From: Escherichia phage vB_EcoP-101117UKE2
Sequence record: MZ234019.1
DNA length: 44,526 nucleotides
Reading direction: 5' to 3' (one strand)
Notes under the pieces: generated by a model
The model's input: the letters and a program-made list of their open reading frames with translations, nothing else
What the model was told of the DNA's origin: nothing
The model's database searches: none
Program-made: the position numbers and the translations under genes
Part shown: one piece after another, positions 1 to 44,526 of the stretch
Layout of the letters: each line of letters starts with the position of its first letter
Position numbering within the stretch: the stretch's first letter is position 1

Positions 1-924
1 ATGACTACTGAAAACACCCTCCTGTCTGTTCGTGAAGCTGCAACCGCTGAGATCAAGCAACACTTAGACAATATCGGCACTTCTTACATCAAAGTTGGCG
101 CTTGTCTTAATGAGTTACGCGGTGACTTTGAAGGTCAAAAAGACTTTTTGGCTTATGTAGAATCAGAATTTGGAATCAAGAAAGCACAATGTTACAAGCT
201 GATGAGCGTAGCCCGTGTCTTTGAAGGCGATGATCGCTTTAAAGGCGTGGCGATGCGTGTAATGCTGGCACTTGTTCCTTTCGCTGATGAAAATATCATC
301 ATGGAGAAAGCCGCAGAACTTGCCGCAGCGGGCAAGCTGGACACTAATGCCGTAAATGCCCTGATTGATCCTAAGAAAGAGACAAAGGCCGAGACGGTAC
401 AATCTAAGGCTGAGGCGGTAAAACCGCAGGAGAATGCGACTGAGGCCGCAGAAACTATGCAAGGACATGCGACCTTTGAGGATTTCATCTTAGAGAAGGC
501 GAAAGAGGAATTACAAAGTGTGCCGCCAGTAAGTGAGTCGGGTAACGACGAATCCTCACCGTGGGAAGATGAAAGCAAGCCGGAAGCGCCAAAGGCCGCG
601 CCACTGGATAACACGGCTAACACGGAGAACGCCGCTATGTCTGGCCTACTGGCACAAATTAAGGCACTGACTGAGCAATTACAGGCAGCTAACGACCGCA
701 TCGCCGCCCTAACCAGTGCACGGGAAAGTAAGAAAGCGGCTGCGCCTATGCTTCCGCAGTTTAAATCCTCTTGCTTCTACGCTCGCTTAGGCTTGAGCGC
801 CGAGGAAGCAACGAAGAAAACAGCAGTGAATAAGGCACGCCGTGAACTGGTTAAACTAGGGTATGGTGAAGGTCATGAGGCATGGCCTTTGATCTCTGAG
901 GCAGTAGAAGAATTAACTAAGTAA
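1..924 (+). CDS. hypothetical early protein, last gene before RNAP (307 aa; globular N-terminal domain, acidic Ala/Glu/Pro-rich linker with coiled-coil, basic C-terminus)
   Basis: ATG at position 1; if the window is circularly joined, AAAGGTG at the window end sits 6 nt upstream as RBS; function not recognisable. Confidence 0.6.
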   Translation: MTTENTLLSVREAATAEIKQHLDNIGTSYIKVGACLNELRGDFEGQKDFLAYVESEFGIKKAQCYKLMSVARVFEGDDRFKGVAMRVMLALVPFADENIIMEKAAELAAAGKLDTNAVNALIDPKKETKAETVQSKAEAVKPQENATEAAETMQGHATFEDFILEKAKEELQSVPPVSESGNDESSPWEDESKPEAPKAAPLDNTANTENAAMSGLLAQIKALTEQLQAANDRIAALTSARESKKAAAPMLPQFKSSCFYARLGLSAEEATKKTAVNKARRELVKLGYGEGHEAWPLISEAVEELTK

Positions 925-987
925 CCTTATCGGTGGCATCTTCTTAGGTGTCACCTATTAAGGTTTCTTTCACTAGGAGTAAACAAG

Positions 988-3615
988 ATGCAAGATCTAC
1001 ACGCTATTCAGCTTCAGCTTGAGGAAGAAATGTTTAACGGCGGTATTCGTCGCTTTGAAGCAGACCAACAACGCCAGATTGCATCAGGTAATGAATCCGA
1101 TACGGCATGGAATCGTCGCCTGTTGTCGGAGCTTATCGCACCTATGGCGGAAGGTATTCAGGCTTATAAGGAAGCCTACGAAGGCAAGAAAGGACGCGCA
1201 CCGCGTGCACTGGCCTTCATTAACTGCGTAGAGAACGAAGTGGCAGCATATATCACGATGAAGATCGTAATGGATATGCTTAACACGGATGTAACCTTGC
1301 AAGCCATAGCAATGAATGTAGCTGATCGCATCGAAGATCAAGTACGCTTCAGCAAGCTGGAAGGCCACGCCGCCAAATACTTTGAAAAAGTTAAGAAGTC
1401 ACTCAAGGCAAGTAAGACTAAATCATATCGCCATGCGCACAACGTAGCGGTAGTGGCTGAGAAGTCAGTAGCTGACCGTGACACTGATTTCTCCCGCTGG
1501 GAGGCGTGGCCTAAAGATACCTTACTGCAAATCGGTATGACCTTGCTAGAAATACTGGAGAATAGCGTATTCTTCAATGGTCAACCTGTCTTCCTCCGCA
1601 CCTTGCGCACTAATGGTGGCAAGCATGGTGTTTACTACTTACAGACCAGTGAGCACGTAGGGGAGTGGATTACAGCATTTAAAGAACATGTAGCGCAACT
1701 TAGTCCGGCCTATGCACCTTGCGTCATTCCTCCGCGCCCTTGGGTGTCCCCTTTTAATGGTGGGTTTCATACTGAGAAGGTGGCAAGTCGCATCCGTTTG
1801 GTAAAAGGCAACCGTGAGCACGTCCGTAAGCTGACCAAAAAGCAAATGCCAGCAGTTTATAAGGCTGTTAATGCTTTACAGGCCACTAAGTGGCAAGTTA
1901 ACAAAGAAGTTTTGCAGGTAGTAGAAGACGTTATCCGTCTCGACCTTGGTTATGGTGTACCTTCCTTTAAACCACTCATCGACCGCGAGAACAAGCCGGC
2001 TAACCCAGTGCCGTTAGAATTTCAACACTTGCGAGGCCGCGAACTGAAGGAAATGTTAACGCCGGAACAATGGCAAGCCTTCATCAACTGGAAAGGTGAA
2101 TGCACCAAGCTGTATACCGCTGAGACTAAGCGCGGAAGTAAGTCGGCGGCAACCGTTCGCATGGTAGGACAAGCGCGCAAATACAGCCAGTTTGATGCGA
2201 TTTATTTCGTGTATGCACTGGATAGCCGCTCACGCGTTTATGCGCAATCTAGCACACTCTCACCGCAATCAAACGACCTAGGCAAGGCGTTACTGCGTTT
2301 TACCGAAGGGCAGCCGCTAAATAGCTCTGAGGCGCTTAAATGGTTTTTGGTGAACGGGGCGAATAACTGGGGTTGGGATAAGAAGACTTTCGACGTGCGC
2401 ACCGCTAACGTACTGGACGGCGAGTTTCAAGATATGTGCCGCGACATTGCAGCGGATCCTCTGACCTTTACTCAATGGGTAAATGCCGATTCACCTTATG
2501 GATTCCTTGCATGGTGCTTTGAGTATGCTCGTTATTTGGATGCACTGGATGAAGGAACACAAGATCAGTTTGTGACGCATTTACCTGTTCATCAAGATGG
2601 TAGCTGTTCTGGCATCCAGCACTACAGTGCTATGCTACGCGACGAAGTGGGTGCGAAGGCGGTAAACCTTAAACCATCCGACTCGCCTCAAGATATTTAT
2701 GGAGCGGTTGCGCAGGTTGTTATCCAGAAGAACTACGCCTACATGAATGCAGATGATACAGAAACTTTCACATCTGGAAGCGTAACACTTACAGGTGCAG
2801 AACTGCGTAGCATGGCTAGTGCATGGGATATGATAGGTATCACTCGCGGCTTAACCAAAAAGCCGGTAATGACCTTGCCTTACGGATCCACACGCTTAAC
2901 CTGCCGTGAGTCAGTGATTGATTATATCGTTGATTTGGAAGAAAAAGAGGCACAAAGGGCTATTGCAGAAGGGCGGACGGCTAATCCGGTGCACCCTTTT
3001 GACAATGACCGGAAAGACTATTTAACACCGGGTGCAGCTTACAACTATATGACGGCGTTAATTTGGCCTTCTATCTCTGAGGTTGTTAAAGCCCCTATAG
3101 TGGCAATGAAAATGATTCGCCAGCTTGCACGTTTCGCAGCTAAAAGGGATGAAGGATTAGAATACACCTTGCCAACTGGCTTCATCCTGCAACAAAAGAT
3201 AATGGCTACCGATATGCTTCGTGTATCCACTTGCTTGATGGGTGAAATCAAGATGAGTCTACAAATTGAAACGGATGTAGTGGATGAAACGGCAATGATG
3301 GGCGCTGCCGCTCCTAACTTTGTTCACGGTCACGATGCTAGTCACCTTATATTAACGGTATGTGACCTAGTGGATAAAGGTATTACCTCCATTGCAGTTA
3401 TCCATGACTCTTTCGGTACTCATGCAGGCCGCACCGCAGACCTGCGGGATAGCTTAAGGGCAGAAATGGTGAAGATGTATCAAGGCCGTAACGCTTTACA
3501 ACAATTGCTTGATGAGCATGAAGAGCGTTGGCTAGTAGATACTGGCATCCAAGTGCCAGAGCAAGGGGAGTTTAACCTTGAAGAGATATTAGTTTCTGAC
3601 TATTGCTTCGCATAA
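988..3615 (+). CDS. single-subunit DNA-dependent RNA polymerase, SP6 type (875 aa)
   Basis: Near-full-length similarity to recalled SP6 RNAP sequence ([32 protein letters not shown]..., [22 protein letters not shown]); AGGAG RBS. Confidence 0.97.
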
Positions 3616-3623
3616 TATTGATA

Positions 3624-3653
3624 GGCCATTCCTTCGGGAGTGGCCTTTTCTTT
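3624..3653 (+). terminator. intrinsic terminator after RNAP gene (early terminator analogue)
   Basis: 9-bp stem GGCCATTCC/GGAGTGGCC with one G-U, TTCG loop, followed by TTTTCTTT. Confidence 0.6.
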
Positions 3654-3688
3654 ACCTATTACCTGTAACATTTCATTAACATAAACGT

Positions 3689-3704
3689 GTCTCACATGTG
3701 AGAC
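3689..3704. repeat. 16-bp perfect palindrome GTCTCACATGTGAGAC (copy 1)
   Basis: Exact self-complementary 16-mer immediately upstream of phage promoter. Confidence 0.9.
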
Positions 3705-3706
3705 TT

Positions 3707-3729
3707 ATTTACCGGACACTATAGGAGAG
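3707..3729 (+). promoter_or_regulatory. phage RNAP promoter ATTTACCGGACACTATAGGAGAG
   Basis: Match to SP6-type promoter core GACACTATAG; part of the genome-wide consensus here. Confidence 0.8.
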
Positions 3730-3871
3730 CCGTCGGAGACGGGAAAGAGAAGGGAAGATAAAGGATATAAAGGAAGTAATAGGTATTAAAGGTTATATAG
3801 GTTTACCTAGGAATACCTATTACCTTCTTCCTTCCTCTTATTACCACTTAGAGGAAGGGCAGATCTAGGTT
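3730..3871. other. AT-rich non-coding element between tandem phage promoters; candidate primary replication origin or structured leader
   Basis: No ATG in about 140 bp; long imperfect inverted repeat (AGGAAGTAATAGGTAT ... ATACCTATTACCTTCTTCCT); position right after RNAP gene. Confidence 0.4.
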
Positions 3872-3887
3872 GTCTCACATGTGAGAC
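3872..3887. repeat. 16-bp perfect palindrome GTCTCACATGTGAGAC (copy 2)
   Basis: Exact copy, 5 nt upstream of next promoter. Confidence 0.9.
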
Positions 3888-3892
3888 TTCGT

Positions 3893-3915
3893 ATTTACCG
3901 GACAGTATAGATAAG
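3893..3915 (+). promoter_or_regulatory. phage RNAP promoter variant ATTTACCGGACAGTATAGATAAG
   Basis: Consensus with C to G change in the CACTATA core (CAGTATA). Confidence 0.6.
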
Positions 3916-3940
3916 ACTAACTTACTTTGGAGATTTAACT

Positions 3941-4069
3941 ATGCGTAACCTAGAAAAGATTACCCGTAAAACTAAGCGTTTCGACATGGAAGAAGGGCAG
4001 ACTAAAGGCAAGAAGCTGAATAAACCTGTCCGTGACCGTGCATCTAAACGCGCTGCGTGGGAGTTCTAA
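3941..4069 (+). CDS. small basic hypothetical protein (42 aa)
   Basis: ATG with TGGAG RBS; MRNLEKITRKTKRFDMEEGQTKGKKLNKPVRDRASKRAAWEF; below ORF-track size cutoff. Confidence 0.35.
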   Translation: MRNLEKITRKTKRFDMEEGQTKGKKLNKPVRDRASKRAAWEF

Positions 4070-4072
4070 GTT

Positions 4073-6061
4073 ATGGCTATTATTCAGAATGTACCGTGTC
4101 CTGCCTGTCAAAAGAATGGACATGATATTACTGGCAACCATCTTATGATATTTGAGGATGGCGCTGGTTACTGTAATCGTGGTCACTTCCATGATAACGG
4201 TAAGCCTTACTATCATAAGCCAGAGGGCGGCATCGAGATAACCGAATTGCCCATTACTGGCAATATCAAATACACACCTTCTCAATTCAAAGAAATGGAG
4301 AAGGAAGGGAAGATAAGCGACCCTAAGCTACGCGCCATCGCACTAGGTGGTATGCGTATGAAAGACCGTTGGGAGGTCATGAATGAGCAAGAAAGGGCAG
4401 AGCAAGAAGCAGAGTGGAAACTTGATGTTGAATGGTTCCTCACGCTTAAGCGTAAGAATCTTGTTTCCCGACACATTCGCGGCGACATTTGCGCATTGTA
4501 TGATGTACGTGTCGGACATGATGAAGAGGGTAGAGTCTCACGGCATTACTATCCACGCTTCGAGAAAGGTGAACTAGTAGGCGCTAAGTGTCGCACATTA
4601 CCTAAAGACTTTAAGTTTGGTCATTTAGGTAAACTATTTGGTATGCAAGATCTTTTCGGTATGAATACTTTGTCTCACGTGTTAGACAAGGGAAGACGAA
4701 AGGATTGCTTGCTTATTGTGGGTGGGGAACTGGATGCACTAGCAGCGCAGCAGATGCTCCTTGATTCTGCCAAGGGTACTAAGTGGGAAGGGCAGCCTTA
4801 CCATGTATGGTCTGTCAATAAGGGTGAATCTTGCCTTGAAGAAATTGTGCAGAACCGTGAGCACATCGCCCAATTCAAGAAGATTATTTGGGGCTTTGAT
4901 GGGGATGAGGTAGGACAGAAGCAGAACCAACAAGCGGCTCGCCTGTTTCCTGGCAAATCCTACATCCTTGAATACCCTTCTGGTTGCAAAGATGCCAACA
5001 AGGCATTGATGGCTGGTAAAGCCAAAGAATTTGTGGATGCTTGGTTTAATGCAAAGCCATCTGATGAAGTCTTTGGTAGCCAGATTAAATCTATCGCATC
5101 TCAAAGGGATAAGCTCAAGGCTGCACGTCCAGAACAAGGGCTGTCATGGCCTTGGCCTAAGCTAAACAAGGTAACGCTGGGTATCCGTAAGAATCAGCTT
5201 ATCATTGTAGGTGCAGGCTCTGGTGTGGGTAAGACTGAGTTCCTCCGTGAAGTAGTTAAGCATCTCATTGAAGAACACGGTGAATCTGTAGGCATCATTT
5301 CTACAGAAGACCCGATGGTTAAGGTGTCCCGTGCTTTTATCGGTAAGTGGATTGATAAGCGTATTGAGCTACCGCCAACCAATGACCCGAAAGAAGATGG
5401 ATACCGTGAGGTGTTCGACTATACCGAGGAAGAGGCTAACGCTGCCATTGACTATGTAGCTGATACAGGGAAGCTGTTTGTGGCTGACCTAGAGGGTGAC
5501 TATTCAATGGAGAAGGTAGAGCAGACCTGCCTTGAGTTTGAGGCTATGGGTATTTCTAATATCATCATTGATAACTTAACGGGGATTAAATTAGATGAGC
5601 GTGCTTTTGGTGGGAAGGTTGGTGCACTTGATGAATGCGTCAAGCGGATTGGCACTATCAAGGACAGACATGCAGTTACTATCTTCCTTGTCTCGCACCT
5701 TACTCGCCCTGCGGGAAACCGAGTCCAACACGAAGAAGGTGGCGAGGTTATCCTTTCTGACTTCCGAGGCTCAGGGGCTATCGGATTCTGGGCATCTTAC
5801 GCCTTGGGGATTGAGCGTAACACAAGAGCTGAAACGCTTGACGAAAGGACTACCACGTACATCTCATGTGTCAAAGATCGCGACCAAGGTATCTTCACCG
5901 GAACCAAGATTATGCTTAAGGGTGACATTCAAACCGGACGTTTGAGAGAACCACAGGCTAGAACAAGGTCATTTGATACAGGCGAAGCAAGGCAACAAGA
6001 AGTACCGGATTTACCGGACACTATAGAAGAGACAACCTTTGATGATGAACAGGAGTTTTGA
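4073..6061 (+). CDS. DNA primase/helicase (T7 gp4-like, 662 aa)
   Basis: N-terminal Cys4 zinc ribbon (CPACQ...CNRGHFH), helicase Walker A GAGSGVGKT, acidic C-terminus ending DDEQEF. Confidence 0.95.
   Translation: MAIIQNVPCPACQKNGHDITGNHLMIFEDGAGYCNRGHFHDNGKPYYHKPEGGIEITELPITGNIKYTPSQFKEMEKEGKISDPKLRAIALGGMRMKDRWEVMNEQERAEQEAEWKLDVEWFLTLKRKNLVSRHIRGDICALYDVRVGHDEEGRVSRHYYPRFEKGELVGAKCRTLPKDFKFGHLGKLFGMQDLFGMNTLSHVLDKGRRKDCLLIVGGELDALAAQQMLLDSAKGTKWEGQPYHVWSVNKGESCLEEIVQNREHIAQFKKIIWGFDGDEVGQKQNQQAARLFPGKSYILEYPSGCKDANKALMAGKAKEFVDAWFNAKPSDEVFGSQIKSIASQRDKLKAARPEQGLSWPWPKLNKVTLGIRKNQLIIVGAGSGVGKTEFLREVVKHLIEEHGESVGIISTEDPMVKVSRAFIGKWIDKRIELPPTNDPKEDGYREVFDYTEEEANAAIDYVADTGKLFVADLEGDYSMEKVEQTCLEFEAMGISNIIIDNLTGIKLDERAFGGKVGALDECVKRIGTIKDRHAVTIFLVSHLTRPAGNRVQHEEGGEVILSDFRGSGAIGFWASYALGIERNTRAETLDERTTTYISCVKDRDQGIFTGTKIMLKGDIQTGRLREPQARTRSFDTGEARQQEVPDLPDTIEETTFDDEQEF
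6009..6031 (+). promoter_or_regulatory. phage RNAP promoter ATTTACCGGACACTATAGAAGAG embedded in 3' end of primase gene
   Basis: Full consensus match inside coding sequence. Confidence 0.75.
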
Positions 6062-6222
6062 TGGAAATTATTAAACCAGTATTGAATATCGGTATTGACA
6101 TCCTATTCATGCTTGTGATCGCAGATTATGCTGCACGATATGGATTCAAGAAAGCTGTGAAACTTATCGTTGCATCTGGTTTTCTTATGTCAATGTTCTT
6201 TATTGTAACACGCCTTATCTAG
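6061..6222 (+). CDS. small hydrophobic protein (53 aa), probable membrane protein
   Basis: ATG overlaps primase stop (TGATG); MEIIKPVLNIGIDILFMLVIADYAARYGFKKAVKLIVASGFLMSMFFIVTRLI. Confidence 0.4.
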   Translation: MEIIKPVLNIGIDILFMLVIADYAARYGFKKAVKLIVASGFLMSMFFIVTRLI

Positions 6223-6239
6223 TGTATTTATCAGGGCTT

Positions 6240-6255
6240 GTCTCACATGTGAGAC
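6240..6255. repeat. 16-bp perfect palindrome GTCTCACATGTGAGAC (copy 3)
   Basis: Exact copy; flanking bases extend the potential stem. Confidence 0.9.
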
Positions 6256-6294
6256 AGGCTCTTATTAAGTACATTAAATAACTGGAGATTGATT

Positions 6295-6474
6295 ATGTAT
6301 AAATTAGTATTGAATGTAGGTGATTATGTTCGTAACATCAATGCAACCTCACGTAGATATCGTTGCCGTGGTACTGTGACTAATGTAAGTGAAAACAGCT
6401 ACTATGTAGAGTACAGTAATGGTATTAGACAGGCTTATCAAAAGGGAAAACAGCTACTATGTAGAGTACAGTAA
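6295..6474 (+). CDS. N-terminal fragment of hypothetical protein, truncated by frameshift from a 55-bp tandem duplication
   Basis: ATG 6295 with GGAGA RBS; ends ...ENSYYVEYSNGIRQAYQKG then out-of-frame stop. Confidence 0.5.
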   Translation: MYKLVLNVGDYVRNINATSRRYRCRGTVTNVSENSYYVEYSNGIRQAYQKGKQLLCRVQ

Positions 6475-6501
6475 TGGTATTAGACAGGCTTATCAAAAGG
6501 A
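6392..6501. repeat. perfect direct tandem duplication, 2 x 55 bp
   Basis: AAAACAGCTACTATGTAGAGTACAGTAATGGTATTAGACAGGCTTATCAAAAGG present twice back to back with period 55. Confidence 0.95.
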
Positions 6502-7072
6502 ATCAGCACATAACTACCTTGAGAAGATTGGAGAGGTAAGCAATCAATGTAAGTGCGTACACGATGAGATTTGCGATAAGTGTGCACGTCAGGCAGTTAA
6601 AGCCTTTACCTTTGCTCAACGTTATGGTTCTATGTATGGTGCTGGTCACAAGACCATTGTAGAAGCAGCTTGGAAGACATTACAGCTTGAGCGTTCAAAT
6701 GGACGACGCACCACACTTAAGAAAGAGCGCCGCAATGTAATCACTGGTAAGACTCAAAGTGAGATGGTTAAGCTGTGTGGCACGGCACTAGGTGTTACGC
6801 AGTTTAACACTCGTGCTTTAGGTAAATCCACAGGACAAGCTATGGTGAAGATTGGTGAGGCCATGATGCACCCAAATGTACCTGTGCGAATCATGGATGT
6901 TGACCATGCAATCACAGAACATGGTACAACACGGCGTGTAGTTAATAATCATTTTGCCGACACTATAGAAGATATTATCCGTAAGCAAGGATTGAAAGGT
7001 CTTCACATCTTAAATGGTGAAGAGTTGCTGTACCTTCCTATTGTTACCGAAGAAACCTACGTGAATATCTAA
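6419..7072 (+). CDS. hypothetical protein, C-terminal part of gene split by the 55-bp duplication (217-aa ORF as assembled)
   Basis: Re-encodes ENSYYVEYSNGIRQAYQK in the second repeat copy, then continues ESAHNYLEKIGEV...; intact gene about 242 aa if one copy is removed. Confidence 0.55.
   Translation: MVLDRLIKRENSYYVEYSNGIRQAYQKESAHNYLEKIGEVSNQCKCVHDEICDKCARQAVKAFTFAQRYGSMYGAGHKTIVEAAWKTLQLERSNGRRTTLKKERRNVITGKTQSEMVKLCGTALGVTQFNTRALGKSTGQAMVKIGEAMMHPNVPVRIMDVDHAITEHGTTRRVVNNHFADTIEDIIRKQGLKGLHILNGEELLYLPIVTEETYVNI
6951..6973 (+). promoter_or_regulatory. weak promoter-like site ATTTTGCCGACACTATAGAAGAT inside coding sequence
   Basis: Core CACTATAG with three upstream mismatches to consensus. 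Confidence 0.25.
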
Positions 7073-7082
7073 GGAGTTAATC

Positions 7083-7301
7083 ATGACTAAAGTATTGATT
7101 TATATGAGAGGTGCTAATAAATGCTATGCAGTTGTAGCACCTGATGGTGTCAAGCCTTACGGTACTTCAAAAGGATTAGCATTAATAGGTGCTAGTCGCA
7201 GTGCAAGTTTCCAAATGGAACTTTTTGGTCATTGGACTGAAAAAGAATTCCGTGAAGAGTTTAATGTAATTGGCAGCTTTATGGTGAAACATGCAAAATA
7301 A
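7083..7301 (+). CDS. hypothetical protein (72 aa)
   Basis: ATG with AAGGAG RBS. Confidence 0.6.
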   Translation: MTKVLIYMRGANKCYAVVAPDGVKPYGTSKGLALIGASRSASFQMELFGHWTEKEFREEFNVIGSFMVKHAK

Positions 7302-7488
7302 ACATAGCCTTAAGATGTTTGATGGTCACGAAGACCTGCAAGCACAAATTACCAACCAAGCCTTCCTGTTTGCACAGTTAACTATGGCTGAAGCAAAGAA
7401 GAACAGCCTTACTCGTGAGCAGATTATCAAGGAAGGTAGCCGTGGTGCTACTCGTCGTACCAAGAACCACAGAAGTGGTGCTCGCTAG
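7291..7488 (+). CDS. hypothetical protein (65 aa)
   Basis: ORF overlapping upstream stop; weak RBS. Confidence 0.45.
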   Translation: MQNKHSLKMFDGHEDLQAQITNQAFLFAQLTMAEAKKNSLTREQIIKEGSRGATRRTKNHRSGAR

Positions 7489-7505
7489 TCGATAAGTCAA
7501 GGGTT

Positions 7506-7521
7506 GTCTCACGTGTGAGAC
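7506..7521. repeat. 16-bp palindrome variant GTCTCACGTGTGAGAC (copy 4)
   Basis: Perfect palindrome with central CACGTG instead of CACATG. Confidence 0.9.
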
Positions 7522-7552
7522 AGCCTTTCATCATATTGATTGGAGGTGCATT

Positions 7553-7660
7553 ATGCCACGTGATTATGATTCTGATTGGGACTACTATGACTCAATGAAT
7601 CCAAAACCCGAACGTTCAGATGATTACTACGAAACAGAGGCAATGTATGAAAACTATTGA
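7553..7660 (+). CDS. small acidic hypothetical protein (35 aa)
   Basis: ATG with TGGAGG RBS; MPRDYDSDWDYYDSMNPKPERSDDYYETEAMYENY; overlaps DNA polymerase start. Confidence 0.3.
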   Translation: MPRDYDSDWDYYDSMNPKPERSDDYYETEAMYENY

Positions 7661-10193
7661 TTGGAAGAAGGAAGCAGAAGGCCGCATCCTCGTCATGGAC
7701 GCAGAAGCTAAAGGTCTGCTTGATGCTATCCGCTACGGTCATCGTGAAGATGTACACATCATTTGCTGCATGGACTTGCTCACCACTGAGGAGTTCCTCT
7801 TCTTCGACCCATATGAGATGCGTGACCCTGAAGCAAGAGAACGCCTGAAGGAGTGGGAAGGCCATCAAGATGGTGACTTGGTTGACGGTGTTAACTTCCT
7901 GAAACACTGTGAAGCTATCGTGTCACAGAACTTCCTAGGGTATGACGGCCTCCTTTTTGAGAAAGCCTTCCCTGATATCTGGAAAGGTTTTAACTATACC
8001 GAAAGGCGCGGCAAGGGCAGACTCCGTGCCGACCTGTGTCCTGTGCGAGTCATGGACACGCTGGTGATGAGCCGCCTGTTAAACCCCGATAGACGCCTTC
8101 CTCCGCAAGCATATGCCAAAGGTATGGGTAACGTCGCCCCTCATTCAATTGAGGCGCACGGCATCCGTATAGGACGCTATAAGCCGGAGAATGAGGACTG
8201 GTCTAAACTAACTGACCACATGGTTCACCGTGTCCGCGAGGACGTGGCAATCGGTCGTGACCTTTTCCTGTGGCTGTACAATGGAGAGTGGACGGAGCAT
8301 AAACGCCGTGGCGTGAATAAACGCACTGGCCTAGGCATTGAGACAGCCTTCCACATGGAGTCTATTGTGGCGCTGGAGATGAGCCGTCAGGCAGAGCGTG
8401 GATTCCGTCTGGATATTGACAAAGCACTAGCGCGATGCGAAGAACTGGACGCTAAGATTGATGAGACAGTCGCAGCGTTCCGCCCTCACATGCCTATGCG
8501 TATCAAGTCTAAACCTTTTAAACCGGAAGAAAAGAATGAAGTATGCCAACGCGCAAATGAGTATGGAGCTAGCAACAATATACCTACTGTCCTTGACCCC
8601 TCACACTTTCTTCATGCCGAGAGACGAGGAGATCGCAAGACAGTATGGAGTGTCACTACTAAGTCTGGTGATTGGTCGGCTAGCGTCAAGAAAGACTTTC
8701 CTCACCTTAGAGGAAACCGTAATGACACGCCAAGCATCAAGTGGATTGGCGCTTACTCGCCTGTTACTTTCGAAGAGATTCCCTTGGGTAACAGGGATAC
8801 AGTTAAGCAAGTGCTCTATGATTATGGATGGAAAGGTGTTGAATTTAACGATACCGAGCAAGCGCATCTCGATGAGCATGGCGTATTACCCAAACCTTGG
8901 AGTGGAAAGATAAATGAGAAATCCCTTACTTTATGGCAAGAAAGAGCCGCACGTGAAGGTAAAACAGTACCAGATTGGTGCTTGGGTATCGCTGCATGGT
9001 ACATACTCGTATCCCGTCGTGGTCAGATCCTCAACCGTGGTGACGTTGAAGCCTTCGATCAGAAGGGGGCGTGGCCTTCGCAAGCTGGTGTACGAAAGTG
9101 TCGCGGCCTTATACCTGTAGCCTTTAACAAGGAATTAGGAATCAATGCGCAACAATACTACGAGAGGTATGGGTATTGGCCTACGTCTGACAAGGATGAC
9201 GGAGAGTGGCGTGTGCCAGCTATTGCTATTAGTATTGGCACTTCTACGTTCCGTATGCGTCATCGCAATGTGGTTAATATTCCTGCCCGTGGCTTGTACC
9301 CTTTACGTGATTTATTCATAGCAGGTAAAGGTAAGCTAATCCTTGGTTGTGATGGTGCAGGTCTTGAACTACGTGTACTTTCTCACTTCATGAATGACCC
9401 TGAGTACCAAGATATTGTACTGCATGGTGATATACATACTCATAACCAGATGAAGGCGGGTCTTCCTAAGCGTGATATGGCGAAGACATTTATATATGCC
9501 TTCCTTTACGGCTCTGGTATAGCTAACCTTGCAGCAGTGTGCGGTGTTACTGAGGAAGAAATGAAGGAAGTTGTGGCAAGATTCGAGATTGAATTACCAT
9601 CCCTTGCACGTCTTCGTGAGAATGTTATCGCACAAGGCAACAAGTTTGGATACTTACAAGCACCTGACGGGCATTGGGGTCGCATCCGTATGTCTGGTGG
9701 AGAACTTAAAGAGCACACTATGCTTAATGTATTACTCCAAATGACTGGCTCTTTGTGTATGAAATACGCATTGGTCAAAGCGTTTGCAGTGATGCGCAAG
9801 GAAGGTGTGGCCTTAGATAGTATGGGACACCCTTGTGGTGTAGCTAACGTGCACGATGAAATCCAGATGGAAGTACCTGAAGAAGAGGTATTGTATCTTA
9901 ACTACGACCTACCTTTCACCTTAGAGGGGTTTGAAACAGAGAAGGCTGCTGTGAAAGCAGTATTCGATGCAGAGGAGAAACGTGTTCATGTGGATTCTGA
10001 AGGACGTATGTGGTCTGCTGCAAATCTCATTAGTGTTGATGCTGCTGCTGGTGTACTTCATTGCCAGCGTCGTTATCACCGCGCAGGGCATATCATTGCC
10101 GACGCCATGACTTGGGCTGGTCAGTATCTGAAGATGCGTTGCCCGATGGCAGGCGAGTATAAGATTGGCGCAAGCTGGAAGGAAACGCACTAG
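7647..10193 (+). CDS. DNA polymerase, family A (T7 gp5-like)
   Basis: Exo motif VMDAEAKG; pol motifs DGAGLELRVLSHF, KTFIYAFLYGSG, HDEIQMEV; start chosen at ATG 7647 (GAGG RBS), alternative in-frame ATG at 7620. Confidence 0.95.
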   Translation: MKTIDWKKEAEGRILVMDAEAKGLLDAIRYGHREDVHIICCMDLLTTEEFLFFDPYEMRDPEARERLKEWEGHQDGDLVDGVNFLKHCEAIVSQNFLGYDGLLFEKAFPDIWKGFNYTERRGKGRLRADLCPVRVMDTLVMSRLLNPDRRLPPQAYAKGMGNVAPHSIEAHGIRIGRYKPENEDWSKLTDHMVHRVREDVAIGRDLFLWLYNGEWTEHKRRGVNKRTGLGIETAFHMESIVALEMSRQAERGFRLDIDKALARCEELDAKIDETVAAFRPHMPMRIKSKPFKPEEKNEVCQRANEYGASNNIPTVLDPSHFLHAERRGDRKTVWSVTTKSGDWSASVKKDFPHLRGNRNDTPSIKWIGAYSPVTFEEIPLGNRDTVKQVLYDYGWKGVEFNDTEQAHLDEHGVLPKPWSGKINEKSLTLWQERAAREGKTVPDWCLGIAAWYILVSRRGQILNRGDVEAFDQKGAWPSQAGVRKCRGLIPVAFNKELGINAQQYYERYGYWPTSDKDDGEWRVPAIAISIGTSTFRMRHRNVVNIPARGLYPLRDLFIAGKGKLILGCDGAGLELRVLSHFMNDPEYQDIVLHGDIHTHNQMKAGLPKRDMAKTFIYAFLYGSGIANLAAVCGVTEEEMKEVVARFEIELPSLARLRENVIAQGNKFGYLQAPDGHWGRIRMSGGELKEHTMLNVLLQMTGSLCMKYALVKAFAVMRKEGVALDSMGHPCGVANVHDEIQMEVPEEEVLYLNYDLPFTLEGFETEKAAVKAVFDAEEKRVHVDSEGRMWSAANLISVDAAAGVLHCQRRYHRAGHIIADAMTWAGQYLKMRCPMAGEYKIGASWKETH

Positions 10194-10376
10194 TGGATAG
10201 ATTAGATATTGTTTGCTTGTTCTTTACCTTCTTTCTTGTCTTTCTTATGCTTGCTTGTTATGGAAGTATTCAGGTAAATATACCTGATGAAGAGGAAGGG
10301 TACGACTGAGTTATACTCAAGGTCACTTACGAGTGGCCTTTATGAATAACTTACTCCTACTTATTTTGTCTAACAT

Positions 10377-10399
10377 GATTTACTGGACACTATAGAAGG
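10377..10399 (+). promoter_or_regulatory. phage RNAP promoter ATTTACTGGACACTATAGAAGGA
   Basis: Consensus match. Confidence 0.8.
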
Positions 10400-10464
10400 A
10401 AAGCCTAGGTAATCTAGGTTTATAAGGTAGTATAGGTAATTAAGTAAATATAGGAGATATAAAT

Positions 10465-10842
10465 ATGTCTATGGTAACTACTCTGGTATTCGTAGCTCAA
10501 TACTTTCGTGGCCTGGCTAATAAGTTTAAACAGAAAGCAATCTTTGCAATTCAAGAACGTATTAATAAAATTGAAGAAGAACAAGTAGATGTAGAGGAAC
10601 ATCGTAGTTCTCAGATGATTGACCTGCATAATCGTCTGTACAAAGATCGTGATGAGATGCGTCACCGTCATGCGAAGGAAGTTGAAGACATGCTTAACCG
10701 CCATGCGGAAGAACAAGCTAAGTTGGAAACCACTTTCCATGAGGATAAACGTAGCATCGCTCTAGCACATCAAGCTGCATCGGATAGCCTGAAGAAAGAG
10801 ATTGTTATGCTGGAGATTGAGTTAGACAATCTTACCAAATAA
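10465..10842 (+). CDS. hypothetical coiled-coil protein (125 aa)
   Basis: ATG with AGGAG RBS; charged heptad-like sequence. Confidence 0.65.
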   Translation: MSMVTTLVFVAQYFRGLANKFKQKAIFAIQERINKIEEEQVDVEEHRSSQMIDLHNRLYKDRDEMRHRHAKEVEDMLNRHAEEQAKLETTFHEDKRSIALAHQAASDSLKKEIVMLEIELDNLTK

Positions 10843-10863
10843 TTACTGGACACTATAGAACAA
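10841..10863 (+). promoter_or_regulatory. phage RNAP promoter variant AATTACTGGACACTATAGAACAA
   Basis: Core match, overlaps stop of upstream gene. Confidence 0.65.
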
Positions 10864-11004
10864 TAGGTCGGCTTAGTTCGGCCTATGATTGTAAAGTGTT
10901 GAACCTTATTGTGCATCTTGCACAACCCGATACCGTATCGGGCTTTCTAGTGAGTACATGCTTGTGCTCAGTACAAAGCTAACTGACAATAGGAGACTAA
11001 ATAA

Positions 11005-11811
11005 ATGGCACGTGGTGATTTTGATTTTGGTGCTCAAGTTACTAAAGCTGAAGGTAAAGTATTTAAGAACCCAGAAGTAGGTGATCATGAAGCAGTTATC
11101 TCTGGCATCATTCATGTTGGTTCCTTCCAAGACATCTTTAAGAAAGGTAATACCACTGAAGTTAAGAAGCCAGCAAACTTTGTTCTGGTTAAGATTATCC
11201 TGATGGGTGACGATGACAAGAACGAAGATGATTCTCGCATGGAACAATGGATGGCTGTGCCTCTGAAGTCTGGTGATAAGGCAACACTGACTAAGTTCCT
11301 GAATGCAGTTGACCCTAAAGAATTGCTTGGTGGCTTCGATGACTTCATTGGTGAATGCCTGACTGCAACCATGGTTGGCTCTGGTGATAAGAATGACGAT
11401 GGCTCATTCAAGTATGTTAACTGGAAGGGCTTTGGTGGTATGCCTGACAAGCTGAAGAAACTTGTAATTGCTCAGGTTGAAGAAGAAGGTCTGTCTATGA
11501 CAGGTCACATTACCTTTGACAAGCTGACCAAAGAAATCCTTGATGACATTCCTGCTAACTTGGTACGCCAATACTTCCTGAATGAAACCCCTCGTGGTAA
11601 GAACCTGTCTGTTGCTGGTTCTCACGTAGAAGAAATCATTAAAGCTGCTCGTGAAGAAGACCCTGAGTGGAAGAAGGCTAAGAAGAAAGATGACGAGGAT
11701 GCTACTCCAGCTAATCGTAAGTCTCTGGACACTGGCGAGTCTGTTCCACAGGAAGTGCCGGAGGCAGAGGACACTCCTGCACCGGAAATGGATGAAGACG
11801 CGGAATACTAA
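11005..11811 (+). CDS. putative ssDNA-binding protein (268 aa) with acidic C-terminal tail
   Basis: AGGAG RBS; highly biased codon usage; C-terminus ...PEMDEDAEY as in phage SSB tails; function inferred only. Confidence 0.7.
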   Translation: MARGDFDFGAQVTKAEGKVFKNPEVGDHEAVISGIIHVGSFQDIFKKGNTTEVKKPANFVLVKIILMGDDDKNEDDSRMEQWMAVPLKSGDKATLTKFLNAVDPKELLGGFDDFIGECLTATMVGSGDKNDDGSFKYVNWKGFGGMPDKLKKLVIAQVEEEGLSMTGHITFDKLTKEILDDIPANLVRQYFLNETPRGKNLSVAGSHVEEIIKAAREEDPEWKKAKKKDDEDATPANRKSLDTGESVPQEVPEAEDTPAPEMDEDAEY

Positions 11812-11820
11812 GGAGGGATG

Positions 11821-12039
11821 ATGAAGGTACAAATCGTAACCCTGCACTGCAAGAGGGGTATTACAACACTTGGCGGCAATACTTTTCACTCCTTCTCTGA
11901 AGGGGAGACATACGCCGACCTGCACTACATCTGGCGCGATGGACAGCACGTGGTGAACTACAGCGACCCAGCTACGGGGAAACGCCACGGCGTATCGCTT
12001 CCGGCGCATGACATTGCTCAGGTGAACACAGTCTTATAA
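11821..12039 (+). CDS. hypothetical protein (about 72 aa)
   Basis: AGGAGGG RBS; ATG 11821 preferred over 11818 on spacing. Confidence 0.55.
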   Translation: MKVQIVTLHCKRGITTLGGNTFHSFSEGETYADLHYIWRDGQHVVNYSDPATGKRHGVSLPAHDIAQVNTVL

Positions 12040-12040
12040 A

Positions 12041-12056
12041 GTCTCACGTGTGAGAC
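12041..12056. repeat. 16-bp palindrome variant GTCTCACGTGTGAGAC (copy 5)
   Basis: Immediately after upstream stop codon and 16 nt before a promoter. Confidence 0.9.
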
Positions 12057-12071
12057 AAATAGGTGTCCGGT

Positions 12072-12094
12072 ATTTACTGGACACTATAGAAGAG
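12072..12094 (+). promoter_or_regulatory. phage RNAP promoter ATTTACTGGACACTATAGAAGAG
   Basis: Consensus match. Confidence 0.8.
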
Positions 12095-12143
12095 AAGAAT
12101 TTTAATCGGCGATAATGCCATAACTAACAAAGGAGAATTTAAT

Positions 12144-12512
12144 ATGTTCAAGATTGAAACTATCGTAAACCGTGTTGTTAAAGGTGCTGCTCTGGTGTCC
12201 GTTGAATCTTTCATTATCGTCGATGAAGCTGATCAACTGGTAGCTGGCACTAAGGCTTACGATACCCGTGAAGAAGCTCAGGCTAAGATTGACAGCATGG
12301 GTAACTTTGCTGCTGGTCTGGAGTTCGCTCGTGCTTGCTTCCCTGAGCAGGCTGACAAAGCACAGATTGGTAAGGCTAATATCGTAGCTGAATATCTGGA
12401 TTGGGTTGCTGCTGGTAAACCAGTGAAAGAAGCTAAGGCTGAAGAAGCTGAAGCTCCTGCAGTAGAAGAAACCAAAGCAGAAGAAGCTCTGTCTGCTGAA
12501 GAGGAATTTTAA
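12144..12512 (+). CDS. hypothetical abundant protein (122 aa) with acidic C-terminal tail ending EEEF
   Basis: AAGGAG RBS; high-expression codon bias; followed by phage-type terminator. Confidence 0.7.
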   Translation: MFKIETIVNRVVKGAALVSVESFIIVDEADQLVAGTKAYDTREEAQAKIDSMGNFAAGLEFARACFPEQADKAQIGKANIVAEYLDWVAAGKPVKEAKAEEAEAPAVEETKAEEALSAEEEF

Positions 12513-12518
12513 TTGATG

Positions 12519-12552
12519 CCCTGTCTGCCTTAGTGTAGGCAGGGTCTTTTGT
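12519..12552 (+). terminator. phage-type (T-phi-like) terminator hairpin
   Basis: Stem CCCTGTCTG/TAGGCAGGG, 8-nt loop, then TCTTTTGTG; near-identical in architecture to element at 21622. Confidence 0.55.
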
Positions 12553-12576
12553 GTAATAGTTATTGGAGAATGAATT

Positions 12577-12870
12577 ATGCCGACTATTGAAGAACGTTTC
12601 CTGATTCACGTAGACTTCTCACCCATACATCTTGGTTATCTTATCACTATTCTCTTAGGGGAGGAGGTTTATCTACATAATTACCTTATACCTGAATATG
12701 TATGTTTTAGGGATAAGATACACCCGCTTACTTGGGCACAAGAGTGGCTGCGTGAACATGTGCTGAAGGAGTGGCCTACATGCGACCAAACTTCGACTTC
12801 GGAGCTACAGTATCGGAAGACAATAATCTCATCCTGTGGCCGACTGAAGGTGAGAGAATCGCTCTCATAG
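12577..12870 (+). CDS. hypothetical protein (97 aa), overlaps exonuclease start
   Basis: ATG with GGAGA RBS; 3' part overlaps the next gene in another frame. Confidence 0.4.
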   Translation: MPTIEERFLIHVDFSPIHLGYLITILLGEEVYLHNYLIPEYVCFRDKIHPLTWAQEWLREHVLKEWPTCDQTSTSELQYRKTIISSCGRLKVRESLS

Positions 12871-13808
12871 ATGCTGACATGTTACCTTATATCGTAGGGT
12901 ACACAATCAGTGACATGACTTATGTACGAGCCACAACTCGTGTTAAGTCAGGACAAGTCCAATCAATCAAAGATACACCTGAGTGTAAGCAAGCATGTGA
13001 CCGTGTGAACTCCTTGCTTAACTCTTGGGTGTATGCAGCAGAGTGTGATGCAGCTAAGCTATTCATGACAAAATCAGAAGCTAACTTCCGTGTTCGCCTA
13101 GCATTCACCAAGCCTTATAAGGGTCAACGTAAGACCGAGAAGCCTCCATTCTTCTATGAATTACGAGAGCATCTCTTAGAGGTGCATGGTGCAATCTTGG
13201 CTGATGGTGAGGAAGCAGATGACCTAATGAGCATCGCACAATGGGACAGCCATCGCCGCTTCCAGCAAGATACAGGTAACGAGTTCCCTATCGGTAGTCC
13301 AGAGCATAAAGCATTCTCTGATACTTGCATCGTTTCCTTAGATAAGGATTTGATGATTGTTCCCGGTTGGCATCTACTGCCGGGAGGTGAGAAGAAATGG
13401 GTAGAGCCTATGGGTTGGCTTGAGCTACGCCGCAAGGCTAATGGTCAAGTGAAAGACCTTAAAGGTGCTGGCCTCATGTTCCATTATGCACAGATGATTA
13501 TCGGTGATGACATAGATAATTATGCTGGCATACCTGGGCGTGGAGCTAAATATGCCTATGATCTTCTCAAAGATTGCAAGACAGAGAAAGAGTTGTACAT
13601 GGCAGTGCTTGGTGCTTACAAGGCTAAGTTCGGACATGGACAAGTTAAGATTAAGAATTACCGAGGTGGTTATCGTATCGGCAAGGCTTTTGATCTCATG
13701 CTTGAATGTGGTCGCCTAGCTCACATGGCGAGATTCAAAGGTGATATATGGCGAGCCGATAAGAATGAAATCTTATGGGGAGAAGGTGATGGATGGCTAG
13801 TAAACTAA
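12780..13808 (+). CDS. 5'-3' exonuclease (T7 gp6-like, FEN family)
   Basis: Motifs IALIDADML, SLDKDLMIVPG, GDDIDNYAGIPGRG matching T7 gp6; ATG 12780 with AAGGAG RBS (track GTG 12771). Confidence 0.9.
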   Translation: MRPNFDFGATVSEDNNLILWPTEGERIALIDADMLPYIVGYTISDMTYVRATTRVKSGQVQSIKDTPECKQACDRVNSLLNSWVYAAECDAAKLFMTKSEANFRVRLAFTKPYKGQRKTEKPPFFYELREHLLEVHGAILADGEEADDLMSIAQWDSHRRFQQDTGNEFPIGSPEHKAFSDTCIVSLDKDLMIVPGWHLLPGGEKKWVEPMGWLELRRKANGQVKDLKGAGLMFHYAQMIIGDDIDNYAGIPGRGAKYAYDLLKDCKTEKELYMAVLGAYKAKFGHGQVKIKNYRGGYRIGKAFDLMLECGRLAHMARFKGDIWRADKNEILWGEGDGWLVN

Positions 13809-14203
13809 AATCTTCAGAGGTGGCAGCTTATAAGAAAGAGCTTATGGAGAAGCAAGGTTGGAAGTGTCCTCTGTGCGGAGGCAGCCTTAAGGCAGTAAGT
13901 CCTATCAACCGTGTACTTGACCATGATCATGAGACAGGTTTCTGTCGTGCTGTTGTGTGTCGTGGCTGCAACGGTGCAGAAGGAAAGATTAAGGGTGTTA
14001 TATCTGGCTACGGAAAGGCAGGTAATAACCGCTACTTCCAACTACAATGGTTAGAACGCCTGTATAACTACTGGAAGTTGCATAGTGCACCTCAGACAGA
14101 TAAGTTATATCATAATCATAAAACGGAGGCAGAGAAACGAGAGGCTAAAAATCGTAAGGCTCGCCTTGCTTATGCAAGAAAGAAGGAGGTTAAGAGTGGC
14201 TAA
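13793..14203 (+). CDS. endonuclease VII-type Holliday junction resolvase (136 aa)
   Basis: CPLCG...LDHDHETG...VCRGCNGAEG matches T4 endonuclease VII zinc/HNH-like signature. Confidence 0.85.
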   Translation: MASKLKSSEVAAYKKELMEKQGWKCPLCGGSLKAVSPINRVLDHDHETGFCRAVVCRGCNGAEGKIKGVISGYGKAGNNRYFQLQWLERLYNYWKLHSAPQTDKLYHNHKTEAEKREAKNRKARLAYARKKEVKSG

Positions 14204-15203
14204 ACTTCGTAGCCTTTATAAAGACTCCGAGGTGCTTGATGCAATCGAGCAAGCTACCGACGAGAAAGGTAATGTTAACTATAATGAGATGGCGAAGGTT
14301 CTATCTAGCCACCCTGTGGGTAAGAAGATCACCCGTCAACTTGCTCGCTACTGGCATGGTCAGTTCAAGAAGACCAAGAAGAATGGTGATTATTACCAGA
14401 CTCTTCTGCAAGAGGATAAGCGTATCAAAGAAGAGCGTAAGCTCAGGACTCCTGACCGCTACGAGGATTTGGCTATTGTACCATTGCCTGACTCGCCTCA
14501 TCGAAGTGTACTGGTGATCCCTGATACTCATGCACCTTATGAGCACCCAGATACCTTAGAATTCCTTGCAGCAGTGGCAGCACGTTATCGACCAGACACA
14601 GTGGTACATCTTGGAGATGAGGCAGATAAACATGCCCTGTCATTCCATGATTCGGATCCAAATTTGGACAGTGCTGGCATGGAGTTAGAGAAGGCTCGTG
14701 TCTTCATGCACAAGTTGCACAAGATGTTCCCTGTGATGCGCCTGTGTCATTCTAACCATGGCTCTATGCACTTCCGTAAGGCAAGCGCCAAGGGTATTCC
14801 AGTACAATATCTGCGTACCTATCGTGAAGTCTTCTTTCCGAATGGAGGTGGCGACCAGTGGGACTGGCAGCATACCCACGTTCTTGAGTTGCCGAATGGT
14901 GAACAGGTGGCATTCAAGCACCAACCTGCTGGCTCTGTCCTAGCAGATGCAGCACACGAGCGTATGAACCTTGTGTGTGGTCACTTGCATGGTAAGATGT
15001 CGGTAGAGTATGCACGTAATACACATGAACAGTATTGGGCTGTGCAGGGTGGCTGTCTGATTGATGAGTCCTCTCGTGCATTTGCCTATGGTCGTGAGTC
15101 TAAATACAAGCCAGCATTAGGTTGTGTGGTTATTCTGGAAGGTGTGCCTCATATTGTCCCGATGCAGACCAATAGTGACAATCGCTGGATTGGTAAGATT
15201 TAG
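14196..15203 (+). CDS. calcineurin-like metallophosphoesterase (about 335 aa)
   Basis: Motifs IPDTHAP, HLGDEAD, CHSNHG, CGHLHG; GTG start 14196 with AGGAGG RBS inside endo VII 3' end (track start 14085). Confidence 0.75.
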   Translation: MAKLRSLYKDSEVLDAIEQATDEKGNVNYNEMAKVLSSHPVGKKITRQLARYWHGQFKKTKKNGDYYQTLLQEDKRIKEERKLRTPDRYEDLAIVPLPDSPHRSVLVIPDTHAPYEHPDTLEFLAAVAARYRPDTVVHLGDEADKHALSFHDSDPNLDSAGMELEKARVFMHKLHKMFPVMRLCHSNHGSMHFRKASAKGIPVQYLRTYREVFFPNGGGDQWDWQHTHVLELPNGEQVAFKHQPAGSVLADAAHERMNLVCGHLHGKMSVEYARNTHEQYWAVQGGCLIDESSRAFAYGRESKYKPALGCVVILEGVPHIVPMQTNSDNRWIGKI

Positions 15204-15220
15204 TTGACACTATAGAACAA
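15198..15220 (+). promoter_or_regulatory. phage RNAP promoter variant ATTTAGTTGACACTATAGAACAA
   Basis: Closer to classical SP6 consensus ATTTAGGTGACACTATAG; overlaps upstream stop. Confidence 0.65.
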
Positions 15221-15271
15221 AGGGCAGGTAATGTCTTGCCCTTGATTGTATAGTGAATGGAGGAATTAATT

Positions 15272-15757
15272 ATGTCAGAGACTGATATTAGAAAGATTGA
15301 TATTGGAGAGTACGTCGTACGCCGTGCAGCTTACCGAGATGCCAACTGGAATAAACTGTGTGAAAGACTAAACAAGAAACCAGATGAGGTATTCAAAGTA
15401 TCCAGTGCAGAACCTAATTATAACTCTATCATGTTAGAAGGTGTTGAGAAGCGCGAATGGTATGCGCCTTACTTCCATGTTGTTGACTCATTGCAAGGTG
15501 AAGAACCTAACACGTTGGACAACAATATGGTTACTAAGCCGAAGCACTATGAGTTCTTCGAAGGTGTAGAAGCGATTACTATCATTGCCCGCAGCATGAC
15601 CGAGAAGCAATTCGCTGGCTATTGCATGGGTAATGCTTTGAAGTACCGCCTACGTGCAGGTAAGAAGTTCAACACTGAAGAAGACCTGAAGAAAGCAGAC
15701 TACTATAAGGAGTTATTCCAGAAGCATCGTCACGAATGTATTGATGAGGATATTTGA
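15272..15757 (+). CDS. conserved phage hypothetical protein (about 161 aa) with KPKHY and GNALKYRLRAG motifs
   Basis: ATG 15272 downstream of GGAGG; motif pattern resembles a widespread phage protein family of unknown function (recollection, unverified). Confidence 0.65.
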   Translation: MSETDIRKIDIGEYVVRRAAYRDANWNKLCERLNKKPDEVFKVSSAEPNYNSIMLEGVEKREWYAPYFHVVDSLQGEEPNTLDNNMVTKPKHYEFFEGVEAITIIARSMTEKQFAGYCMGNALKYRLRAGKKFNTEEDLKKADYYKELFQKHRHECIDEDI

Positions 15758-15758
15758 T

Positions 15759-15932
15759 ATGGAAGTTAAATTGTACAGAGGTTATTTTGGCAACTTGTAC
15801 AAAGTAAGTCGCAAGGGTTCTATATTAACATCCAATGATGAAGGTGCAACGTGGTATTTAAGTGCCTATGGTTCTGACTTAGCGTACTTTAAAGAGGCAA
15901 TAGTCAAAGGTGTGATGAAGGAGGTGAAATGA
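15759..15932 (+). CDS. hypothetical protein (57 aa)
   Basis: ATG 15759 with GAGGA RBS; track ORF begins at TTG 15741. Confidence 0.4.
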   Translation: MEVKLYRGYFGNLYKVSRKGSILTSNDEGATWYLSAYGSDLAYFKEAIVKGVMKEVK

Positions 15933-16876
15933 ACATCTTCCAATTCCTAGGCCTTCCAGAAGATCACCGCAATCATCCATTCATGCTGGTGAAACATCGC
16001 GGTGAAGTTCCTGAGAAGAAATTAACTTTTCCATGTTATGCACAGGTGAAACGAGATGGTATATTCAGTGCTGTTGTGGTGCGTAATGATGGTGCTGTTG
16101 CCATCTTTGGTCGTACTGGTAAGAAGCTCGCAAATGTTGAAGCCTTGGAAAAGACATTTAGTGTATTTCCTGTCGGGTTGTATCTTGGTGAGTTGCAATC
16201 TATGGCTGTTGATGTTTATCTTGAAGCTCTATCAGGAGTGGTAAACCCTAATCGTACAGAGCCACTTGATTTCATAGGCCAGCAGATTAAAGACAACCTG
16301 TATATCGACTTCTTCGATATGTTAACCATTAAGGCATTCCATGACGGATTCACTGATGTTTCTTATCTCAAACGTTACGATGCTTTATATCGTCGCATCG
16401 GCACTCATCTTAGCGGGTACAACGCTATCCTTCCTATTACTCCTTGCCATAATGAGCGAGAAGTTGAAGCATTTGCGCAAGAGCAAATAGATGCAGGCCG
16501 AGAGGGTGCTGTGTTTAAACTGGACTGCGATTACGAAGCAGGCCATAAAGGTTATCGTCAGACTAAAGAAGTCCGTAAGGTAACTTATGACCTTACTTGT
16601 ATTGGCTTTGAAGAAGGCAAAGGTAAGTACAAGGGTAAGGTAGCTAACCTCATTTTCAAATGGAAAGGAGGCAAGACAATCAAAGCTATGCTAGGTAAGG
16701 GGTGGACTCATGCAGATGCAGAACAGATGTTCCATGATATTAAACATGGCGGACGATTGAATGTCATTGGTAAAATCTTTGAAGTCAAAGGTCTTCAGGA
16801 TTCAAGCAAGGGCAACATTCGTCAGCCCAAAGCGGGAGAATTAAGACATGACAAAGATGAACCAGATTTCTTTTGA
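15929..16876 (+). CDS. ATP-dependent DNA ligase (315 aa)
   Basis: Adenylation motif AQVKRDG (KxDG), EGAVFK; GGAGG RBS. Confidence 0.9.
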   Translation: MNIFQFLGLPEDHRNHPFMLVKHRGEVPEKKLTFPCYAQVKRDGIFSAVVVRNDGAVAIFGRTGKKLANVEALEKTFSVFPVGLYLGELQSMAVDVYLEALSGVVNPNRTEPLDFIGQQIKDNLYIDFFDMLTIKAFHDGFTDVSYLKRYDALYRRIGTHLSGYNAILPITPCHNEREVEAFAQEQIDAGREGAVFKLDCDYEAGHKGYRQTKEVRKVTYDLTCIGFEEGKGKYKGKVANLIFKWKGGKTIKAMLGKGWTHADAEQMFHDIKHGGRLNVIGKIFEVKGLQDSSKGNIRQPKAGELRHDKDEPDFF

Positions 16877-17063
16877 TAGTATGAAGGCGACTCGTGCTGT
16901 TGAGGTAGCAGAAGCTATCTTTGAAACTTTATCTTGCGGCATGGAAGTGCCATATACTTTACTGGCTGATGCAGAAGAACTTGGTCTTTCTGTAGAAGCT
17001 ATCCAAGAGAAAGTTGAGGAACTCTATGGTACAGACGAAGAAGAAACCGACGATTTCATTTGA
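16848..17063 (+). CDS. hypothetical acidic protein (71 aa)
   Basis: ATG with GGAGA RBS. Confidence 0.5.
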   Translation: MTKMNQISFDSMKATRAVEVAEAIFETLSCGMEVPYTLLADAEELGLSVEAIQEKVEELYGTDEEETDDFI

Positions 17064-17067
17064 GGGG

Positions 17068-17196
17068 ATGGAGATGCTTGAGATGATTCTCAAGCCTTCT
17101 TCTCCGAAAGTAACTAAGACTCATGAAGAGTTAATCGTAGATGAAGTGAAGCGTTACATTATGGATTGTGTCAAGGCACAACTGGTAGTCCAATGA
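17068..17196 (+). CDS. small hypothetical protein (42 aa)
   Basis: ATG after GAGGGG; stop overlaps next start (ATGA). Confidence 0.3.
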   Translation: MEMLEMILKPSSPKVTKTHEELIVDEVKRYIMDCVKAQLVVQ

Positions 17197-17654
17197 TACG
17201 TCAAGCATCTTTCTTAGATATACCTGATATTATTAATCTAGGCGACAAGTATGTAGAAGAGGAAGTTAAGGTAGTAGCACACCACTCCCCTTCATGGAAT
17301 GCAGAACAAAGCGCAGCAAACCTGTGTGCATCTCTTGTCCGAGATGATTTATTCTTATGGGTTGCTGTAGATGAGGGAATCATTGTAGGATTCCTATGGG
17401 CTGGGTATCATGACTTAGCACCTTGGACACCAGTGCGTGTTGCATCTGATATTCTTTTCTACATCGTACCAGAGAAGCGTGGCACTCTCTTAGGAATGAG
17501 ACTTATCAAAGCCTATAAGCAATGGGCTTTTGAGAAGGAATGCGCTGAAGTGAGACTGTCTATTGCCTCTGGTATCAATGAAGAGCGTGTTGGGCGTATG
17601 TATGAGCGGTTAGGCTTTGAGACGTTCGGCACTGTGTATAACCTGAAACTTTAA
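17193..17654 (+). CDS. GNAT-fold acetyltransferase-like protein (153 aa)
   Basis: Pattern IVGFLWAGY...GMRLIKAYKQWAFEKECAEVRL...YERLGFE typical of GNAT fold; not verified by search. Confidence 0.55.
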   Translation: MIRQASFLDIPDIINLGDKYVEEEVKVVAHHSPSWNAEQSAANLCASLVRDDLFLWVAVDEGIIVGFLWAGYHDLAPWTPVRVASDILFYIVPEKRGTLLGMRLIKAYKQWAFEKECAEVRLSIASGINEERVGRMYERLGFETFGTVYNLKL

Positions 17655-17663
17655 GGAGGCAAT

Positions 17664-17873
17664 ATGGGTGTCGTGAAGAAGGCATTTAAAGCAATTGGTC
17701 TTGCACCTGAGACGCCGAAAATTGAGGCGGCTAAGACTCCGGCACAACAGTTAGAGCGTGAACCGGAGACTACGGCAGAGGATATTACATTAGGCCAAGA
17801 TGATAACGCAACGGCTGCGGCACGTGGTAAGCGTGGACTGATTCGTCCAGTGGCATCGAGCTTAGGGATTTAA
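17664..17873 (+). CDS. hypothetical protein (69 aa)
   Basis: ATG with AAGGAGG RBS. Confidence 0.6.
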   Translation: MGVVKKAFKAIGLAPETPKIEAAKTPAQQLEREPETTAEDITLGQDDNATAAARGKRGLIRPVASSLGI

Positions 17874-17874
17874 T

Positions 17875-19425
17875 ATGATGCAAGACACCGACCTTGAGTA
17901 TGGTGGAAAGCGGTCGAAGATACCTAAGTTGTGGGAGAAGCTATCTACTAAGCGCAATCCTTTCATGGACAGGGCAAAGCACTATGCGAGGTTGACTTTG
18001 CCATACCTCATGAATGAGGAGGGAGACAACAATACTTCTCAGAATGGGTGGCAAGGTGTAGGTGCGCAGGCCACTAACCACTTAGCTAACAAGTTAGCAC
18101 AAGTCCTCTTCCCTGCTCAACGCTCTTTCTTCCGAGTTGACTTGACGGCAAAAGGGGAGAAGATATTAAACAACAGAGGGCTTAAGAAGACCAAATTAGC
18201 TACGCTGTTTGCTCAAGTAGAGACTGCTGCTATGAAGCAACTAGAGCAGCGACAGTTCCGCCCAGCGGTGGTGGAGTGCTTCAAGCATTTGATTGTTGCT
18301 GGCAACTGTATGTTGTACAAGCCAAGCAAGGGTGCAATCAGTGCTATACCTATGCATCACTATGTAGTTAATCGAGATGCTAATGGGGAACTACTGGATA
18401 TTATCTTACTACAAGAGAAGGCACTCAAGACATTCGACCCTGCAACTCGCATGGCTATTGAAGTAGGCATGAAAGGTAAGAAGTGCAAGGATAGTGATAA
18501 TGTAAAACTCTACACACACGCCAAGTATGAAGGTGAGGGTTTTTGGGAATTAAAGCAATCAGCAGACGATATACCTATTGGTAAGTCTAGCAGAATCAAG
18601 GCTGATAAACTTCCATTTATCCCTCTTACTTGGAAGAGGTCTTATGGAGAAGATTGGGGTCGTCCTCTCGCAGAGGATTATTCTGGTGATTTATTCGTAA
18701 TCCAATTCCTATCAGAAGCAGTTGCGCGTGGGGCTGCTTTGATGGCTGACATTAAATACCTGATCCGTCCGGGTGCTCAGACAGATGTAGACCACTTTGT
18801 TAACTCAGGGACTGGTGAAGTAATCACTGGTGTGGAAGAAGATATCCACATTGTCCAACTAGGCAAGTATGCAGACCTAACACCCATAAGTGCTGTACTA
18901 GAGGTTTATACGCGCCGCATAGGGGTAGTCTTCATGATGGAGACTATGACACGACGAGATGCAGAACGTGTAACCGCTGTAGAGATACAGCGAGATGCTC
19001 TTGAGATTGAGCAGAACATGGGTGGCGTATATTCACTCTTTGCTACGACTATGCAGACACCAGTGGCTATGTGGGGTCTGCTTGATGCCGGAGACTCTTT
19101 CACTAGTGACCTAGTAGACCCTGTTATCATCACAGGTATTGAAGCATTAGGTCGCATGGCAGAGTTGGATAAGCTGGCTAACTTCGCTCAGTATATGGCA
19201 TTACCTATGAGTTGGCCTGAGCCAGTACAGGCAGCAGTGAACTGGCCTGATTATATGGATTGGGTTCGTGGTCAGATCTCCGCTGAACTTCCATTCCTAA
19301 AATCAGAAAAGCAGATGAAGCAAGAACAAGCACAGATGGCACAAGCACAGCAAGAGCAGATGCTTAATGAAGGAGTGGCTAAAGCTGTTCCGGGTGTCAT
19401 TCAACAAGAACTTAAGGAGGCGTAA
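17875..19425 (+). CDS. portal (head-tail connector) protein
   Basis: WQGVGAQATNHLANKLAQVLFP and ERVTAVEI...GGVYSLF align with T7 gp8; synteny. Confidence 0.9.
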   Translation: MMQDTDLEYGGKRSKIPKLWEKLSTKRNPFMDRAKHYARLTLPYLMNEEGDNNTSQNGWQGVGAQATNHLANKLAQVLFPAQRSFFRVDLTAKGEKILNNRGLKKTKLATLFAQVETAAMKQLEQRQFRPAVVECFKHLIVAGNCMLYKPSKGAISAIPMHHYVVNRDANGELLDIILLQEKALKTFDPATRMAIEVGMKGKKCKDSDNVKLYTHAKYEGEGFWELKQSADDIPIGKSSRIKADKLPFIPLTWKRSYGEDWGRPLAEDYSGDLFVIQFLSEAVARGAALMADIKYLIRPGAQTDVDHFVNSGTGEVITGVEEDIHIVQLGKYADLTPISAVLEVYTRRIGVVFMMETMTRRDAERVTAVEIQRDALEIEQNMGGVYSLFATTMQTPVAMWGLLDAGDSFTSDLVDPVIITGIEALGRMAELDKLANFAQYMALPMSWPEPVQAAVNWPDYMDWVRGQISAELPFLKSEKQMKQEQAQMAQAQQEQMLNEGVAKAVPGVIQQELKEA

Positions 19426-20333
19426 TGTCTTTTGAAATTATTAATGAACCTGTAAGTCAGTCTGACGTTACTGAATCTAAGGAGGCTGCTGATGTTACTA
19501 CTACCGACACTGATTCTACTGTTGATTCTTCTGGCAGCGATGTACAAGCTGACACAGGCAGTACAAATGTACAAGACACCGGAGGAGCTGATATTGGAGA
19601 AGATGCAGGACAAGGAGAAACATCTGGTGGATCGGATGATAAACCTGAGCCAGATGGTTTCTCAGACGAAGATGTACGATTCTTCTTTGGCGAACAAGAA
19701 GTAGAGATTGAAATCCCTGACGATGTCTCCTTTGCCTTGAAGGAGAAAGGCATTGATGCAATGCAGGTAGCCAAGGAGCTTTATGGTGAAGGTGGCAAGT
19801 TTGAACTTACGGAAGAGACAAAGCAGAAGCTGTATGATGCATTTGGCAAGTTCGCAGTAGACGCTTATCTGAATGGACTGAAAGCATCTAACGAGGCATT
19901 CCTAATTAAATCTGAAGCTCAAGCTAAAGAAGCTAAAGCAGCAGATGCCCAACGCTTTACCGATATTGCATCGGAAGTTGGAGGGGAAGAAGGTTGGTCA
20001 CGACTAGAAGAGTGGGCGCTAGAAACGCTGTCTGATGAAGAACTAGCAGCATTCAATGCCGTGATGGCCTCAGGTAATCAGTATCTGCAACAGTATGCTG
20101 TGCGTGAGCTGGAAGGTCGCCGTAAGCAAGCACAGGGTGATGACAAGCCATCCTTGATTGAGCCGTCAGCACCTGCTAAGGCTAATGAAGAGAATGGCCC
20201 ACTGACGCGCGATCAGTACGTTCAAGCAATCGCAACTCTTAGTCAGAAGTACGGCAATGACCGTAAAGCTATGGCAGAAGCTCAGGCTAAACTTGACGCT
20301 CGCCGTCGTGCCGGTATGGCTCGCGGACTGTAA
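19425..20333 (+). CDS. capsid scaffolding protein
   Basis: Acidic low-complexity protein between portal and capsid genes; AAGGAGG RBS. Confidence 0.8.
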   Translation: MSFEIINEPVSQSDVTESKEAADVTTTDTDSTVDSSGSDVQADTGSTNVQDTGGADIGEDAGQGETSGGSDDKPEPDGFSDEDVRFFFGEQEVEIEIPDDVSFALKEKGIDAMQVAKELYGEGGKFELTEETKQKLYDAFGKFAVDAYLNGLKASNEAFLIKSEAQAKEAKAADAQRFTDIASEVGGEEGWSRLEEWALETLSDEELAAFNAVMASGNQYLQQYAVRELEGRRKQAQGDDKPSLIEPSAPAKANEENGPLTRDQYVQAIATLSQKYGNDRKAMAEAQAKLDARRRAGMARGL

Positions 20334-20339
20334 TTCAGT

Positions 20340-20362
20340 ATTTACTGGACACTATAGAAGGG
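20340..20362 (+). promoter_or_regulatory. phage RNAP promoter ATTTACTGGACACTATAGAAGGG upstream of capsid gene
   Basis: Consensus match. Confidence 0.85.
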
Positions 20363-20412
20363 AGAAAAGTTCTCCCTAGTTATCAATTTGATTTATAAGG
20401 AGATTATAATAC

Positions 20413-21612
20413 ATGTCTACACCGAATACTCTGACTAACGTTGCTGTATCTGCGTCCGGTGAGGTTGACAGCCTTCTCATTGAGAAGTTTAATGGTAAGG
20501 TCAATGAGCAGTACCTGAAAGGTGAGAACATTCTGTCTTACTTTGATGTACAAACTGTTACTGGCACTAACACAGTGAGCAACAAATATTTGGGTGAGAC
20601 TGAGTTGCAGGTGTTAGCACCGGGTCAGTCACCTAATGCTACTCCAACTCAGGCCGATAAAAACCAGTTGGTAATTGATACCACTGTGATCGCCCGTAAC
20701 ACCGTGGCACACATCCACGACGTACAGGGTGACATCGACAGCCTTAAGCCTAAGTTGGCTATGAACCAAGCCAAGCAACTGAAGCGTCTGGAAGACCAGA
20801 TGGCAATCCAGCAGATGCTGTTAGGTGGCATCGCTAACACCAAAGCAAAGCGTAACAAACCTCGTGTAAAAGGACACGGCTTCTCTATCAACGTTAACGT
20901 GACTGAAAGTGAAGCACTGGCTAACCCGCAGTATGTCATGGCTGCTGTAGAATATGCTCTGGAGCAGCAGCTTGAACAGGAAGTGGATATCTCTGATGTA
21001 GCGATCCTGATGCCGTGGAAATTCTTCAACTCGCTGCGTGACGCAGACCGCATTGTAGATAAGACTTACACTATTAGTCAGTCCGGTGCTACTATCAGTG
21101 GCTTTGTTCTGTCTTCCTACAACTGCCCTGTTATCCCGTCTAACCGATTCCCGACATTTGTACAGAGTGCTCCACATCACTTACTGTCTAACGAAGATAA
21201 CGGTTATCGTTATGACCCTACCGCAGAGATGAACGGCGCTGTAGCTGTGCTGTTTACTGCTGATGCATTGCTGGTAGGTCGCACCATTGAAGTAACAGGT
21301 GACATCTTCTATGAGAAGAAAGAGAAGACTTACTATATTGATACCTTCATGGCTGAAGGTGCAATCCCTGACCGCTGGGAGGCTGTGTCTGTAGTTACTA
21401 CTAAACGTAATGCAGGTACTGGTGCGGCTGACGGTGCAGGCGACGATCACGCAACCGTACTGGCTCGTGCACAGCGTAAGGCTGTCTACGTCAAGACCGC
21501 AGGTGCTGCCGCATTATCCGCCGCTAGCCTGCAAGCAGAAGACTTAGTAGCCGCTGTACGTGCTGTAATGGCTAATGACGTCAAGCCGACTGCACTGAAA
21601 CCTACTGAGTAA
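20413..21612 (+). CDS. major capsid protein (399 aa)
   Basis: Own promoter, AAGGAG RBS, high-expression codon bias, followed by terminator; position as T7 gene 10. Confidence 0.85.
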   Translation: MSTPNTLTNVAVSASGEVDSLLIEKFNGKVNEQYLKGENILSYFDVQTVTGTNTVSNKYLGETELQVLAPGQSPNATPTQADKNQLVIDTTVIARNTVAHIHDVQGDIDSLKPKLAMNQAKQLKRLEDQMAIQQMLLGGIANTKAKRNKPRVKGHGFSINVNVTESEALANPQYVMAAVEYALEQQLEQEVDISDVAILMPWKFFNSLRDADRIVDKTYTISQSGATISGFVLSSYNCPVIPSNRFPTFVQSAPHHLLSNEDNGYRYDPTAEMNGAVAVLFTADALLVGRTIEVTGDIFYEKKEKTYYIDTFMAEGAIPDRWEAVSVVTTKRNAGTGAADGAGDDHATVLARAQRKAVYVKTAGAAALSAASLQAEDLVAAVRAVMANDVKPTALKPTE

Positions 21613-21621
21613 TAACCTATG

Positions 21622-21657
21622 CCCTATCTACCTTGCGTAGGTAGGGTTCTTTTGTTT
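21622..21657 (+). terminator. phage-type (T-phi-like) terminator after capsid gene
   Basis: Stem CCCTATCTA/TAGGTAGGG, 7-nt loop, then TTCTTTTGTTT. Confidence 0.6.
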
Positions 21658-21667
21658 AGGAGGGTTC

Positions 21668-22408
21668 ATGCCTTTAATTCAAAATACAAGTGATGTTGGA
21701 CGTATCATGGCTGAGGCTTCCTTCAATATCATTGATAGCAAACTGGAAGCAGTTAACCTGTGTATGCGAGCTATCGGTCGTGAGGGTGTGGATTCCCTTG
21801 ACTCTGGCGACTTAGATGCTGAAGATGCTAATAAGATTATTGATATTGTCTCACAACGTTTCCAGTACAATAAAGGTGGTGGTTGGTGGTTTAACAGGGA
21901 ACCTAATTGGCTGCTTAAACCTGATACCAACGGCGAAGTGAATATGCCAAACAATTGCCTTGCGGTACTCCAGTGTTACGCCCTAGGTGAACGTAAAGTA
22001 CCTATGACTATACGAGCAGGCAAGTTGTATTCTGTTTGGAATCACACTTTCGACATGTCAAAGTATGTGAATCAGGATGGGCGTATTAGGTTGACTCTGG
22101 TAACATTACTACCTTTTGAGCATCTACCTGCAAGTGTTATGCAAGCTATTGCCTATCAAGCTGCCGTAGAGTTTATTGTGTCTAAGGGTGCTGATAAGAC
22201 TAAGTTACAAGCACACCAGCAGATCGCAGCACAGCTTATGATTGATGTTCAGTCAGAGCAGTCTTCTCAGAAGAGACTCAATATGCTTGTACATAACCCT
22301 ACTCAGCGCAACTTCGGAATCATGGCAGGTGGCTCACAGAATGTACCAGCATTCTCCTATTCCCCTTATGATACTTACCCTGTAAGGCCGTGGGAGGTTG
22401 ATCGCTGA
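21668..22408 (+). CDS. tail tubular protein A (gp11-like)
   Basis: Synteny; N-terminal pattern resembles T7 gp11. Confidence 0.85.
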   Translation: MPLIQNTSDVGRIMAEASFNIIDSKLEAVNLCMRAIGREGVDSLDSGDLDAEDANKIIDIVSQRFQYNKGGGWWFNREPNWLLKPDTNGEVNMPNNCLAVLQCYALGERKVPMTIRAGKLYSVWNHTFDMSKYVNQDGRIRLTLVTLLPFEHLPASVMQAIAYQAAVEFIVSKGADKTKLQAHQQIAAQLMIDVQSEQSSQKRLNMLVHNPTQRNFGIMAGGSQNVPAFSYSPYDTYPVRPWEVDR

Positions 22409-24813
22409 TGGAAGTGCAAGGCTCATTAGGTCGTCAGATTCAAGGTATTAGCCAACAACCAGCAGCAGTGCGGTTAGATGGGCAATGTACCGATATGGTT
22501 AATATGGTTCCAGATGTAGTCAACGGTACACAATCTCGCATGGGGAGTGTGCACATTGCAAAGCTACTGGACTCCGGCAGTGACAATATGGCAACACATC
22601 ACTATCGAAGAGGCGATGGTGATGAGGAATACTTCTTTGTTTTAAAGAAAGGTAGTTTGCCGGAAATCTTTGACAAGCAAGGCCGTAGGTGTAATGTGAC
22701 AACAAGGGATGCTCCTTTAGATTATCTAAAAGAAGTAGTAAATCCACGAGAAGATGTACAGTTTATGACTATTGCAGATGTCACATTTATGCTGAATAGG
22801 AGAAAGGTCGTAAAGACAAGGTCTGCACGGTCGCCTAAGATCGGTAACACTGCCTTAGTTTTTAGTGCCTATGGTCAGTATGGGACTACATATCGTATAA
22901 AGATTAACAACGTTACAGCGGCAGAGTACAGAACTGCAAATGGTGGAGAGGCTAGTGACATTAGTACAATCAGAACCGAAAGGATAGCAAGGGAGTTGTA
23001 TGAGAAACTGCTCGCTTGGGAAGGTGCTGCCGATTATAAATTCAGTCGTGATGAGAATGTCATAACCATTAGTACTGTGGACGGTTCTACTGATTTTACT
23101 GTATCTACTAATGATGGTGCGAAAGGGCAAGACTTAGTTGCAATTAAATATAAGGTAACGTCTACTGACCTCCTACCTTCTAGAGCACCCGCTGGTTACA
23201 AAGTTCAAGTCTGGCCTACAGGAAGTAAACCAGAGTCCAGATATTGGCTAGAAGCAGAGAAGAAAGAAGGCAGCTTGGTTACTTGGAAAGAAACCATTGC
23301 AGCAGATGTCCTTCTAGGTTTTGATAAAGCCACAATGCCTTACCTTATAGAGCGCACAGATATTATAGATGGGATAGCGCAGTTCACTATAAGGCAGGGA
23401 GATTGGGAAGACCGCAAGGTTGGTGATGACCTCACTAACCCCATGCCGTCCTTCATTGATAAAGAGAACCCACAAACTATAGGCGGCATGTTTATGGTAC
23501 AGAATAGGCTCTGTGTAACAGCAGGAGAGGCTGTCATAGCTACTAGGACTTCTGCGTTCTTTGACTTCTTTCGCTACTCAGCAGTGGCTAGCGTTGCTAC
23601 TGACCCGTTTGATGTGTTCTCAGATGCAAGTGAAGTCTATCAGCTAAAACATGCAGTTACTCTGGATGGTGCTACGGTCTTATTTGCTAACAGGTCGCAG
23701 TTTACAATCCCTGGAGATAAAGTACTGGAGAAGTCAAACATCGTATTACAACCAGCGACCACCTTCGAAGTTGACAACAGGGTTCCTCCTGCGGCAACGG
23801 GTGAGTCTGTGATGTTTGCTACTAGTGAGGGTGCTTACTCTGGTATCCGTGAGTTTTACACAGATTCATATAGCGATACGAAGAAGGCACAGGCTATTAC
23901 TAGTCATGTGAATAAGTTGATACAAGGTAACATCACTCACATGGTTGCCAGTACCAATATTAACAGGCTACTCGTGATTACAGACAAAGACCCCAATATC
24001 GTCTATTGTTATGATTGGTTGTGGCAAGGGACAGACCGTGTACAATCCGCATGGCATAAGTGGGTGTGGCCTAAAAATACTCTGATACGATCTATGTTCT
24101 ACTCTTCGGAGGCTTTGTATCTTCTAGTAGAAAGAGGCAATACGGGTGTCTACTTAGAGGTGATGGATATGGGGGATGCCCTCACATACGGATTGGTTGA
24201 TAGGATAAGATTAGATAGGCAGGCAGAGCTTATCTTTACTTATGACTCTTACAACTCCCAGTGGGTATCAAATCCTTTACCTTGGATACCAACAGACCCT
24301 ACATTGCTAGATTGTGTACTGACCACAGGGTGGCCTGCTTATATTGGTGGGGCTTTTGGTTTCGAATATGATGCAGGTAGCAACACACTACGGACTACAT
24401 TTGATTTAGCTGATGAGCAATCTAACGCTATCGTAGTGGTCGGACAGTTGTATCAACAGGAGTTTGAACCTACGCAAGTGGTTATCAGGGATAATCAAGA
24501 TAGAGTCTCCTATATAGATGTACCTGTGGTTGGGTTAGTGCACCTTAATCTGGATAAATACCCTGACTTTGAAGTGCACATTAAGAATTTGAAAAGTGGA
24601 AAGGTGCGAAAAGCACTAGCCTCTAATCGCAAAGGTGGTGCACTGAATAACATCGTGGGATATGTTAAACCTGAAGAGGGTTCTTTTAAGTTCCCCCTTA
24701 GGTCGCTAAGTACCGACACGGTTTATAGGATAGTTGTCAAATCACCTCACACTTTTCAACTAAGAGATATTGAGTGGGAGGGTTCGTATAACCCAACTAA
24801 GAGGAGGGTATAA
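22408..24813 (+). CDS. tail tubular protein B (gp12-like, 801 aa)
   Basis: N-terminal GISQQP motif as in T7 gp12; size and synteny. Confidence 0.9.
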   Translation: MEVQGSLGRQIQGISQQPAAVRLDGQCTDMVNMVPDVVNGTQSRMGSVHIAKLLDSGSDNMATHHYRRGDGDEEYFFVLKKGSLPEIFDKQGRRCNVTTRDAPLDYLKEVVNPREDVQFMTIADVTFMLNRRKVVKTRSARSPKIGNTALVFSAYGQYGTTYRIKINNVTAAEYRTANGGEASDISTIRTERIARELYEKLLAWEGAADYKFSRDENVITISTVDGSTDFTVSTNDGAKGQDLVAIKYKVTSTDLLPSRAPAGYKVQVWPTGSKPESRYWLEAEKKEGSLVTWKETIAADVLLGFDKATMPYLIERTDIIDGIAQFTIRQGDWEDRKVGDDLTNPMPSFIDKENPQTIGGMFMVQNRLCVTAGEAVIATRTSAFFDFFRYSAVASVATDPFDVFSDASEVYQLKHAVTLDGATVLFANRSQFTIPGDKVLEKSNIVLQPATTFEVDNRVPPAATGESVMFATSEGAYSGIREFYTDSYSDTKKAQAITSHVNKLIQGNITHMVASTNINRLLVITDKDPNIVYCYDWLWQGTDRVQSAWHKWVWPKNTLIRSMFYSSEALYLLVERGNTGVYLEVMDMGDALTYGLVDRIRLDRQAELIFTYDSYNSQWVSNPLPWIPTDPTLLDCVLTTGWPAYIGGAFGFEYDAGSNTLRTTFDLADEQSNAIVVVGQLYQQEFEPTQVVIRDNQDRVSYIDVPVVGLVHLNLDKYPDFEVHIKNLKSGKVRKALASNRKGGALNNIVGYVKPEEGSFKFPLRSLSTDTVYRIVVKSPHTFQLRDIEWEGSYNPTKRRV

Positions 24814-25538
24814 TGGCGATAATGGCGACAGTAGGGTCAAGCCTAGCCAGCATGTTCTCCAGTAGTGCAGGTGCTGCGGCTGCTAGTAGTGCTGCTGGTA
24901 GTGCCGCCGCTGGAAGTGGTGGTGTACTTGGCTCTATCGGAAGTTTCTTAGGTGGAAGCTCTGCTGGCTTTTCTAATGCAGGTTTGTTGTCTGCTGGACT
25001 ACAAGGCTTAAACTTACTAGGCGGTCTATTCGGTGGACGAGATACCGCTAAGGCTATGCAGAAAGCACAAGAAGAAGAATGGAGACAAAGGCTAGAAGCC
25101 ACACGTGAAGCCTATTCTTCTGTGGCAGATGCAGAGCGGGCTGCTGCAAAGCAATATCATTCTGACTTCCTTAGTAATCAAATTTCACTGATGCAGCAAC
25201 GAGCGCAAGTTGCAGTAATGGCAGGCGCCACTGGAACAGGTGGTAGCTCCATCACATCCATGCTCAATGATTTGACGGCAGAAGGCGGTCGCAATCAGTC
25301 AACCATTATAGATAATTATGAGAATCAGCAAATCAACTTTGCCAACCAGTTGAAGTCTATTCAACGCAGTGGACAGATGCAGATGCGAACGTTTGACAAA
25401 CCTTCCGCTTTGGGTACTTTGGTGAAAGGAATACCAAGCATTGCATCTTCCTATGTCACCGGAAGTAAAGCAGGTATGGCACTTGGCAAGGCTATCACTG
25501 AGTCTCGTACTTATTCATCAGGAACTAGAGGAGTTTAA
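24813..25538 (+). CDS. internal virion protein (gp14-like), Gly/Ala/Ser-rich
   Basis: Synteny; low-complexity N-terminus. Confidence 0.7.
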   Translation: MAIMATVGSSLASMFSSSAGAAAASSAAGSAAAGSGGVLGSIGSFLGGSSAGFSNAGLLSAGLQGLNLLGGLFGGRDTAKAMQKAQEEEWRQRLEATREAYSSVADAERAAAKQYHSDFLSNQISLMQQRAQVAVMAGATGTGGSSITSMLNDLTAEGGRNQSTIIDNYENQQINFANQLKSIQRSGQMQMRTFDKPSALGTLVKGIPSIASSYVTGSKAGMALGKAITESRTYSSGTRGV

Positions 25539-28481
25539 ATGGCAATTGAACGTCAAGCTGTACAAGGACTAGAAAGAGTACAGTCAAGGGGCGCGCCAAC
25601 ACCTATGTCTTTCACACCACGACAAGTGAGTATCTCAGGGGGCGCGGATGCCTCCGGTAGTAGATTTTTGGAAGACTTAGTAAACGCTGCAAGTAGTGTG
25701 GCTGATGTCACTACTGCTATCCTTAATCAGCAAGTAGAAGACGATAAGGTTCGCCAGATGGATAGGGCTTTGTCTGGCATGATGCCTTCTGAGGATGCTA
25801 CGGTAGGTGGTGCTCGTGCGCATATGCTGGTTAGTTTACAAAATGATGTAATCGCACAGACAACTGCGCTACAAGTAGAAGCACAGCGATTTCAAGGTAG
25901 TGACGAGGATTGGGAAAACTATGTAGTCCAATCTCGTAATGAGGTACAAAATAGGTTATGGCAAAGTTATCCAGAGCTTCGTGGTGACAAAGATTCTATG
26001 AGACTTGTCACTAACGCGTTCATGGAGCAGCAACCTAGAATTACTGCAACTAGAGCAGAGGCTAAACTTCGTCAAGAAGAAGAAGCACGAATGCAATCTA
26101 TGCAGTCTCGTATTATCATGGCTACACGGGACGTAGCGCCAGATGCCACTGGTGCAGCACTCATCCAGTTACAAAAAGAAGCACTGGCGATGGGTCTTAG
26201 TAAACCTGAGTTTGATCAGATGGTTGCTAAGATTGCATCTGACAGAGCGGCAGTAGGAGACGATAGTCTTATTCAGGGAACCAAAGCACTGGTGGATGAT
26301 AAGGGTGTCTCTTTGTATGACCGTGTTGGTGCTTTGCAAACTGGAGAGATTCAAGCTAACAGAGCTTGGGCTGCGCAGAATCAGGTTGCCCTCTTTGAGA
26401 AGAAGGATGCAGCTATAAAGGCATTCGATGCAGGGCAACTTACTCGTGAAGAGTTACTTCAGGTGATGCAGAATCACAATGAATTGACTGGTGGTACTGC
26501 TTGGTCTGATAGCGAGATCAAGGCTATCTTCGATAGGCAAGCTAAGGCTAATGCAGAGAAAGCAAAGCTCGAAGATCTTATTGCACGAGGTGAATCTGGG
26601 TCGCCTTTAGGTTTACAGGATATTAGTAAGGATGACAGAAAATCATATGCTGAAGCCTTAGTTAGTACCTACACTAAGTTGGCAGAAGATGAAATTGCCC
26701 GTACTGGTGCAACTGGAGAACAGGCTGAAGCTATTCGCGGTAGGTATGAGCAGATGCGTTATCTTAAGTTAGGGCAGCAACTTATTGAAGACCCAATCAT
26801 TAAGGAAAGATATTCGTCGCTTATGCAATTATCCTCTGCCAACCTTAAAGATATGAATGTTGAGCCTGAAGCATTACAGACCATCATGCGAGCGCGGGAC
26901 TCTATTCCAGAGGATGCACGTCGTGCTGTCATGGGAGACAAGGAGTATGCCTTTGTAGAGAACTACGACCTAGCAACTCGCATGGGGTATAACGCAGGTC
27001 AAGCTATTGAGTTTGCACAGAATGCCTCTCGTGGAGAGAAACTACAAGGTTCTGTACTTAAAGAACTGAATGATGATGTAGATGGAGTTGTAAGTGATGT
27101 GGCAGGAGGTAGTTGGCTTACTCATGGCGATAATATGAGTGAGATGGGTCGTGACATTATGATGGAGGAGGCAAGTACAATTGCGAGAGCAATGAAGGTT
27201 GCAGGTCATAATAATGACACGATTAAACGTCATCTTAAATCCTATTTGACGAGCCAGTATACACAGTTATCAGAGGGCTTCTTCACCCAAGGTGTTCTGG
27301 TGAAAGGTGATGTACGAACATTAGGTGACACTATAGGAGTAAACCAGAATGACCTTCCTATGGCGCTACGTCAATATATGGATAACAACAAGAAAGCACT
27401 TCTTGATGCATCAGGTGGCTTAGAAGAGGGTGATTTGTATTTTGATGTAGATGCGCAGCGGGGACTCTTTACCATACGTGCAGGGTCTGGTCGTGTACCT
27501 GTTACGCAGGCAATGCCTTTGTCTGAAATCAAAGGGCAGTCCTTGCTTAAGCAAAGATATGATGCAGAGGTTAAAGCCCGTGATGAGGGGCGTAAGAATT
27601 TTGAAGCACAGCAAATGAGGATGTGGGGCGCAGGTGGCTACCAAGCACAACCGCCTGCAAAGACTACAGCCAAAACTGTAGGCTCCCGTGGGATTGCTGA
27701 CTTCTTAATGTCACCTGCCTTTGCATCAGGCGAGAATCTACCAGCAAACTTTGAGTTTGGATATAAGAGGAATAATATGGACTTCTACAATTATGTAGCC
27801 AAGATGGAGAATAATGCCAATGTGGGCTTTGACCGAGTAGCTGGTGTTTATACACCATACAAAGATGCACATGGTCAATCTGTCGGGTACGGTCACTTCC
27901 TTACTACTGAAGAGAAGAAGAACGGATACATTATGATTGGTACAGAGAAAGTGCCATTCACTCCGGGACAATCTCAATTAACACCAGAACGAGCCATGCG
28001 CCTTCTACAGCAAGACTTGAAGAGTCATGTGCCAAACACTTCAGGGTGGGCTGTTCCATTCGAAGAGATGCACCCAGGTGTTCAGCGTGGCCTTATGGAC
28101 TTGTCCTATAATTTAGGCAAAGGAGGTATCCAGAATGCACCTAAAGCCTATGCTGCGTTTAAGGCTGGCAAGTTTACTGATGGATTTATTGAGATGTTAT
28201 CTACTGCATCTACTGAAGGTAAGCGTAGTACTGGGTTGTTGGTTCGTAGGGCAGAAGCATACAACCTTGCACAGAGTGGAGGTGCTATTCCTAAGATTAG
28301 TGAAGTAGAGACACGAGCCGATGGGTCTATGTATGTTAAGTTTGCAGGACAGATGTCAGAGGCTTTCGTAAATAAATCAATCTACAATCAGATTGGTAAG
28401 GATGGATGGCTGCAAGTGTACCCTCCAAAACAAGGTGTACTTGCACCTAACACCAAGATTGGTAGAATCAAACTAAGCTAG
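25539..28481 (+). CDS. internal virion protein with C-terminal GH24 lysozyme-like domain (980 aa)
   Basis: C-terminal VYTPYKDAHGQSVGYGH...LTPERAMRLLQQDL...YNLGKGG matches T4/P22 lysozyme signature. Confidence 0.85.
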   Translation: MAIERQAVQGLERVQSRGAPTPMSFTPRQVSISGGADASGSRFLEDLVNAASSVADVTTAILNQQVEDDKVRQMDRALSGMMPSEDATVGGARAHMLVSLQNDVIAQTTALQVEAQRFQGSDEDWENYVVQSRNEVQNRLWQSYPELRGDKDSMRLVTNAFMEQQPRITATRAEAKLRQEEEARMQSMQSRIIMATRDVAPDATGAALIQLQKEALAMGLSKPEFDQMVAKIASDRAAVGDDSLIQGTKALVDDKGVSLYDRVGALQTGEIQANRAWAAQNQVALFEKKDAAIKAFDAGQLTREELLQVMQNHNELTGGTAWSDSEIKAIFDRQAKANAEKAKLEDLIARGESGSPLGLQDISKDDRKSYAEALVSTYTKLAEDEIARTGATGEQAEAIRGRYEQMRYLKLGQQLIEDPIIKERYSSLMQLSSANLKDMNVEPEALQTIMRARDSIPEDARRAVMGDKEYAFVENYDLATRMGYNAGQAIEFAQNASRGEKLQGSVLKELNDDVDGVVSDVAGGSWLTHGDNMSEMGRDIMMEEASTIARAMKVAGHNNDTIKRHLKSYLTSQYTQLSEGFFTQGVLVKGDVRTLGDTIGVNQNDLPMALRQYMDNNKKALLDASGGLEEGDLYFDVDAQRGLFTIRAGSGRVPVTQAMPLSEIKGQSLLKQRYDAEVKARDEGRKNFEAQQMRMWGAGGYQAQPPAKTTAKTVGSRGIADFLMSPAFASGENLPANFEFGYKRNNMDFYNYVAKMENNANVGFDRVAGVYTPYKDAHGQSVGYGHFLTTEEKKNGYIMIGTEKVPFTPGQSQLTPERAMRLLQQDLKSHVPNTSGWAVPFEEMHPGVQRGLMDLSYNLGKGGIQNAPKAYAAFKAGKFTDGFIEMLSTASTEGKRSTGLLVRRAEAYNLAQSGGAIPKISEVETRADGSMYVKFAGQMSEAFVNKSIYNQIGKDGWLQVYPPKQGVLAPNTKIGRIKLS
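27320..27342 (+). promoter_or_regulatory. promoter-like site CATTAGGTGACACTATAGGAGTA inside internal virion protein gene
   Basis: AGGTGACACTATAG matches classical SP6 consensus better than this genome's own consensus. Confidence 0.3.
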
Positions 28482-28498
28482 TGGTATACTCAAGGTTT

Positions 28499-28514
28499 GT
28501 CTCACATGTGAGAC
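28499..28514. repeat. 16-bp perfect palindrome GTCTCACATGTGAGAC (copy 6)
   Basis: Exact copy in the junction between internal virion protein genes. Confidence 0.9.
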
Positions 28515-28548
28515 ATGCCTTTATGAATGACACTGACTAGGAGGTAAC

Positions 28549-31500
28549 ATGGTTGATAGTATTAACCAAAACTGGGTGGCGGTGACTCAACGCAAGTTAC
28601 CGCCTACCTTCTCTCAAATTGCTGAAGCTGAGCGTAAGGCTGAAGCCCAGAGAGCTAATGATAAAGTGTTTCAAACAGCAATAGAAAGTGAGTGGGCTTT
28701 ATATGGCGGACAACGTGCCTATGAACGCCACACTACAGAGTTTGCTGAACAAGAAGGCTATGAAGTGCCTGAGTCAACTAAGGATGAGTTATCCAAGTTG
28801 TATGGGTATGAAATAGCGCAAGACATAGTTAAGAATGTAAAGTCTCCAGAAGAGTTGCAATTCCGTATGTCTAATGCTGCTGCTGATAAAGACAGAGCAG
28901 ACATCTTAGCACGTAATGGTTTCACGGGTTTCAGCGCGCAGATTGCTGCTGGCATCCTTGACCCTGTAGGTTGGGCTGCATCCTTAGTGGCTGCGCCTGT
29001 AGCGGGTGCTGTCAAAGTAGGTAGGCTAGGTAGGATTATCAAGACGGCTGCCTTATCAGGTGCTGAAAATGCTGCATTAGAAGCTATACTTGCACAAGGT
29101 GATTACCAGCGAGGGGTTGATGATGTACTGGCTGCTGCCGGATTTGGTATGATTATGGGCGGCACTATTGGTGCTGCAACCAGAGAGCGCATAGCCAGTG
29201 CTGGTTCTCGTACAGCGGCAGAACGAGCAGATGCTGTAGTTGATGACTTGGACACTGTAGTAAAAGGTGCTGATGAATTTGACTCGTCTGCGGCTCGTGC
29301 TGTACGTGAAGCTATGGAATATGACGCGTATATGGCAGCGCGTAATTACGAACCACTTCGTGCAAGAGAGGTAGATGCAGACATGGCGATTCTGTCTCAC
29401 ACAGATAATTTGAAAGCCAATGCATCGGTAAGGATGAGTGCTAGTGAGAAAGGGCAACTGAAGAAGCAGATACGTCAGCTTGAAGCAGAAGCAGCAACAC
29501 TTAAAGGGAAGAAGATAGACACTGTAGCGGAAGCTGCGGCTGCTAAGGGTGCACCTAAATCTGCTGCTGACAGATTAGATTTGGATGTTCAGAAGAAAGC
29601 ATTAGCACGTAGATTTGATGAACCACTGGCAGACTTACAAGCGCGTCTTGATGAGTTGAATGCTAAATTGTCTCGTGTAAACAATGTAGGCAAAGCCAAG
29701 GAAGAGCTTAAGAGATTCTCATCGCTATCTCGTGAAGAGCAAATAAAGGAGTTAGGTCTAGACGCACCAGTGCGCAAGGTAGAGATGACCCGTGCCGTGC
29801 GAGATGCAATTGACGCAATCCGTGCCGAGCGTAAGAAGACGCCTACCGAAATACATGCTGAACAAGTCGCAGAAGATGCAATTAAGCAAAGGGCAGACGA
29901 CTCTGTTGGTGCTAAACGTGTTGAAGGTTCAGAGATTGCAGGTGAACAGTTTGACCTATCTAAAAACATGGAAGAACTTATGGATGACTTGGCACGAGAA
30001 GCATACCAGTCAGAGGTGCGGCCTATTAATCTTAAGGGTTTAGGTTCAGTGTCTTCTGTGATTCTTAACTCAGAGAATCCTGTGTTCCGAGGCCTAGGTC
30101 TTCGTCTGCTTGAAAATGCTCAAGGTGGTGCATATCAAGGTAAGACAGCTTCTATCTTATCAGATGTGTATGGCAACCTTATTCGTCATGCAGAACGTAA
30201 CAGATACAATGATGGCTTCTCTCAGTTCATCAAAGATAATAACCTACGTGCGGTAGATTATCTTAACCCTGCAACGACAAGGGATTTCAATAATCAGATT
30301 TATACAGCAATTGTTCGTGGCATACCAGAAGATACACCTCGTGGTGTTAAACTGGCAGCCGAAGGTATTGCAGATAAGCTCAAGAAAGCACTGGAGATTC
30401 GTAAGCAAGCAGGTGAGCGAGGCTTCGAGGATGTGCAATCTGCTAAAGATTATATTCCCGTTATCTACGATGGTATCAAGATCACAGAGGCAGTTAACAA
30501 GTTAGGTAGTAGTGAAGCTGTCATTCACTTGCTATCTAAAGGGTATCAGACAGGCAAGTACAAACTTGGCAAGAAAGCTGCTGATGCACTAGCCAAAGTT
30601 CAGTATATTCGCGCATCTGACTCCACCCTCTCTAGTCGTGTTGCATTCGATAGAGTAGTATCCCAGCAGCAGCAGGCTCAATTGATTGAGGATCTGAAGA
30701 AAGCAGGAGTACCAGACCATATCATTGATAATTTCATTGAAGGTACGGAATTAGCAGAAATGGCTGAATCGGTATCCAATCGAGCTAAAGCTAGCATGGG
30801 TATTAATACGCAAGCCGAATATGGCGGTTTGAAGGTGCAGGATTTGCTTAATACAAACGTAGGCGAGCTAGCTGAGAACTACGGCAAAGAGGCAGCAGGC
30901 GGTGCTGCATTAGCTGCCATGGGTTTCCCCACTCGCCAGTCTGTGCTGAATGCGATAGATGCCGCAGAACGCGCAGGTCGTAATATGGCGGGGTCAAATG
31001 CTAAGGCAATCAAACAGCTTAGAGCTGAGGCAGAAATGCTCAGAGATGCCGTTAAGCTCATTTACGGCAACACTATTGACGCCGACCCTAACTCTGGAAT
31101 TGTCAGAGGCACTCGACGTGTCCGTGAGATTACAGGCTTGTTACGATTGGGTCAAATGGGCTTCGCTCAGATACCAGAACTGGCACGTGCAATCTCTAAG
31201 ATGGGATTAGGTACTGTGCTGAAGTCCATACCTGCCACGAAGTTCTTACGTTCAAGGGCGGCTCGTAAGGGAGGAACAGCTCAAGGTGAATTACTTGAAC
31301 CTGAACTGCGAGAAATGGAGGAACTCTTAGGCTATATCGGGGAAGATAACTGGCTTACAGGGTGGAACGTCCGTCATGATGAGTTCGGAGAAACTGCTGA
31401 TAACCTAGGTAAGCTGTCTGCTATTATTGATAACGGATTAGCTATGGGTAGTAGAATCAACACAATACTCTCTGGATTTAAAGCAGTACAAGGTGGTTCA

Positions 31501-32352
31501 GAGAAAATTGTAGCTCGCTCTATCAATAAGAGATTAAAGCAGCACTTGATGGGTGAGAGACAATTACCTAAAGCAGACCTTGAAGAAGTAGGCCTAAGTG
31601 AAGATGTCATGAAAAGACTTAAGCGTCACTTTGATGACAACCCTCTGTACGCTGAGTACAATGGAGAAAAAGTTCGTATGCTGAACTTTGATGCTATGGA
31701 GCCAGACCTGAGAGAGACAGTGGGTGTTGCTGTGCGAAGAATGTCAGGCCGTCTTATTCAACGTAACTTCATTGGCGATGAAGGTATCTGGATGAATAAA
31801 TGGTGGGGCAAGGCATTAACGCAGTTTAAGTCATTCTCTATTGTCTCTATTGAGAAACAGCTAATCCATGATTTACGAGGTGATAAGATTCAGGCTGCAC
31901 AGATACTTGCATGGTCTACTTTACTAGGTTATGCATCTTATGCACTACAGATGCAGATGCAAGCGATTGGTAGGGAGGATAGAGACAAGTTCTTGAGGGA
32001 TAAGTTTGACACACAGAACATCGCTATGGGTGTCTTTAATAAACTTCCACAAGTTGCAGGCTTTGGTTTAGCTGGTGATGCTTTGGCAACCTTTGGCCTA
32101 ATGCCAGACTCCATGATGCAAGCACCGGGACGCATGGGTTTCCGTCAGCAAGGCTTTGGGGATTTGGTAGCAGGTGCTGGTGTAATAAGTGATACAGTTA
32201 ATTTGTCACAAGCACTGGTTAAGTATGCCAGTGGAGACGATGATGTCTCTACGAGGCAGTTGGTAGACAAGGTTCGTCGCCTTGTTCCTTTGGCAAATAC
32301 TATTGGTGTGGGTCAGATGACTAAAGCCAGTGTAGATTTATTGGAGGATTGA
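28549..32352 (+). CDS. large internal virion (core) protein (gp16-like, 1267 aa)
   Basis: Size and synteny; AGGAGG RBS. Confidence 0.8.
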   Translation: MVDSINQNWVAVTQRKLPPTFSQIAEAERKAEAQRANDKVFQTAIESEWALYGGQRAYERHTTEFAEQEGYEVPESTKDELSKLYGYEIAQDIVKNVKSPEELQFRMSNAAADKDRADILARNGFTGFSAQIAAGILDPVGWAASLVAAPVAGAVKVGRLGRIIKTAALSGAENAALEAILAQGDYQRGVDDVLAAAGFGMIMGGTIGAATRERIASAGSRTAAERADAVVDDLDTVVKGADEFDSSAARAVREAMEYDAYMAARNYEPLRAREVDADMAILSHTDNLKANASVRMSASEKGQLKKQIRQLEAEAATLKGKKIDTVAEAAAAKGAPKSAADRLDLDVQKKALARRFDEPLADLQARLDELNAKLSRVNNVGKAKEELKRFSSLSREEQIKELGLDAPVRKVEMTRAVRDAIDAIRAERKKTPTEIHAEQVAEDAIKQRADDSVGAKRVEGSEIAGEQFDLSKNMEELMDDLAREAYQSEVRPINLKGLGSVSSVILNSENPVFRGLGLRLLENAQGGAYQGKTASILSDVYGNLIRHAERNRYNDGFSQFIKDNNLRAVDYLNPATTRDFNNQIYTAIVRGIPEDTPRGVKLAAEGIADKLKKALEIRKQAGERGFEDVQSAKDYIPVIYDGIKITEAVNKLGSSEAVIHLLSKGYQTGKYKLGKKAADALAKVQYIRASDSTLSSRVAFDRVVSQQQQAQLIEDLKKAGVPDHIIDNFIEGTELAEMAESVSNRAKASMGINTQAEYGGLKVQDLLNTNVGELAENYGKEAAGGAALAAMGFPTRQSVLNAIDAAERAGRNMAGSNAKAIKQLRAEAEMLRDAVKLIYGNTIDADPNSGIVRGTRRVREITGLLRLGQMGFAQIPELARAISKMGLGTVLKSIPATKFLRSRAARKGGTAQGELLEPELREMEELLGYIGEDNWLTGWNVRHDEFGETADNLGKLSAIIDNGLAMGSRINTILSGFKAVQGGSEKIVARSINKRLKQHLMGERQLPKADLEEVGLSEDVMKRLKRHFDDNPLYAEYNGEKVRMLNFDAMEPDLRETVGVAVRRMSGRLIQRNFIGDEGIWMNKWWGKALTQFKSFSIVSIEKQLIHDLRGDKIQAAQILAWSTLLGYASYALQMQMQAIGREDRDKFLRDKFDTQNIAMGVFNKLPQVAGFGLAGDALATFGLMPDSMMQAPGRMGFRQQGFGDLVAGAGVISDTVNLSQALVKYASGDDDVSTRQLVDKVRRLVPLANTIGVGQMTKASVDLLED

Positions 32353-35300
32353 TGAGTTATACATATACAGACCATGTAGCTAATGGCTCACAGGTTACAT
32401 TCCCTTTTCGTTTTGCAGGCAGAGATAAGGCATACATTAGTGCGACAGATGTCCAAGTGGGTTTTGTAGAAGCAGGCACTTGGCTGCCAGCAACAGGTTG
32501 GACGCTAAGTGGCACCAATCAGATCACTTTCTTAACCCCACCGACAGAAGGTAAACAAATACGAATCAGACGTATTGTAGATAAAATAAACCCATATGCT
32601 TACTTCGAGCGGGGTAATGTTTTAGATATTAACTCTTTAAATAACTCATTCATTAAGAACCTGCAAGTCAGTCAAGAAATCCTTGATGGCTTCTTCCCAG
32701 AAGGTTTCTACTTCAAGGCAGACTTAGACATGGGTGGTCATAAGATTATAAACCTACATGAGGGTTCTGAGTCAGGTGATGCTGTAAATTATGATCAGTT
32801 TAAAGAGTTATCAGACCGCGTTAATGAGATTGAATCAGATTTAACAGGTTTGTCTCACAGAACAGTACCTATGTACTATATCGCAACTGGTGGAGAGTCA
32901 CGTTGGGAGATCGGTCACTGGACTTTCGACGCTGCAATATTGTTTATTAATGGTGTATTCCAGAACCAAAACCTAGGGGCTTTCACCATCAGCAACAATG
33001 GTTTTAACTTTGCAGAACCATTGCAGAAAGGGGATGAAGTATATGCCCTTGTAGGCAGCCGCATTGCAGCACCCAATGAGTATGTAACAATCTCTGACTT
33101 GAAAGACCCTGATAAAGCGTGGAGGCTGATCGGACGCAAGTACCCTTTTGCGACAGATGGAACTTTTATGTCAAAGGTCGTACATGACGTAGACTACTCT
33201 AATCTCTTCACTGGAGCGACAGGTCTTAGTCAAGGCTTCTGTATCGTAGACACGCCGCAAGGTGCGCGCATGTTCTTCCACCAACCTATCCCAAGCACTA
33301 CTAAGGTTCGTTTCGTTGAAACAACCTTTAACCCTGAAGGGGACAATGAAAACCCTTCTGTTATTTCATTCAGTCAGGAACTGGATGATATTGGACACCA
33401 GACTGTGTGTGGTGTATATGAGGATGGGGCGGTGCGTTTATACACCTTAAGTGCAGATGAAAAATCTTATTATATCATAGATTGGCAAGGTAATAATACG
33501 TCTAATGTACATATGCGTAAGGTGCAGGTTCCTACGGAAGGTGTGTATTCTAAGGACTTATTTGTCTCAGTGGGTATGTCAGAAGATACTAAAACGCTGG
33601 TATTCCATGCAACCACCAATACTCAGGCTTTTGGTAACAAGGATGATGCGAGGGCTATTTACCTCTTCGATAGAAAAACATTGGATTCAACCTTAACTAG
33701 AGGTCTTAAGCGTAGATTCGAAGTAGGAGCACCTGCTGCACCAGATATGGCCTTCCAAGGGGTTGCTTGTGATGATTACTTCTTGTATATATATCATGGA
33801 TATAATGGTGTCCTGTTGTCTCACAAGATCTTCGTCTTCACCCTCTCAGGGGAGCATGTACGGGATATTCCCGTTGATAGTGTGCGTGTAAAATATGGAG
33901 AAAGGATGTATGGTGACGAGACTTTAGGGTATCCTGTATTGCAGGAACCGGAAGGTTTGGCAATGTATAAAGGCAAACTTTATATGTTGTGTATGGATTT
34001 CTGGTACAAGAATGCAAGTGTAGTTACTTTCGCTGGCAGGACTTTTGCTACAAGGAAATCTTCAGCGTTTTCTGGGTACAGCCCATTACAAGCATCATAT
34101 TGGACACCTACTAAACTAATACCACCCACGGGTGCACCTGATTATAGCAAGACAGCCACCTACTCCTGCTCTAATGCTACTAAGCTCAGTAAAGCTGTTG
34201 TCAGTTTAGAAATAGATGATGGCACAGGCTTCCCTGCAAGTATTGGGTGTTCATTGCCAGAGAGTAGCGCCAGTGTATACCTAAACAACCGAGCGATGAA
34301 TATGGCTATCGGGCCAAATGAAAACTTCCAGTTTGGGGTATTTCACCAGAACCTACAGTCATACAAAAACCTGTTACAGCTCAACAGAGAGAACCCAAAT
34401 ACGGATGGATCAGCGGCTGTGTGGAGGTTGTTCGGAGGTGCGTTCACAGATGACATTCAGAATGAAAGATTTGTTCAGATTAAGCATAGACTTAATCCCA
34501 CACAAGATGCCATGGAGCTTCGTGCGGATGTTGACCTTACGAGCGGTGGTGGGATTAACTTGTATTCTATGAACGACTCTGCCTCTCCTGGTCGAGTAAG
34601 GCTATATTGTACTGACGGGTATTCTTATTGGTCAGCTCTACTGAGTCCTGCATCCCCATCTTTTCACCCTGATCAAGATAAGACTCTAAACTTAGGTACA
34701 GCAAACAACCGTTGGAACCTAGTCCATTGTCAAGGTATCCGTATCATCTCTAACGACGAGTTACAGAAGCAAGTCTTTCTTGAAACTACCCGTAAAAAAG
34801 GTGCACTACAGATCTCCACTTCCGGCAATCTAGGGGTGTGGGATAGTAGCGCAGGTACTTATGTTGTGGCAACCAGACCTGATGGTACAGGCTTTTCACA
34901 GGTAGAGATGAGCTTCAAAGGTGATGTTTTTCCTGAAATAAATAATACTTACAATTTAGGTCGTGAGAATAAGGCATGGGCTAATGCCTACTTTCAAAAC
35001 GCACCGACTGTTGTCTGTGATGCCAGACTTAAAACAGATGCTAGGGAGTTAACAGCCGCAGAGAAATCCGCATTCTTAGAGATCTCTAAACTTCCGGCAG
35101 TTTGGCAATGGCTTGCTAAACTGGAAGTAGAAGGAGAGGATGCCCGCTTACACTCTGGATGTACTGTCCAAGCTGCTATCTCGGTTATGGAGAAACATGG
35201 CCTAGATTGGACTAAGTATAGTGCTTTCTGTTATGACAAATGGGATGCCAAGGAGGCTGTCTATGATATAGTGGATGGTAAGGCTATCCTTGTTGAAGAG

Positions 35301-35435
35301 GCAGTTGAGGCTGGCGACCGTTATCGTCTTCGTAGAGAAGAGCTGATGTGGTGGTGCATGAAGGCACAGAATGCTTGGATTGAATCTATTGAGGGGAGGC
35401 TGGCGAAATTAGAAGATAAACTCAAGGAGGTGTAA
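32352..35435 (+). CDS. tail fiber protein with C-terminal intramolecular-chaperone-like domain
   Basis: N-terminus resembles T7 gp17 attachment region; C-terminal CDARLK...HSGCTVQAAISVMEKHGL resembles S74-type chaperone domain; ATG 32352 overlaps upstream stop. Confidence 0.8.
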   Translation: MSYTYTDHVANGSQVTFPFRFAGRDKAYISATDVQVGFVEAGTWLPATGWTLSGTNQITFLTPPTEGKQIRIRRIVDKINPYAYFERGNVLDINSLNNSFIKNLQVSQEILDGFFPEGFYFKADLDMGGHKIINLHEGSESGDAVNYDQFKELSDRVNEIESDLTGLSHRTVPMYYIATGGESRWEIGHWTFDAAILFINGVFQNQNLGAFTISNNGFNFAEPLQKGDEVYALVGSRIAAPNEYVTISDLKDPDKAWRLIGRKYPFATDGTFMSKVVHDVDYSNLFTGATGLSQGFCIVDTPQGARMFFHQPIPSTTKVRFVETTFNPEGDNENPSVISFSQELDDIGHQTVCGVYEDGAVRLYTLSADEKSYYIIDWQGNNTSNVHMRKVQVPTEGVYSKDLFVSVGMSEDTKTLVFHATTNTQAFGNKDDARAIYLFDRKTLDSTLTRGLKRRFEVGAPAAPDMAFQGVACDDYFLYIYHGYNGVLLSHKIFVFTLSGEHVRDIPVDSVRVKYGERMYGDETLGYPVLQEPEGLAMYKGKLYMLCMDFWYKNASVVTFAGRTFATRKSSAFSGYSPLQASYWTPTKLIPPTGAPDYSKTATYSCSNATKLSKAVVSLEIDDGTGFPASIGCSLPESSASVYLNNRAMNMAIGPNENFQFGVFHQNLQSYKNLLQLNRENPNTDGSAAVWRLFGGAFTDDIQNERFVQIKHRLNPTQDAMELRADVDLTSGGGINLYSMNDSASPGRVRLYCTDGYSYWSALLSPASPSFHPDQDKTLNLGTANNRWNLVHCQGIRIISNDELQKQVFLETTRKKGALQISTSGNLGVWDSSAGTYVVATRPDGTGFSQVEMSFKGDVFPEINNTYNLGRENKAWANAYFQNAPTVVCDARLKTDARELTAAEKSAFLEISKLPAVWQWLAKLEVEGEDARLHSGCTVQAAISVMEKHGLDWTKYSAFCYDKWDAKEAVYDIVDGKAILVEEAVEAGDRYRLRREELMWWCMKAQNAWIESIEGRLAKLEDKLKEV

Positions 35436-35629
35436 TGATAAACTCCGAACTGGTAGATAATGGTGTGAAGCTGGCGCCACCTGCATTAGTCTCAGGTGGG
35501 TACTTCCTCGGTATCAGTTGGGACAATTGGGTACTGATAGCAACATTCATTTATACAGTGTTGCAGATTGGCGATTGGTTCTATACTAAATATACAATAT
35601 GGAGGAATAAGCATGAGCGTGCACAATAA
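35435..35629 (+). CDS. class II holin (T7 gp17.5-like, 64 aa)
   Basis: LGISWDNWVLIATFIYTVLQIG matches T7 gp17.5 FGLSLNEWFYVAAIAYTVVQIG; same position between fiber and terminase. Confidence 0.8.
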   Translation: MINSELVDNGVKLAPPALVSGGYFLGISWDNWVLIATFIYTVLQIGDWFYTKYTIWRNKHERAQ

Positions 35630-35912
35630 ACATGCAGCCACAGAGGATGAAGTAGGCATCCTTCATGGCGCTATTACGAAGATGTTTAATAAGAAAGCAC
35701 AGGCTATACTGGACACTATAGAAGAAGACCCTGATTCTGCTATGCACTTAGTGTCAGGTAAGGATATTGGAGCCATGTGTAAGTGGGTTTTAGATAATGG
35801 CATTACTGCAACCCCTGCTGCACAGCAGGAAGAATCTAAGTTGTCTAAGCGTCTCAAGGCTATCCGAGAGGCGTCCAGTGGTAAGATCATTCAGTTTACT
35901 AAGGAGGATTAA
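35613..35912 (+). CDS. terminase small subunit (putative)
   Basis: Synteny with T7 gene 18; ATG 35613 with GGAGG RBS (track start 35568 overlaps holin). Confidence 0.6.
   Translation: MSVHNKHAATEDEVGILHGAITKMFNKKAQAILDTIEEDPDSAMHLVSGKDIGAMCKWVLDNGITATPAAQQEESKLSKRLKAIREASSGKIIQFTKED
35704..35726 (+). promoter_or_regulatory. promoter-like site CTATACTGGACACTATAGAAGAA inside small terminase gene
   Basis: 15 of 17 upstream positions plus initiating region match consensus. Confidence 0.35.
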
Positions 35913-37807
35913 TGGCTAAGGCAAGAGAATCACAAGCGGAGGCTCTTGCCAGATGGGAGATGCTACACGAGTTACAGCAGACCTTCCCTTATACGGCAGA
36001 AGGTTTGCTTCTCTTTGCTGATACAGTTATTCATAATTTAATTGCAGGTAGTCCTCATCTGATTCGTATGCAGGCAGACATCTTGAAGTTCCTATTCTAT
36101 GGGCACAAGTATCGCCTCATCGAAGCGCCCCGTGGTATCGCTAAAACTACGCTGGCAGCAATCTATACGGTGTTCCGTATCATTCATGATCCTCATAAGC
36201 GTATCATGGTTGTATCCCAAAACGCCAAGCGAGCAGAGGAAATTGCAGGTTGGGTGGTCAAAATCTTCCGAGGATTGGACTTCCTAGAGTTTATGCTGCC
36301 AGACATCTACGCTGGCGACCGTGCATCCGTTAAGGCATTCGAGATTCACTATACACTGCGTGGAAGCGACAAGTCCCCTTCTGTATCCTGCTACTCTATT
36401 GAAGCAGGTATGCAGGGTGCTCGTGCAGACATCATTCTAGCAGATGACGTTGAATCTATGCAGAATGCGCGTACCGCAGCAGGCCGTGCATTGCTTGAGG
36501 AATTGACCAAGGAGTTTGAATCTATCAACCAGTTTGGTGATATAATCTACCTTGGTACACCTCAGAACGTCAACTCAATCTATAATAACCTTCCGGCTCG
36601 TGGTTATTCTGTTCGCATCTGGACAGCTCGATACCCTTCTGTAGAGCAGGAGCAATGCTATGGTGGTTTCCTTGCACCTATGATTGTGCAAGATATGAAG
36701 GATAACCCAGCATTGCGAACAGGTTATGGTCTGGATGGCAACAGCGGCGCCCCTTGTGCACCTGAAATGTACGATGATGATGTCCTGATTGAGAAGGAAA
36801 TTTCACAGGGTGCTGCTAAGTTCCAGCTTCAGTTCATGCTTAACACTCGCATGATGGATGCTGACAGATACCCATTACGCCTAAACAATCTAATCTTCAC
36901 CTCATTTGGTACAGAGGAAGTCCCTGTGATGCCTACGTGGAGTAATGACTCCATTAACATCATTGGGGATGCACCTAAGTATGGCAACAAGCCTACAGAT
37001 TTCATGTATCGACCTGTGGCACGTCCATACGAATGGGGTGCTGTTACACGCAAGATTATGTATATTGACCCCGCTGGTGGCGGTAAGAACGGAGATGAGA
37101 CTGGTGTAGCCATCGTATTCCTGCACGGCACATTCATTTATGTGTATCAGTGCTTTGGTGTACCGGGCGGATACCGAGAATCTTCCCTGAATCGCATTGT
37201 GCAGGTCGCAAAGCAGGCAGGGGTTAAAGAGGTATTCATAGAGAAAAACTTTGGTCATGGCGCGTTTGAGGCGGTAATTAAGCCATACTTTGAACGAGAG
37301 TGGCCTGTGACACTTGAAGAGGATTACGCAACTGGTCAAAAAGAACTCCGCATCATTGAGACACTAGAGCCATTGATGACCGCGCATAGGCTCATCTTCA
37401 ATGCGGAAATGGTTAAGTCAGATTTCTCTTCAGTACAGAACTACCCGCTTGAACTGCGGATGTCTTATAGTCTGTTCCATCAAATGTCGAACATCACTAT
37501 TGAGAAGAACAGCCTCAGGCACGATGACCGCTTAGACGCTCTGTATGGCGCTGTGCGTCAATTAACTTCTCAGATAGACTATGACGAGGTTACTCGAATT
37601 AATCGCCTCAGAGCGCAGGAGATGCGCGAGTATATACAGGCGATGAACACACCTAAACTTCGTCGGGCTATGCTGTACGGAGATTATGGTGATGAGCGAA
37701 GAACAACCAACACATCACTAGCGATGCAGCAGAGGATTTACGGGCAGAATTGGAGGAACCGCTCTGGGTATAGAAATACACTTTCCTCAAGAATTTCAAG
37801 GATTTAG
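35912..37807 (+). CDS. terminase large subunit (631 aa)
   Basis: ATPase and nuclease domains by pattern, size and synteny with T7 gp19. Confidence 0.92.
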   Translation: MAKARESQAEALARWEMLHELQQTFPYTAEGLLLFADTVIHNLIAGSPHLIRMQADILKFLFYGHKYRLIEAPRGIAKTTLAAIYTVFRIIHDPHKRIMVVSQNAKRAEEIAGWVVKIFRGLDFLEFMLPDIYAGDRASVKAFEIHYTLRGSDKSPSVSCYSIEAGMQGARADIILADDVESMQNARTAAGRALLEELTKEFESINQFGDIIYLGTPQNVNSIYNNLPARGYSVRIWTARYPSVEQEQCYGGFLAPMIVQDMKDNPALRTGYGLDGNSGAPCAPEMYDDDVLIEKEISQGAAKFQLQFMLNTRMMDADRYPLRLNNLIFTSFGTEEVPVMPTWSNDSINIIGDAPKYGNKPTDFMYRPVARPYEWGAVTRKIMYIDPAGGGKNGDETGVAIVFLHGTFIYVYQCFGVPGGYRESSLNRIVQVAKQAGVKEVFIEKNFGHGAFEAVIKPYFEREWPVTLEEDYATGQKELRIIETLEPLMTAHRLIFNAEMVKSDFSSVQNYPLELRMSYSLFHQMSNITIEKNSLRHDDRLDALYGAVRQLTSQIDYDEVTRINRLRAQEMREYIQAMNTPKLRRAMLYGDYGDERRTTNTSLAMQQRIYGQNWRNRSGYRNTLSSRISRI

Positions 37808-37808
37808 T

Positions 37809-37831
37809 ATTTACTGGACACTATAGGAGGA
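37809..37831 (+). promoter_or_regulatory. phage RNAP promoter ATTTACTGGACACTATAGGAGGA with AT-rich structured leader
   Basis: Consensus match; followed by about 130-nt AT-rich leader sharing motifs with 3730-3871. Confidence 0.8.
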
Positions 37832-37965
37832 AGACCAAGAGAATAAAGGAATATTATAGGATAATATAGGATTACCTAGGTTATATAGGTATACCTTAGT
37901 ATGGGGTGTACTCCTGTACACCCTATTCCTACTTACTATTTACTTATACGTATAAGGAGTATTAG

Positions 37966-38247
37966 ATGGCTAATGATTATAGTAATCAGCCCTTAACTGG
38001 TCGCTATGACCGTAAACAGATTACACCAACTAGTGAAGCGTTAATGCTCCCTGTTGTTACAGAGGAGTCTATTAAGAAGAAAGCCAATGTTATCAATGAT
38101 GCAACCAAATCTGGTAAACAGAAAGCAGCAATGGTGTGTCGTCCTGTAGGTGGCACTCTTGAGATTGCCATTGCTACTGGCAGCAAAGAGGATGCAGATT
38201 GGTTGTCTGTTAAAATGGATGGCGTTGGTCTTATTACACCGGCTTAA
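37966..38247 (+). CDS. hypothetical protein, tandem paralog 1 of 3 (93 aa)
   Basis: AAGGAG RBS; shared motif SGKQKAAMV...IAIATGSKEDADW. Confidence 0.65.
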   Translation: MANDYSNQPLTGRYDRKQITPTSEALMLPVVTEESIKKKANVINDATKSGKQKAAMVCRPVGGTLEIAIATGSKEDADWLSVKMDGVGLITPA

Positions 38248-38264
38248 TAAAAGGAGAAGATAAT

Positions 38265-38552
38265 ATGTCTAAGTATGGCGATGCAGGTACTACTACTGGT
38301 CAGGCTTTTCGTGTAAAAGCAGTACAAACTATTGCAACTGCAATCCCTATGCCTATCGTGGCAGAAGTTGACCTTAAAAAGAAAGATCATCCAATTAATA
38401 TTGAACACCTATCTGGTAAGCAGAAAGGTGCTATGGTGGTTGTAGATAAAGGAGATAATAGCCTTTATATTGCTATTGCACGTGGTTCTGCACCAACTGA
38501 CCAGTGGGATGTAACTACTATGGAAGCTGTACCTGTAACACCAGGAGCTTAA
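38265..38552 (+). CDS. hypothetical protein, tandem paralog 2 of 3 (95 aa)
   Basis: AAGGAG RBS; shared motif SGKQKGAMV...IAIARGSAPTDQW. Confidence 0.65.
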   Translation: MSKYGDAGTTTGQAFRVKAVQTIATAIPMPIVAEVDLKKKDHPINIEHLSGKQKGAMVVVDKGDNSLYIAIARGSAPTDQWDVTTMEAVPVTPGA

Positions 38553-38553
38553 T

Positions 38554-39243
38554 ATGCTGGGAGTAACAGGACAACGCAATAAGAATGTAGCCACCAAAGT
38601 AGTGGCTGATTTAGCTACTGCTGCTACTGTCGAGGGATTACGAGACACACATAGCTCTATTAACCGTGCTGACCTTTCTGGTAAACAAGAAGGTTCCGCT
38701 GTTATTGTTAAGAAAGAAGATGGGAATTATTCTATCTTTGTAGCAACAGGAAGCAAGCCGACTGATGTGTGGAAAGAGTTGTCTCCAACAATACCAGAGC
38801 AAGAGATGCCTGCTGAATATATTGATATGATTGATGTTCAAATTCATCAAGATTCTGCAAGCAACTTACGTATAGACTCTTCTCGCACTAGTTTAATACA
38901 AACACCAATGTGGGATACTGAAGGTGAGTTGTTATTCCGTAATACACTAAGTGCAACATGTTCTTGTACTATTCTTGTTGATGGTGCGTCTGGTGTTCGT
39001 CAGGATTTTACTTTTAAGATTAATGGACTTTTAGAGCAGGAAGAGCAGTATTATGATATTGACACACTTATGTGCTCTATTCACTCTGCAACAACAACTA
39101 ATGGCCTTACCTTGTGTATGCCAGATGCTAAAAGTGCAAAGACTAATAAAGTGGTAGTTAAGATCGACACTATGCAGTCATTAGCTATGAGCTTTGATCT
39201 TAACTTCCTTGTAGAATGGACGTCACCAACGAGGTTACTATAA
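38554..39243 (+). CDS. hypothetical protein, tandem paralog 3 of 3 with extra C-terminal domain (229 aa)
   Basis: AGGAG RBS; shared motif SGKQEGSAVIV...IFVATGSKPTDVW. Confidence 0.65.
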   Translation: MLGVTGQRNKNVATKVVADLATAATVEGLRDTHSSINRADLSGKQEGSAVIVKKEDGNYSIFVATGSKPTDVWKELSPTIPEQEMPAEYIDMIDVQIHQDSASNLRIDSSRTSLIQTPMWDTEGELLFRNTLSATCSCTILVDGASGVRQDFTFKINGLLEQEEQYYDIDTLMCSIHSATTTNGLTLCMPDAKSAKTNKVVVKIDTMQSLAMSFDLNFLVEWTSPTRLL

Positions 39244-39587
39244 TGCTAAATCAATACTTCAAGCGTAAAGAATTTGCTTGCCGTTGTGGGTGCGGTACAT
39301 CCACTGTTGATGCTGAATTACTACAGGTAGTCACAGATGTGCGTGAGCACTTTGGTTCCCCTGTAGTTATCACTTCGGGGCATCGCTGTGCTAAGCACAA
39401 TGCTAATGTAGGAGGAGCTAAGAACTCCATGCATCTTACTGGTAAGGCTGCTGACATTAAGGTACGAGGCATCTTACCTTCTGATGTACATAAGTATCTT
39501 ACTGATAAGTACCAAGGCAAGTATGGTATTGGTAAATATACCTCCTTTACTCATATTGATGTACGTGACGGGTGTGCACGATGGTAG
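39243..39587 (+). CDS. endolysin, peptidase M15 family zinc peptidase (114 aa)
   Basis: FKRKEFACRCGCG and SGHRC..HN..VGG..S.H..GKAADI signature; ATG overlaps upstream stop (TAATG). Confidence 0.8.
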   Translation: MLNQYFKRKEFACRCGCGTSTVDAELLQVVTDVREHFGSPVVITSGHRCAKHNANVGGAKNSMHLTGKAADIKVRGILPSDVHKYLTDKYQGKYGIGKYTSFTHIDVRDGCARW

Positions 39588-39695
39588 GTTGTGTTGCATG
39601 GTGTGAACGCATGGTTGCTAAGGCTTCAGAGGAAGGTAACTATGAAGATTGGCAGAACTATTCAACTTTATTAGCTCAATGGAAAGGGAGATGCA

Positions 39696-39845
39696 ATGAA
39701 AAAGCTGTTCAAGTCTAAGAAGGTTGTAGGTGCACTAGTTGCATTGGCAATTGCTCTTGTTTCTGTAGGTCTTGGTGTAGACCTTGGCTCTGGCACGGAA
39801 TCCTCTGTGACAGATGTGGTCTGCCAAGTGATCACCTGTGAATAA
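39696..39845 (+). CDS. small membrane protein (49 aa), lysis-associated candidate
   Basis: GGGAG RBS; N-terminal basic plus hydrophobic segment. Confidence 0.4.
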   Translation: MKKLFKSKKVVGALVALAIALVSVGLGVDLGSGTESSVTDVVCQVITCE

Positions 39846-40059
39846 GTTTCTAGAAGTGCTGGCAGGTCTTATTGGCCTGCTTGTCTCTGCTAAGAAGAAA
39901 CAAGAAGAGAAGGAGGCACAAAGTGAAGCGAATCATGTTAGCGATGACCCTGCTGGTTGGTTCGCTGATCACTTCCGGGTGTCAGCAGGCGCTACCAGAG
40001 AAGAAGGGTGTGAAGCCGCTGAAGCCGACGCTGACGGCAGTTTACGAAGTGGACGATAA
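39838..40059 (+). CDS. i-spanin-like protein (putative)
   Basis: GTG start coupled to upstream stop; N-terminal TM segment FLEVLAGLIGLLVSA then charged region; contains o-spanin candidate in another frame. Confidence 0.35.
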   Translation: MNKFLEVLAGLIGLLVSAKKKQEEKEAQSEANHVSDDPAGWFADHFRVSAGATREEGCEAAEADADGSLRSGR

Positions 40060-40132
40060 GGTCTGCTTCAGTAAGCCTGACGCTACACAATTAGGTTTGT
40101 ATATTCTTTCGCTAGAACGCGGGTATAATTAA
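39923..40132 (+). CDS. o-spanin-like outer-membrane lipoprotein (putative)
   Basis: GTG 39923 with AGGAGG RBS; signal peptide KRIMLAMTLLVGSLITSGC with lipobox-like TSGC, Pro-rich mature region. Confidence 0.5.
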   Translation: MKRIMLAMTLLVGSLITSGCQQALPEKKGVKPLKPTLTAVYEVDDKVCFSKPDATQLGLYILSLERGYN

Positions 40133-40161
40133 TACATATCTTTATGTATCAATGTCCTACG

Positions 40162-40184
40162 ATTTACTGGACACTATAGAAGGA
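40162..40184 (+). promoter_or_regulatory. phage RNAP promoter ATTTACTGGACACTATAGAAGGA upstream of tailspike
   Basis: Consensus match. Confidence 0.85.
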
Positions 40185-40261
40185 TAGATAGTGCCGTTCA
40201 TTTGAGCGGCCTATTACTAGCCAATCTTCATAGGGAGGGTTGGGAAGTAATAGGAGAATTT

Positions 40262-41785
40262 ATGGCTAAACTAACGAGAGTCACTGACTGGCTTGTTAAG
40301 GTGAAGTCTAGACTCACTGGTGCAGTAGAGCGACTGCTTGAAGATAAGTTAAATGACACGGTTAGTGTTAAGGACTTCGGTGCTAAGGGTGACGGTGTGA
40401 CAGACGACACACAAGCATTTGCTGCCGCCTCAGCCGCATCGCCTCAAGGTGTTTATGTGCCTGACGGAACATATTTATTACCAGAAGATATTAATGGCAG
40501 GTTCTATGGTTCTGGTAAACGCATCAAGGCTGTAGGTGATGGTGGTATTCCTTTTACCAATGTAGCTCAGTCACATAGTAACCTAATATTAGGATATGAT
40601 GCTGCAAAGGATTACACGGACGAAGGGAAAGGCAACCAATTAGTATTACTTGGCCCAAGCTCCGGTCGTAACCTTACCACTGGTACTAACTCCATTGTGG
40701 TAGGTGTTGGTGGCCTATCGGGTGATACATTAGAAGATGCACTAACAGATAAATCACCTTTCACTGGTACAGAGATTATTAGCATTGGTATCAATGCTCT
40801 TAAGAAAACTACCACTGGCAACAACATGATTGGTATTGGTCGTGATGCCTTGAACGAGTGTAAAGATGGAAGATTTAACGTAGCTGTAGGTATGTCTGCT
40901 TTGCAGCAGCTACACTCTGGTGAGGCTAACGTAGCAATAGGGCGTTCAGCCGGTATGCGTACTGGCATCTTCACTAACGAAGAGGGTGTACGATTAGGCT
41001 ATACAAAATGTAGCGGTAATACCTTAATAGGTAACGCGGCTGGTCGTGAATTGAAGTCAGGTAATCATAACACCGCCGTAGGCAATGGTGCTATGCGAGG
41101 TGTCAGTTCTGATATTAATCCATATACTGGCACTCTAGAGGGTAATTTTAATACAGCTATTGGTGTTGATACATTAAACTCCTTAGCATCTGGTGAGTTG
41201 AACACCATGATTGGCGCAAGGGCTGGACGTAAATTACCTAGTGGCTCTGGTAACATCTTCATAGGTGCGGATGCAGGTGCAGGTATTAACGTTGAAAAGT
41301 CTAACACTCTCATTATTAACAACCACACTGGCTTACCTTTCGTAGAAGGTATTATGGGTGGTGCTCAGAGTGGGAATAACTACTTACGTGTTGATGGCAG
41401 TGTAGCACCTCAGATTGATAACACAAGAACTTGTGGTCAGTCTAGCCGTAGATGGCAGACTGTCTTTGCTACCAATGGTGTTATCCAGACATCGGATGGA
41501 CGATGCAAGGATGTCTACGATATTGCCAAGAAGGAGTACATGGCTGGTCTAGAGTTAGCCTCTAGTATGATTAAGTTCAAATGGACAGATACTGAAGAAG
41601 ATAAGTATCACTTCGGTTGTCTGGCACAAGAGGTCATGCTGATTATGGAGAAACATGGGTTAAACCCTCTGGATTATTCCCTCGTTACCTATGATGCTGA
41701 AGCAGATATGTATGGTGTTAACTATGCAGAATTGTCTTGCTTCTGTATCGCAGCAATGTCCAATCATGTACTAGGCAGTGCGTAA
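40262..41785 (+). CDS. tailspike with beta-helix depolymerase-like domain and C-terminal chaperone-like domain
   Basis: VKDFGAKGDGVTDDTQAF motif; repeated N-x-A-x-G units; C-terminal SDGRCKD...YHFGCLAQEV...EKHGL; ATG 40262 with AGGAG RBS. Confidence 0.85.
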   Translation: MAKLTRVTDWLVKVKSRLTGAVERLLEDKLNDTVSVKDFGAKGDGVTDDTQAFAAASAASPQGVYVPDGTYLLPEDINGRFYGSGKRIKAVGDGGIPFTNVAQSHSNLILGYDAAKDYTDEGKGNQLVLLGPSSGRNLTTGTNSIVVGVGGLSGDTLEDALTDKSPFTGTEIISIGINALKKTTTGNNMIGIGRDALNECKDGRFNVAVGMSALQQLHSGEANVAIGRSAGMRTGIFTNEEGVRLGYTKCSGNTLIGNAAGRELKSGNHNTAVGNGAMRGVSSDINPYTGTLEGNFNTAIGVDTLNSLASGELNTMIGARAGRKLPSGSGNIFIGADAGAGINVEKSNTLIINNHTGLPFVEGIMGGAQSGNNYLRVDGSVAPQIDNTRTCGQSSRRWQTVFATNGVIQTSDGRCKDVYDIAKKEYMAGLELASSMIKFKWTDTEEDKYHFGCLAQEVMLIMEKHGLNPLDYSLVTYDAEADMYGVNYAELSCFCIAAMSNHVLGSA

Positions 41786-41799
41786 GCACTGCTTTTCTC
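41773..41799 (+). terminator. intrinsic terminator spanning tailspike stop codon
   Basis: Stem GCAGTGC/GCACTGC, GTAA loop, then TTTTCTC. Confidence 0.6.
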
Positions 41800-41865
41800 G
41801 CAACTTCCCTTGAAGCAATCTAGCGATACCTTCAAGGGAATAGCTCAAGAAAGCAAGGAGGTTTG

Positions 41866-42015
41866 ATGCCGTTAATCAAATCGGTTAAGCAAAGTGCTGT
41901 ACGCCAGAACACAGAAGAACTTATTCAATCAGGACGTGACCCTAAGCAGGCCTATGCCATTGCCAAGGATGTACAGCGTCGTGCCATGAAGAAACCTTCT
42001 GCATCTTCTGCGTAA
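41866..42015 (+). CDS. small basic hypothetical protein (49 aa), last gene before genome end
   Basis: ATG with AAGGAGG RBS. Confidence 0.35.
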   Translation: MPLIKSVKQSAVRQNTEELIQSGRDPKQAYAIAKDVQRRAMKKPSASSA

Positions 42016-42127
42016 GCAGGTTAATATCTTAGTGTACACAAGGGCAGACTTAGGTTTGCTCTTAGTGTATTCACAAGGATGATCACAAAGTAACCAAGTC
42101 AAAATTTTGATGTAGGCGTGTGTCAGC

Positions 42128-42300
42128 TCTCTCGCCCTCGCCCTCGCCGGGTTGTCCCCATAGGGTGGCCTGAGGGAATCCGTCTTCGACGGGCAGGGCT
42201 GATGTACTCCTTGTACTAGCTTAGTAGTACACAAGGGCTGGCCTTTTGTTTTGCCGTGTACTAGCAAGGTGGAACGCTGGAGAGCGCCTAGGACGGCCTA
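42128..42300. other. probable physical genome terminus and terminal-repeat region
   Basis: TCTCTCGCCCTCGCCCTCGCCGGGTTGTCCCCATAGGGTGG resembles the recalled T7 left-end sequence; lies between last late gene and early promoters. Confidence 0.5.
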
Positions 42301-42386
42301 GGGATGGGCTTAGTGGTGGACAAGGTGATTGCCTTAGTGAAGCCGCTTAGTGCATTCCTGAGGCCATTCAGGGCGTTTATGAGGTA

Positions 42387-42416
42387 TTGACAGGGTGGGC
42401 GGGCGTGGGCTATCTG
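42387..42416 (+). promoter_or_regulatory. candidate host sigma70 early promoter
   Basis: -35 TTGACA at 42387; weak -10 TATCTG after 18-bp GC-rich spacer. Confidence 0.3.
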
Positions 42417-42790
42417 TTCGTTTCGCTAACGCTCCACTCACAAGCCTGACGTGTACCTTAGTTATTACCTTAGGTTATTCCTTGATGGATAGCTTAGGTT
42501 AACCTGAGTGGATTACCTTAGTTAAAGCCTTAGTGCTTAGCTTAGTATCAGCTTAGTAGTGTACCTTAGTCAGACTTAGTGTCTTCTCTTAGTGATTGCA
42601 CATGCAAGCATGTAAGATGCCATTAGGTCGCGGTCGGTAGACCGCTAAGAAGAAATAATAGTAATAAGATGCAGTAGGAGGAACACCAGAAACCTGGCCA
42701 ACCTAGCCTATCCTAGCTCTGTATCTATTGCTTTTCCTTAGTCTAACACGTTAGACAACCTATCTTATTCTTAGTGATGGTAACTTAGTG

Positions 42791-42820
42791 TTGACAAGAT
42801 AATCTTAGTGTAATACTATG
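42791..42820 (+). promoter_or_regulatory. candidate host sigma70 early promoter
   Basis: -35 TTGACA at 42791, 17-bp spacer, -10 TACTAT. Confidence 0.5.
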
Positions 42821-42962
42821 CATCACGTAGGCGGTGCTGAGGCACCTAGTAGCCAGCTAGTAAGGCATACGAAGAGACTAGTGCCTACATTGTTCTTTAA
42901 CAATTTGCTTAGTGTAACCTATGTATGCCGTGGTTAATTACTTATTGAATGAGGGATTAACT

Positions 42963-43142
42963 ATGACATTAAACAACCGTGAACTGTCCGTTCTCTTCAC
43001 TATGTTGTGCTACATGATTCGTAACAACGAATTACTTACAGACGATGAGTTAGCCTTGTATCACCGCTTTCTTAACGAAGGTTGGACTGATACAGTTAAT
43101 CAATACCGTAACATGATAGATGAGTTGAGGGAGGGTAAATAA
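42963..43142 (+). CDS. early hypothetical protein (59 aa)
   Basis: ATG 42963 with GAGGG RBS (track start 42921 lacks RBS); stop overlaps next start (TAATG). Confidence 0.55.
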   Translation: MTLNNRELSVLFTMLCYMIRNNELLTDDELALYHRFLNEGWTDTVNQYRNMIDELREGK

Positions 43143-43366
43143 TGTATCAACATGAGGTATTCTTTGAATCAGCTAGCGAAGCTATTCGCTTCCGTGATGA
43201 TATGATGCAAGCTGGTGTAGGCGTTGATGTGTATCACTATTTGATAGATTACGACACTGAATATCACCGAGTTACCTTAGTATCTGAGTATGACAACCAA
43301 GTCATTACTGAGTATCTAGGTAGTGAAGATTATGATTACGATGAAGTAATCACGACAAATCTCTAA
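43142..43366 (+). CDS. early, strongly acidic protein (74 aa); candidate DNA-mimic or anti-defence protein
   Basis: GAGGG RBS; Asp/Glu/Tyr-rich composition; leading-end position next to ocr. Confidence 0.6.
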   Translation: MYQHEVFFESASEAIRFRDDMMQAGVGVDVYHYLIDYDTEYHRVTLVSEYDNQVITEYLGSEDYDYDEVITTNL

Positions 43367-43374
43367 ATTAACTA

Positions 43375-43404
43375 TTGACAGCCACGGCATACAAGGTTAC
43401 ATTA
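43375..43404 (+). promoter_or_regulatory. candidate host sigma70 promoter
   Basis: -35 TTGACA at 43375, 17-bp spacer, -10 TACATT. Confidence 0.4.
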
Positions 43405-43480
43405 AGCACATAGCCGATAGGCAACGCTCTTTAACAATCTGGTTTGTGTCTTGATAGGCTAACTAACTAAGGTAATTATT

Positions 43481-43591
43481 ATGAAAGGTTTAATTTGTGT
43501 AGAACGTATGGTCAATGGTAAACTTGAAATATTACCACTGGAAAACCAATCTAGCTTCAAAGAGTGGTATGGCTGTTTCTCACTGATTTAA
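43481..43591 (+). CDS. small hypothetical protein (36 aa)
   Basis: ATG preceded by AACTAACTAAGG; weak support. Confidence 0.25.
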   Translation: MKGLICVERMVNGKLEILPLENQSSFKEWYGCFSLI

Positions 43592-43742
43592 GGTAAAGGC
43601 TGGCACTAGTCAGCCTATCAAGGCGCAAACCAAGCTCTTTAACAATTTGGATGGTAGCTTCTTAGTCTGGATAGGTTAAACCTAGGAGATTCTCTTGAGT
43701 CTCCTATAATGTAACCTAACTAACTAAATGAGGATTAATAAC

Positions 43743-44096
43743 ATGGCTATGTCTAATATGACTTACTCTCAGGTTTACAACACCGCTCATGCTGCATTAG
43801 TTGAACGTATCTGGAATGATGCTATTGATTGTATCGATAACGCACATGATGCAATCCATGAGGTAGCGGACAGTGCTGTACCAATCTATTATGCTGACAT
43901 CTTCTCAGTGATGGCGAGTGAAGGTATTGATCACTTCTTCGAAGACTCCGGCCTGATGCCAGATACTAAGGATGTAACGGTCGTACTACAAGCCCGTATC
44001 TATGAACAACTCACCATTGATTTATGGGAACGTGTTCAAGATATGATTGTTGCGTACACCACTTACGCTGATTATTCAGAAGAAGAGGAAGAATAA
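43743..44096 (+). CDS. ocr: Ocr-like anti-restriction DNA-mimic protein (117 aa)
   Basis: MAMSNMTY start and [52 protein letters not shown] match recalled T7 gp0.3; acidic C-terminus; GAGG RBS. Confidence 0.9.
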
Positions 44097-44098
44097 GG

Positions 44099-44212
44099 AT
44101 GGAAAAGCAATATAACTTTATCTTTTCAGACGGTGTGACCCTGAAGTGTTCCCTGCGTTTCGCGCAGATTCGCGAGGAAGTGCTAGGAACTACATACAAA
44201 CTATTTAGCTGA
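44099..44212 (+). CDS. small hypothetical protein (37 aa)
   Basis: ATG just after ocr stop; overlaps downstream promoter; weak. Confidence 0.25.
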   Translation: MEKQYNFIFSDGVTLKCSLRFAQIREEVLGTTYKLFS

Positions 44213-44225
44213 CACTATAAGAGAG
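44203..44225 (+). promoter_or_regulatory. phage RNAP promoter variant ATTTAGCTGACACTATAAGAGAG
   Basis: SP6-consensus-like upstream half; altered initiation region TATAAGAG. Confidence 0.55.
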
Positions 44226-44285
44226 GGTTTAACAGGGCGCTCTTGCGAGAGTGCCCGATTAAATCAACTTAACGAGATATTAAAT

Positions 44286-44462
44286 ATGAAATACATACTG
44301 ATTGCTATGTTTTCTGGCTTCATTGGCTATGCTGGTGCTTCTTATGACAACTACAGAAGTAAGCAATTGGCTGCTGAAAAGTGGGATAAAACCTATTTTG
44401 CTTGTATGAAACAAGGTAATTTGATGCAAGATTGCATACTTAAAGCGCGCAGCGAAGAGTGA
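44286..44462 (+). CDS. small protein with signal-peptide-like N-terminus (58 aa)
   Basis: MKYILIAMFSGFIGYAGA hydrophobic N-terminus, two Cys; weak RBS. Confidence 0.4.
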   Translation: MKYILIAMFSGFIGYAGASYDNYRSKQLAAEKWDKTYFACMKQGNLMQDCILKARSEE

Positions 44463-44526
44463 TGAGCCTATAGCCTACTTAAGTGGGCTATGTGAACACC
44501 ATTCATTAACTCAAAAGGTGACTATT

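Follow-up and report, generated by a model that had tools for sequence, protein, structure and literature searches.

Phage proteins of the PHROG 221 family include Bxb1 gp47, L5 gp54 and A10ZJ24 gp48, and DNA-directed activities have been published for two of them. Bxb1 gp47, encoded between the polymerase and primase genes of its phage, has a weak Mn/Mg-dependent 3' exonuclease activity (PMC11795197) and, according to Savinov 2012 as cited in that paper, is needed for phage DNA replication. A10ZJ24 gp48 is a phosphodiesterase that degrades linear, circular and genomic DNA and is toxic to its host; the D10G substitution abolishes both its phosphodiesterase activity and the genome damage, and toxicity is lost in all three of the mutants D10G, D41V and H175D (PMC12287305). 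We describe here how a gene of Escherichia phage vB_EcoP-101117UKE2 compares with these proteins, and which function this comparison suggests.

Gene, start codon and neighbourhood

The window analysed is the whole 44,526-nt stretch of record MZ234019.1, and all features given below lie on its + strand. The reading frame is open without interruption from 14085 to 15203; the metallophosphoesterase CDS itself (14196–15203, GTG start, 335 aa plus stop) matches the PHROG 221 profile over residues 2–334 (E 4.9e-105) and Pfam Metallophos with 21.5 bits. It is a real, intact gene for a metal-dependent phosphoesterase of an SP6/K1E-type coliphage (Vectrevirus), and a previously annotated one, the GenBank entry QZI79645.1 being labelled “phosphoesterase” before the present analysis. 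The first-pass annotation had placed a metallophosphoesterase ORF at 14196–15203, with its start inside the 3' end of a resolvase gene that it took for an endonuclease VII, and the data agree with it on all of these points.

GenBank and our analysis differ in the initiation codon. A strong Shine-Dalgarno sequence, AAGGAGG (14183–14189), lies inside the endonuclease VII gene 6 nt ahead of the GTG, and the combination of GGAGG with a GTG, TTG or ATG start is kept in 5 phages; the ATG at 14172 used in GenBank reads TAC in SP6. Starting at the GTG gives a product of 335 aa, as long as almost every close homologue and as the proteins annotated for SP6 gene 23 and for the Proteus phage. On these sequence comparisons, GTG 14196 is better supported than ATG 14172 and corrects the start codon of the GenBank record. 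As the endonuclease VII gene ends at 14203, the two genes overlap by 8 nt (GTGGCTAA); this overlap is lineage-specific, the corresponding genes of Vibrio phage Vc1 and Pseudomonas phage Ulitu01 abutting or lying 11 nt apart.

The gene sits in a conserved block that opens with a T7 gp6-type 5'-3' exonuclease gene (12780–13808; PHROG 107, 6.7e-72; GenBank annotation), followed by the endonuclease VII gene, of the Holliday-junction resolvase type (13793–14203; Pfam PF02945 Endonuclease_7, 1.2e-12; PHROG 423, 2.2e-47). Directly downstream of the phosphoesterase comes a T7 gp1.7-type dNMP kinase gene (DUF3310, 15272–15757; Pfam 2.5e-25; PHROG 1689; GenBank annotation), and the block closes with an ATP-dependent DNA ligase gene (15929–16876; Pfam DNA_ligase_A_M and OB_2; PHROG 114). 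The order exonuclease, endonuclease VII, phosphoesterase, (d)NMP kinase, ligase is kept down to 48–56% identity in SP6, the Proteus phage, Vc1 and Ulitu01, while the phosphoesterase gene of Drulisvirus is found two genes downstream of that for DNA polymerase. An SP6-type phage RNA polymerase promoter (ATTTAGTTGACACTATAGAA, 15198–15217) overlaps the phosphoesterase stop codon and defines where the gene's transcription unit ends, the preceding promoter being at 12072; such promoters have 10 matches within the window, where chance alone would give 0.01. Sigma-70 promoter-like sites in the window are no commoner than in shuffled sequence and therefore carry no information, and an Rfam search of the whole window gave no match.

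Catalytic core and N-terminal domain

The core (residues about 101–335, 14496–15200) contains the complete series of metallophosphoesterase motifs. Motif I is D110-T-H112 (14523–14531), in which the Asp aligns to D10 of Bxb1 gp47; motif II is G140-D141-E142-A-D144-K-H146 (14613–14633), with G, D, E, D and H invariant and D141 aligned to gp47 D41; motif III, S186-N187-H188 (14751–14759), is the equivalent of GNH[D/E] and aligns to GNHD of gp47 (MAFFT). They are followed by the motif IV histidine, H242 (14919–14921), a probable metal ligand judging from the motif order, by motifs V/VI, G262-H263-L-H265 (14979–14990), with H263 aligned to gp47 H175, and by a family-specific motif, G286-C-L-I-D290 (15051–15065), which reads GHLMD in gp47. 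Motifs I, III, IV and V/VI are invariant, and the metal-ligand motif residues are unchanged across an alignment of 27 homologues with identities as low as 49%; in distant stand-alone cores, too, the metal ligands and catalytic residues do not vary. Every one of the ordered motifs listed by the first-pass annotation (DxH, GDxxD, NH, GH.H) is thus present, and the loss of metal ligands for which it had proposed to look is seen in none of the 27 homologues.

Measured against the Pfam PF00149 superfamily, the protein reaches the gathering score, has the beta-sandwich fold and carries D-x-H, G-D-x-x-D, the motif IV His and G-H-x-H; in place of the motif III consensus G-N-H-[D/E], an invariant Asn187-His188 is flanked by Ser and Gly (S-N-H-G). 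The PPP-family signatures GDxxDRG and GNHE are absent, the phage protein reading GDEADKH and SNHG, so that the departure from the Ser/Thr phosphatase pattern remarked on at first pass holds. The core is, as predicted from these residues, a complete and catalytically competent binuclear metallophosphoesterase. In the structure model, the two most conserved loops (residues 146–153 and 189–205) have a pLDDT below 50, and the geometry of substrate binding is therefore not readable from it.

Residues 1–98 (14196–14489) make up a small domain, basic and helical and probably of the helix-turn-helix type, which presumably binds DNA; helix-turn-helix N-termini occur in relatives. L36, L49, Y52 and W53 are invariant in this domain, which is confined to the SP6-like, Colwellvirinae and Vibrio/Aeromonas subgroup; searched against a set of 5.8 billion proteins, its profile retrieved only 5 fragments of the same gene and no other domain context. 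Two BFVD entries of phage K1E (104 and 237 aa) could pass for a natural split between this domain and the core; the alignment shows instead a 1-nt deletion directly after the motif III His codon in one K1E record (KY435490). If this is not a sequencing error, the gene would be dispensable in the laboratory. A split form of the gene is also recorded for IME184.

Relation to Bxb1 gp47 and other phosphoesterases

Homologues are numerous, with 2807 in the 5.8-billion-protein set and tblastn matches in 652 phage records. We consider the protein a typical representative of an already known family, and no new type of system or enzyme: by profile comparison, its core belongs to the same phage family, PHROG 221, as Bxb1 gp47 (E 4.5e-116 against the profile), L5 gp54 and A10ZJ24 gp48. 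Alignment of the family with gp47 by hhalign gave 89.5% probability (E 2e-6) over 191 columns, and an HMM built from 81 stand-alone family cores scored gp47 at 40.0 bits, as opposed to 7.6 for lambda NinI and 0.5 for the best of 200 shuffles. The profile similarity spans the whole core, and the motifs, among them P-D-T-x-x-P-[YF], V-V-H-[IL]-G-D, G-H-x-H and G-[CH]-L-x-D, follow each other in the same order, even though pairwise identity is very low and the similarity remote: BLASTP aligned only 42 residues around motifs I–II (E 4e-5). The gp48 residues D10, D41 and H175 align to D110, D141 and H263 of the SP6-type protein.

The gene contexts also resemble each other, as the gp47 gene of Bxb1 lies in a replication/DNA-metabolism module and not far from an endonuclease VII gene. 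Different homologues of the SP6-type protein carry inteins directly after the equivalents of H112, E142 and H188 (motifs I, II and III); inteins adjoin the catalytic motifs in the gp47 group too, and insertion there is typical for the active sites of phage DNA-metabolism enzymes (PMC5050341). Unlike the SP6-type protein, gp47 has no N-terminal domain, has Gln for H112 and GNHD for SNHG, and contains extra insertions. The neighbourhoods of two distant metagenomic homologues, made of small unknown genes and a nearby lysozyme gene, were uninformative.

Searching PDB sequences with the single protein or the family profile returned nothing meaningful, and there was no sequence-level PDB match to Mre11/SbcD, from which the phage protein also differs in having no capping domain, since its chain stops where the core does. 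The annotation of the phage genome lists no Rad50/SbcC ATPase partner; a Rad50_zn_hook match on endonuclease VII (17.1 bits, cutoff 24.3), which might recall Mre11-Rad50, was rejected, as its only basis is the CxxC zinc motif of that protein. Likewise set aside was PdeM, the ligase-associated DNA damage response endonuclease (TIGR04123), matched in NCBIfam at residues 114–146 only, with 21.9 bits for a cutoff of 150.

Candidate functions

The first-pass annotation held that the substrate could not be deduced, which was too pessimistic given the activities published for gp47 and gp48 (PMC11795197, PMC12287305). Since relatives of the same family cut DNA, the phage protein is most likely a DNA nuclease too, and we consider it probable, with real room for doubt, that it belongs to the phage DNA-metabolism module as a DNA nuclease dependent on Mn/Mg. 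Among the candidates first put forward, these publications clearly favour the nuclease over a nucleotide phosphodiesterase or an enzyme degrading signalling nucleotides. From this kinship, we infer that DNA is the substrate; the core would hydrolyse its phosphodiester bonds in a Mn2+/Mg2+-dependent manner, as an exo- and/or endonuclease. The gene is transcribed by the phage RNA polymerase together with the DNA-metabolism genes, its translation probably coupled to that of endonuclease VII, and the protein may act with endonuclease VII and the 5'-3' exonuclease. As for its physiological role, it might break down the host chromosome, feeding the adjacent dNMP kinase and shutting down the expression of host defences, or else process replication or recombination intermediates. 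One has to bear in mind that the exonuclease activity of gp47 is reported as weak, which counts against a nuclease. To our knowledge, T7 has no protein of this sort and yet degrades host DNA and replicates, another point against.

Other activities have to be weighed against that of a DNA nuclease. The protein could be a nucleotide or cyclic-(oligo)nucleotide phosphodiesterase that tunes nucleotide pools beside the dNMP kinase or destroys CBASS, Thoeris or type III CRISPR signals, although the chances of this are small. The phage enzymes known to act against such signals, Acb1 and Apyc1, have other folds. In the small phosphodiesterases YfcE and MJ0936 and in Vps29, Cys takes the position of the motif III His (GNCD); the phage protein retains His188. 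Assignment to YfcE fails, as the NCBIfam model TIGR00040 gives 11 bits for a cutoff of 56; a PADLOC search found no match. The helix-turn-helix fusions of the relatives speak against a nucleotide substrate as well, and the characterised family members act on DNA (PMC12287305, PMC11795197).

Another alternative, which we regard as improbable, is a 3'-5' editing exonuclease acting in trans at the phage replisome, in the manner of DP1 and PolD. The top match among solved structures is the PolD small subunit DP1 (PDB 5IHE; 189 of 440 residues, 13% identity), a structure also set against gp47 in PMC11795197. DP1 is an Mre11-like 3'-5' proofreading exonuclease, but only the phosphoesterase core aligns, and the phage protein has neither the OB-fold or a polymerase-docking domain nor a DP2 partner. 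In addition, the phage polymerase, of family A, contains Exo I-like (VMDAEAKGL) and Exo II-like (NFLGYDGLLF) motifs of its own, the Bxb1 polymerase carries a Pfam 3'-5' exonuclease domain, and a replisome subunit sits poorly with the frameshift of the K1E record.

Still more improbable, in our view, is an end-healing enzyme (3'-phosphatase or 2',3'-cyclic phosphodiesterase) comparable to the phosphatase domain of bacterial PnkP, which would ready ends for the neighbouring kinase and ligase. We give very little credence to a protein Ser/Thr (or Tyr) phosphatase like lambda NinI: NinI is phage-encoded, of the same superfamily and has motifs I–III in common with our protein, and the homologues of Vibrio phage Vc1 and an Aeromonas phage are annotated “phosphatase 2a-like”, but hhalign against NinI gave only 9.7% over 80 columns. 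Least credible of all is a mainly non-catalytic cofactor, modelled on gp47 in its other capacity of recombination directionality factor controlling the serine integrase by protein-protein contact (PMC1470463), or the “metalloprotease” of the SP6 gene 23 record, because no integrase, and with it no cognate large serine integrase, is annotated among the 60 genes of this virulent Autographiviridae phage, so that the directionality role does not apply, because each metal ligand is invariant, which argues for catalysis, and because neither Pfam nor PHROGs nor the fold search gives any support to a protease.

Several hundred Autographiviridae genomes have kept this gene, many of them from phages of Klebsiella, E. 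coli K1 and Salmonella that belong to types investigated for phage therapy, and their records list it under names as inconsistent as “hypothetical protein”, “phosphoesterase”, “phosphatase 2a-like” and “metalloprotease”. The link to the gp47/gp48 family gives it a concrete, testable function, that of a DNA nuclease serving replication or the overcoming of host defences. A bolder proposal, which we find unlikely, is that the SP6-type protein is a counter-defence and host-range factor: its lineage-specific, helix-turn-helix-like N-terminal domain would target the nuclease core at host DNA, or at a DNA structure of some particular kind, causing an early shut-off of host transcription, defence genes included, as A10ZJ24 gp48 is reported to do in M. 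tuberculosis; or the core would have come to serve in the hydrolysis of an immune signalling nucleotide. If so, therapeutic phages of the SP6, K1E and KP34 types would carry an unrecognised anti-defence gene, dispensable on permissive laboratory hosts, a dispensability with which the frameshifted K1E record is consistent.

Gene model and transcription unit

The open frame of the phosphoesterase gene spans 14085-15203 (+). The first-pass annotation had placed its start at GTG 14196, giving a 335-aa product, and this choice holds well: a Shine-Dalgarno sequence (AAGGAGG, 14183-14189, +) lies 6 nt ahead of the codon, the product length matches almost all close homologues as well as the SP6 and Proteus phage annotations, and GGAGG followed by GTG, TTG or ATG as start codon is kept at this junction in an alignment of five phages. 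The GenBank CDS starts at ATG 14172, which has no Shine-Dalgarno sequence, is not conserved and is TAC in SP6; this start is probably mis-annotated and, because of that conservation and of the SP6 TAC, 14196-15203 is the better gene model. The stretch queried (13700-15300) is identical to Escherichia phage vB_EcoP-101118B1 (MZ234020.1, 44,526 bp; Vectrevirus, Molineuxvirinae, Autographiviridae; SP6/K1E group), whose coordinates plus 55 give ours and where the product (QZI79645.1) is already called "phosphoesterase". Close relatives use "metallo-phosphoesterase", "calcineurin-like phosphoesterase" or "hypothetical protein". Product names among homologues are inconsistent or misleading: SP6 gene 23 (AY288927.2, locus L006) is a "metalloprotease", and Vibrio phage Vc1 (locus L009) and an Aeromonas phage have a "phosphatase 2a-like protein".

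As the first-pass annotation had noted, the gene begins inside the 3' end of the endonuclease VII gene (13793-14203, +; Pfam 1.2e-12; PHROG 423 at 2.2e-47), with which it shares 8 nt. This overlap suggests translational coupling of the two genes; it is a local detail, since in more distant relatives they abut or sit 11 nt apart. In Pfam, endonuclease VII residues 8-42 resemble the zinc hook of Rad50 below threshold (17.1 bits vs a cutoff of 24.3). We rejected a Rad50-like partner for the phosphoesterase, as this match most likely stems from nothing more than the CxxC zinc site that endonuclease VII has.

Ten SP6-type phage RNA polymerase promoters, where chance would give 0.01, delimit the genome's transcription units (6009, 6951, 10378, 10841, 12072, 15198, 20340, 37809, 40162 and 44203, all +; consensus A-T-T-T-A-c/g-t/c-G/T-GACACTATAGAA). 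Between those at 12072 and 15198 is the unit with the genes for the exonuclease, endonuclease VII and the phosphoesterase; a hairpin resembling a terminator is present at 12518-12545. The downstream promoter, ATTTAGTTGACACTATAGAA (15198-15217, +), covers the phosphoesterase stop codon, and part of it is included in a strong hairpin at 15208-15255 (dG -25.3 kcal/mol, z -6.05, no U-tract), which might be a site of RNase III processing or might terminate read-through transcripts. The relative vB_EcoP_R4596 has a "terminator" annotated within the stretch matching the window.

The order exonuclease, endonuclease VII, phosphoesterase, (d)NMP kinase, ligase is kept in SP6, Proteus phage MidiMira, Vibrio phage Vc1 and Pseudomonas phage Ulitu01, over 48-93% protein identity; Vc1 is classified under Drexlerviridae, yet its gene order at this locus is SP6-like. 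In Drulisvirus SU552A, the phosphoesterase lies two genes past the DNA polymerase and some 3 kb upstream of the exonuclease and endonuclease VII genes, and in mycobacteriophage Bxb1 endonuclease VII is about 2 kb away from the phosphoesterase homologue gp47. Linkage to replication genes is not universal, because in three distant non-Autographiviridae contexts (a marine siphovirus and two metagenomic contigs; loci L002, L003, L005) the gene has lysis genes beside it or close by (Phage_lysozyme; peptidase M15A and holin), a neighbourhood that may simply reflect an operon boundary.

Catalytic core and N-terminal domain

The ordered metallophosphoesterase motifs are all present (D110-T-H112, G140-D141-E-A-D144, S186-N187-H188, H242 and G262-H263-L-H265) and invariant in 27 homologues with identity down to 49%, and the same motifs are retained in distant stand-alone cores. 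They depart from the PPP phosphatase signatures (GDxxDRG, GNHE) exactly as the first-pass annotation had described. Searching 1.84 billion representative proteins with a profile brought up 3181 relatives. Most of these align to residues about 100-335 only, and many are stand-alone proteins of 220-250 aa; residues 1-98 thus form a lineage-specific N-terminal domain, in which L36, L49, Y52 and W53 are invariant. Other family members carry different N-terminal extensions, helix-turn-helix-like in appearance, and that of the homologue P0184 passes the Pfam HTH_24 threshold (27.4 vs 21.9 bits). Such repeated fusion of DNA-binding-type domains to the core argues indirectly for a DNA substrate. Model confidence is low in the two loops of highest conservation (residues 146-153 and 189-205).

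Inteins interrupt several homologues at three different sites, always immediately C-terminal to a residue of a catalytic motif: after D-L-H in the metagenomic protein P0156 (with a LAGLIDADG_3 domain), after G-D-E in P0121, P0133 and P0155, and after G-N-H in P0270 (weak Hint_2 match), the latter four also metagenomic. Proteus phage vB_PmiP_RS8pmA (BFVD A0A514CY74), with a 637-aa version, belongs to these intein-bearing homologues. The intein placement resembles that of an intein adjoining a conserved motif in gp47 homologues of mycobacteriophages (PMC5050341) and is consistent with an active site that is conserved and under functional constraint. In Escherichia phage K1E KY435490 (locus L012, 800-1806), the codon of the motif III His is directly followed by a 1-nt deletion (around window position 14760), so that the gene is split into ORFs of 237 and 104 aa; this reflects either an error in sequencing or a natural knock-out, the latter a sign of dispensability on a laboratory host. 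The gene of Klebsiella phage IME184 is likewise annotated in pieces, of 106 and 229 aa.

Kinship with Bxb1 gp47

Both the window protein (E 4.9e-105) and Bxb1 gp47 (from NC_002656; 4.5e-116) match PHROG 221. As a PHROG is a remote-homology cluster, we tested the link independently. With hhalign, the 27-sequence alignment matched gp47 at 89.5% probability (E 2e-6) over 191 columns that take in motifs I-VI as well as the G-C/H-L-x-D motif specific to the family, vs 9.7% over 80 columns for lambda NinI. An HMM built from only 81 stand-alone cores, retrieved with the window protein's profile, gave gp47 a score of 40.0 bits, compared with 7.6 bits for lambda NinI and 0.5 bits for the top-scoring of 200 shuffles of gp47. 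Pairwise BLASTP covered motifs I-II only (E 4e-5). The kinship is therefore remote yet specific. D110, D141 and H263 align with gp47-numbered positions 10, 41 and 175, which, counted on gp47, are the motif I Asp, the motif II Asp and the first His of GHxH.

The serine integrase of Bxb1 has gp47 as its recombination directionality factor; homologues also occur in tyrosine-integrase phages, between the genes for polymerase and primase, and involvement in replication was suggested early on (PMC1470463). Phage DNA replication requires gp47, according to Savinov et al. 2012 as cited in PMC11795197, and a weak Mn2+/Mg2+-dependent 3' exonuclease activity was measured (PMC11795197). The cluster A homologue gp48 of A10ZJ24 is expressed early, has phosphodiesterase activity and is toxic; in vitro it breaks down linear DNA, plasmids and genomic DNA, and in vivo the chromosome of the host. 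Phage DNA replication needs it in M. tuberculosis, not in M. smegmatis (PMC12287305). D10G abolished both phosphodiesterase activity and genome damage, and toxicity was lost in D10G, D41V and H175D alike (PMC12287305).

Substrate and role

Structure comparison, proposed in the first-pass annotation, confirms the metallophosphoesterase superfamily; the fold does not settle the substrate. The top match was the DP1 exonuclease 5IHE, with which the predicted gp47 structure has also been compared, DP1 and Mre11 being among its structural matches (PMC11795197). B-subunits of eukaryotic replicative polymerases gave about 11-12, LpxH 11.4, Mre11 and SbcD 10-11.3, cyclic-nucleotide phosphodiesterases 9.5-9.7, the PnkP phosphatase domain 8.9 and lambda phosphatase 8.8.

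We consider it fairly probable that the window protein, a product of the middle gene class devoted to DNA metabolism, is a DNA phosphodiesterase that depends on Mn2+/Mg2+. Against this may be set the only remote similarity to characterised proteins and the weak activity of gp47; further points are the low-confidence conserved loops (146-153, 189-205) and the K1E KY435490 deletion. A nucleotide or cyclic-nucleotide phosphodiesterase is less well supported, as are an end-healing phosphatase of the kind represented by PnkP, a protein phosphatase and a non-catalytic cofactor. An editing exonuclease acting in trans is also less well supported: the phage DNA polymerase (7620-10193), in which Pfam sees a family A polymerase domain only (residues 542-761), has Exo I-like VMDAEAKGL and Exo II-like NFLGYDGLLF motifs at its N-terminus and probably proofreads for itself, so that a dedicated trans-acting proofreader is not needed. 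A recombination directionality role is excluded, since no integrase is annotated among the genome's 60 genes.

As a DNA phosphodiesterase, the protein, its N-terminal domain probably aiding DNA binding, might help the exonuclease and endonuclease VII to demolish host DNA, which would allow nucleotide salvage via the adjacent dNMP kinase and shut off host gene expression; alternatively, it might trim replication and recombination intermediates. The gene was already annotated, the phage family catalogued and remote homologues studied experimentally; what is added here is the corrected start codon, an N-terminal domain recognised as lineage-specific and the specific link of SP6-type phosphoesterases to the gp47/gp48 family.

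Follow-up and report, generated by a model that had tools for sequence, protein, structure and literature searches.

Rac (LUZ19 gp28) is a small single-domain GNAT (PF00583, 23.0 bits, above the cut-off) whose gene lies directly upstream of those for the small virion protein gp29 and the portal in LUZ19 and overlaps or abuts its neighbours. The protein triggers cleavage of the linker in the alpha subunit of Pseudomonas aeruginosa RNA polymerase, and its acetyl-CoA pocket is required for this effect (PMC7552054). The GNAT homologue of LKA1, encoded in the same slot, causes no alpha cleavage, and the phenotype is genus-specific even within the Krylovirinae (PMC7552054). Because a homologue in the same slot lacks this activity, the function of Rac is not transferable by position. 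The product of T7 gene 7, a protein of 133 aa assigned to PHROG 2746, is annotated as 'host range'; it has no Pfam match, GNAT models included, and in the literature searched it is not reported as a GNAT. SP6p28, which corresponds to gp27 in the annotation notes of Era103, is annotated as 'acetyltransferase', and the literature searched reports no experiment on the acetyltransferase of SP6, K1E, K1-5 or Vectrevirus phages.

The window analysed here is the whole 44,526-nucleotide stretch recorded for Escherichia phage vB_EcoP-101117UKE2 (MZ234019.1). It is 100% identical to MZ234020.1, the 44,526-bp genome of Escherichia phage vB_EcoP-101118B1 (Autographiviridae, Molineuxvirinae, Vectrevirus). 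In the region examined, window coordinates equal those of MZ234020.1 plus 55, and from this constant offset and the equal lengths the window appears to be a rotated copy of linear MZ234020.1. The gene of interest is 101118B1_026 in MZ234020.1 and labelled there 'hypothetical protein', while relatives at 85-97% nucleotide identity label it 'acetyltransferase' or 'N-acetyltransferase'. Its product matches 41 database proteins at 53-98% identity; these matches, the phage homologues and the Pfam GNAT match given below make the ORF far more than a chance reading frame. Tblastn detected homologues in 234 phage records, in 231 over at least 80% of the length, distributed over phages of Escherichia, Klebsiella, Salmonella, Proteus, Erwinia, Vibrio, Pseudomonas and Marinomonas and including Roseophage SIO1; the identity amounts to about 73% for the Salmonella SP6-like phages and to 28-42% for the Era103, Vibrio, Pseudomonas syringae and SIO1 phages. 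SP6p28 has the same length (462 nt in SP6) and layout as the window gene, and in Era103, Vibrio AS51 and Pseudomonas Achelous the homologues carry an acetyltransferase annotation and lie in the same layout as SP6p28. This SP6p28-like family spans Vectrevirus, Zindervirus, Eracentumvirus and Colwellvirinae and shows no difference of substance from the window gene, which is an ordinary representative of a phage GNAT family annotated before. The label 'acetyl-CoA acetyltransferase' is also carried in the window by matches to phrog_2725, namely by three tandem paralogues downstream of the terminase gene (37966-38247, 38265-38552 and 38554-39243; 93, 95 and 229 aa) that share an N-terminal domain of ~90 aa with the motif SGKQ.[GA].[AM]V...G......IA.GS...D.W. 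None of the three is matched in Pfam, and a thiolase would be far longer; the phrog_2725 label looks like a propagated mis-annotation.

The features at and around the GNAT gene are compiled in Table 1. An ORF of 153 aa is present where the sequence-only reading had placed it, extending from the ATG at 17193 to the TAA at 17652-17654. A mechanical ORF list places its start at the TTG at 17166; this start is ruled out by the conserved N-terminus M-I/V-R, which is common to all 35 aligned homologues, a few of them carrying upstream extensions, and which therefore fixes the start at the ATG. The TGA of the preceding 42-aa ORF (17194-17196) overlaps this ATG by 4 nt as ATGA, and the same overlap is annotated in SP6, Raoultella phage vB_Ro_P3a and MZ234020.1. 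No Shine-Dalgarno motif was found before the ATG at 17193, which, together with the ATGA overlap, fits translational coupling of the GNAT gene to the 42-aa ORF. Thus, the overlap behind the coupling claimed earlier is directly seen, whereas the coupling itself is a reasonable deduction from the sequence; translation would probably proceed by re-initiation after the upstream ORF. Within the 42-aa ORF, positions 17076-17095 form a stem-loop with a perfect 8-bp stem and a 4-nt loop (GCTTGAGA TGAT TCTCAAGC), which was flagged by the terminator scan and has a poor T-tail.

Table 1. Coordinates of the GNAT gene, its acetyl-CoA loop and the neighbouring genes and signals in the window.
Feature	Position	Strand	Remarks
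Phage RNA-polymerase promoter ATTTAGTTGACACTATAGAAC, nearest upstream of the GNAT gene	15198..15218	+	exact ACACTATAG core
42-aa ORF upstream of the GNAT gene	17068..17196	+	phrog_6507, E=4.8e-27
GNAT-fold N-acetyltransferase gene	17193..17654	+	153 aa, 17.4 kDa, pI 5.2; SP6p28 homologue, PHROG 1249
R96-G97-T98-L99-L100-G101 codons, β4-α3 loop	17478..17495	+	counterpart of the R/Q-x-x-G-x-G/A pyrophosphate motif
Shine-Dalgarno AAGGAGG of the next gene (17664)	17653..17659	+	read from sequence; overlaps the GNAT stop codon
gp7.3-like small virion ('host range and adsorption'/ejection-wedge) protein, 69 aa	17664..17873	+	phrog_1320, E=4.1e-10
Portal (head-tail connector) gene, start of the structural block	17875..19425	+	annotation in MZ234020.1 and relatives
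Next phage promoter ATTTACTGGACACTATAGAAG, before the major capsid gene	20340..20360	+	consensus match

The GNAT fold proposed earlier for the encoded protein is borne out by profile searches and by structure prediction. The protein exceeds the gathering cut-offs of both Pfam PF00583 (Acetyltransf_1; 37.1 bits and E=4.2e-9 at a cut-off of 20.7 bits) and PF13508 (33.6 bits and E=5.2e-8 at a cut-off of 27 bits) and matches PHROG 1249 'acetyltransferase' over its full length (E=4.6e-54; residues 1-151 aligned to positions 9-155 of the 180 in the profile). An AlphaFold2 model calculated from a 36-sequence alignment (mean pLDDT 89.5, pTM 0.85) shows the elements in the canonical GNAT order β1-α1-α2-β2-β3-β4-α3-β5-α4-β6-β7. 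A Foldseek search with this model returned 807 matches at E<=1e-3, with TM-scores of up to 0.82 against acetyl-CoA-bound GNATs. The β4-loop-α3 element for which the acetyl-CoA loop was to be inspected is confidently modelled, though its motif is non-canonical; neither of the two refuting observations named earlier, a lack of GNAT profile matches or of this loop, is thus seen. We regard it as very probable that the product of the ORF is a small acetyl-CoA-using enzyme with a single domain of GNAT fold; this judgement covers the identity of the protein and its class of enzyme and leaves the target aside.

The loop R96-G97-T98-L99-L100-G101 aligns to RGQGIG of SSAT2 and RRQGSA of Dpa. All 36 relatives have R96, 35 have G97, 34 have T or S at position 98 and all have G, A or S at position 101; N129 is likewise conserved. 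The first and last positions of the acetyl-CoA motif hence conform, but its central Gly is replaced throughout: position 99 is L, M, R, V, Y, S, F or T and in none of the 36 relatives Gly. Y137 is the counterpart of the general-acid Tyr of SSAT and Dpa and is exchanged for Phe in 6 of the 36; the Dpa entries 8A9O and 8A9N differ by Y/F at the matching position. As the central Gly is absent in every relative and Tyr137 is Phe in some of them, the activity may be weak or unusual. GNATs bind the pyrophosphate via main-chain amides. The loss of one Gly should therefore be tolerable, and cofactor binding is still expected. In the proposed arrangement, acetyl-CoA would be bound via the β4-α3 loop R96-G97-T98 and the β5-α4 region S123...S126-G127-I128-N129. 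The invariant polar and aromatic residues H31, W35, W69, W78, D86, Y90, E119, R121 and S123 are predicted, from the topology of the model, to sit on the elements that line the GNAT acceptor cleft, and the acetyl group would pass to an amine in a cleft formed by D86, Y90, E119, R121, H31, W35, W69 and W78.

The exact ACACTATAG core occurs 12 times on the + strand (positions 3716, 6018, 6960, 10387, 10850, 12081, 15207, 20349, 27328, 35713, 37818 and 40171), each time within a shared consensus close to ATTTACTGGACACTATAGAAG, which we take to be an SP6-type promoter. No further copy of ACACTATAG was found between the promoter nearest upstream of the GNAT gene and position 20349, and this lack of a promoter between 15198-15218 and 20340-20360 places the GNAT gene in one phage-polymerase transcription unit. 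Starting from the promoter at ~15.2 kb, the unit would comprise the nucleotide kinase, the ligase, two small ORFs, the GNAT, the gp7.3-like gene, the portal and the scaffold. A scan for sigma-70 promoters around the GNAT gene yielded promoter-like sites not above the shuffled expectation, and the stem-loop at 17076-17095 was the sole nearby one in the terminator scan of the same surroundings. Directly after the major capsid gene, at 21621-21647, an 11-bp stem-loop is followed by a T-run; it is here that T7/SP6-like phages are expected to have their main late terminator.

The 69-aa product of the gene following the GNAT gene, labelled hypothetical in MZ234020.1, belongs to the family (phrog_1320) that T7 gp7.3 matches at 9.7e-30, and combines basic termini with an A/P/Q-rich centre and an acidic stretch. 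The same basic, A/P/Q-rich and acidic pattern is described for the gp7.3-like 'ejection wedge' proteins of phiKMV-like phages (bioRxiv 10.64898/2026.05.18.726046). Assignment of the GNAT gene to the end of the replication module is only half right: its unit is shared with the ligase, but equally with the portal and scaffold, and the gene fills the slot of T7 gene 7 directly upstream of a gp7.3-like gene. With equal right it can be said to open the virion block or to close the replication block.

SP6, vB_Ro_P3a, Era103, Vibrio AS51 and Pseudomonas Achelous share one gene order: ligase, small ORFs, GNAT, small ORF, portal. The slot consisting of a small ORF, the GNAT, a gp7.3-like protein and the portal is conserved across the Autographiviridae and also holds Rac of the LUZ19/phiKMV phages and T7 gene 7. 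In Roseophage SIO1 (NC_002519) the homologue (L005:2474-2935, 28% identity) lies between a tail appendage gene and gp26.1/gp26; it is embedded in a tail/internal-protein module, with no adjoining portal gene in the stretch examined. Members of the Rac family occupy the slot in the phiKMV-type phages LKA1, MR16 and J8-65 and in the T7-type phages gh-1, Lepni01 and phTUNSm, which together with LUZ19 gives seven loci, and in the T7-type genomes their position is that of T7 gene 7.

Rac differs from the window protein in belonging to a distinct sequence family (PHROG 3986) and in its Pseudomonas host. It matches its own family, phrog_3986, at E=2e-66 and phrog_1249 weakly at E=4.9e-4, while phrog_3986 is not among the matches of the window protein at E<=1. 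Direct homology between the two proteins was considered and not substantiated: BLASTP of the window protein against Rac gave no match (E=1.1) and single-sequence hhalign comparisons were marginal (E=0.037-0.044), so that a credible match is obtained only between family profiles. With hhalign, a profile of the seven Rac-family members and that of the window family align over 88 columns with a probability of 85% and E=6.1e-6. Judged from these sequence comparisons, the two may be related only as members of one superfamily.

For T7 gp7, a close homologue of 98% identity was modelled here and is predicted to adopt a GNAT fold, which ties a classic uncharacterised T7 gene to the slot. The T7 gp7 family is devoid of helix α4 and of the R-G-T/S motif, which is replaced by PEADSKGLQRF. 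The gene 7 product matches phrog_3986 marginally (E=0.025), and the gp7 profile is likewise marginal against the Rac-family profile (E=0.0044), a D-x-H-x-G turn being common to both. Compared directly with T7 gp7, the window family shows no significant sequence similarity (hhalign E=0.14 and 0.11), and such a link was rejected. A chain of slot-sharing GNAT-fold proteins leading from T7 gp7 via Rac/gh-1 to SP6p28, and with it common descent of all three, is plausible; the connection of the slot to Rac and T7 gene 7 is a modest lead and not a result.

An assignment of the substrate from curated families was unsuccessful, since the NCBIfam models for AAC(6'), RimI, MshD and ArsN1 and the generic model PRK03624 all score far below their cut-offs. 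The best score for AAC_6p (aminoglycoside 6'-N-acetyltransferases) is 22.5 bits compared with a cut-off of 140, and that for TIGR01575 (RimI, ribosomal-protein S18 alanine acetyltransferase) 17.4 bits compared with 86.4. No substrate-specific family is matched, in agreement with the sequence-only reading, which named no target. The structural neighbours, at 13-26% identity, include protein N-alpha/N-epsilon acetyltransferases (Ard1, Hpa2, Naa60, NatC), Dpa, SSAT2, AAC(6')-Iy and phosphinothricin acetyltransferases. Among solved structures, the sequence is matched best by the 1,3-diaminopropane acetyltransferase Dpa of Acinetobacter baumannii (PDB 8A9O) and by SSAT2 (PDB 2BEI), which are similarly large and can be aligned along the entire domain, the position of the catalytic Tyr (Y137 here) included. 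Their identity to the window protein is 17-26%, and both possess the central Gly of the CoA motif, which the window protein lacks. An identity as a defence or anti-defence protein was rejected after a search against PADLOC-DB, in which the only match was PDC-M11A (E=0.011, 12.6 bits).

Based on this analysis we tentatively prefer a protein as the target, with host or phage proteins being acetylated on lysines or at the N-terminus during infection, and rate this class at somewhat below an even chance. It would be a host-takeover activity of the Rac type. A protein target is favoured because Rac, the only characterised member of the slot, works in this manner and because the window has no gp0.7 or gp2 homologues detectable by tblastn, though Ocr is evident. 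The search across the window genome covered the T7 kinase/host shut-off protein gp0.7 and the host RNAP inhibitor gp2; the homologue of T7 Ocr (gp0.3) lies at 43743-44093 (tblastn, 64% identity over 117 aa, E=3e-43). Acetylation of a small-molecule amine, such as a polyamine or diamine, an aminoglycoside-like compound or an amino-acid analogue, is possible but the more doubtful course; it would alter the polyamine pool for DNA packaging or detoxify an anti-phage metabolite. This reading is favoured by Dpa as the best solved relative of the family profile (E=3.3e-8), followed by SSAT2 (E=0.0016) and by PA4866 and AAC(6')-Iy (~0.01), and the top NCBIfam matches, PRK03624 (an unnamed GNAT acetyltransferase model) and AAC(6'), point in the same direction. 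Moreover, with a pI of 5.2 the protein is acidic, and the region predicted to flank the cleft abounds in invariant residues (W35, W69, W78, Y90, D86 and E119), an aromatic/acidic set that would be typical of cationic-amine sites; the short β6-β7 hairpin of the model suggests a probably open acceptor site. The match to Dpa at the same time weighs against a protein target, as do the lack of a match to any substrate-specific family and the mixed substrate classes of the structural neighbours.

An action on the virion or ejection proteins of the phage itself, for example on the gp7.3-like protein or internal core proteins, would tune infectivity in the sense of a 'host range' function. It accords with the position of the GNAT gene, which adjoins the genes for the gp7.3-like protein and the portal and is co-transcribed with both, with the location of the SIO1 homologue in a tail/internal-protein module, and with the 'host range' label of T7 gene 7 in the same slot, whose 98%-identical homologue is predicted to be GNAT-fold. 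Rac, the sole characterised slot member, nevertheless acts on host proteins. Since the T7 gp7 family is without the acetyl-CoA motif and helix α4, the gp7 phenotype need not involve acetylation, and we consider a virion target unlikely. The apparent loss of motif and α4 in this family of the same slot, together with the missing central Gly in 36/36 relatives and the Tyr137 to Phe exchange in 6/36, would suit a GNAT-fold protein that has lost catalysis and works through binding, either as a scaffold or by inhibiting a host factor, instead of transferring acetyl groups. This is improbable to a still higher degree, as R96, G97, T/S98, G/A/S101, N129 and the polar residues presumed to line the cleft vary little or not at all across 53-98% identity, the window protein scores above threshold with Pfam models derived from active enzymes, and pyrophosphate binding by main-chain amides tolerates the loss of one Gly. 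Finally, a nucleic-acid-modifying GNAT similar to Mom of phage Mu, acting on phage DNA or nucleotides, has a positional basis only, namely the place of the gene after those for the ligase and a nucleotide kinase. GNAT-fold DNA modifiers do exist (PMC7261163, PMC13219725). Yet Mom-like proteins are absent among the listed sequence and fold matches, an acidic protein of this pI does not resemble a DNA-binding enzyme, and the conserved neighbours are virion genes, not genes of DNA metabolism; this reading is hardly credible.

The gene product would be a functional N-acetyltransferase that depends on acetyl-CoA and is produced in the middle-to-late period. A far-reaching version of the preferred reading with a protein target, which we put forward as speculative and rather unlikely, is that an ancient slot GNAT of the Autographiviridae split into the T7 gp7, Rac/gh-1 and SP6p28 families and that the Vectrevirus enzyme is the enterobacterial counterpart of Rac shutting off E. 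coli RNA polymerase. Acetylation of a host factor would then stop the E. coli polymerase, for instance via cleavage of its alpha subunit.

At the level of annotation, one gene of a deposited genome gains the label 'acetyltransferase' in place of 'hypothetical protein', in line with its relatives. The enzyme concerned is conserved in hundreds of therapeutic-type coliphages and of podophages infecting Klebsiella, Salmonella, Vibrio and Pseudomonas. If the scenario of a Rac counterpart were true, it would compensate for the missing shut-off proteins of the gp0.7 and gp2 types in SP6-like phages and provide the T7 'host range' gene 7 with an evolutionary origin. Should the SP6-type enzyme act in E. 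coli like Rac, which disables host transcription, the mechanism would become dissectable in a host with far better genetics.

Follow-up and report, generated by a model that had tools for sequence, protein, structure and literature searches.

A natural cysteine at the nucleophile position of the S74 intramolecular chaperone domain in the tail fibre of a Vectrevirus coliphage

In the pb1 protein of T5, the polypeptide is cut between T1263 and S1264, directly N-terminal to the nucleophile, with Asp1239, Arg1250 and Thr1263 as residues of the mechanism, and in both endoNF and T5 the residues Asp(-25), Arg(-14) and Thr(-1) form the oxyanion hole and sense the correct folding of the stalk (PMC4690869). 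MyRF is cut at P586-S587, as established by mass spectrometry, by means of a Ser-Lys dyad (PMC3742440, PMC8326128); S587A and K592H/R/M abolish the cleavage and S587C retains it (PMC3742440). The Arg/Asp/Thr folding-sensor set is absent from MyRF, which cleaves without stalk residues. To our knowledge, no Cys nucleophile other than that of S587C has been put to an experimental test in the family of S74 or intramolecular chaperone (ICA) domains, and a literature search found cleavage data neither for the fibre described below nor for S74 domains of the Cys type that occur in nature.

The window analysed here is the whole stretch of 44,526 nucleotides recorded as MZ234019.1 (Escherichia phage vB_EcoP-101117UKE2), a Vectrevirus coliphage genome that matches vB_EcoP-101118B1 over the tested region. 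The features of its two receptor-binding proteins are collected in Table 1. The fibre ORF begins with the ATG at 32352, with an in-frame TTG at 32349, and the gene is labelled 'hypothetical protein' in MZ234020.1; in relatives it goes under 'tail fiber' or 'tail spike'. Its product matches the phrog_19921 tail spike over aa 272-972 (E=1e-279) and the phrog_2710 tail fiber (E=5e-87), while the N-terminus matches Phage_T7_tail (PF03906, aa 3-151, E=1.4e-8) and the 'tail adaptor protein' 7y22_e of the PDB (aa 1-239, E=1.6e-57). The beta-propeller profile PF21311 was placed on aa 342-540 below threshold in the Pfam scan. Amino-acid differences between close relatives are found at aa 123-836, nearly all of the variation lying within the central and distal part.

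Table 1. Features of the tail fibre and tailspike genes, with positions in the window
Feature	Position	Strand	Basis
Tail fibre gene (1027 aa + stop)	32352..35435	+	ORF list, annotation, phrog matches
N-terminal adaptor / T7-tail-fibre-type virion attachment domain (aa 1-239)	32352..33068	+	PF03906, PDB 7y22_e
Receptor-binding part, central and distal, with beta-helical stalk (aa ~272-859)	33165..34928	+	phrog_19921
Final rung of the stalk, ahead of the predicted scissile bond (aa 860-888, FPEINNTYNLGRENKAWANAYFQNAPTVV)	34929..35015	+	4uw8 alignment, column statistics
S74/ICA intramolecular chaperone domain (aa 889-1027, 139 aa, 16.0 kDa)	35016..35432	+	PF13884, 4uw8, AlphaFold
Cys889 codon TGT, nucleophile position; predicted scissile bond Val888-Cys889	35016..35018	+	HMM position 1, 4uw8
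Lys894 codon, predicted general base of the dyad (+5)	35031..35033	+	invariant column
Second receptor-binding protein: 507-aa pectate-lyase-fold tailspike with canonical S74 C-terminus	40262..41785	+	PF12708, PF13884, 7y5s_A
Tailspike S74 domain (aa 411-507)	41492..41782	+	motif, structure matches

An earlier note on this DNA had proposed that the fibre and the tailspike both end in a domain resembling the self-cleaving chaperone of phage tailspikes, with Cys in place of the Ser nucleophile in the fibre; it had offered a thiol-based variant and an inactive, retained chaperone as alternative readings, and had named a profile search for similarity to S74 beforehand as one test. Both the domain assignment and the Cys are borne out. 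The Peptidase_S74 profile PF13884 (gathering cut-off 22 bits) matches the fibre at aa 889-951 on HMM positions 1-58 with 35.6 bits (E=1.1e-8), and since the match opens at aa 889, Cys889 falls on HMM position 1. The sequence of T5 pb1 (4uw8, an S1264A mutant) matches fibre aa 816-1017 with an E-value of 7e-23, 'CDARLKTD' of the fibre being aligned with 'ADARLKND', such that Cys889 stands opposite Ala1264, which is Ser in the wild type; the 'xDNxxxLGxxxxxW' rungs ahead of the domain also line up with the T5 stalk. The motif CDARLK occupies aa 889-894 and is followed by HSGCTVQAAISVMEKHGLD, and the domain ends in a long C-terminal helix. In an AlphaFold2 monomer model of the fibre the pLDDT ranges from 93 to 98 across the domain (means of 10-residue blocks), and the best Foldseek matches of the model in the PDB are 4uw8 (E=3.9e-14), 3gw6 (8e-12), 3gud (2e-8) and 7dc3 (2e-3), with a TM-score of 0.81 (normalised to the target) and an rmsd of 2.7 A for 3gud of GA-1. 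The domain forms the last 139 of the 1027 residues, behind the stalk of a protein with a T7-type tail-attachment N-terminus; thus profile, fold and C-terminal position all place the fibre among the ICA-domain proteins.

The tailspike, identified by PF12708 (E=1.7e-13), serves as a comparison partner from the same genome. Its SDGRCK (aa 411-416; also HFGCLAQEVMLIMEKHGLN) is canonical, as the earlier note had read it, and the full set of D386, R397, T410, S411 (nt 41492-41494) and K416 (nt 41507-41509) is present. PF13884 matches aa 411-467 with 21.7 bits (E=2.5e-4), marginally below the cut-off, but the assignment is upheld by a sequence search of the PDB, which recovers gp51 of Kp7 (7y5s, E=3.3e-19) and T5 pb1 (4uw8, E=1.1e-8).

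The fibre differs from the endoNF/T5 type in its helper residues, a point that the earlier note had passed over, for in the 4uw8 alignment N864, A875 (with K874 adjacent) and V888 stand where T5 has D1239, R1250 and T1263. Among the relatives, 209/261 have R(-14) and 210/256 have D(-25), and in the roughly 20-25% without Asp/Arg, Ser and Lys are still invariant. The nearest homologues of the fibre that bear Ser (P0017, P0002, P0003 and P0018) lack the helpers too, so their loss is not tied to Cys; it marks an entire subclass whose members otherwise have Ser, and is therefore not specific to the Cys allele. We are not aware of experimental work on any phage protein from this Asp/Arg-less subclass, which may be argued to cleave still because Ser and Lys are invariant in it and MyRF manages without stalk residues. 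In the strict sense of MEROPS S74, the fibre has the Lys at +5 but neither the Ser nucleophile nor the Arg/Asp/Thr folding-sensor set, and on the nucleophile criterion it is no serine peptidase, since Cys889 fills the Ser column. Judged by sequence, it is a Cys variant of a homologous domain and not a canonical S74 member.

The frequency of such variants was examined across the family. Relatives with the C-terminal domain type of the fibre have Ser in 264 and Cys in 2 of 266 cases; classical S74 proteins have Ser in 110/119 and Cys in 9/119, a proportion in which Cys is enriched because the query was itself of the Cys type. Lys(+5) is invariant in the aligned homologues of both sets (267/267 and 119/119). 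Scans of IMG/VR for non-Ser codons at X in the context N-T-X-D-A-R-x-K-T turned up genuine Cys domains in two cases and a Leu in one, while Thr, Ala, Gly and Asn were not seen at this position; the Leu variant (L163) is natural and the sole non-nucleophile residue encountered. Cys is found in at least five further lineages besides the fibre, among them a tailspike on a 94-kb phage contig (P0064), L014, L177 (Ruminococcus MAG), a clade of six (L013/L182/L186/L200/L204/L213) with 75-93% mutual identity after the Cys, the 59-63% for L200 coming from an ungapped comparison of C-terminal domains unequal in length, and the P0304-P0316 family (149-161 aa), in which Cys and Lys are both kept at 44% identity. 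In each of the seven sequences scanned with Pfam (P0064, L013, L014, L177, P0304, P0305 and P0316), the score exceeds the cut-off and Cys falls on HMM position 1. These distributions indicate that Cys arose independently several times and is conserved within lineages, and that, in the S74/ICA family, hardly any residue but Cys takes the place of Ser in nature.

That Cys889 is an artefact, whether a motif arising by chance or an error of sequencing or assembly, has a vanishingly small probability and is refuted by the relatives. A single G/C change would turn a TCT (Ser) into TGT, but TGT recurs on translation in four further independently deposited GenBank genomes from different laboratories and hosts, vB_EcoP-G3A1, the fifth genome with Cys, is 100% identical across the fibre gene, and of the 15 distinct sequences listed for the 90% cluster of the fibre, 11, drawn from many assemblies, carry Cys and the other 4 Ser; the E-values of the domain, down to that for T5 pb1, are also far past chance. 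Moreover, the Ser allele of the same fibre, which co-circulates with the Cys allele and is 95% identical to it overall, uses TCC, two changes from TGT, and does so within a divergent C-terminal cassette with 79-82% nucleotide identity from gene nt 2571 onward. Between the alleles, codons 860-1027 differ by 53 synonymous and 25 non-synonymous codon changes, and the domain has therefore stayed under purifying selection, which counts towards a functional domain. Could the Cys then alter the rate of cleavage, or confine it to reducing conditions, with the timing of maturation as the target of selection? By general chemistry a thiol is the better nucleophile and is prone to oxidation, and sampling has met the Cys allele more often than the Ser allele; however, as the whole cassette differs between the alleles, their frequencies are not attributable to residue 889, and assembly takes place in the reducing cytoplasm, which leaves this explanation very improbable. 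The broader proposal that Cys-type S74 domains are a repeatedly evolved subclass of thiol autoproteases, and that the Cys of the fibre confers a selectable maturation property (such as a faster thioester-based release or a redox- or oxidant-gated one) that explains its commoner sampling, is considered improbable; if it were true, nature would have set up the experiment already, with Ser and Cys alleles of one fibre in co-circulation.

A further question is whether the domain is an inactive chaperone retained by the fibre, in which Cys889 is no nucleophile, the domain assists folding and stays attached, and the virion fibre has ~115 kDa. The Cys-allele phages, isolated from plaques on E. coli and Raoultella, are viable. 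The uncleaved S911A protein of endoNF reportedly folds and stays active, and the viability of a phage is therefore no proof of cleavage; the natural Leu variant likewise shows that non-cleaving domains can persist. The replaced helper residues would agree with such an inactive state, but they are equally missing in the four Ser-bearing homologues, and Lys894 is retained in a column invariant family-wide. A dispensable nucleophile also predicts Ala, Gly, Asn or Thr about as commonly as Cys, yet only Cys recurs, and the P0304-P0316 family has kept it down to 44% identity. A functional thiol nucleophile is favoured over an inactive domain because MYRF S587C cleaves (PMC3742440), Cys recurs and is conserved, and Lys(+5) is invariant. 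An inactive chaperone is thus regarded as rather unlikely, and the fibre domain is likely to be a functional thiol (Cys-Lys) version, for which release of a 16-kDa chaperone after Val888 is predicted; within a system already known, and not as a new one, it is a rare variant that recurs in nature and has probably remained active.

The homology, the fold, the placement of Cys and Lys, the recurrence and conservation of Cys in nature and the viability of the Cys-allele phages are observed; that the fibre is cleaved, and by what chemistry, we infer. The last 139 residues would make the beta-helical stalk fold and assemble into a trimer before cutting themselves off. Once the trimer is folded, the thiol of Cys889 would be deprotonated by Lys894, and the thiolate would attack the carbonyl of Val888; this N-to-S acyl shift would be the thiol equivalent of the reaction by which Ser cuts on its N-terminal side, and the resulting thioester would then be hydrolysed. 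The expected products are a mature fibre of ~98.8 kDa (aa 1-888), which would end in Val888 and stay on the virion, and a free chaperone of 16.0 kDa (aa 889-1027) with Cys889 as its first residue.

Should the cleavage be confirmed, the fibre would be the first characterised natural member with a Cys nucleophile in a family classed and annotated as serine peptidases (S74), the chemistry of the dyad would be Ser/Cys-interchangeable in nature, as in inteins and Ntn-hydrolases, and an Arg folding sensor like that in endoNF and T5 would not be essential. For the annotation and engineering of phage receptor-binding proteins, a Cys at this position would then not signify a dead domain, and Val888 would mark the end of the mature fibre. 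The wider impact is limited, since the substitution is conservative, the MYRF S587C precedent exists and the biology of the fibre is otherwise ordinary.

Among the known systems, T5 pb1 is the best solved-structure match of the fibre, both by sequence and in Foldseek. The two proteins have in common the S/C-DARLK-T/N-D motif, the HxG..VQ...GLD core, a long hairpin and a C-terminal coiled-coil helix, and in both the domain terminates a trimeric fibre; they differ in the nucleophile, Ser1264 in T5 pb1 and Cys889 in the fibre, and in its helpers. EndoNF of coliphage K1F (MEROPS S74, PDB 3gw6), a tailspike of a T7-like/SP6-like podophage, shares the fold, the C-terminal chaperone and the Lys at +5, with weaker sequence similarity (phmmer E=3.6e-7); it has a Ser911/Lys916 dyad complemented by Arg897 from the neighbouring chain, whereas the fibre has Cys and no equivalent Arg. 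The ICA domain of MYRF / MrfA (PDB 7dc3), which belongs to a eukaryotic membrane-bound transcription factor, is homologous, with a distant structural similarity to the fibre model (12% identity). No stalk Arg takes part in MYRF and probably the same is true of the fibre, but the Cys of the former was engineered and that of the latter is natural. In the Klebsiella phage Kp7, the adaptor (7y22) that matches fibre aa 1-239 is a separate protein of 328 aa, while in the phage described here a single polypeptide carries the adaptor domain together with a distal fibre of ~790 aa that has a chaperone of its own. The type I tail fibre gp51 of Kp7 (7y5s), with a canonical TSDARLK where the fibre has CDARLK, matches the tailspike at its N-terminal anchor and S74 C-terminus; together, the two Kp7 matches point to the same branched tail architecture with two receptor-binding proteins. 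Inteins, Hedgehog and Ntn-hydrolases, cis-autoproteolytic systems in which Ser, Thr and Cys nucleophiles are interchangeable, also use a side chain to attack the preceding peptide bond, by an N-to-O or N-to-S acyl shift, and one family can include members of the Cys and of the Ser type; their folds and catalytic helpers are unrelated to those of the fibre, and the analogy is one of chemistry only.

The 44,526-bp sequence is the genome of a Vectrevirus coliphage (Autographiviridae, Molineuxvirinae), in which all the large ORFs lie on the plus strand in the order usual for SP6/K1-5-like phages, and its identity to Escherichia phage vB_EcoP-101118B1 (MZ234020.1) is 100% across the region of the finding. 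The gene for the adaptor-fused tail fiber lies between that of the gp16-like internal virion protein, upstream, and those for holin and terminase, downstream. Collinearity with the window is broken in the copy of MZ234020.1 from the 'phages' collection: a 55-nt shift upstream of record position ~30995 (window 22407-31050 versus 22352-30995) implies a 55-nt direct duplication within its gp16-like gene, for which that record gives two overlapping CDS (28494..31004 and 30943..32352). At some point upstream of 22352 the window has an additional 55 nt, and the total lengths are equal. Three small ORFs of 93, 95 and 229 aa, in succession at window 37966-39243, have the common core 'SGKQ.(G/A)(A/S)(M/V)V...I(A/F).A(T/R)GS...W' and are therefore tandem paralogues; the sole annotation of two of them is 'ACLAME 971'.

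Coordinates of the receptor-binding protein genes and associated features in the window
Feature	Position (nt)	Strand	Details
gp16-like ORF	28549-32352	+	single intact ORF, 1267 aa
Tail fiber ORF	32352..35435	+	1027 aa
Cys889 codon TGT	35016-35018	+	CDARLK = fiber aa 889-894
Second receptor-binding protein (tailspike)	40262..41785	+	507 aa

The fiber and the tailspike had been proposed in the earlier note to end in domains resembling the self-cleaving intramolecular chaperone (S74/ICA domain) of phage tailspikes, with CDARLK in the former and SDGRCK in the latter, and both motifs are present as claimed, followed by HSGCTVQAAISVMEKHGLD in the fiber and, after aa 411-416, by HFGCLAQEVMLIMEKHGLN in the spike. 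The fiber passes the cut-off of PF13884 (Peptidase_S74, 'chaperone of endosialidase') in a profile search, with aa 889 at HMM position 1 (35.6 bits, cut-off 22, E=1.1e-8). The match of the spike begins at aa 411 and scores 21.7 bits, slightly under the gathering score of 22; it would escape threshold-based annotation despite the presence of every canonical catalytic residue. In a search of solved structures, fiber aa 816-1017 matched 4uw8 (E=7e-23), a fragment of the T5 L-shaped tail fibre pb1 with the chaperone retained (S1264A mutant), the fiber segment 'VVCDARLKTD' lying opposite 'NTADARLKND', so that Cys889 falls opposite position 1264 of pb1 and occupies the nucleophile position, as had been claimed. 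The spike matched Klebsiella phage Kp7 gp51 (7y5s, E=3.3e-19) and 4uw8 (E=1.1e-8). An AlphaFold2 model of fiber aa 817-1027, a monomer to which the trimeric active-site geometry is inaccessible, has pLDDT values of 93-98 (10-residue block means) in the chaperone domain, and its best PDB matches are 4uw8, the K1F endosialidase endoNF (3gw6), GA-1 (3gud) and the eukaryotic transcription factor MyRF (7dc3). The profile and structure matches, together with the predicted fold of the fiber, thus confirm an S74/ICA domain at both C-termini.

The chaperone of T5 pb1 (residues 1263/4-1396) is released by a cut at the Thr1263-Ser1264 bond, in which Lys1269 activates Ser1264 while Arg1250 of the neighbouring chain, Asp1239 and Thr1263 form the oxyanion hole and sense whether the stalk has folded correctly; the same mechanism has been proposed for endoNF (PMC4690869). 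MyRF is cut between P586 and S587 by S587/K592, the stalk residues being uninvolved (PMC8326128), and its cleavage is kept in the S587C mutant and abolished in S587A and in K592H/R/M (PMC3742440). The spike carries the full canonical set, namely D386(-25), R397(-14), T410(-1), S411 and K416 (counted back from the nucleophile), while the fiber has N864, A875 (adjoining K874), V888, C889 and K894 at these positions. The idea that the fiber's lack of Asp, Arg and Thr reflects decay linked to the Cys was rejected, since the nearest Ser-bearing relatives (P0017, P0018, P0002 and P0003) are without these residues too and their loss thus extends beyond the Cys allele. Among the relatives of the fiber domain type, 209/261 have R(-14) and 210/256 have D(-25), residues that co-vary; sequences devoid of both still carry the nucleophile and the Lys. 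The pattern D...LG....RW, which in T5 and endoNF stands before the cleavage site, occurs in its canonical form in an internal stalk rung of the fiber ('PDQDKTLNLGTANNRWNLVHCQGIRIISNDE', aa 773-805, window 34668-34766), and the last rung before Cys889 is without the Asp and the Arg.

The same TGT codon is found in four further GenBank genomes, those of Raoultella phage vB_Ro_P3a and E. coli phages R4596, CC1 and CC2, which are 97-99% identical to the window over the fiber gene at the nucleotide level; the fiber gene of vB_EcoP-G3A1 is 100% identical. The 90%-identity cluster of the fiber comprises 24 members, and among the 15 distinct sequences listed 11 carry Cys and four carry Ser (P0017, P0276, P0281 and P0283). 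The Ser allele P0017 is encoded on a 44.7-kb contig (Logan SRR7164703; fiber gene at 6001-9084) with the same gene order as the window, and its product is 95% identical overall to the window fiber. Comparison of the two genes revealed that the nucleotide identity, 98-99.6% over the ~500 nt before a breakpoint near gene nt 2571 (aa ~857), drops to 79-82% from there onward, a segment consisting of the last rung and the chaperone, in which the Ser codon is TCC. This drop and the TCC codon show that the Ser and Cys alleles are alternative C-terminal cassettes swapped by recombination, rather than products of point mutation or error. Sequencing error is ruled out as the source of the Cys by the TGT in other genomes, the 11 Cys sequences and the divergent cassette with TCC. 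Between the two cassettes, codons 860-1027 differ by 53 synonymous and 25 non-synonymous changes, which indicates that the chaperone domain is under purifying selection. One Cys cassette, P0279, has Ile at -2 like the Ser allele.

The frequency of Cys at the nucleophile position was examined by an exhaustive phmmer search and two profile searches, a word-index search restricted to the C-terminus of the fiber having yielded no more than 16 homologues, a number insufficient for column statistics. With fiber aa 860-1027 as the query, phmmer identified 5722 representatives at E<1e-3, of which 150 were listed. The nucleophile column of 266 distinct aligned relatives contains Ser in 264 and Cys in two, with Lys(+5) invariant; a 267th row (Asn), a spurious match to the upstream stalk rung of P0017, was left out. 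The two with Cys are the cluster of the query itself and P0064, a beta-helix tailspike of 807 aa encoded on a 94-kb phage contig with multiple tailspikes. DNA-pattern scans of IMG/VR for the context N-T-X-D-A-R-x-K-T, by nucleophile codon, yielded five matches for Cys, two being genuine domains (L013 and L014) and three chance matches without an open frame; for Ser (TCN) the stretches numbered at least 120, a bound that precludes a Ser:Cys ratio. Thr, Ala, Gly and Asn did not turn up at this position in these scans, the sensitivity being lower for Ala/Gly/Pro and similar residues, where the Arg codon was fixed as CGN. All other codons yielded one genuine domain, with Leu (L163; IMGVR_UViG_3300028592_000825, minus strand, match 898-923, 'TINTLDAREKT'), which passes the Pfam cut-off and may be a chaperone that naturally does not cleave.

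Scans of genomes and metagenomes gave mostly chance matches without an open frame, along with additional Cys domains in a Ruminococcus MAG (L177) and in a clade (L182, L186, L189, L200, L204 and L213) with 75-93% mutual identity after the Cys, the 59-63% seen for L200 being an artefact of ungapped comparison of C-terminal domains of unequal length. The clade cassette is joined to differing, unrelated upstream sequences. L013 (IMGVR_UViG_3300047554_000914, 218 kb; minus strand, match 3625-3650) belongs to this Cys-type classical S74 clade, in which one domain forms the end of an ORF, at least 2180 aa long, carried by a 218-kb viral contig. With the clade as seed, and hence with Cys enriched through the choice of query, a profile search identified 119 classical S74 proteins with Ser in 110, Cys in nine and Lys in 119/119. 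The nine make up a single family (P0304-P0316; 149-161 aa), in which Cys and Lys are retained at identities as low as 44%. These very small proteins consist of a short N-terminal segment and the S74 domain, with Cys-x4-Lys in all; several lie on contigs of 40-120 kb, and P0305 alone represents 40 member sequences. All seven Cys variants subjected to a Pfam scan (L013, L177, L014, P0064, P0304, P0305 and P0316) pass with Cys at HMM position 1. As a natural alternative Cys is rare, of the order of 1% of the fiber's domain type; it arose in at least six lineages and has been maintained within them.

A rare but recurrent Cys, a constant Lys and the near absence of non-nucleophiles is the pattern that would be expected where the domain needs a nucleophile and Cys is able to act as one, and the retention of cleavage in MYRF S587C directly shows that ability in MYRF. 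Taken together, these observations favour a functional Cys-Lys version of the domain in the fiber, which we regard as probable; the Val888-Cys889 bond would be cut through a thioester, with predicted products of 98.8 kDa (mature fiber) and 16.0 kDa (chaperone), and we infer the acyl-shift chemistry from where this bond lies. In the main alternative, which is unlikely, the domain would still help folding but remain attached to the fiber, as the missing Asp/Arg/Thr helpers and the single natural Leu variant would allow. A kinetic or redox-specialised role of the Cys is possible but unsupported; the frequencies of the alleles cannot be credited to residue 889, as whole cassettes differ between them. 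A structural inter-chain disulfide, or a 'cysteine annulus' such as the P22 tailspike reportedly has (PMC3357383), was set aside in view of the cytoplasmic assembly and of the departure of the Cys with the chaperone if cleavage occurs. The interpretation in the earlier note, a thiol-based variant or an inactive retained chaperone, finds support, the thiol-active alternative being preferred and cleavage itself predicted. Relatives of the phage are named in a decolonisation study and in a genomic survey, in whose titles and abstracts virion proteomics does not figure.

Homology and fold place the fiber domain in the PF13884/ICA family; it lacks the Ser of the strict 'serine peptidase' definition and the Arg sensor of endoNF and T5, and is therefore classified as a Cys variant and not as a canonical S74 member. 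No description of a natural Cys-type S74 domain was found in the literature searched; the novelty is modest, that of a natural variant with an engineered precedent in MYRF S587C. In its overall tail architecture the phage resembles Klebsiella phage Kp7, with its adaptor (7y22) and fibre gp51 (7y5s), and differs from it in that the adaptor domain is fused to the long fibre.

Follow-up and report, generated by a model that had tools for sequence, protein, structure and literature searches.

The interval 39243-40132 of Escherichia phage vB_EcoP-101117UKE2 (MZ234019.1) is, in the reading toward which we lean, a conserved SP6/K1E-like lysis cassette of real, deliberately overlapping genes, with ORFs c and d as an overlapped spanin-like pair. 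Coordinates refer to the window, i.e., the whole 44,526-nt stretch that was analyzed (Table 1). The genes are real, selected, and coupled; they belong to recognizable families in conserved synteny, and d bears the features of a lipoprotein. The cassette has the standard endolysin-holin-(i-spanin position)-(o-spanin) order and is joined to a T7-like genome that keeps the gene-17.5 holin but is without the T7 amidase and Rz/Rz1. We propose that an endolysin-holin-c-d module, found in many unrelated phages, was added after the terminase under its own phage promoter, the gene order now being M15 endolysin, small accessory ORF, a, c, and d. The SP6/K1E type of lysis cassette has been catalogued before, inconsistently (Kongari 2018, BMC Bioinformatics 19:326, PMC6139136), and the two-locus split and the absence of T7 gp18.5 have likewise been noted for these phages (Kongari 2018, PMC6139136; Bardina 2016, PMC4837284). 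No experimental study of SP6-type a, c, or d came up in the literature searches.

Table 1. Features of the two lysis loci and of the flanking phage promoters
Feature	Coordinates	Strand	Basis
T7 gp17.5-family holin, 64 aa	35435..35629	+	Pfam PF10746, phrog_920
Phage RNA-polymerase promoter opening the lysis-cassette transcription unit	37811..37829	+	TTACTGGACACTATAGAAG match
Endolysin, Peptidase_M15_3 zinc peptidase, 114 aa	39243..39587	+	PF08291, phrog_894
Small soluble Cys-containing ORF, 45 aa	39581..39718	+	phrog_1312 (E 1.3e-17)
a, single-pass membrane protein, 49 aa	39696..39845	+	phrog_4712, TMD
c, 73-aa ORF, i-spanin position	39838..40059	+	phrog_9219, pN/pS
Shine-Dalgarno AAGGAGG for d, inside the c coding sequence	39910..39916	+	Read from sequence
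d, 69-aa prolipoprotein	39923..40132	+	phrog_8971, lipobox
Next phage promoter (tailspike gene), end of the lysis transcription unit	40164..40182	+	Exact consensus match

Three genes in three reading frames

ORFs a, c, and d occupy frames 0, 1, and 2, respectively (39696, 39838, and 39923 modulo 3). The original prediction had them overlapping in all three frames; the three frames stand, but a common overlap does not, as a and c share 8 nt (GTGAATAA) and c and d share 137 nt, with no single site covered by all three. The region is common to 114 phage records, and its DNA is 77-90% identical in SP6, K1-5, K1E, and UAB_Phi78. The layout is kept in 32/32 distinct relatives (Escherichia, Salmonella, Klebsiella, and Proteus phages), always with the GTG of c 8 nt before the a stop. 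Pseudomonas MR4-like and Erwinia VL73 phages, which have a different type of endolysin, share it as well, and in them c starts at an ATGA/GTGA overlap. Purifying selection, as measured by pN/pS, acts on the a, c, and d frames each in its own segment, and the noncoding frames of these segments carry stops in relatives. Because it is kept in all 32 relatives and each frame is under purifying selection, the layout exceeds chance, and this odd-looking region is real coding sequence.

These data bear directly on the suspicion, raised at the outset, that a sequencing or assembly frameshift has broken one longer i-spanin gene into the three frames. All that seems to speak for it is how odd three short ORFs look in three frames, and we give it virtually no credence: the 32 relatives with the identical layout and the coupled GTG were independently sequenced and span several genera, a single continuous i-spanin ORF across a, c, and d was sought among them and none was found, and selection is frame specific. 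A programmed a-c frameshift yielding a two-TMD holin-like fusion protein was also rejected, since no slippery sequence occurs within 39830-39845 and a separate start codon is conserved for c (ATG in VL73); distant cassettes that carry a full two-TMD holin in addition to c further disfavor such a fusion. Nor is the arrangement an unusual embedded one, as had been suggested. It corresponds to the common overlapped spanin architecture, which recurs in many unrelated cassettes and was recorded in 228/677 phages in Kongari 2018 (PMC6139136).

Holin, endolysin, and transcription unit

The T7 gp17.5-type holin was correctly placed at its canonical position by the original prediction. Its product matched PF10746 (Phage_holin_2_2) over residues 4-59 (E 7.6e-28; 96.5 bits, cutoff 25.4) and phrog_920, annotated as holin (E 1.1e-26), and it is named class II holin in the GenBank record. 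The gene lies between a tail gene (CDS ending at 35435) and terS (35613-35912), a position like that of T7 gene 17.5. Profile and position point to a T7-family holin, with hole formation as its predicted activity.

The M15-type endolysin and the spanin-like genes were likewise expected after the terminase, and domain matches and gene order bear this out. The endolysin matched PF08291 (E 8.6e-33; 113.2 bits, cutoff 23.2), phrog_894 (endolysin; E 5.1e-44), and, weakly, the solved M15 enzyme 1lbu (E 1.9e-4). SMHLTGKAAD and FTHID in its sequence are putative zinc-ligand motifs. Its start, ATG 39243, shares nucleotides with the upstream stop codon (TAATG), is preceded by GAGG, and is the counterpart of the start of the 114-aa (345-nt) endolysin annotated in K1-5 and AAPEc6; the GenBank record places the start 27 nt earlier, at 39216. 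No signal sequence, SAR, or other hydrophobic N-terminal segment was detected in the protein (maximum KD19, 0.71), which is predicted to be a cytoplasmic endolysin of the holin-dependent type, not a secreted or SAR one.

The small ORF that follows shares 7 nt with the end of the endolysin gene and 23 nt with the beginning of a. Its pN/pS is 0.46 in its own frame versus ∼1 in the other frames; it has internal stops in two relatives and is out of frame in SP6, and its homologue at the Pseudomonas MR4 locus bears the designation DUF8272. The promoter that opens the transcription unit sits just past the terL stop, and its consensus has 10 matches versus 0.03 expected by chance. Scans of the region for sigma-70 promoters and terminators revealed no excess over chance.

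Protein a is a short relative of two-TMD holins

Protein a was predicted to be a small membrane protein, and all 24 variants agree with this (KD19, 2.15 to 2.8; uncharged run of 17 to 19 residues, 19 in 23/24). The gene is preceded by the Shine-Dalgarno sequence AGGGAG (39685-39690) and is under strong constraint (pN/pS 0.15). The protein runs from a K-rich N terminus through a 19-residue TMD to a tail of ∼21 residues with an invariant C-x4-C; no second TMD was found, the tail (VTDVVCQVITCE) being too short to cross the membrane. It matched phrog_4712, annotated as holin (E 3e-27), and aligned with the two-TMD holins that stand in its place in other cassettes (hhalign, 95.6%, E 1.2e-8, 41 columns), which in turn gave weak reciprocal matches to phrog_4712. 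With these holins (phrog_34682 type, class II-like), a shares the N-terminal tail, TMD1, and loop as well as the position and the stop-start junction to c, but it is without TMD2 and ends in the short Cys-containing tail. Most c/d cassettes lack a and have a two-TMD holin in its place, and Klebsiella phage HY has an intact a with both c and d absent. Protein a is a truncated relative of the two-TMD holin family, and holin activity is a prediction for it and for these holins alike.

Protein c is a constrained ORF at the i-spanin position

ORF c is not annotated in this GenBank record. In 32/32 distinct relatives it is uninterrupted and begins at the same GTG; no Shine-Dalgarno sequence accompanies this codon, which lies inside the end of a, and c is translated by coupling to a. 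Codon-level selection (pN/pS 0.27 where c is alone; 0.15 over the d signal peptide, versus 1.0 for the d frame there) means that c is a real gene. Constraint is confined to residues 1-48, followed by a neutral tail (pN/pS 1.03 versus 0.54 for the d frame), and total length ranges from 61 to 73 aa. Conservation of c as a by-product of the d signal peptide or Shine-Dalgarno sequence was discarded because the substitutions are synonymous in the c frame and not in that of d and because the signal peptides of d vary among homologues.

The AF2 model of c has helices at residues 3-36 and 38-45, with pLDDT below 50 for residues 51-73. In this phage 12 uncharged residues separate E6 from K19 (KD19, 1.25). 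Across the family, KD19 is 0.65 to 1.46, versus 2.2 to 2.8 for a, and uncharged runs are of 6 to 12 residues in most members; charged residues fall in midhelix in many of them, and a hydrophobic stretch of 20 residues with a D-K pair at its center occurs in a few distant members. The K-rich flank is on the C-terminal side of the helix, which favors a C-terminus-in orientation. A long helical coiled-coil periplasmic domain was not found in c, where constraint over residues 1-48 gives way to AF2 disorder. Remote-homology searches yielded no credible Pfam match (a few chance ones below threshold) and a single significant PHROG, 9219, of unknown function.

The original prediction of an i-spanin-like ORF thus held for position and for a GTG start without an RBS. 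The label itself is suggested only by gene order and overlap, c lying directly upstream of and overlapping the o-spanin gene, and across the family the helix is either too short or too polar to look like a canonical TMD. Only ∼30 constrained residues follow this helix, which counts against c as a canonical i-spanin.

Protein d is a predicted outer-membrane lipoprotein

Translation of d most probably starts at GTG 39923, 6 nt after AAGGAGG, and less likely at TTG 39872 or ATG 39935. The same Shine-Dalgarno sequence and GTG start are used for K1-5 and K1E in the supplement of Kongari 2018 (PMC6139136). ATG 39935 is the start in the GenBank record and costs the signal peptide its charged beginning. 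TTG 39872, which would open an 86-aa ORF, was rejected: stops occur upstream of 39923 in many relatives, pN/pS exceeds 2.6, and the Shine-Dalgarno sequence precedes GTG 39923. From this GTG the signal peptide reads MKRIMLAMTLLVGSLITSG, followed directly by the Cys that begins the 50-aa mature part, in which a Pro/Lys linker leads to a conserved C-terminal mini-domain of beta-beta-alpha type. In every lineage examined, the start of d falls near codon 29 to 31 of c, in the +1 frame, with endolysin and holin genes alongside.

Protein d matched phrog_8971 (Rz-like spanin; E 5.9e-37), UniRef names the protein itself O-spanin, and pN/pS is 0.09 in the d-only part. The o-spanin-like lipoprotein of the original prediction is borne out by the lipobox and by a lipid Cys that is invariant in 23 diverse homologues. 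These homologues also show little or no variation at a second Cys and in the L..Y(I)..LE(R) core of the C-terminal LGLYILxLERGY motif. The lipobox, I-T-S-G-C, is not really atypical, as had been claimed; it is compatible with the PROSITE lipoprotein rule, and distant homologues have the canonical lipoboxes LVAC, LTAC, and LAGC. At +2, d has Gln in this phage and Q, G, S, A, N, V, K, L, or T among homologues, never Asp, and lipoproteins without Asp at +2 are sorted to the outer membrane. Protein d is predicted to be an outer-membrane lipoprotein of the o-spanin type, with lipidation and outer-membrane disruption as expected properties. Its AF2 model has a mean pLDDT of 80 (above 90 for residues 31-60); a fold search with this model returned no PDB match at E ≤ 0.001. 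No C-terminal TMD was found, this part being a beta-hairpin and an amphipathic helix (residues 51-65) with LGLYILSL as the longest hydrophobic run.

The c/d module in other phages and its likeness to known spanins

A profile search with c retrieved 164 clusters of 60 to 90 aa. In distant members, the genes upstream of c encode an endolysin, either M15_3 or Amidase_3, and then a two-TMD holin, and the +1 frame encodes a phrog_8971 lipoprotein. Loci collected from IMG/VR with a degenerate DNA motif of c (4/26 matches were false) had this +1-frame lipoprotein in 19/19 distinct cases, and co-occurrence of the a, c, and d genes was judged on ∼25 loci. Genes c and d form a widespread, obligately overlapped pair.

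Comparison with SP6 and K1-5, which had been recommended, and with K1E and UAB_Phi78 revealed the same lysis genes at the same positions, with no difference in biology. The SP6 counterparts are gp39 (T7-like holin), gp46 (M15_3 endolysin), gp47 (a), and gp48 (c), and those in K1-5 are gp44 (a) and gp45 (d). The supplement of Kongari 2018 (PMC6139136) nevertheless lists, for K1-5, K1E, and SP6, a as the i-spanin and d as the o-spanin, whereas the c/d homologues of UAB_Phi78 are listed in the same work as an overlapped spanin pair with c as i-spanin; its curators flagged these proteins as "too small?" or "too short." The only curated spanin catalogue therefore gives, in these entries, two different, nonhomologous genes as the inner-membrane partner within one phage group.

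As in overlapped spanins such as P2 LysB/LysC, an upstream gene overlaps a +1-frame lipoprotein gene beside holin and endolysin, an arrangement distinct from the embedded two-component form of lambda Rz/Rz1. Protein d resembles the lipoproteins of overlapped spanins in its small size, Pro-containing linker, periplasmic Cys, and lack of Asp at +2, and it differs from unimolecular spanins of the T1 gp11 type in having no C-terminal TMD. Protein c departs from overlapped i-spanins, having no convincing TMD, ∼48 constrained residues, and no evident long coiled-coil periplasmic domain. Pfam and PHROG searches found no similarity to Rz, LysB, or T7 gp18.5. The combined length of c and d is much less than that of Rz plus Rz1 and far below that of known periplasm-spanning pairs, an observation that counts against a c/d spanin.

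Alternative partners for the lipoprotein

The published pairing of a with d (K1-5, K1E, and SP6 in the supplement of Kongari 2018, PMC6139136) would make a the type II i-spanin, its Cys tail binding or disulfide-linking d, and c an accessory or regulatory protein, e.g., a cytoplasmic or peripheral, antiholin-like factor, with no tie to d beyond the shared DNA. We consider this rather unlikely. The sole unambiguous TMD is indeed in a, whose hydrophobicity (KD19) and K-rich flank fit the N-terminal, N-in TMD of a type II i-spanin and whose conserved C-x4-C tail would be periplasmic, and the c helix makes a poor TMD. Vibrio phage VP4/ICP3, whose T7-like genome likewise carries a 17.5-type holin, lends this pairing further weight. 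The "separated spanin" pair listed for the VP4 family in Kongari 2018 (PMC6139136) includes a 49-aa homologue of a (phrog_4712, E 1.9e-23) that shares the GVDL motif and the C-x4-C tail, a homology seen in the profile search and not in BLASTP of a against the VP4 protein. Its gene occupies the T7 Rz slot, between those for the terminase subunits, and is immediately followed by one for a 65-aa lipoprotein, with c absent. The VP4 lipoprotein (phrog_10167), however, is unrelated to d. The ∼21 periplasmic residues of a are also too few to span, the curators themselves had doubts about the assignment, and a is not constantly linked to an o-spanin gene: two-TMD holins, to which a aligns, replace it in most c/d cassettes, and phage HY retains a after losing d. 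The conserved C-terminal domain of d, moreover, co-occurs with the c motif and not with a.

All three proteins might instead build one envelope complex, with a as the anchor, c held in fixed ratio by coupling and its amphipathic helix, and d as the outer-membrane end. The a-c stop-start overlap, kept in every SP6-like, MR4-like, and VL73-like genome, the fixed c/d geometry, and the overlapped or abutting holin-c junction of most distant cassettes are consistent with it, and pairing with the TMD of a could stabilize the weak c helix. Yet this proposal is inference only, coupling may merely reflect operon compaction, given the full two-TMD holin that precedes c elsewhere, and VP4 has an a homologue without c; we judge it quite improbable. 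A further reading, unlikely in our estimate though deserving some weight, takes c/d (phrog_9219 plus phrog_8971) as a distinct, widespread mini-module for outer-membrane disruption, unlike Rz/Rz1, in which c has no true TM anchor. In that case c might be cytoplasmic or peripheral, an amphipathic-helix protein that either meets d only once the holin has opened the inner membrane or acts with a. Such a module would overturn the published i-spanin call for SP6, K1-5, and K1E and would give a function to a family that is absent from Pfam and numbers more than 160 clusters.

Proposed course of lysis and annotation of the record

Under the overlapped c/d pair that we favor, the T7-type holin, possibly helped or timed by a, would open the inner membrane, and the signal-less endolysin would then reach and cut the peptidoglycan. 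The c/d pair would finally disrupt the outer membrane in the manner of overlapped two-component spanins, d being held there by its lipid while its beta-beta-alpha domain contacts the conserved DPxxWFxxHF of c. In this scheme we infer the membrane topology of c, the c-d contact, and which protein serves as the functional holin. If c partners the lipoprotein without a proper membrane anchor, the picture of how phages breach the outer membrane widens; if it is not such a partner, this is a routine lysis cassette.

For the GenBank record, the analysis supports adding c, moving the endolysin start downstream to 39243, and moving that of d upstream to 39923. In the annotation of Pantoea phage Nufs112, a is given as a transmembrane protein, c as Rz-like, and d as Rz1-like.

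Organization of the lysis region

GenBank record MZ234020.1 (vB_EcoP-101118B1; Autographiviridae, Molineuxvirinae, Vectrevirus), a complete genome with 100% identity to the window over the window's own coordinates, served as the annotation for comparison. The original prediction placed a T7-type holin apart from an M15 endolysin and three overlapping ORFs, and all of these were recovered as described, with a (membrane protein), c (at the i-spanin position), and d (o-spanin-like lipoprotein) in frames 0, 1, and 2, respectively.

Features of the lysis region (window coordinates)
Feature	Position	Characteristics
T7-family holin	35435-35629	between tail gene and terS; PF10746, 96.5 bits; phrog_920
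Phage promoter	37811-37829	one flank of lysis unit
Endolysin, Peptidase_M15_3	39243-39587	113 bits; phrog_894
Small ORF, 45 aa	39581-39718	phrog_1312
a, 49 aa	39696-39845	SD AGGGAG
c, 73 aa	39838-40059	GTG start, no SD; overlaps the last 8 nt of a
d, 69 aa	39923-40132	GTG start 6 nt 3′ of AAGGAGG; MKRIMLAMTLLVGSLITSG/C
Phage promoter	40164-40182	other flank of lysis unit

Four ORFs are closely packed 3′ of the endolysin, whose N terminus has no hydrophobic segment. Its ATG is preceded by GAGG, overlaps the upstream stop (TAATG), and is equivalent to the start of the annotated 114-aa (345-nt) endolysin in K1-5 and AAPEc6; the GenBank start at 39216 is less likely. The record annotates a, omits c, and starts d at ATG 39935, which yields a signal peptide without a charged n-region. 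The 45-aa gene (pN/pS of 0.46) shares 7 nt with the end of the endolysin gene and 23 nt with the beginning of a; the homologous gene at the Pseudomonas MR4 locus carries the label DUF8272. The 45-aa gene may be dispensable, since it carries internal stops in two relatives and is out of frame in SP6.

Conservation and selection in the three frames

Relatives of the region were found in 114 phage records by megablast and 123 by blastn, including K1-5 (90%), K1E (85%), SP6 (77%), and Klebsiella, Citrobacter, Raoultella, and Proteus phages. All three genes occur in the same relative frames in 16 annotated relatives. Annotators differ in what they call: only c in SP6 (gp48), ACG-C91 (gp05), and the K1E record KY435490; only d in K1-5 (gp45) and AAPEc6 (gp49); and both in Pm5460, Nufs112, and PP99. 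Across 32 distinct sequences, c invariably begins with a GTG positioned 8 nt ahead of the a stop, and it stays open for 61 to 73 codons.

Nei-Gojobori pN/pS ratios from 16 indel-free sequences were 0.15 for the a-only segment in the a frame, 0.09 for the d-only segment in the d frame, and 0.27 for the c-only segment (39847-39921) in the c frame; the other two frames contained stops there and had ratios >2.6. Over the signal peptide of d (39922-39981), the ratio was 0.15 in the c frame versus 1.0 in the d frame, whereas the segment in which the tail of c covers the N-terminal portion of the mature d protein (39982-40056) gave 1.03 for c and 0.54 for d. The full 32-sequence set showed the same pattern. 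These frame-wise ratios show that c encodes a genuine protein, with residues 1-48 as its functional part, and that the overlap places the constrained part of each gene over the tolerant part of the other. Consistently with the selection result, an AF2 model of c has helices at 3-36 and 38-45 and disorder at 51-73.

The frameshift suggested by the original prediction is thus ruled out, as the three frames and the coupled GTG are kept in the 32 distinct sequences and selection acts frame by frame. Its functional labels were reasonable, but the supposedly unusual arrangement is already known: we are highly confident that these are real genes and that the region is the known SP6-type lysis cassette.

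The c/d pair in other phages

Word-indexed searches detected c in SP6-like phages only (69 clusters); scanning 1.84 billion representatives in full with an HMM returned 164 clusters (E <= 1e-3), almost all of which are 60 to 90 aa long and align end to end. These clusters matched no Pfam family and a sole PHROG, phrog_9219. Three distant members lie directly 3′ of an endolysin (M15_3 at locus L049, Amidase_3 at L052) and a small membrane protein, which is a two-TMD holin at both of these loci. Each of the three is accompanied by a +1-frame lipoprotein of the d family (phrog_8971, E about 1e-15) with the C-terminal end ...LGKYLLQLERGYK. Scanning IMG/VR with a degenerate motif yielded 22 true c genes (19 distinct); 19/19 distinct loci encoded, in the +1 frame, a lipoprotein that has both a lipobox and a C terminus of the LE(R)GY type, with the d start fixed at about codon 29-31 of c. 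The gene 5′ of c usually encodes a holin-like protein of 58 to 80 aa and ends in a stop that overlaps or adjoins the c start. In Klebsiella phage vB_KpnP_HY (PV369459.1; 1763-1919 of locus L014), c and d are jointly missing, a is intact, and an SP6-type promoter directly follows the stop of a.

Endolysins are swapped within the fixed a/c/d cassette. An endolysin of another type accompanies the retained a, c, and d in Pseudomonas MR4-like and Erwinia VL73 phages, where c has an ATGA/GTGA junction and d a canonical LVAC lipobox. At these loci and those of Pantoea Nufs112 and Pectobacterium PP99 (L044-L047, L053, and L054), where the three genes are retained, a 150- to 185-aa enzyme, annotated as a lytic transglycosylase in PP99, replaces the M15 endolysin; some replacements have a hydrophobic N terminus that could be a SAR signal.

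Candidate roles of a, c, and d

Besides its lipobox, d has Gln at +2, a Pro/Lys linker, an invariant second Cys, and a conserved C-terminal mini-domain modelled as a beta-hairpin (40-43, 46-49) and a helix (51-65) with pLDDT >90; a fold search against the PDB gave no match. A T1-type unimolecular spanin was ruled out because d lacks a C-terminal TMD. The order of the genes, the way they overlap, and their strict co-occurrence point to c as the partner of d in the i-spanin slot. The N-terminal helix of c is predicted to be a weak membrane anchor, with 12 uncharged residues in the window (6 to 12 in most relatives), a hydrophobicity (KD19) of 0.65 to 1.46, charged residues mid-helix in many family members, and a basic cluster C-terminal to it. 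With this weak helix and a constrained part of only about 48 residues, c either lacks or shows ambiguously two defining features of i-spanins.

The TMD of a is robust (KD19 of 2.15 to 2.8; uncharged run of 17 to 19 residues, 19 in 23/24), and the protein has a K-rich N terminus and a tail with an invariant C-x4-C. Profile-profile comparison with the two-TMD holins preceding c/d elsewhere gave 95.6% probability, aligning a residues 2-43 with the holin N-tail, TMD1, and loop. Because these holins also show weak reciprocal matches to phrog_4712, and intermediate 50- to 53-aa forms occur at two loci (L063 and L078), the most plausible reading of a is as a shortened form of the two-TMD holins, at the holin position. 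On balance, c and d probably work together as a compact pair of overlapped, spanin-like genes, with a belonging to the holin family. Pairing of a with d as the spanins seems unlikely, but is kept alive by Vibrio phage VP4, whose a homologue (28.6 bits to the a profile; phrog_4712, E 1.9e-23) occupies the T7 Rz/Rz1 slot beside a lipoprotein, without c; that lipoprotein is unrelated to d. A three-part complex of a, c, and d is improbable. The VP4 pair (NC_007149.1, locus L048, 6623-6969), an unannotated 49-aa a homologue and a 65-aa lipoprotein (phrog_10167), sits between terS and terL, the position of T7 genes 18.5/18.7, with no c-like ORF in this interval.

Published and database labels

A literature search found no experimental data on the a, c, or d proteins. 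For SP6, the T7-like holin gp39 and the absence of T7 gp18.5 were already noted, and gp46 is described as a putative endolysin of the M15_3 type that lacks biochemical confirmation. In their spanin catalogue, Kongari et al. (2018) class K1-5, K1E, and SP6 as "separated," assigning the i-spanin role to a ("Too small?"; periplasmic part of about 21 residues) and the o-spanin role to d ("Too short"); UAB_Phi78 is classed as "overlapped," with a 69-aa c homologue as the i-spanin. Because a and c are both present in each of these four genomes, the catalogue is internally inconsistent. In PHROGs, a is filed under "holin," c under "unknown," and d under "Rz-like spanin," and UniRef names exactly this d protein "O-spanin." One source names a shortened SP6 gp48 (c protein; entry P0044, 65 aa) "o-spanin" though it has no lipobox, evidently a mix-up; the true SP6 lipoprotein ORF (locus L004, 1534-1743) is unannotated in NC_004831.2.

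Other features of the window

Three consecutive paralogous genes (37966-38247, 38265-38552, and 38554-39243) all match phrog_2725 and phrog_32357, and the name that PHROGs gives them, "acetyl-CoA acetyltransferase," looks like a misnomer passed on from one annotation to another. At the Erwinia VL73 locus (L047), a gene nearby (300-749), which is not a counterpart of the paralogues, encodes a 149-aa protein with a faint Phage_head_fibr match. Because the early gene Ocr (gp0.3) falls at 43728-44096, toward the right-hand end of the record, the deposited linear sequence appears to be permuted with respect to the left end typical of T7-like genomes.

Follow-up and report, generated by a model that had tools for sequence, protein, structure and literature searches.

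Where does the genome of Escherichia phage vB_EcoP-101117UKE2 begin and end? The deposited record (MZ234019.1), whose whole length of 44,526 nucleotides is analysed here and referred to as the window, has no terminal repeat and its first nucleotide lies mid-genome. After the last late gene comes a stretch, 42016-42920, that a preliminary description had called non-coding for about 900 bp. This holds: no + strand ORF of at least 50 aa was found between 42016 and 42920, and curated relatives annotate no gene there. We consider it very probable, on comparative grounds, that 42016-42920 represents the concatemer-junction form of the ends of an SP6/K1-5-like genome (Vectrevirus, T7 supergroup). The junction reading is supported by homology and by the presence of T7-type packaging genes rather than by reads. 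Coordinates refer to the + strand of the window throughout.

The window at 40000-44526 is the same sequence as GenBank MZ234020.1 (Escherichia phage vB_EcoP-101118B1, Vectrevirus; 44,526 bp), which a query of 41800-43000 matched at 100%. MZ234020.1 was assembled with SPAdes from Illumina reads and its source paper contains no terminus analysis. Assignment to Vectrevirus follows the record's own taxonomy and an identity of 86-93% over the region to many Vectrevirus records. The end and the start of the record adjoin in R4596 (nt 2006-2807) and in P3a (nt 1975-2774), as one piece each and with 99.3-99.4% identity. Because end and start are joined in relatives whose records open at the terminal repeat, the record is circularly permuted, which bears out the earlier suggestion of a permuted or junction-containing assembly. 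By this alignment, window nt 1 corresponds to approximately genome nt 2398, and the break in the circle lies about 2.4 kb rightward of the true left end.

Eight independently deposited relatives give starts within 42128-42132 of the window: SP6 at 42128, K1E, R4596 and EEc2/4 at 42130, P3a, mutPK1A2 and phD2B at 42131, and K1-5 at 42132. The right end of the repeat, ...GGGCTA, corresponds to 42412 in all end-to-end relatives except phD2B (...GGGCGGTA). Exact terminal repeats, identical as prefix and suffix, measure 174-288 bp in SP6, K1-5, K1E, R4596 and mutPK1A2, and a repeat is annotated in the records of P3a (repeat_region, 283 bp) and phD2B. From these record starts and exact repeats, a direct terminal repeat is predicted to run from 42128-42132 to 42412. 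Its predicted length is 281-285 bp (about 283), and it would be present at both ends of a linear virion DNA of about 44.81 kb. None of the 14-mers of 42128-42412 recurs elsewhere in the window, so only one copy is present and the repeat has been collapsed, as the preliminary description had proposed. Its placement of the true left end near 42128 is likewise supported by homology, 42128 being the SP6 register and 42130/42131 the positions suggested by the nearest relatives.

The uncertainty of the left end amounts to 2-4 nt inside a TCTCTC run, and the register varies by up to 4 nt among relatives. In the experimentally mapped UAB_Phi78, the annotated repeat lies ~15 nt further left at both boundaries; the direct terminal repeat of that phage was obtained from Bal31 digestion and run-off sequencing, with SP6 cited alongside (SP6-group phages). 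For R4596, the paper gives a repeat of 428 bp and the record carries 285 bp.

From 42128 the left end reads TCTCTCGCC (TCTCTCGCCCTCGCCCTCGCC), with CCCCATAGGG at 42156-42165. The T7 genome starts TCTCACAG...CCCCCATAGGGGG, with a palindrome-like element at T7 nt 25-37. The resemblance noted at 42128 to the T7 terminal sequence proved real, TCTCTCGCC and CCCCATAGGG being placed as at the T7 left end. The predicted repeat also contains (CTCGCC)x3 at 42131-42148, detected by TRF, and a segment of 47-49 nt that is absent from K1-5; its GC content is 0.52-0.57, compared with about 0.42 in the flanks. To its left, 42016-42127 would be unique sequence lying just before the right-hand terminal repeat of virion DNA, and the same order is found in K1-5, SP6, K1E, R4596 and mutPK1A2. 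Within this sequence, a block conserved in the subfamily, CACAAAGTAACCAAGTCAAAATTTTGATGTAGGCGTGTGTCAGC (42084-42127), runs up to the cut site of the left end and includes the palindrome CAAAATTTTG (42100-42109); Klebsiella, Proteus, Lelliottia and Pectobacterium phages carry the same block. No structure stood out when the left end, the repeat insertion, the pause site and the early leader were folded as single-strand DNA (z-scores of +0.2 to -1.3).

The right edge of the predicted repeat is straddled by ATCTGTT (42412-42418), which for T7-type RNA polymerases is the conserved core of the class II pause/termination signal. This is the sole + strand copy in the 44.5 kb genome; five copies are on the - strand. 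The motif occupies the repeat edge (marked by a slash) in SP6, K1-5, K1E, R4596 and mutPK1A2 (...GGGCTA/TCTGTT) and in T7 and T3 (...GTCCCT/ATCTGTT). It is also found in Klebsiella and Proteus phages, and POP72 has ATCTGTC. The literature sets a class II motif at the T7 concatemer junction and, in view of its position across the repeat edge, we read ATCTGTT at 42412-42418 as a putative concatemer-junction pause site. A literature search found no source on whether SP6-type polymerases recognise ATCTGTT or class II signals.

A TTGACA hexamer is present inside the predicted repeat, at 42387-42392, and every genome examined shares it unchanged apart from phD2B, where it is missing. Its pairing with TATCTG as a sigma-70 promoter was rejected as unconvincing: TATCTG does not have the T of the last -10 position, the two hexamers stand 18 nt apart (20 nt in R4596), and the promoter scan did not report the pair. 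An extended -10 has been reported at the T7 junction; on our reading of the T7 sequence, it leans on T7-specific bases downstream of ATCTGTT that are not conserved here.

The packaging and transcription genes are of T7 type. The small terminase subunit (35568-35912) matched PF11123 DNA_Packaging_2 (T7 gp18-type) with E = 4e-16, and the large subunit (35912-37807) matched the T7-terminase RNaseH-like domain PF22530 with E = 9e-36. A single-subunit RNA polymerase is encoded at 988-3615 (PF00940 and PF14700), and the genome carries 13 SP6-type promoters, ATTTACTGGACACTATAGAAG, all on the + strand, those nearest to the junction being at 40172 and 44213. By analogy with T7, replication would generate head-to-tail concatemers with one copy of the repeat at each junction. 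Phage RNA polymerase travelling rightward from the late promoters, the nearest at 40172, would pause on meeting ATCTGTT at the repeat's right edge, and the paused complex, together with the T7-type terminase, would start maturation. Cutting would produce the left end at ...GTGTCAGC(TC)/TCTCGCC and the right end at ...GGGCTA/TCTGTT, and DNA synthesis would duplicate the repeat. On infection, the same left end would enter first and offer its TTGACA promoters to host RNA polymerase, and the boxA-like leaders described below suggest Nus-dependent antitermination.

The junction is further marked by a short repeat, CTTAGT, which occurs 19 times on the + strand of 42016-42920 and not at all on its - strand. 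The rest-of-genome rate predicts 0.44 copies (Poisson P about 8e-25), and 5000 first-order Markov simulations of the region itself gave an expectation of 0.79 and a maximum of 5. In 12 of the 19 copies the next base is G. About 19 copies of CTTAGT(G) had been placed after 42128; the count was exact, but the copies at 42028 and 42061 lie upstream of the end. These two, 33 nt apart and each within a copy of CTTAGTGTA, are left of the repeat, and four more (42220, 42309, 42333 and 42346) are inside it. To the right of the repeat, a phased array of 12 (C)CTTAGT(G) units, spaced by 10-13 bp with a mean of about 12, extends over 42454-42593. Eight units are exact (42457, 42517, 42529, 42541, 42552, 42565, 42575 and 42588) and four have one mismatch (CTTAGG twice, CTGAGT and CTTGAT); TRF returned a period of 12 and 9.8 copies. 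The period of 12 bp differs from the helical repeat, a point that we counted against the explanation preferred below. The position, period and motif of the array are the same in 13 other Molineuxvirinae genomes, and the whole layout, with two copies before the repeat, four inside it and the 12-bp-phased array after it, is kept over several genera of the subfamily.

The remaining five copies (42737, 42770, 42784, 42804 and 42908), conserved in the alignment, lie around and in the first strong host-type promoter. This is a predicted sigma-70-type promoter, TTGACA-17-TACTAT (42791-42819), which matches the consensus at 10 of 12 positions, is the counterpart of T7 A1, and has a -35 hexamer and flanks that are invariant in seven genomes. 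These five copies fit a role in transcription or entry as well as one in packaging. A second predicted promoter, TTGACA-17-TACATT (43375-43403), also matches at 10 of 12 positions; the consensus scan thus confirmed that TTGACA-type host promoters follow the repeats. The leader of the first early transcript contains TGTTCTTTAACAA (42891-42903), an rrn-type boxA-like element identical at 12 of 13 positions to TGCTCTTTAACAA, which we take to be the rrn boxA consensus. Allowing at most one mismatch, the element has only three matches, every one of them on the + strand within the early region, the others being at 43425-43437 and 43633-43645; the alignment shows no variation in TGTTCTTTAACAA. For the first early gene, the probable start is not 42921 but ATG 42963, which is preceded by a GAGGGA Shine-Dalgarno sequence and is homologous to the start of K1-5 gene 1. 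Full-text literature searches (CCTAAAG; boxA with SP6) returned irrelevant papers only. The original SP6 and K1-5 genome papers, those of Dobbins in 2004 and Scholl in 2004, may well already cover some of these features (the CTTAGT repeats, the pause motif or boxA).

What might the CTTAGT copies do? We tentatively prefer, by analogy, a reading in which the array and the paired left copies would provide reiterated contacts that load or position an oligomeric small terminase, and we hold it at somewhat less than even confidence. We know of no evidence, here or for T7, of terminase binding to short repeats. A possible but distinctly less favoured explanation is that the copies are not packaging signals but sites for a host or phage early DNA-binding protein, or features of the start of infection such as stepwise entry or early promoter firing. 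The array is on the first-entering end, between the repeat and the first strong promoter, and five copies are found at TTGACA-17-TACTAT, where the one at 42784 abuts the -35 and the one at 42804 is in the spacer. In some relatives, this upstream region also carries a perfect TGTGA-N6-TCACA (CRP-like) site, which shows that the region has a regulatory use. However, the opposite end of the genome always has two copies, just to the left of the right repeat, and the repeat itself contains several. This symmetric flanking of the junction, seen in T7 and T3 as well, is not readily accounted for by entry or early transcription alone, and no candidate binding protein is known.

Immediately after the array is a highly conserved non-coding block (42595-42760), which hardly varies among SP6, K1E and K1-5 and is better conserved than the repeat's interior. 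Hairpin 1 (42599-42612), which shows compensatory changes at three pairs, is followed by TAAGATGCCATTAGGT, hairpin 2 (GCGGTC-GGTA-GACCGC, 42630-42645), an A-rich spacer, a second TAAGATGCAGTAGGAGGAACACC and the near-palindrome GTCTAACACGTTAGAC (42741-42756). Proteus and Pectobacterium phages have GCTTGC..GCAAGC in place of the hairpin 2 stem. A 16-mer scan of viral contigs hit 65 loci, only 12 of which were true homologues. The RNA fold z-score of the block against shuffles was -3.0 on the + strand and -0.9 on the - strand. No sigma-70 promoter or terminator that would define a transcript over the block was found on either strand, and an Rfam scan of 41700-44526 at E <= 1 returned only a chance-level SNORD15 (17 bits, E = 0.88).

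It is unlikely, in our judgement, that the array and the hairpin block (42454-42760) together form a transcribed structured non-coding RNA or a single-strand DNA origin or priming element. Compensatory changes keep hairpins 1 and 2, the + strand folds better than its shuffles and the - strand does not, and the invariant TTGACA at 42387 offers a possible start. The secondary replication origins of T7, which flank its junction, also count for such an element. Yet the possible start has no acceptable -10 (TATCTG at 18 nt, with a spacing of 20 nt in R4596), the block belongs to no Rfam family and no terminator follows it. The alignment contains few independent lineages, so that covariation is thin, and the palindromes of the hairpins could equally be protein-binding sites.

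The array (42454-42593) and the two-hairpin block (42595-42760) may conceivably constitute one functional module of the Molineuxvirinae, a doubtful proposal that takes either of two forms. As a loading site, the module could accommodate a ring-shaped small terminase through about 8-12 reiterated contacts over about 100-140 bp; as a structured RNA or single-strand DNA element, it could serve junction processing or replication. No experimental characterisation of the module was found in the literature. If demonstrated, a role in either form would also explain what the short-repeat arrays of T7 are for.

Four small CDS (051-054, 33-39 aa) are annotated in the record at 42118-42219, 42246-42350, 42395-42502 and 42818-42937. 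They are Prokka calls that are open in this genome, and the last is intact in the three closest relatives aligned. It is nonetheless highly improbable that they are real genes: stops or frameshifts break them in K1-5, K1E, mutPK1A2, SP6 and partly P3a, curated relatives annotate nothing in the homologous stretch, and they share sequence with the repeat edges, the pause motif and the boxA leader.

Headful packaging of a truly circularly permuted genome without a fixed end, with 42016-42920 merely a regulatory intergenic region, would agree with a deposited record that lacks a terminal repeat and begins mid-genome, but is scarcely credible given a terminase of T7 and not of P22/T4 type, the many relatives with exact short terminal repeats bounded at homologous nucleotides, and the discrete Bal31-sensitive ends obtained from related phages.

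The concatemer-junction reading has consequences for curation. MZ234020.1 ought to open at ~42130 and to carry the ~283-bp repeat twice, which would bring its length to about 44.81 kb, and CDS 051-054 should be dropped. The same changes are probably needed for MZ234032.1, in which the region is identical, and for many further permuted records of Vectrevirus. Such corrections are relevant to comparative genomics and to phage-therapy dossiers, this phage having been studied as a candidate against uropathogenic E. coli.

A junction within the assembly is an ordinary finding that is already known for this phage family, and the genome ends themselves offer nothing new biologically. For T7-like phages (przondoviruses assembled with SPAdes/Shovill), short-read assemblers have been reported to delete one terminal repeat and leave the other copy mid-contig. 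The collapsed mid-contig repeat of the window is alike, with no difference of substance from that artefact.

The ends are homologous to those of the Molineuxvirinae K1-5 (AY370674) and SP6 (NC_004831), with 93% identity to K1-5 over the left end. The three genomes have in common the (TC)TCTCGCC..CCCCATAGGG left end, the GGGCTA/TCTGTT edge, the CTTAGT layout, the hairpin block, the early promoter and boxA. The repeat of the window is longer (281-285 bp, compared with 234 bp in K1-5 and 174 bp in SP6) because of the 47-49-nt segment and other interior indels. Two features are missing from the window: gene 49 of K1-5, located before the right repeat, and the CRP-like site of SP6 and K1E. The K1-5 and SP6 records run end to end, whereas the two ends of the window are merged in one permuted record.

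Likeness to T7 and T3, whose terminal repeats are 160 and 231 bp, respectively, is one of architecture, as there is no nucleotide homology beyond short motifs. As in these phages, the left end begins TCTC and carries a C-run-ATAG element (CCCCCATAGGGGG in T7) some 25-35 nt from its start, ATCTGTT marks the right edge of the repeat with host promoters after it, and the terminase and RNA polymerase are of T7 type. The strand-specific short repeats are also distributed alike, with two left of the repeat, about three within it and, directly to its right, ~12 units in a phased array. In T7 the array consists of CTAAAG with a 13-bp period, at the place of the 12-bp CTTAGT array of the window; T3 has CTAAAG/TTAAAG copies at the array position, and both T7 and T3 have two CTAAAG left of the repeat. 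The window repeat ends one nt into ATCTGTT, whereas those of T7 and T3 end just before it. No phage promoter lies beside the window junction, the nearest being 2 kb off (40172 and 44213), whereas T7 has phiOL at 405 and phiOR at 39229. From T7 to the SP6 group, the junction architecture of a cut-site block, the CCCCATAGGG element, a pause motif at the edge and phased repeats on one strand has been rigidly kept.

The record has been opened at an arbitrary point of the phage genome. When its last 400 nt and first 400 nt were joined, they matched one contiguous piece of R4596 (2006-2807) and of P3a (1975-2774), with 99.3-99.4% identity; the records of both these related phages begin at the terminal repeat. 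Exact terminal repeats are present in relatives' records, and no 14-mer of the predicted repeat (42128/32-42412) occurred a second time elsewhere in the window. The contiguity of the joined ends and the single repeat copy indicate that the record is a circular permutation in which two repeat copies have been collapsed to one, as the preliminary description had proposed. On this alignment, the record is opened about 2.4 kb to the right of the true left end. Exactly the same repeat-collapse artefact has been described for short-read assemblies of other T7-like phages.

Two other deposits share this region. Megablast of 41800-43000 gave 100% identity to MZ234020.1 (Escherichia phage vB_EcoP-101118B1), classified as Vectrevirus (Molineuxvirinae, SP6/K1-5 group); the two sequences, both of 44,526 bp, agree at every position of 40000-44526, and no overlap was found between the two ends of MZ234020.1. 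Its source paper reports Illumina MiSeq reads, SPAdes assembly and Prokka annotation, and contains no analysis of termini. Positions 41745-42945 of MZ234032.1 (vB_EcoP-G3A1) were also 100% identical to the end region of the window. 101117UKE2 (MZ234019) is listed at 44,526 bp, like 101118B1. In all likelihood the three are one phage or nearly identical ones, their deposits sharing the permutation and the collapsed repeat.

The ends were mapped from relatives deposited as linear molecules beginning at the physical left end. The SP6 record starts at the counterpart of 42128 (exact terminal repeat of 174 bp), those of K1E, R4596, EEc2 and EEc4 at 42130 (exact repeats of 288 bp in K1E and 285 bp in R4596), those of P3a, mutPK1A2 and phD2B at 42131 (283 bp annotated, 286 bp exact and 262 bp annotated respectively) and that of K1-5 at 42132 (234 bp, exact). 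Homology thus bears out the left end that had been placed near 42128. All the differences at this boundary fall inside the run GTGTCAGC-TC-TC-TCGCC. The right end of the repeat is ...GGGCTA in all of these relatives but phD2B (...GGGCGGTA), after which the left arm continues TCTGTTCG, setting the boundary in the window at 42412|42413. Together, these starts and this end predict a repeat of 281-285 bp at 42128/32-42412. Its edges are fixed; variation in the region is greatest in its interior, the repeat length ranging over 174-288 bp in relatives. A segment of 47-49 nt (~42216-42264), present in the window, P3a and R4596 and absent from K1-5, mainly accounts for the greater length of the window repeat relative to that of K1-5. 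This segment holds an inverted repeat, GTACTAGCTTAGTAGTACAC / GTGTACTAGCAAGG. For R4596 the published repeat is 428 bp, as against the exact 285 bp in the record. The ends of UAB_Phi78, an SP6-group phage, were mapped by Bal31 digestion and run-off sequencing, in a paper that cites the SP6 repeat as established. The current UAB_Phi78 record holds one copy of the direct terminal repeat, annotated at 1-180; compared with SP6 and the others, it starts 15 nt and ends about 11-15 nt further left, a shift that cautions against taking the ends as exact to the nucleotide.

Both edges carry conserved sequence. At 42128 the window reads TCTCTCGCCCTCGCCCTCGCCGGGTTGTCCCCATAGGGTGG and the T7 genome starts TCTCACAGTGTACGGACCTAAAGTTCCCCCATAGGGGGTACC; the likeness to T7 noted from the sequence is real, consisting of a TCTC start and a CCCCATAGGG element about 25-30 nt further in. 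The 44 nt immediately to the left (42084-42127, CACAAAGTAACCAAGTCAAAATTTTGATGTAGGCGTGTGTCAGC) are kept even in Molineuxvirinae that infect Klebsiella, Proteus, Lelliottia and Pectobacterium. Nothing else in the region is conserved as widely as these 44 nt and the opening 40-50 nt of the repeat, as would be expected for a left-end cutting site. The right edge is marked by ATCTGTT (42412-42418, + strand), the core sequence conserved in the class II signal at which T7 RNA polymerase pauses or terminates. In T7 and T3 this motif directly follows the repeat, whereas in the SP6 group its first base is the last base of the repeat. This is the only copy on the transcribed (+) strand of the whole window, against five on the - strand (16722, 30199, 35033, 38015 and 40744) where each strand would be expected to have about four; this distribution fits selection against class II pause signals within transcription units.

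The short repeats were counted next. CTTAGT occurred 61 times on both strands of the window, against 29 expected. Within 42016-42920 the + strand carried exactly 19 copies, in agreement with the earlier estimate of about 19, and the - strand carried none; the rest of the genome predicted 0.44 (Poisson P about 8e-25), and 5000 Markov simulations with the region's own composition gave a mean expectation of 0.79 and a maximum of 5. SP6, K1-5, K1E, R4596 and the window shared a fixed layout. A pair of copies spaced 33 nt apart precedes the right repeat, the repeat itself contains one to four, a dense array starts 45-105 nt past it, and four or five further copies surround the early promoter. Counting one-mismatch variants, the window array comprised 12 units in 42457-42593 at a spacing of 10-13 bp; TRF gave a period of 12, and 13 other Molineuxvirinae genomes share this period. 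The comparison with the short repeats near T7 ends was accurate in detail: T7 has a CTAAAG array with a 13-bp period at the equivalent place, a further two copies ahead of the right repeat and three within it, and T3 has CTAAAG/TTAAAG copies similarly placed.

We know of no established role for such repeats, even in T7. Their presence on both sides of the junction, their strictly single orientation and the retention of position and phase despite the change of motif between T7/T3 and the SP6 lineage favour contact with the small terminase, and we tentatively regard them as reiterated contact sites for the oligomeric protein, with rather less than even confidence. Alternatively, they may act at genome entry or in early transcription; CTTAGT copies abut and sit within the promoter at 42791. 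They might also belong to a structured element that is transcribed or single-stranded.

The array and the promoter are separated by a non-coding block (42595-42760) that is nearly invariant in SP6, K1E and K1-5, more conserved than the repeat interior, and maintained from Vectrevirus to Zindervirus, Ulipvirus, Axomammavirus and Proteus phages. It consists of hairpin 1, an invariant TAAGATGCnnnTAGGT, hairpin 2, an A-rich spacer, a second TAAGATGCAGTAGGAGGAACACC and, last, the near-palindrome GTCTAACACGTTAGAC, with a duplicated motif, TAAGATGC(N2-3)TAGG. The stem of hairpin 1 is kept through compensatory changes (ACATGC/GCATGT, ATAGCT/AGCTAT, ATAGC/GCTAT, ACAAGC/GCTTGT and ATATGC/GCATAT), with double changes at three pairs; hairpin 2 is GCGGTC-GGTA-GACCGC in the window, and phages of Proteus and Pectobacterium have GCTTGC..GCAAGC instead. 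Folded as RNA, the + strand was more stable than shuffled sequences (z = -3.0), whereas the - strand was no better than shuffles. An Rfam search over the block gave no match, and the promoter/terminator scan yielded neither element for it.

Host-type promoters do follow the repeats, with 10/12 matches to the sigma-70 consensus at 42791 and 43375. Three + strand copies of (T/C/A)G(T/C)TCTTTAACAA (42891-42903, 43425-43437 and 43633-43645) occur in early leaders or intergenic regions, unchanged among SP6, K1E and K1-5. Each is 12/13 identical to TGCTCTTTAACAA, which we take to be the E. coli rrn boxA. Their sequence suggests Nus-factor antitermination of early transcripts made by the host polymerase; no paper on boxA in SP6-type phages was found in the accessible literature. 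Four relatives have a perfect CRP-type palindrome, TGTGA-N6-TCACA, 45 nt ahead of the TTGACA in their first early promoter (SP6 531-546, K1E 670-685, mutPK1A2 650-665 and vB_EcoP_C 1522-1537); the segment that holds it is absent from the window, K1-5, R4596 and P3a.

The non-coding character proposed for this stretch of about 900 bp was upheld, there being no + strand ORF of at least 50 aa in 42016-42920. The record annotates four CDS of 33-39 aa as 'hypothetical protein' (051-054; 42118-42219, 42246-42350, 42395-42502 and 42818-42937), which are placed within the repeat, over the pause site and in the leader with boxA. Stops or frameshifts break them in K1-5, K1E, mutPK1A2, SP6 and partly in P3a; they are not conserved as ORFs, and curated relatives have no annotated gene at the homologous stretch. 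CDS 055 (start 42921) probably includes 42 nt too many at its 5' end, its predicted start being ATG 42963, the counterpart of the K1-5 gene 1 start, with a GAGGGA Shine-Dalgarno sequence.

The phage encodes a T7-type large terminase (PF22530, E = 9e-36), a small terminase subunit of the T7 gp18 type (PF11123, E = 4e-16), a T7-family holin and a single-subunit RNA polymerase. SP6-type phage promoters (ATTTACTGGACACTATAGAAG and variants) numbered 13 in 3717-44213, all on the + strand; those nearest the junction are at 40172 upstream and 44213 downstream. T7 has phiOL and phiOR beside its junction, whereas no phage promoter adjoins that of the window. Just past the tailspike gene, a 16-nt inverted repeat, TTCCCTTGAAGCAATC / GATACCTTCAAGGGAA, was seen at 41805-41840, where R4596 has an annotated terminator; it could keep some late transcription from running on to the junction. 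Junction anatomy, conservation and the encoded enzymes are direct observations, and the steps that would join them are drawn from T7. By that analogy, concatemers would carry one repeat per junction, late transcription would run into the junction and pause at ATCTGTT, and terminase would cleave at both conserved boundaries, with synthesis duplicating the repeat.

The genome ends themselves were already known and add nothing new, the collapsed repeat being a documented assembly artefact; the primary SP6 and K1-5 genome papers may have described the pause motif at the edge of the repeat, as well as boxA and the hairpin block. What novelty remains concerns the roles of the CTTAGT array and of the hairpin block. 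The region is a close homologue of the published ends of K1-5 and SP6 and, having every defining feature that was tested at the level of sequence, is of the T7-supergroup genome-end/concatemer-junction class.

Follow-up and report, generated by a model that had tools for sequence, protein, structure and literature searches.

In the 44,526-nt genome sequence of Escherichia phage vB_EcoP-101117UKE2 (MZ234019.1; the whole stretch is hereafter the window), a Vectrevirus of the SP6/K1-5 group, three elements resembling the boxA of ribosomal RNA (rrn) operons are found close together in the early region. Judging from sequence and predicted folding, they are probably rrn-type boxAs placed in the leader and the intercistronic spacers of an early operon transcribed by the host RNA polymerase (RNAP), and coupled there to RNA helices for processing. 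All features described below lie on the + strand, and coordinates are those of the window.

The initial annotation had reported a conserved motif upstream of three early genes, and the three copies are real. The motif CTCTTTAACAATYTGG occurs without mismatch at 43427-43442 and 43635-43650, and a copy at 42893-42908, TTCTTTAACAATTTGC, deviates from it by two mismatches. By chance 0.06 matches are expected, and at least three copies were obtained in none of 100 shuffles. Read in a frame one base earlier, all three copies fit exactly the published gamma-proteobacterial BoxA consensus GYTCTTTAANA (PMC5725501), and no other match to this consensus exists on either strand of the 44.5 kb. We refer to them as boxA1 (42892-42902, GTTCTTTAACA, a perfect match whose extended motif reaches 42908), boxA2 (43426-43436, GCTCTTTAACA, extended motif to 43442) and boxA3 (43634-43644, again GCTCTTTAACA, extended motif to 43650). 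The identity with boxA and the positions of the elements are observed directly. A stretch of 15 nt is identical between the motif and the E. coli rrnB leader boxA, and copy 2 is the same 16-mer, CTCTTTAACAATCTGG, as that at nt 814-829 of phage T7, where the T7 boxA (nt 813-829) lies in the interval from promoter A3 to gene 0.3. Because of the consensus fit, the T7 16-mer identity and the rrnB leader match, we classify the motif, on its sequence, as an rrn-type boxA, a putative single-stranded NusB/NusE site and not an RNase III site. Recognizing boxA here is an ordinary annotation without a counterpart in the public record; the element itself is known, as in T7.

The boxA cluster has a strong sigma-70-like promoter on its upstream side and the first SP6-type phage promoter downstream. 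The former, P1 (42791-42819, TTGACA-17-TACTAT), agrees with 10/12 consensus positions and is presumed, as a consensus match only, to be the start of early transcription by host RNAP, about 70 nt upstream of boxA1. A second site of the same kind, P2 (43375-43403, TTGACA-17-TACATT, also 10/12 and also a consensus match only), precedes boxA2, and the alignment of relatives shows conservation of its TTGACA and TACAYT elements. All three boxAs are upstream of the first SP6-type phage-RNAP promoter from the left end (44206-44223), where transcription by host RNAP alone would come to an end. Two small early ORFs (42963-43142, 59 aa, and 43142-43366, 74 aa) come after boxA1, a 36-aa cargo ORF (43481-43591) after boxA2 and ocr, the gp0.3 homologue (43743-44096; likely start MAMSNM at 43743, annotated at 43728 in the record), after boxA3. 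The spacing of 45-100 nt between motif and start codon given in the initial annotation comes close to what we measured: about 70 nt from boxA1 to the ATG at 42963, 54 nt from boxA2 to the ATG at 43481 (45-54 nt) and 108 nt from boxA3 to the likely ocr ATG at 43743, or 93 nt to the annotated ATG at 43728.

Two long-range helices enclose the ORFs between consecutive boxAs. The 5′ strand of H1 (42906-42935, TGCTTAGTGTAACCTATGTATGCCGTGGTT) begins 3 nt past boxA1 and its 3′ strand (43380-43408, AGCCACGGCATACAAGGTTACATTAAGCA) ends 17 nt before boxA2, with the 59-aa and 74-aa ORFs in between; the 5′ strand of H2 (43440-43460, TGGTTTGTGTCTTGATAGGCT) begins 3 nt past boxA2 and its 3′ strand (43612-43632, AGCCTATCAAGGCGCAAACCA) ends 1 nt before boxA3, with the 36-aa ORF in between. 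The examined related phages share this 3-nt gap between the boxA 11-mer and the 5′ strand. H1 comprises 29 pairs in this phage (in a 30-pair model) with a duplex energy of −48.0 kcal/mol, and H2 comprises 21 bp with −36.9 kcal/mol; the loop between the strands spans 152-445 nt. Duplex energies of −48.0 and −42.6 kcal/mol compare with a null of −27.5 ± 4.6 kcal/mol for 40-mers of this genome. In a gapless search, H2 is the longest inverted repeat among the matches listed for the window, and H1, which contains a 1-nt bulge and G·U pairs, is not among them; RNAduplex was used for H1. Both helices exceed the >17 bp that the 16S leader-trailer helix requires (PMC10250234).

Downstream of boxA3 there is no third long-range helix but a local bipartite hairpin, H3 (43658-43733; z = −3.9, −30.6 kcal/mol), which begins 13 nt after boxA3, lies directly upstream of ocr and consists of a lower stem, internal loops and a 10-bp upper stem. 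Its upper stems vary in sequence among relatives with pairing kept, as judged from per-sequence folds; these were used instead of RNAalifold on a MAFFT alignment, where the misaligned variable upper stems left only a weak consensus (−4.4 kcal/mol). H1, H2 and H3 are all present in both the minimum free energy (MFE) structure and the centroid of a 935-nt early transcript. In this predicted fold all three boxAs lie in the linkers between strong helices, boxA2 being fully unpaired in MFE and centroid and boxA1 and boxA3 being partly within weak local stems of 5-6 bp. A small conserved hairpin, GGCTGGC-ACTA-GTCAGCC (43598-43615), adjoins the H2 3′ strand at its inner end and overlaps it; among relatives it is 90.5% paired, with compensatory changes in 2/7 pairs. 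An Rfam scan of 42000-44526 at E ≤ 1 returned nothing but a chance snoRNA match, and three other boxA-bearing loci gave no match in a scan at the gathering threshold.

Comparison with relatives shows directly that the two helices covary. In 24 distinct sequences, 97.5% of H1 cells are paired, against 24-40% in slid controls, 14/30 pairs are changed on both sides and the covariation score was reached by none of 500 shuffles. For H2, 98.1% are paired in 15 sequences and changes on both sides affect 7/21 pairs; slid controls for H1 and H2 together gave 24-46% paired, and for H2 too the observed score was attained in 0 of 500 shuffles. Wobble pairs are asymmetric, with 65 G·U against 9 A·C, and this excess suggests that it is RNA of the + strand that pairs. 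The layout of boxA and helix is the same in the 16 examined relatives that have a long-range helix, which include Molineuxvirinae, a Przondovirus, a Phimunavirus and an Edwardsiella phage. Because P2 overlaps the 3′ strand of H1, promoter function could explain part of the conservation of that strand. A divergent minus-strand promoter was also considered as the cause of the H1 symmetry and rejected, since visual inspection of the reverse-complemented 5′ strand showed neither a proper −35 element nor proper spacing.

A close likeness is to the rrn operons of E. coli, which carry the same boxA core as GCTCTTTAACAATTT in the rrnB leader and as GCTCTTTAAAAATCTGG in the spacer. In rrnB, the 16S leader-trailer helix (−57.9 kcal/mol) has its 5′ strand within about 1 nt downstream of the leader boxA and its 3′ strand past the enclosed product, and a second boxA then follows, as in our phage. 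Leader-trailer helices are cut by RNase III, and boxA is necessary and sufficient for formation of the rrnTAC (PMC10250234), which is reported in the cited literature to boost RNase III processing. The rrn helices, however, enclose structural rRNAs of 1.5-2.9 kb, whereas short translated mRNAs are enclosed here (152-445 nt between strands); we also see no clear boxB or boxC, and one of the helix strands, the 3′ strand of H1, coincides with a promoter-like site. Since the enclosed products are small protein-coding ORFs (59 + 74 aa; 36 aa), with cargo unrelated between phages, and not structural rRNA, the phage helices are to be regarded as an analogue of the rrn leader-trailer system and not as a member of it.

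Other phages offer partial parallels. The nut sites of lambda, made up of boxA and boxB, load NusB/NusE on the phage early transcript through boxA (PMC10250234), but the lambda boxA deviates from the rrn consensus and needs phage N at boxB, whereas boxA here has the full rrn consensus. Neither an N-like gene nor a conserved boxB hairpin was identified in this phage, and the system would therefore depend on host factors only, like rrn and T7. As a separate observation, a boxA with a distal complement was seen in a lambdoid-prophage group. The T7 boxA, of which boxA3 is the positional counterpart, follows the host-type early promoters and comes right before a bipartite hairpin and ocr/0.3, just like the order boxA3, H3, ocr here. 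In T7, however, there is only the local hairpin after boxA, the best long-range partner (−29.8 kcal/mol) being at the level of background, and nt 300-3300 hold one boxA as opposed to three here, two of which are coupled to long-range helices enclosing ORFs. Mutation of the T7 boxA antitermination element makes Gp2 dispensable, according to a passage of PMC3709561 that cites Savalia 2010.

A mechanism can be proposed along these lines. As in rrn and T7, each nascent boxA would bind NusB-NusE(S10) and, with NusA, NusG and SuhB, would convert RNAP into a fast, Rho-resistant antitermination form. H1 and H2 would serve as 'leader-trailer' duplexes, with the 5′ strand after boxA1 or boxA2 and the 3′ strand before the next boxA, and boxA3 would lead into the local hairpin before ocr. 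While the 3′ strand is yet to be transcribed, the boxA-bound Nus complex may retain the 5′ strand close to the RNA exit channel, a role that has been proposed for rRNA. Host RNase III would then most likely cut the duplexes, yielding mRNAs of one cistron or a cistron pair with base-paired ends and with the boxA linkers detached. Helices of 21-30 bp are plausible substrates for this enzyme, fitting its substrate length range and being placed relative to boxA as in rrn operons. We infer by analogy that in this phage Nus factors bind, RNAP resists Rho and RNase III cleaves. Some points count against parts of the scheme: near-perfect duplexes can carry antideterminant base pairs that disfavour RNase III cleavage, boxA1 and boxA3 are partly taken up by weak local stems in the predicted fold, and the RNAs enclosed are translated mRNAs and not structural RNAs, which weighs against an rrn-like model.

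The initial annotation had taken the motif itself for part of T7-style local RNase III hairpins between early cistrons, a reading that we now consider very improbable. Position speaks for it to some extent: the motifs sit in intercistronic spacers, the T7 copy is directly upstream of the gene 0.3 hairpin, and the RNase III sites of T7 early mRNA (R0.3, R0.5, R1, R1.1 and R1.3) are likewise intercistronic in a polycistronic early transcript made by host RNAP. The two-stem hairpin described for copy 3 is also the MFE structure of the isolated segment 43609-43682 (74 nt, −18.0 kcal/mol). Nevertheless, neither the MFE nor the centroid of the whole transcript contains it, since each arm has a far more stable partner elsewhere, with covariation, in H2 (−36.9 kcal/mol) and H3 (−30.6 kcal/mol), and we rejected it as the main structure on the basis of the full-transcript fold and these rival pairings. 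Nor do the other copies belong to an irregular local hairpin of about 20 bp or more, with a weak local fold at most (z = −1.65) for copy 1 and no significant local structure (z = +0.69) for copy 2. The T7 RNase III sites are local hairpins, whereas H1 and H2 are duplexes of a bimolecular type across whole cistrons, and the motif is outside the RNase III structure. Where the T7-type bipartite intercistronic layout does occur here, it is in H3 and in a hairpin at 44221-44270 (z = −4.6; lower stem, internal loop, upper stem) that has no boxA motif, and not in the motif. T7 nt 300-3300, with annotation from gene 0.3 as far as the beginning of gene 1, contain a single motif copy; RNase III sites are unannotated in that record, but R0.3, R0.5 and R1 presumably fall within this interval, and the motif would then not be a general feature of RNase III sites. 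Its match to a protein-binding, single-stranded element argues in the same direction. What survives of the RNase III assignment is an indirect link, each boxA adjoining a helix strand of 21-30 bp.

It is also conceivable, but unlikely, that boxAs and inverted repeats are mainly DNA-level module boundaries for the recombination of early-gene cassettes, with RNA pairing incidental. H2-type frames with near-identical flanks hold unrelated cargo ORFs in different phages, and between different subfamilies the DNA-level similarity of such frames is confined to about 60 nt of flank; moreover, the whole H2 cassette is present or absent among close relatives (L129, L132, L140, CrRp3, NIC06P3), with the junction exactly at boxA. 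Yet recombination requires direct repeats and not complementarity, which has been kept here through 14 and 7 double-sided changes, and the ratio of G·U to A·C is expected for + strand RNA and not for DNA symmetry. The direct repeat, besides, is precisely the host boxA consensus, with a genetic phenotype in T7. DNA-level recombination and RNA roles are not exclusive of each other, and with boxA at cassette junctions the former could add to its conservation. We give similarly little credence to the idea that the boxAs are mainly Nus-dependent repressors of the next gene, as in E. coli suhB, the helices providing mRNA stability or insulation without RNase III. A boxA within about 50 nt of the start codon allows the Nus complex to repress suhB, and sites of this kind occur widely (PMC5725501); the distance of boxA2 from the 43481 start codon would suit this role, and mRNAs left uncleaved could be protected by the pairing of their 5′ and 3′ ends. 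On the other hand, 60-108 nt separate boxA1 and boxA3 from their start codons, lengths of 21-30 bp fall within what RNase III accepts, leader-trailer helices being among its substrates (PMC10250234), and the orthologous T7 boxA is genetically an antitermination element, as far as the passage of PMC3709561 goes. Antitermination boxAs coupled to helices for processing remain our preferred and probable reading.

Searching the accessible open-access literature, we found no paper linking boxA with SP6, K1-5, Autographiviridae or Podoviridae and none on RNase III with SP6-like phages, an earlier description being possible; annotations of boxA or RNase III features are missing from both SP6 GenBank records. 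As far as this literature shows, a pre-rRNA-like frame for early genes is undescribed. Its less ordinary part is the architecture, in which several boxAs of rrn consensus are fused to covarying long-range helices bracketing ORFs, the frames being conserved and the cargo swapped.

Taking the analogy further, we tentatively suggest, as a possibility we hold with less than even confidence, that the early region of SP6/K1-5-like phages, along with cassettes spread in other Autographiviridae, may form a chain of 'pre-rRNA-like' units, each made of a boxA, a 5′ strand, a swappable ORF, a 3′ strand and the next boxA. Fast, Rho-proof RNAP, a 5′ strand tethered so that its helix forms during transcription and excision of every cistron by RNase III with paired ends would together make up a portable frame, depending on host factors only and copied from ribosomal operons. 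If so, these phages would have copied the whole boxA/leader-trailer/RNase III logic for mRNAs, beyond the antitermination signal, and this would account for how early genes avoid Rho despite their long untranslated spacers. With loops of 150-450 nt as compared with 1.5-2.9 kb, they would also offer a small and genetically tractable system in which to ask whether the Nus complex chaperones long-range pairing by looping, a question currently studied on rRNA, as well as natural insulated expression cassettes for phage engineering. Finally, such frames would show a route by which small anti-defence genes, ocr for example, and the cassettes next to them are exchanged between phage subfamilies.

The motif CTCTTTAACAATYTGG, placed by the initial annotation upstream of three early start codons, occurs in the window without mismatch at 43427 and 43635 and with two mismatches at 42893, all on the + strand, against a chance expectation of 0.06 matches. 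The distances to the start codons are roughly as given there, and the two-stem hairpin described at copy 3 is the minimum free energy (MFE) structure of the isolated segment (-18.0 kcal/mol), so the observation itself is confirmed. Read one base earlier (boxA1, boxA2 and boxA3 at 42892, 43426 and 43634), all three copies fit GYTCTTTAANA, the BoxA consensus derived by Baniulyte et al. from E. coli rrn and suhB sites (PMC5725501), and no other match to it is found on either strand of the 44.5 kb. The E. coli rrnB leader carries cactGCTCTTTAACAATTTatcag, a 15-nt identity with copy 3, and since the boxA of the rrnB 16S-23S spacer reads GCTCTTTAAAAATCTGG, the AATCTGG extension of the motif is rrn-like as well. 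T7 nt 813-829 (gacGCTCTTTAACAATCTGGtaa), located between promoter A3 (750) and gene 0.3 (925), are identical to copy 2 across the entire 16-mer. This is the only copy in T7 300-3300, a stretch annotated in its record with gene 0.3 through the start of gene 1 but with no RNase III sites; R0.3, R0.5 and R1 probably fall within it, in which case RNase III sites do not generally contain the motif. The rrnB and T7 matches, together with the T7 boxA genetics of Savalia et al. as summarised by Shadrin et al. (PMC3709561), in which mutations of this antitermination element make Gp2 dispensable, therefore identify the motif, at the level of sequence, as a loading site for NusB/NusE that is known from T7 and functional there, and the window copies as further members of that known class of boxA elements.

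The window is identical in sequence to vB_EcoP-101118B1 (MZ234020.1; Autographiviridae, Molineuxvirinae, Vectrevirus), a relative of K1-5, K1E and SP6. The record is permuted: the genome left end and early region lie at about 42000-44526, and the early region resumes at position 1 with a 307-aa ORF followed by the RNA polymerase gene (988-3615). Host RNAP alone is expected to make the RNA that carries the boxA cluster, since the cluster sits between a strong sigma-70-like site, P1 (42791-42819; 10/12 consensus matches), on its upstream side and the first SP6-type phage promoter (TAGCTGACACTATAAGAG, 44206-44223) on its downstream side. Directly after the phage promoter, a strong local hairpin without boxA (44221-44270; -25.1 kcal/mol, z = -4.6) could serve the first phage-RNAP transcript as a T7-style RNase III site or as a 5' stabiliser. 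Annotated CDSs in the early stretch of MZ234020.1 are "hypothetical protein" and Ocr only, and three probably contain errors: 42818-42937, which overlaps boxA1 and is probably spurious; 42921-43142, whose start is probably ATG 42963 (RBS GAGGG) rather than 42921; and ocr, the gp0.3 homologue (43728-44096), for which 43743 (MAMSNM, the T7-like start) is more probable than 43728. The left end also concentrates CTTAGTG, with 12 of 19 genomic copies (7.5 expected genome-wide) on the + strand within 0.9 kb (42028-42914), one of them in the P1 spacer; the cluster resembles the short repeats of the T7 left end.

Comparison with SP6, K1-5 and IMG/VR relatives revealed that successive boxA flanks are complementary across the intervening genes. 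We searched the 45 nt after every boxA against the next 1.6 kb for the best duplex partner in T7 and 16 relatives (Vectrevirus, Zindervirus, Klebsiella Molineuxvirinae, Tuodvirus phD2B, Acadevirus BigMira, Przondovirus K30, Phimunavirus PhiM1 and an Edwardsiella phage). Wherever a long-range partner exists, the pairing segment of 20-30 nt begins 3 nt after boxA, and the partner lies 160-950 nt downstream (-35 to -53 kcal/mol), ending 0-28 nt upstream of the next boxA where one follows; for 200 random 40-mers from the window genome, the mean energy of the best partner inside 1.6 kb is -27.5 +/- 4.6 kcal/mol. In the window, helix H1 (42906-42935 with 43380-43408; 29 pairs, one bulged A, -48.0 kcal/mol) encloses 59-aa and 74-aa ORFs, and H2 (43440-43460 with 43612-43632; 21 pairs, core -36.9 kcal/mol), the longest inverted repeat listed for the whole genome, encloses a 36-aa ORF. 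The annotated CDS 42818-42937 covers the H1 5' strand, which also contains the last left-end CTTAGTG. The boxA preceding ocr and that of T7 have long-range partners at background only (-23 to -30 kcal/mol); each is followed by a local hairpin instead. Folding of the whole P1 transcript (935 nt, 42826-43760; z-score -6.6) returns H1, H2 and the local hairpin before ocr, H3, in both the MFE and centroid structures, with boxA2 in an unpaired 31-nt linker. The RNase III processing proposed initially is partly borne out: it fails for the motif, which is boxA, but plausibly holds for the helices next to it, two of them long-range rather than local.

Both long-range helices covary. Among 24 distinct sequences, 97.5% of H1 cells are standard pairs, versus 24-40% after shifting the 3' strand by 1-3 columns, and both partners have changed in 14 of 30 pairs, values reached by 0/500 shuffles. 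The corresponding figures for H2 (15 sequences) are 98.1% versus 24-46%, with double-sided changes in 7 of 21 pairs and a covariation score likewise reached by 0/500 shuffles; a small hairpin abutting its 3' strand (43598-43615) covaries too. Were the symmetry a DNA-level property, the excess of G.U pairs over A.C mismatches in H1 and H2 together (65 versus 9) would not be expected, as it is if the + strand RNA pairs. The H1 3' strand coincides with a second sigma-70 promoter-like site, P2 (TTGACA-17-TACATT, 43375-43403), whose TTGACA and TACAYT elements are kept in relatives, so promoter function may account for part of that strand's conservation. The 5' ends produced by initiation at P2 and by RNase III cleavage of read-through RNA would be expected to resemble each other, both lying shortly before boxA2. 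At L096, an unrelated IMG/VR locus, the 3' strand of another boxA-linked helix also overlaps TTGACA-N17-TATAAT.

H3 (43658-43733; -30.6 kcal/mol, z = -3.9) begins 13 nt after boxA3 and ends at the ocr ribosome-binding site. The hairpin is bipartite, its lower stem leading through internal loops to an upper stem of 10 bp; relatives conserve the lower stem, and the upper stem varies in sequence while keeping its pairing (GGAGAUUC/GAGUCUCC, GGGUAUUC/GAGUACCC, AGCUAUCUUGGC/GCUAGGGUAGCU and others). T7 has the same order of boxA, bipartite hairpin and gene 0.3. The hairpin initially drawn at copy 3, in which the H2 3' strand and the H3 5' arm are base-paired to each other, is thermodynamically weaker than both competitors; it would also be disfavoured kinetically, its 3' arm being transcribed once the H2 partner already exists.

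In rrnB, the 16S trailer (...CUUUGUAGUGCUCACACAGAUUGUCUGAUAGAA) is the pairing partner (-57.9 kcal/mol) of the sequence immediately downstream of the leader boxA (AUUUAUCAGACAAUCUGUGUGGGCACUCGAAG...), and the sequence after the spacer boxA (AUCUGGAUCAAGCUGAAAAU) is complementary, more weakly (-30.5 kcal/mol), to a post-23S segment. According to Warner et al. (PMC10250234), leader-trailer helices are RNase III cleavage targets, 30S formation requires a helix of >17 bp, and boxA is both required and sufficient to form the rrn antitermination complex (rrnTAC). The phage units follow the same order on a smaller scale, with boxA, the 5' strand, the product and the 3' strand leading to the next boxA. 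Judging from the accessible literature, this cassette architecture is a new variation on the rrn/T7 scheme. We propose that host RNAP initiates at P1, and possibly at P2, judging by their consensus matches, and that each boxA, given its sequence identity and the T7 genetics, would load NusB-NusE, other Nus factors and SuhB, allowing fast, Rho-resistant elongation across untranslated early stretches of 114 to about 150 nt. H1 and H2, backed by covariation, would then form, perhaps aided if the boxA-proximal strand stays tethered to the elongation complex. Cleavage of H1, H2 and H3 by RNase III would free the mRNAs from the boxA linkers and leave their ends paired.

The H2-type frame (window 43440-43632) is common to Molineuxvirinae, a Przondovirus, a Phimunavirus and an Edwardsiella phage (comparison loci L124, L143, L151, L152, L153, L155 and L156). 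Its near-identical flanks (boxA, 5' strand, UAACUAACUAAGG-type ribosome-binding region, small hairpin, 3' strand) enclose unrelated ORFs of 36-69 aa in the window, K30/mutPK1A2, SP6, phD2B, Kp_H01, PhiM1 and the Edwardsiella phage, and in distant phages DNA-level similarity to the window is limited to about 60 nt of flank. The whole unit is absent from the close relatives L129, L132, L140, CrRp3 and NIC06P3 with a junction exactly at boxA, and therefore the boxA direct repeats may also be recombination joints, a role compatible with the RNA function.

Two other phage contigs, L096 (IMG/VR; - strand, 401-1366) and L013 (2973-3911), carry 3-4 boxA-consensus copies inside a stretch of about 1 kb, and in L096 a TTGACA...TATAAT promoter-like site shortly precedes each copy; SP6-like phages are therefore not alone in having multi-boxA early regions. 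L025 (- strand, boxA 3709), L049 (+, 6426), L043 (-, 4094) and about 40 similar IMG/VR loci are lambdoid-prophage-like and share one layout: an S24/CI-like repressor ORF, a hairpin (AAAAAAGCGCCCTACAGGACGCTT), boxA (GCTCTTTAACAATCTGG) and ATATCC..CAAC. A conserved GTTGGGGATATCCAGATT 515-660 nt downstream is complementary to the boxA-adjacent sequence (-30 to -40 kcal/mol). Rfam returned no hits for these boxA loci, and in L025 no convincing ORF lies between boxA and the distal complement. Fusion of boxA to a long-range helix may therefore be a more widespread arrangement.
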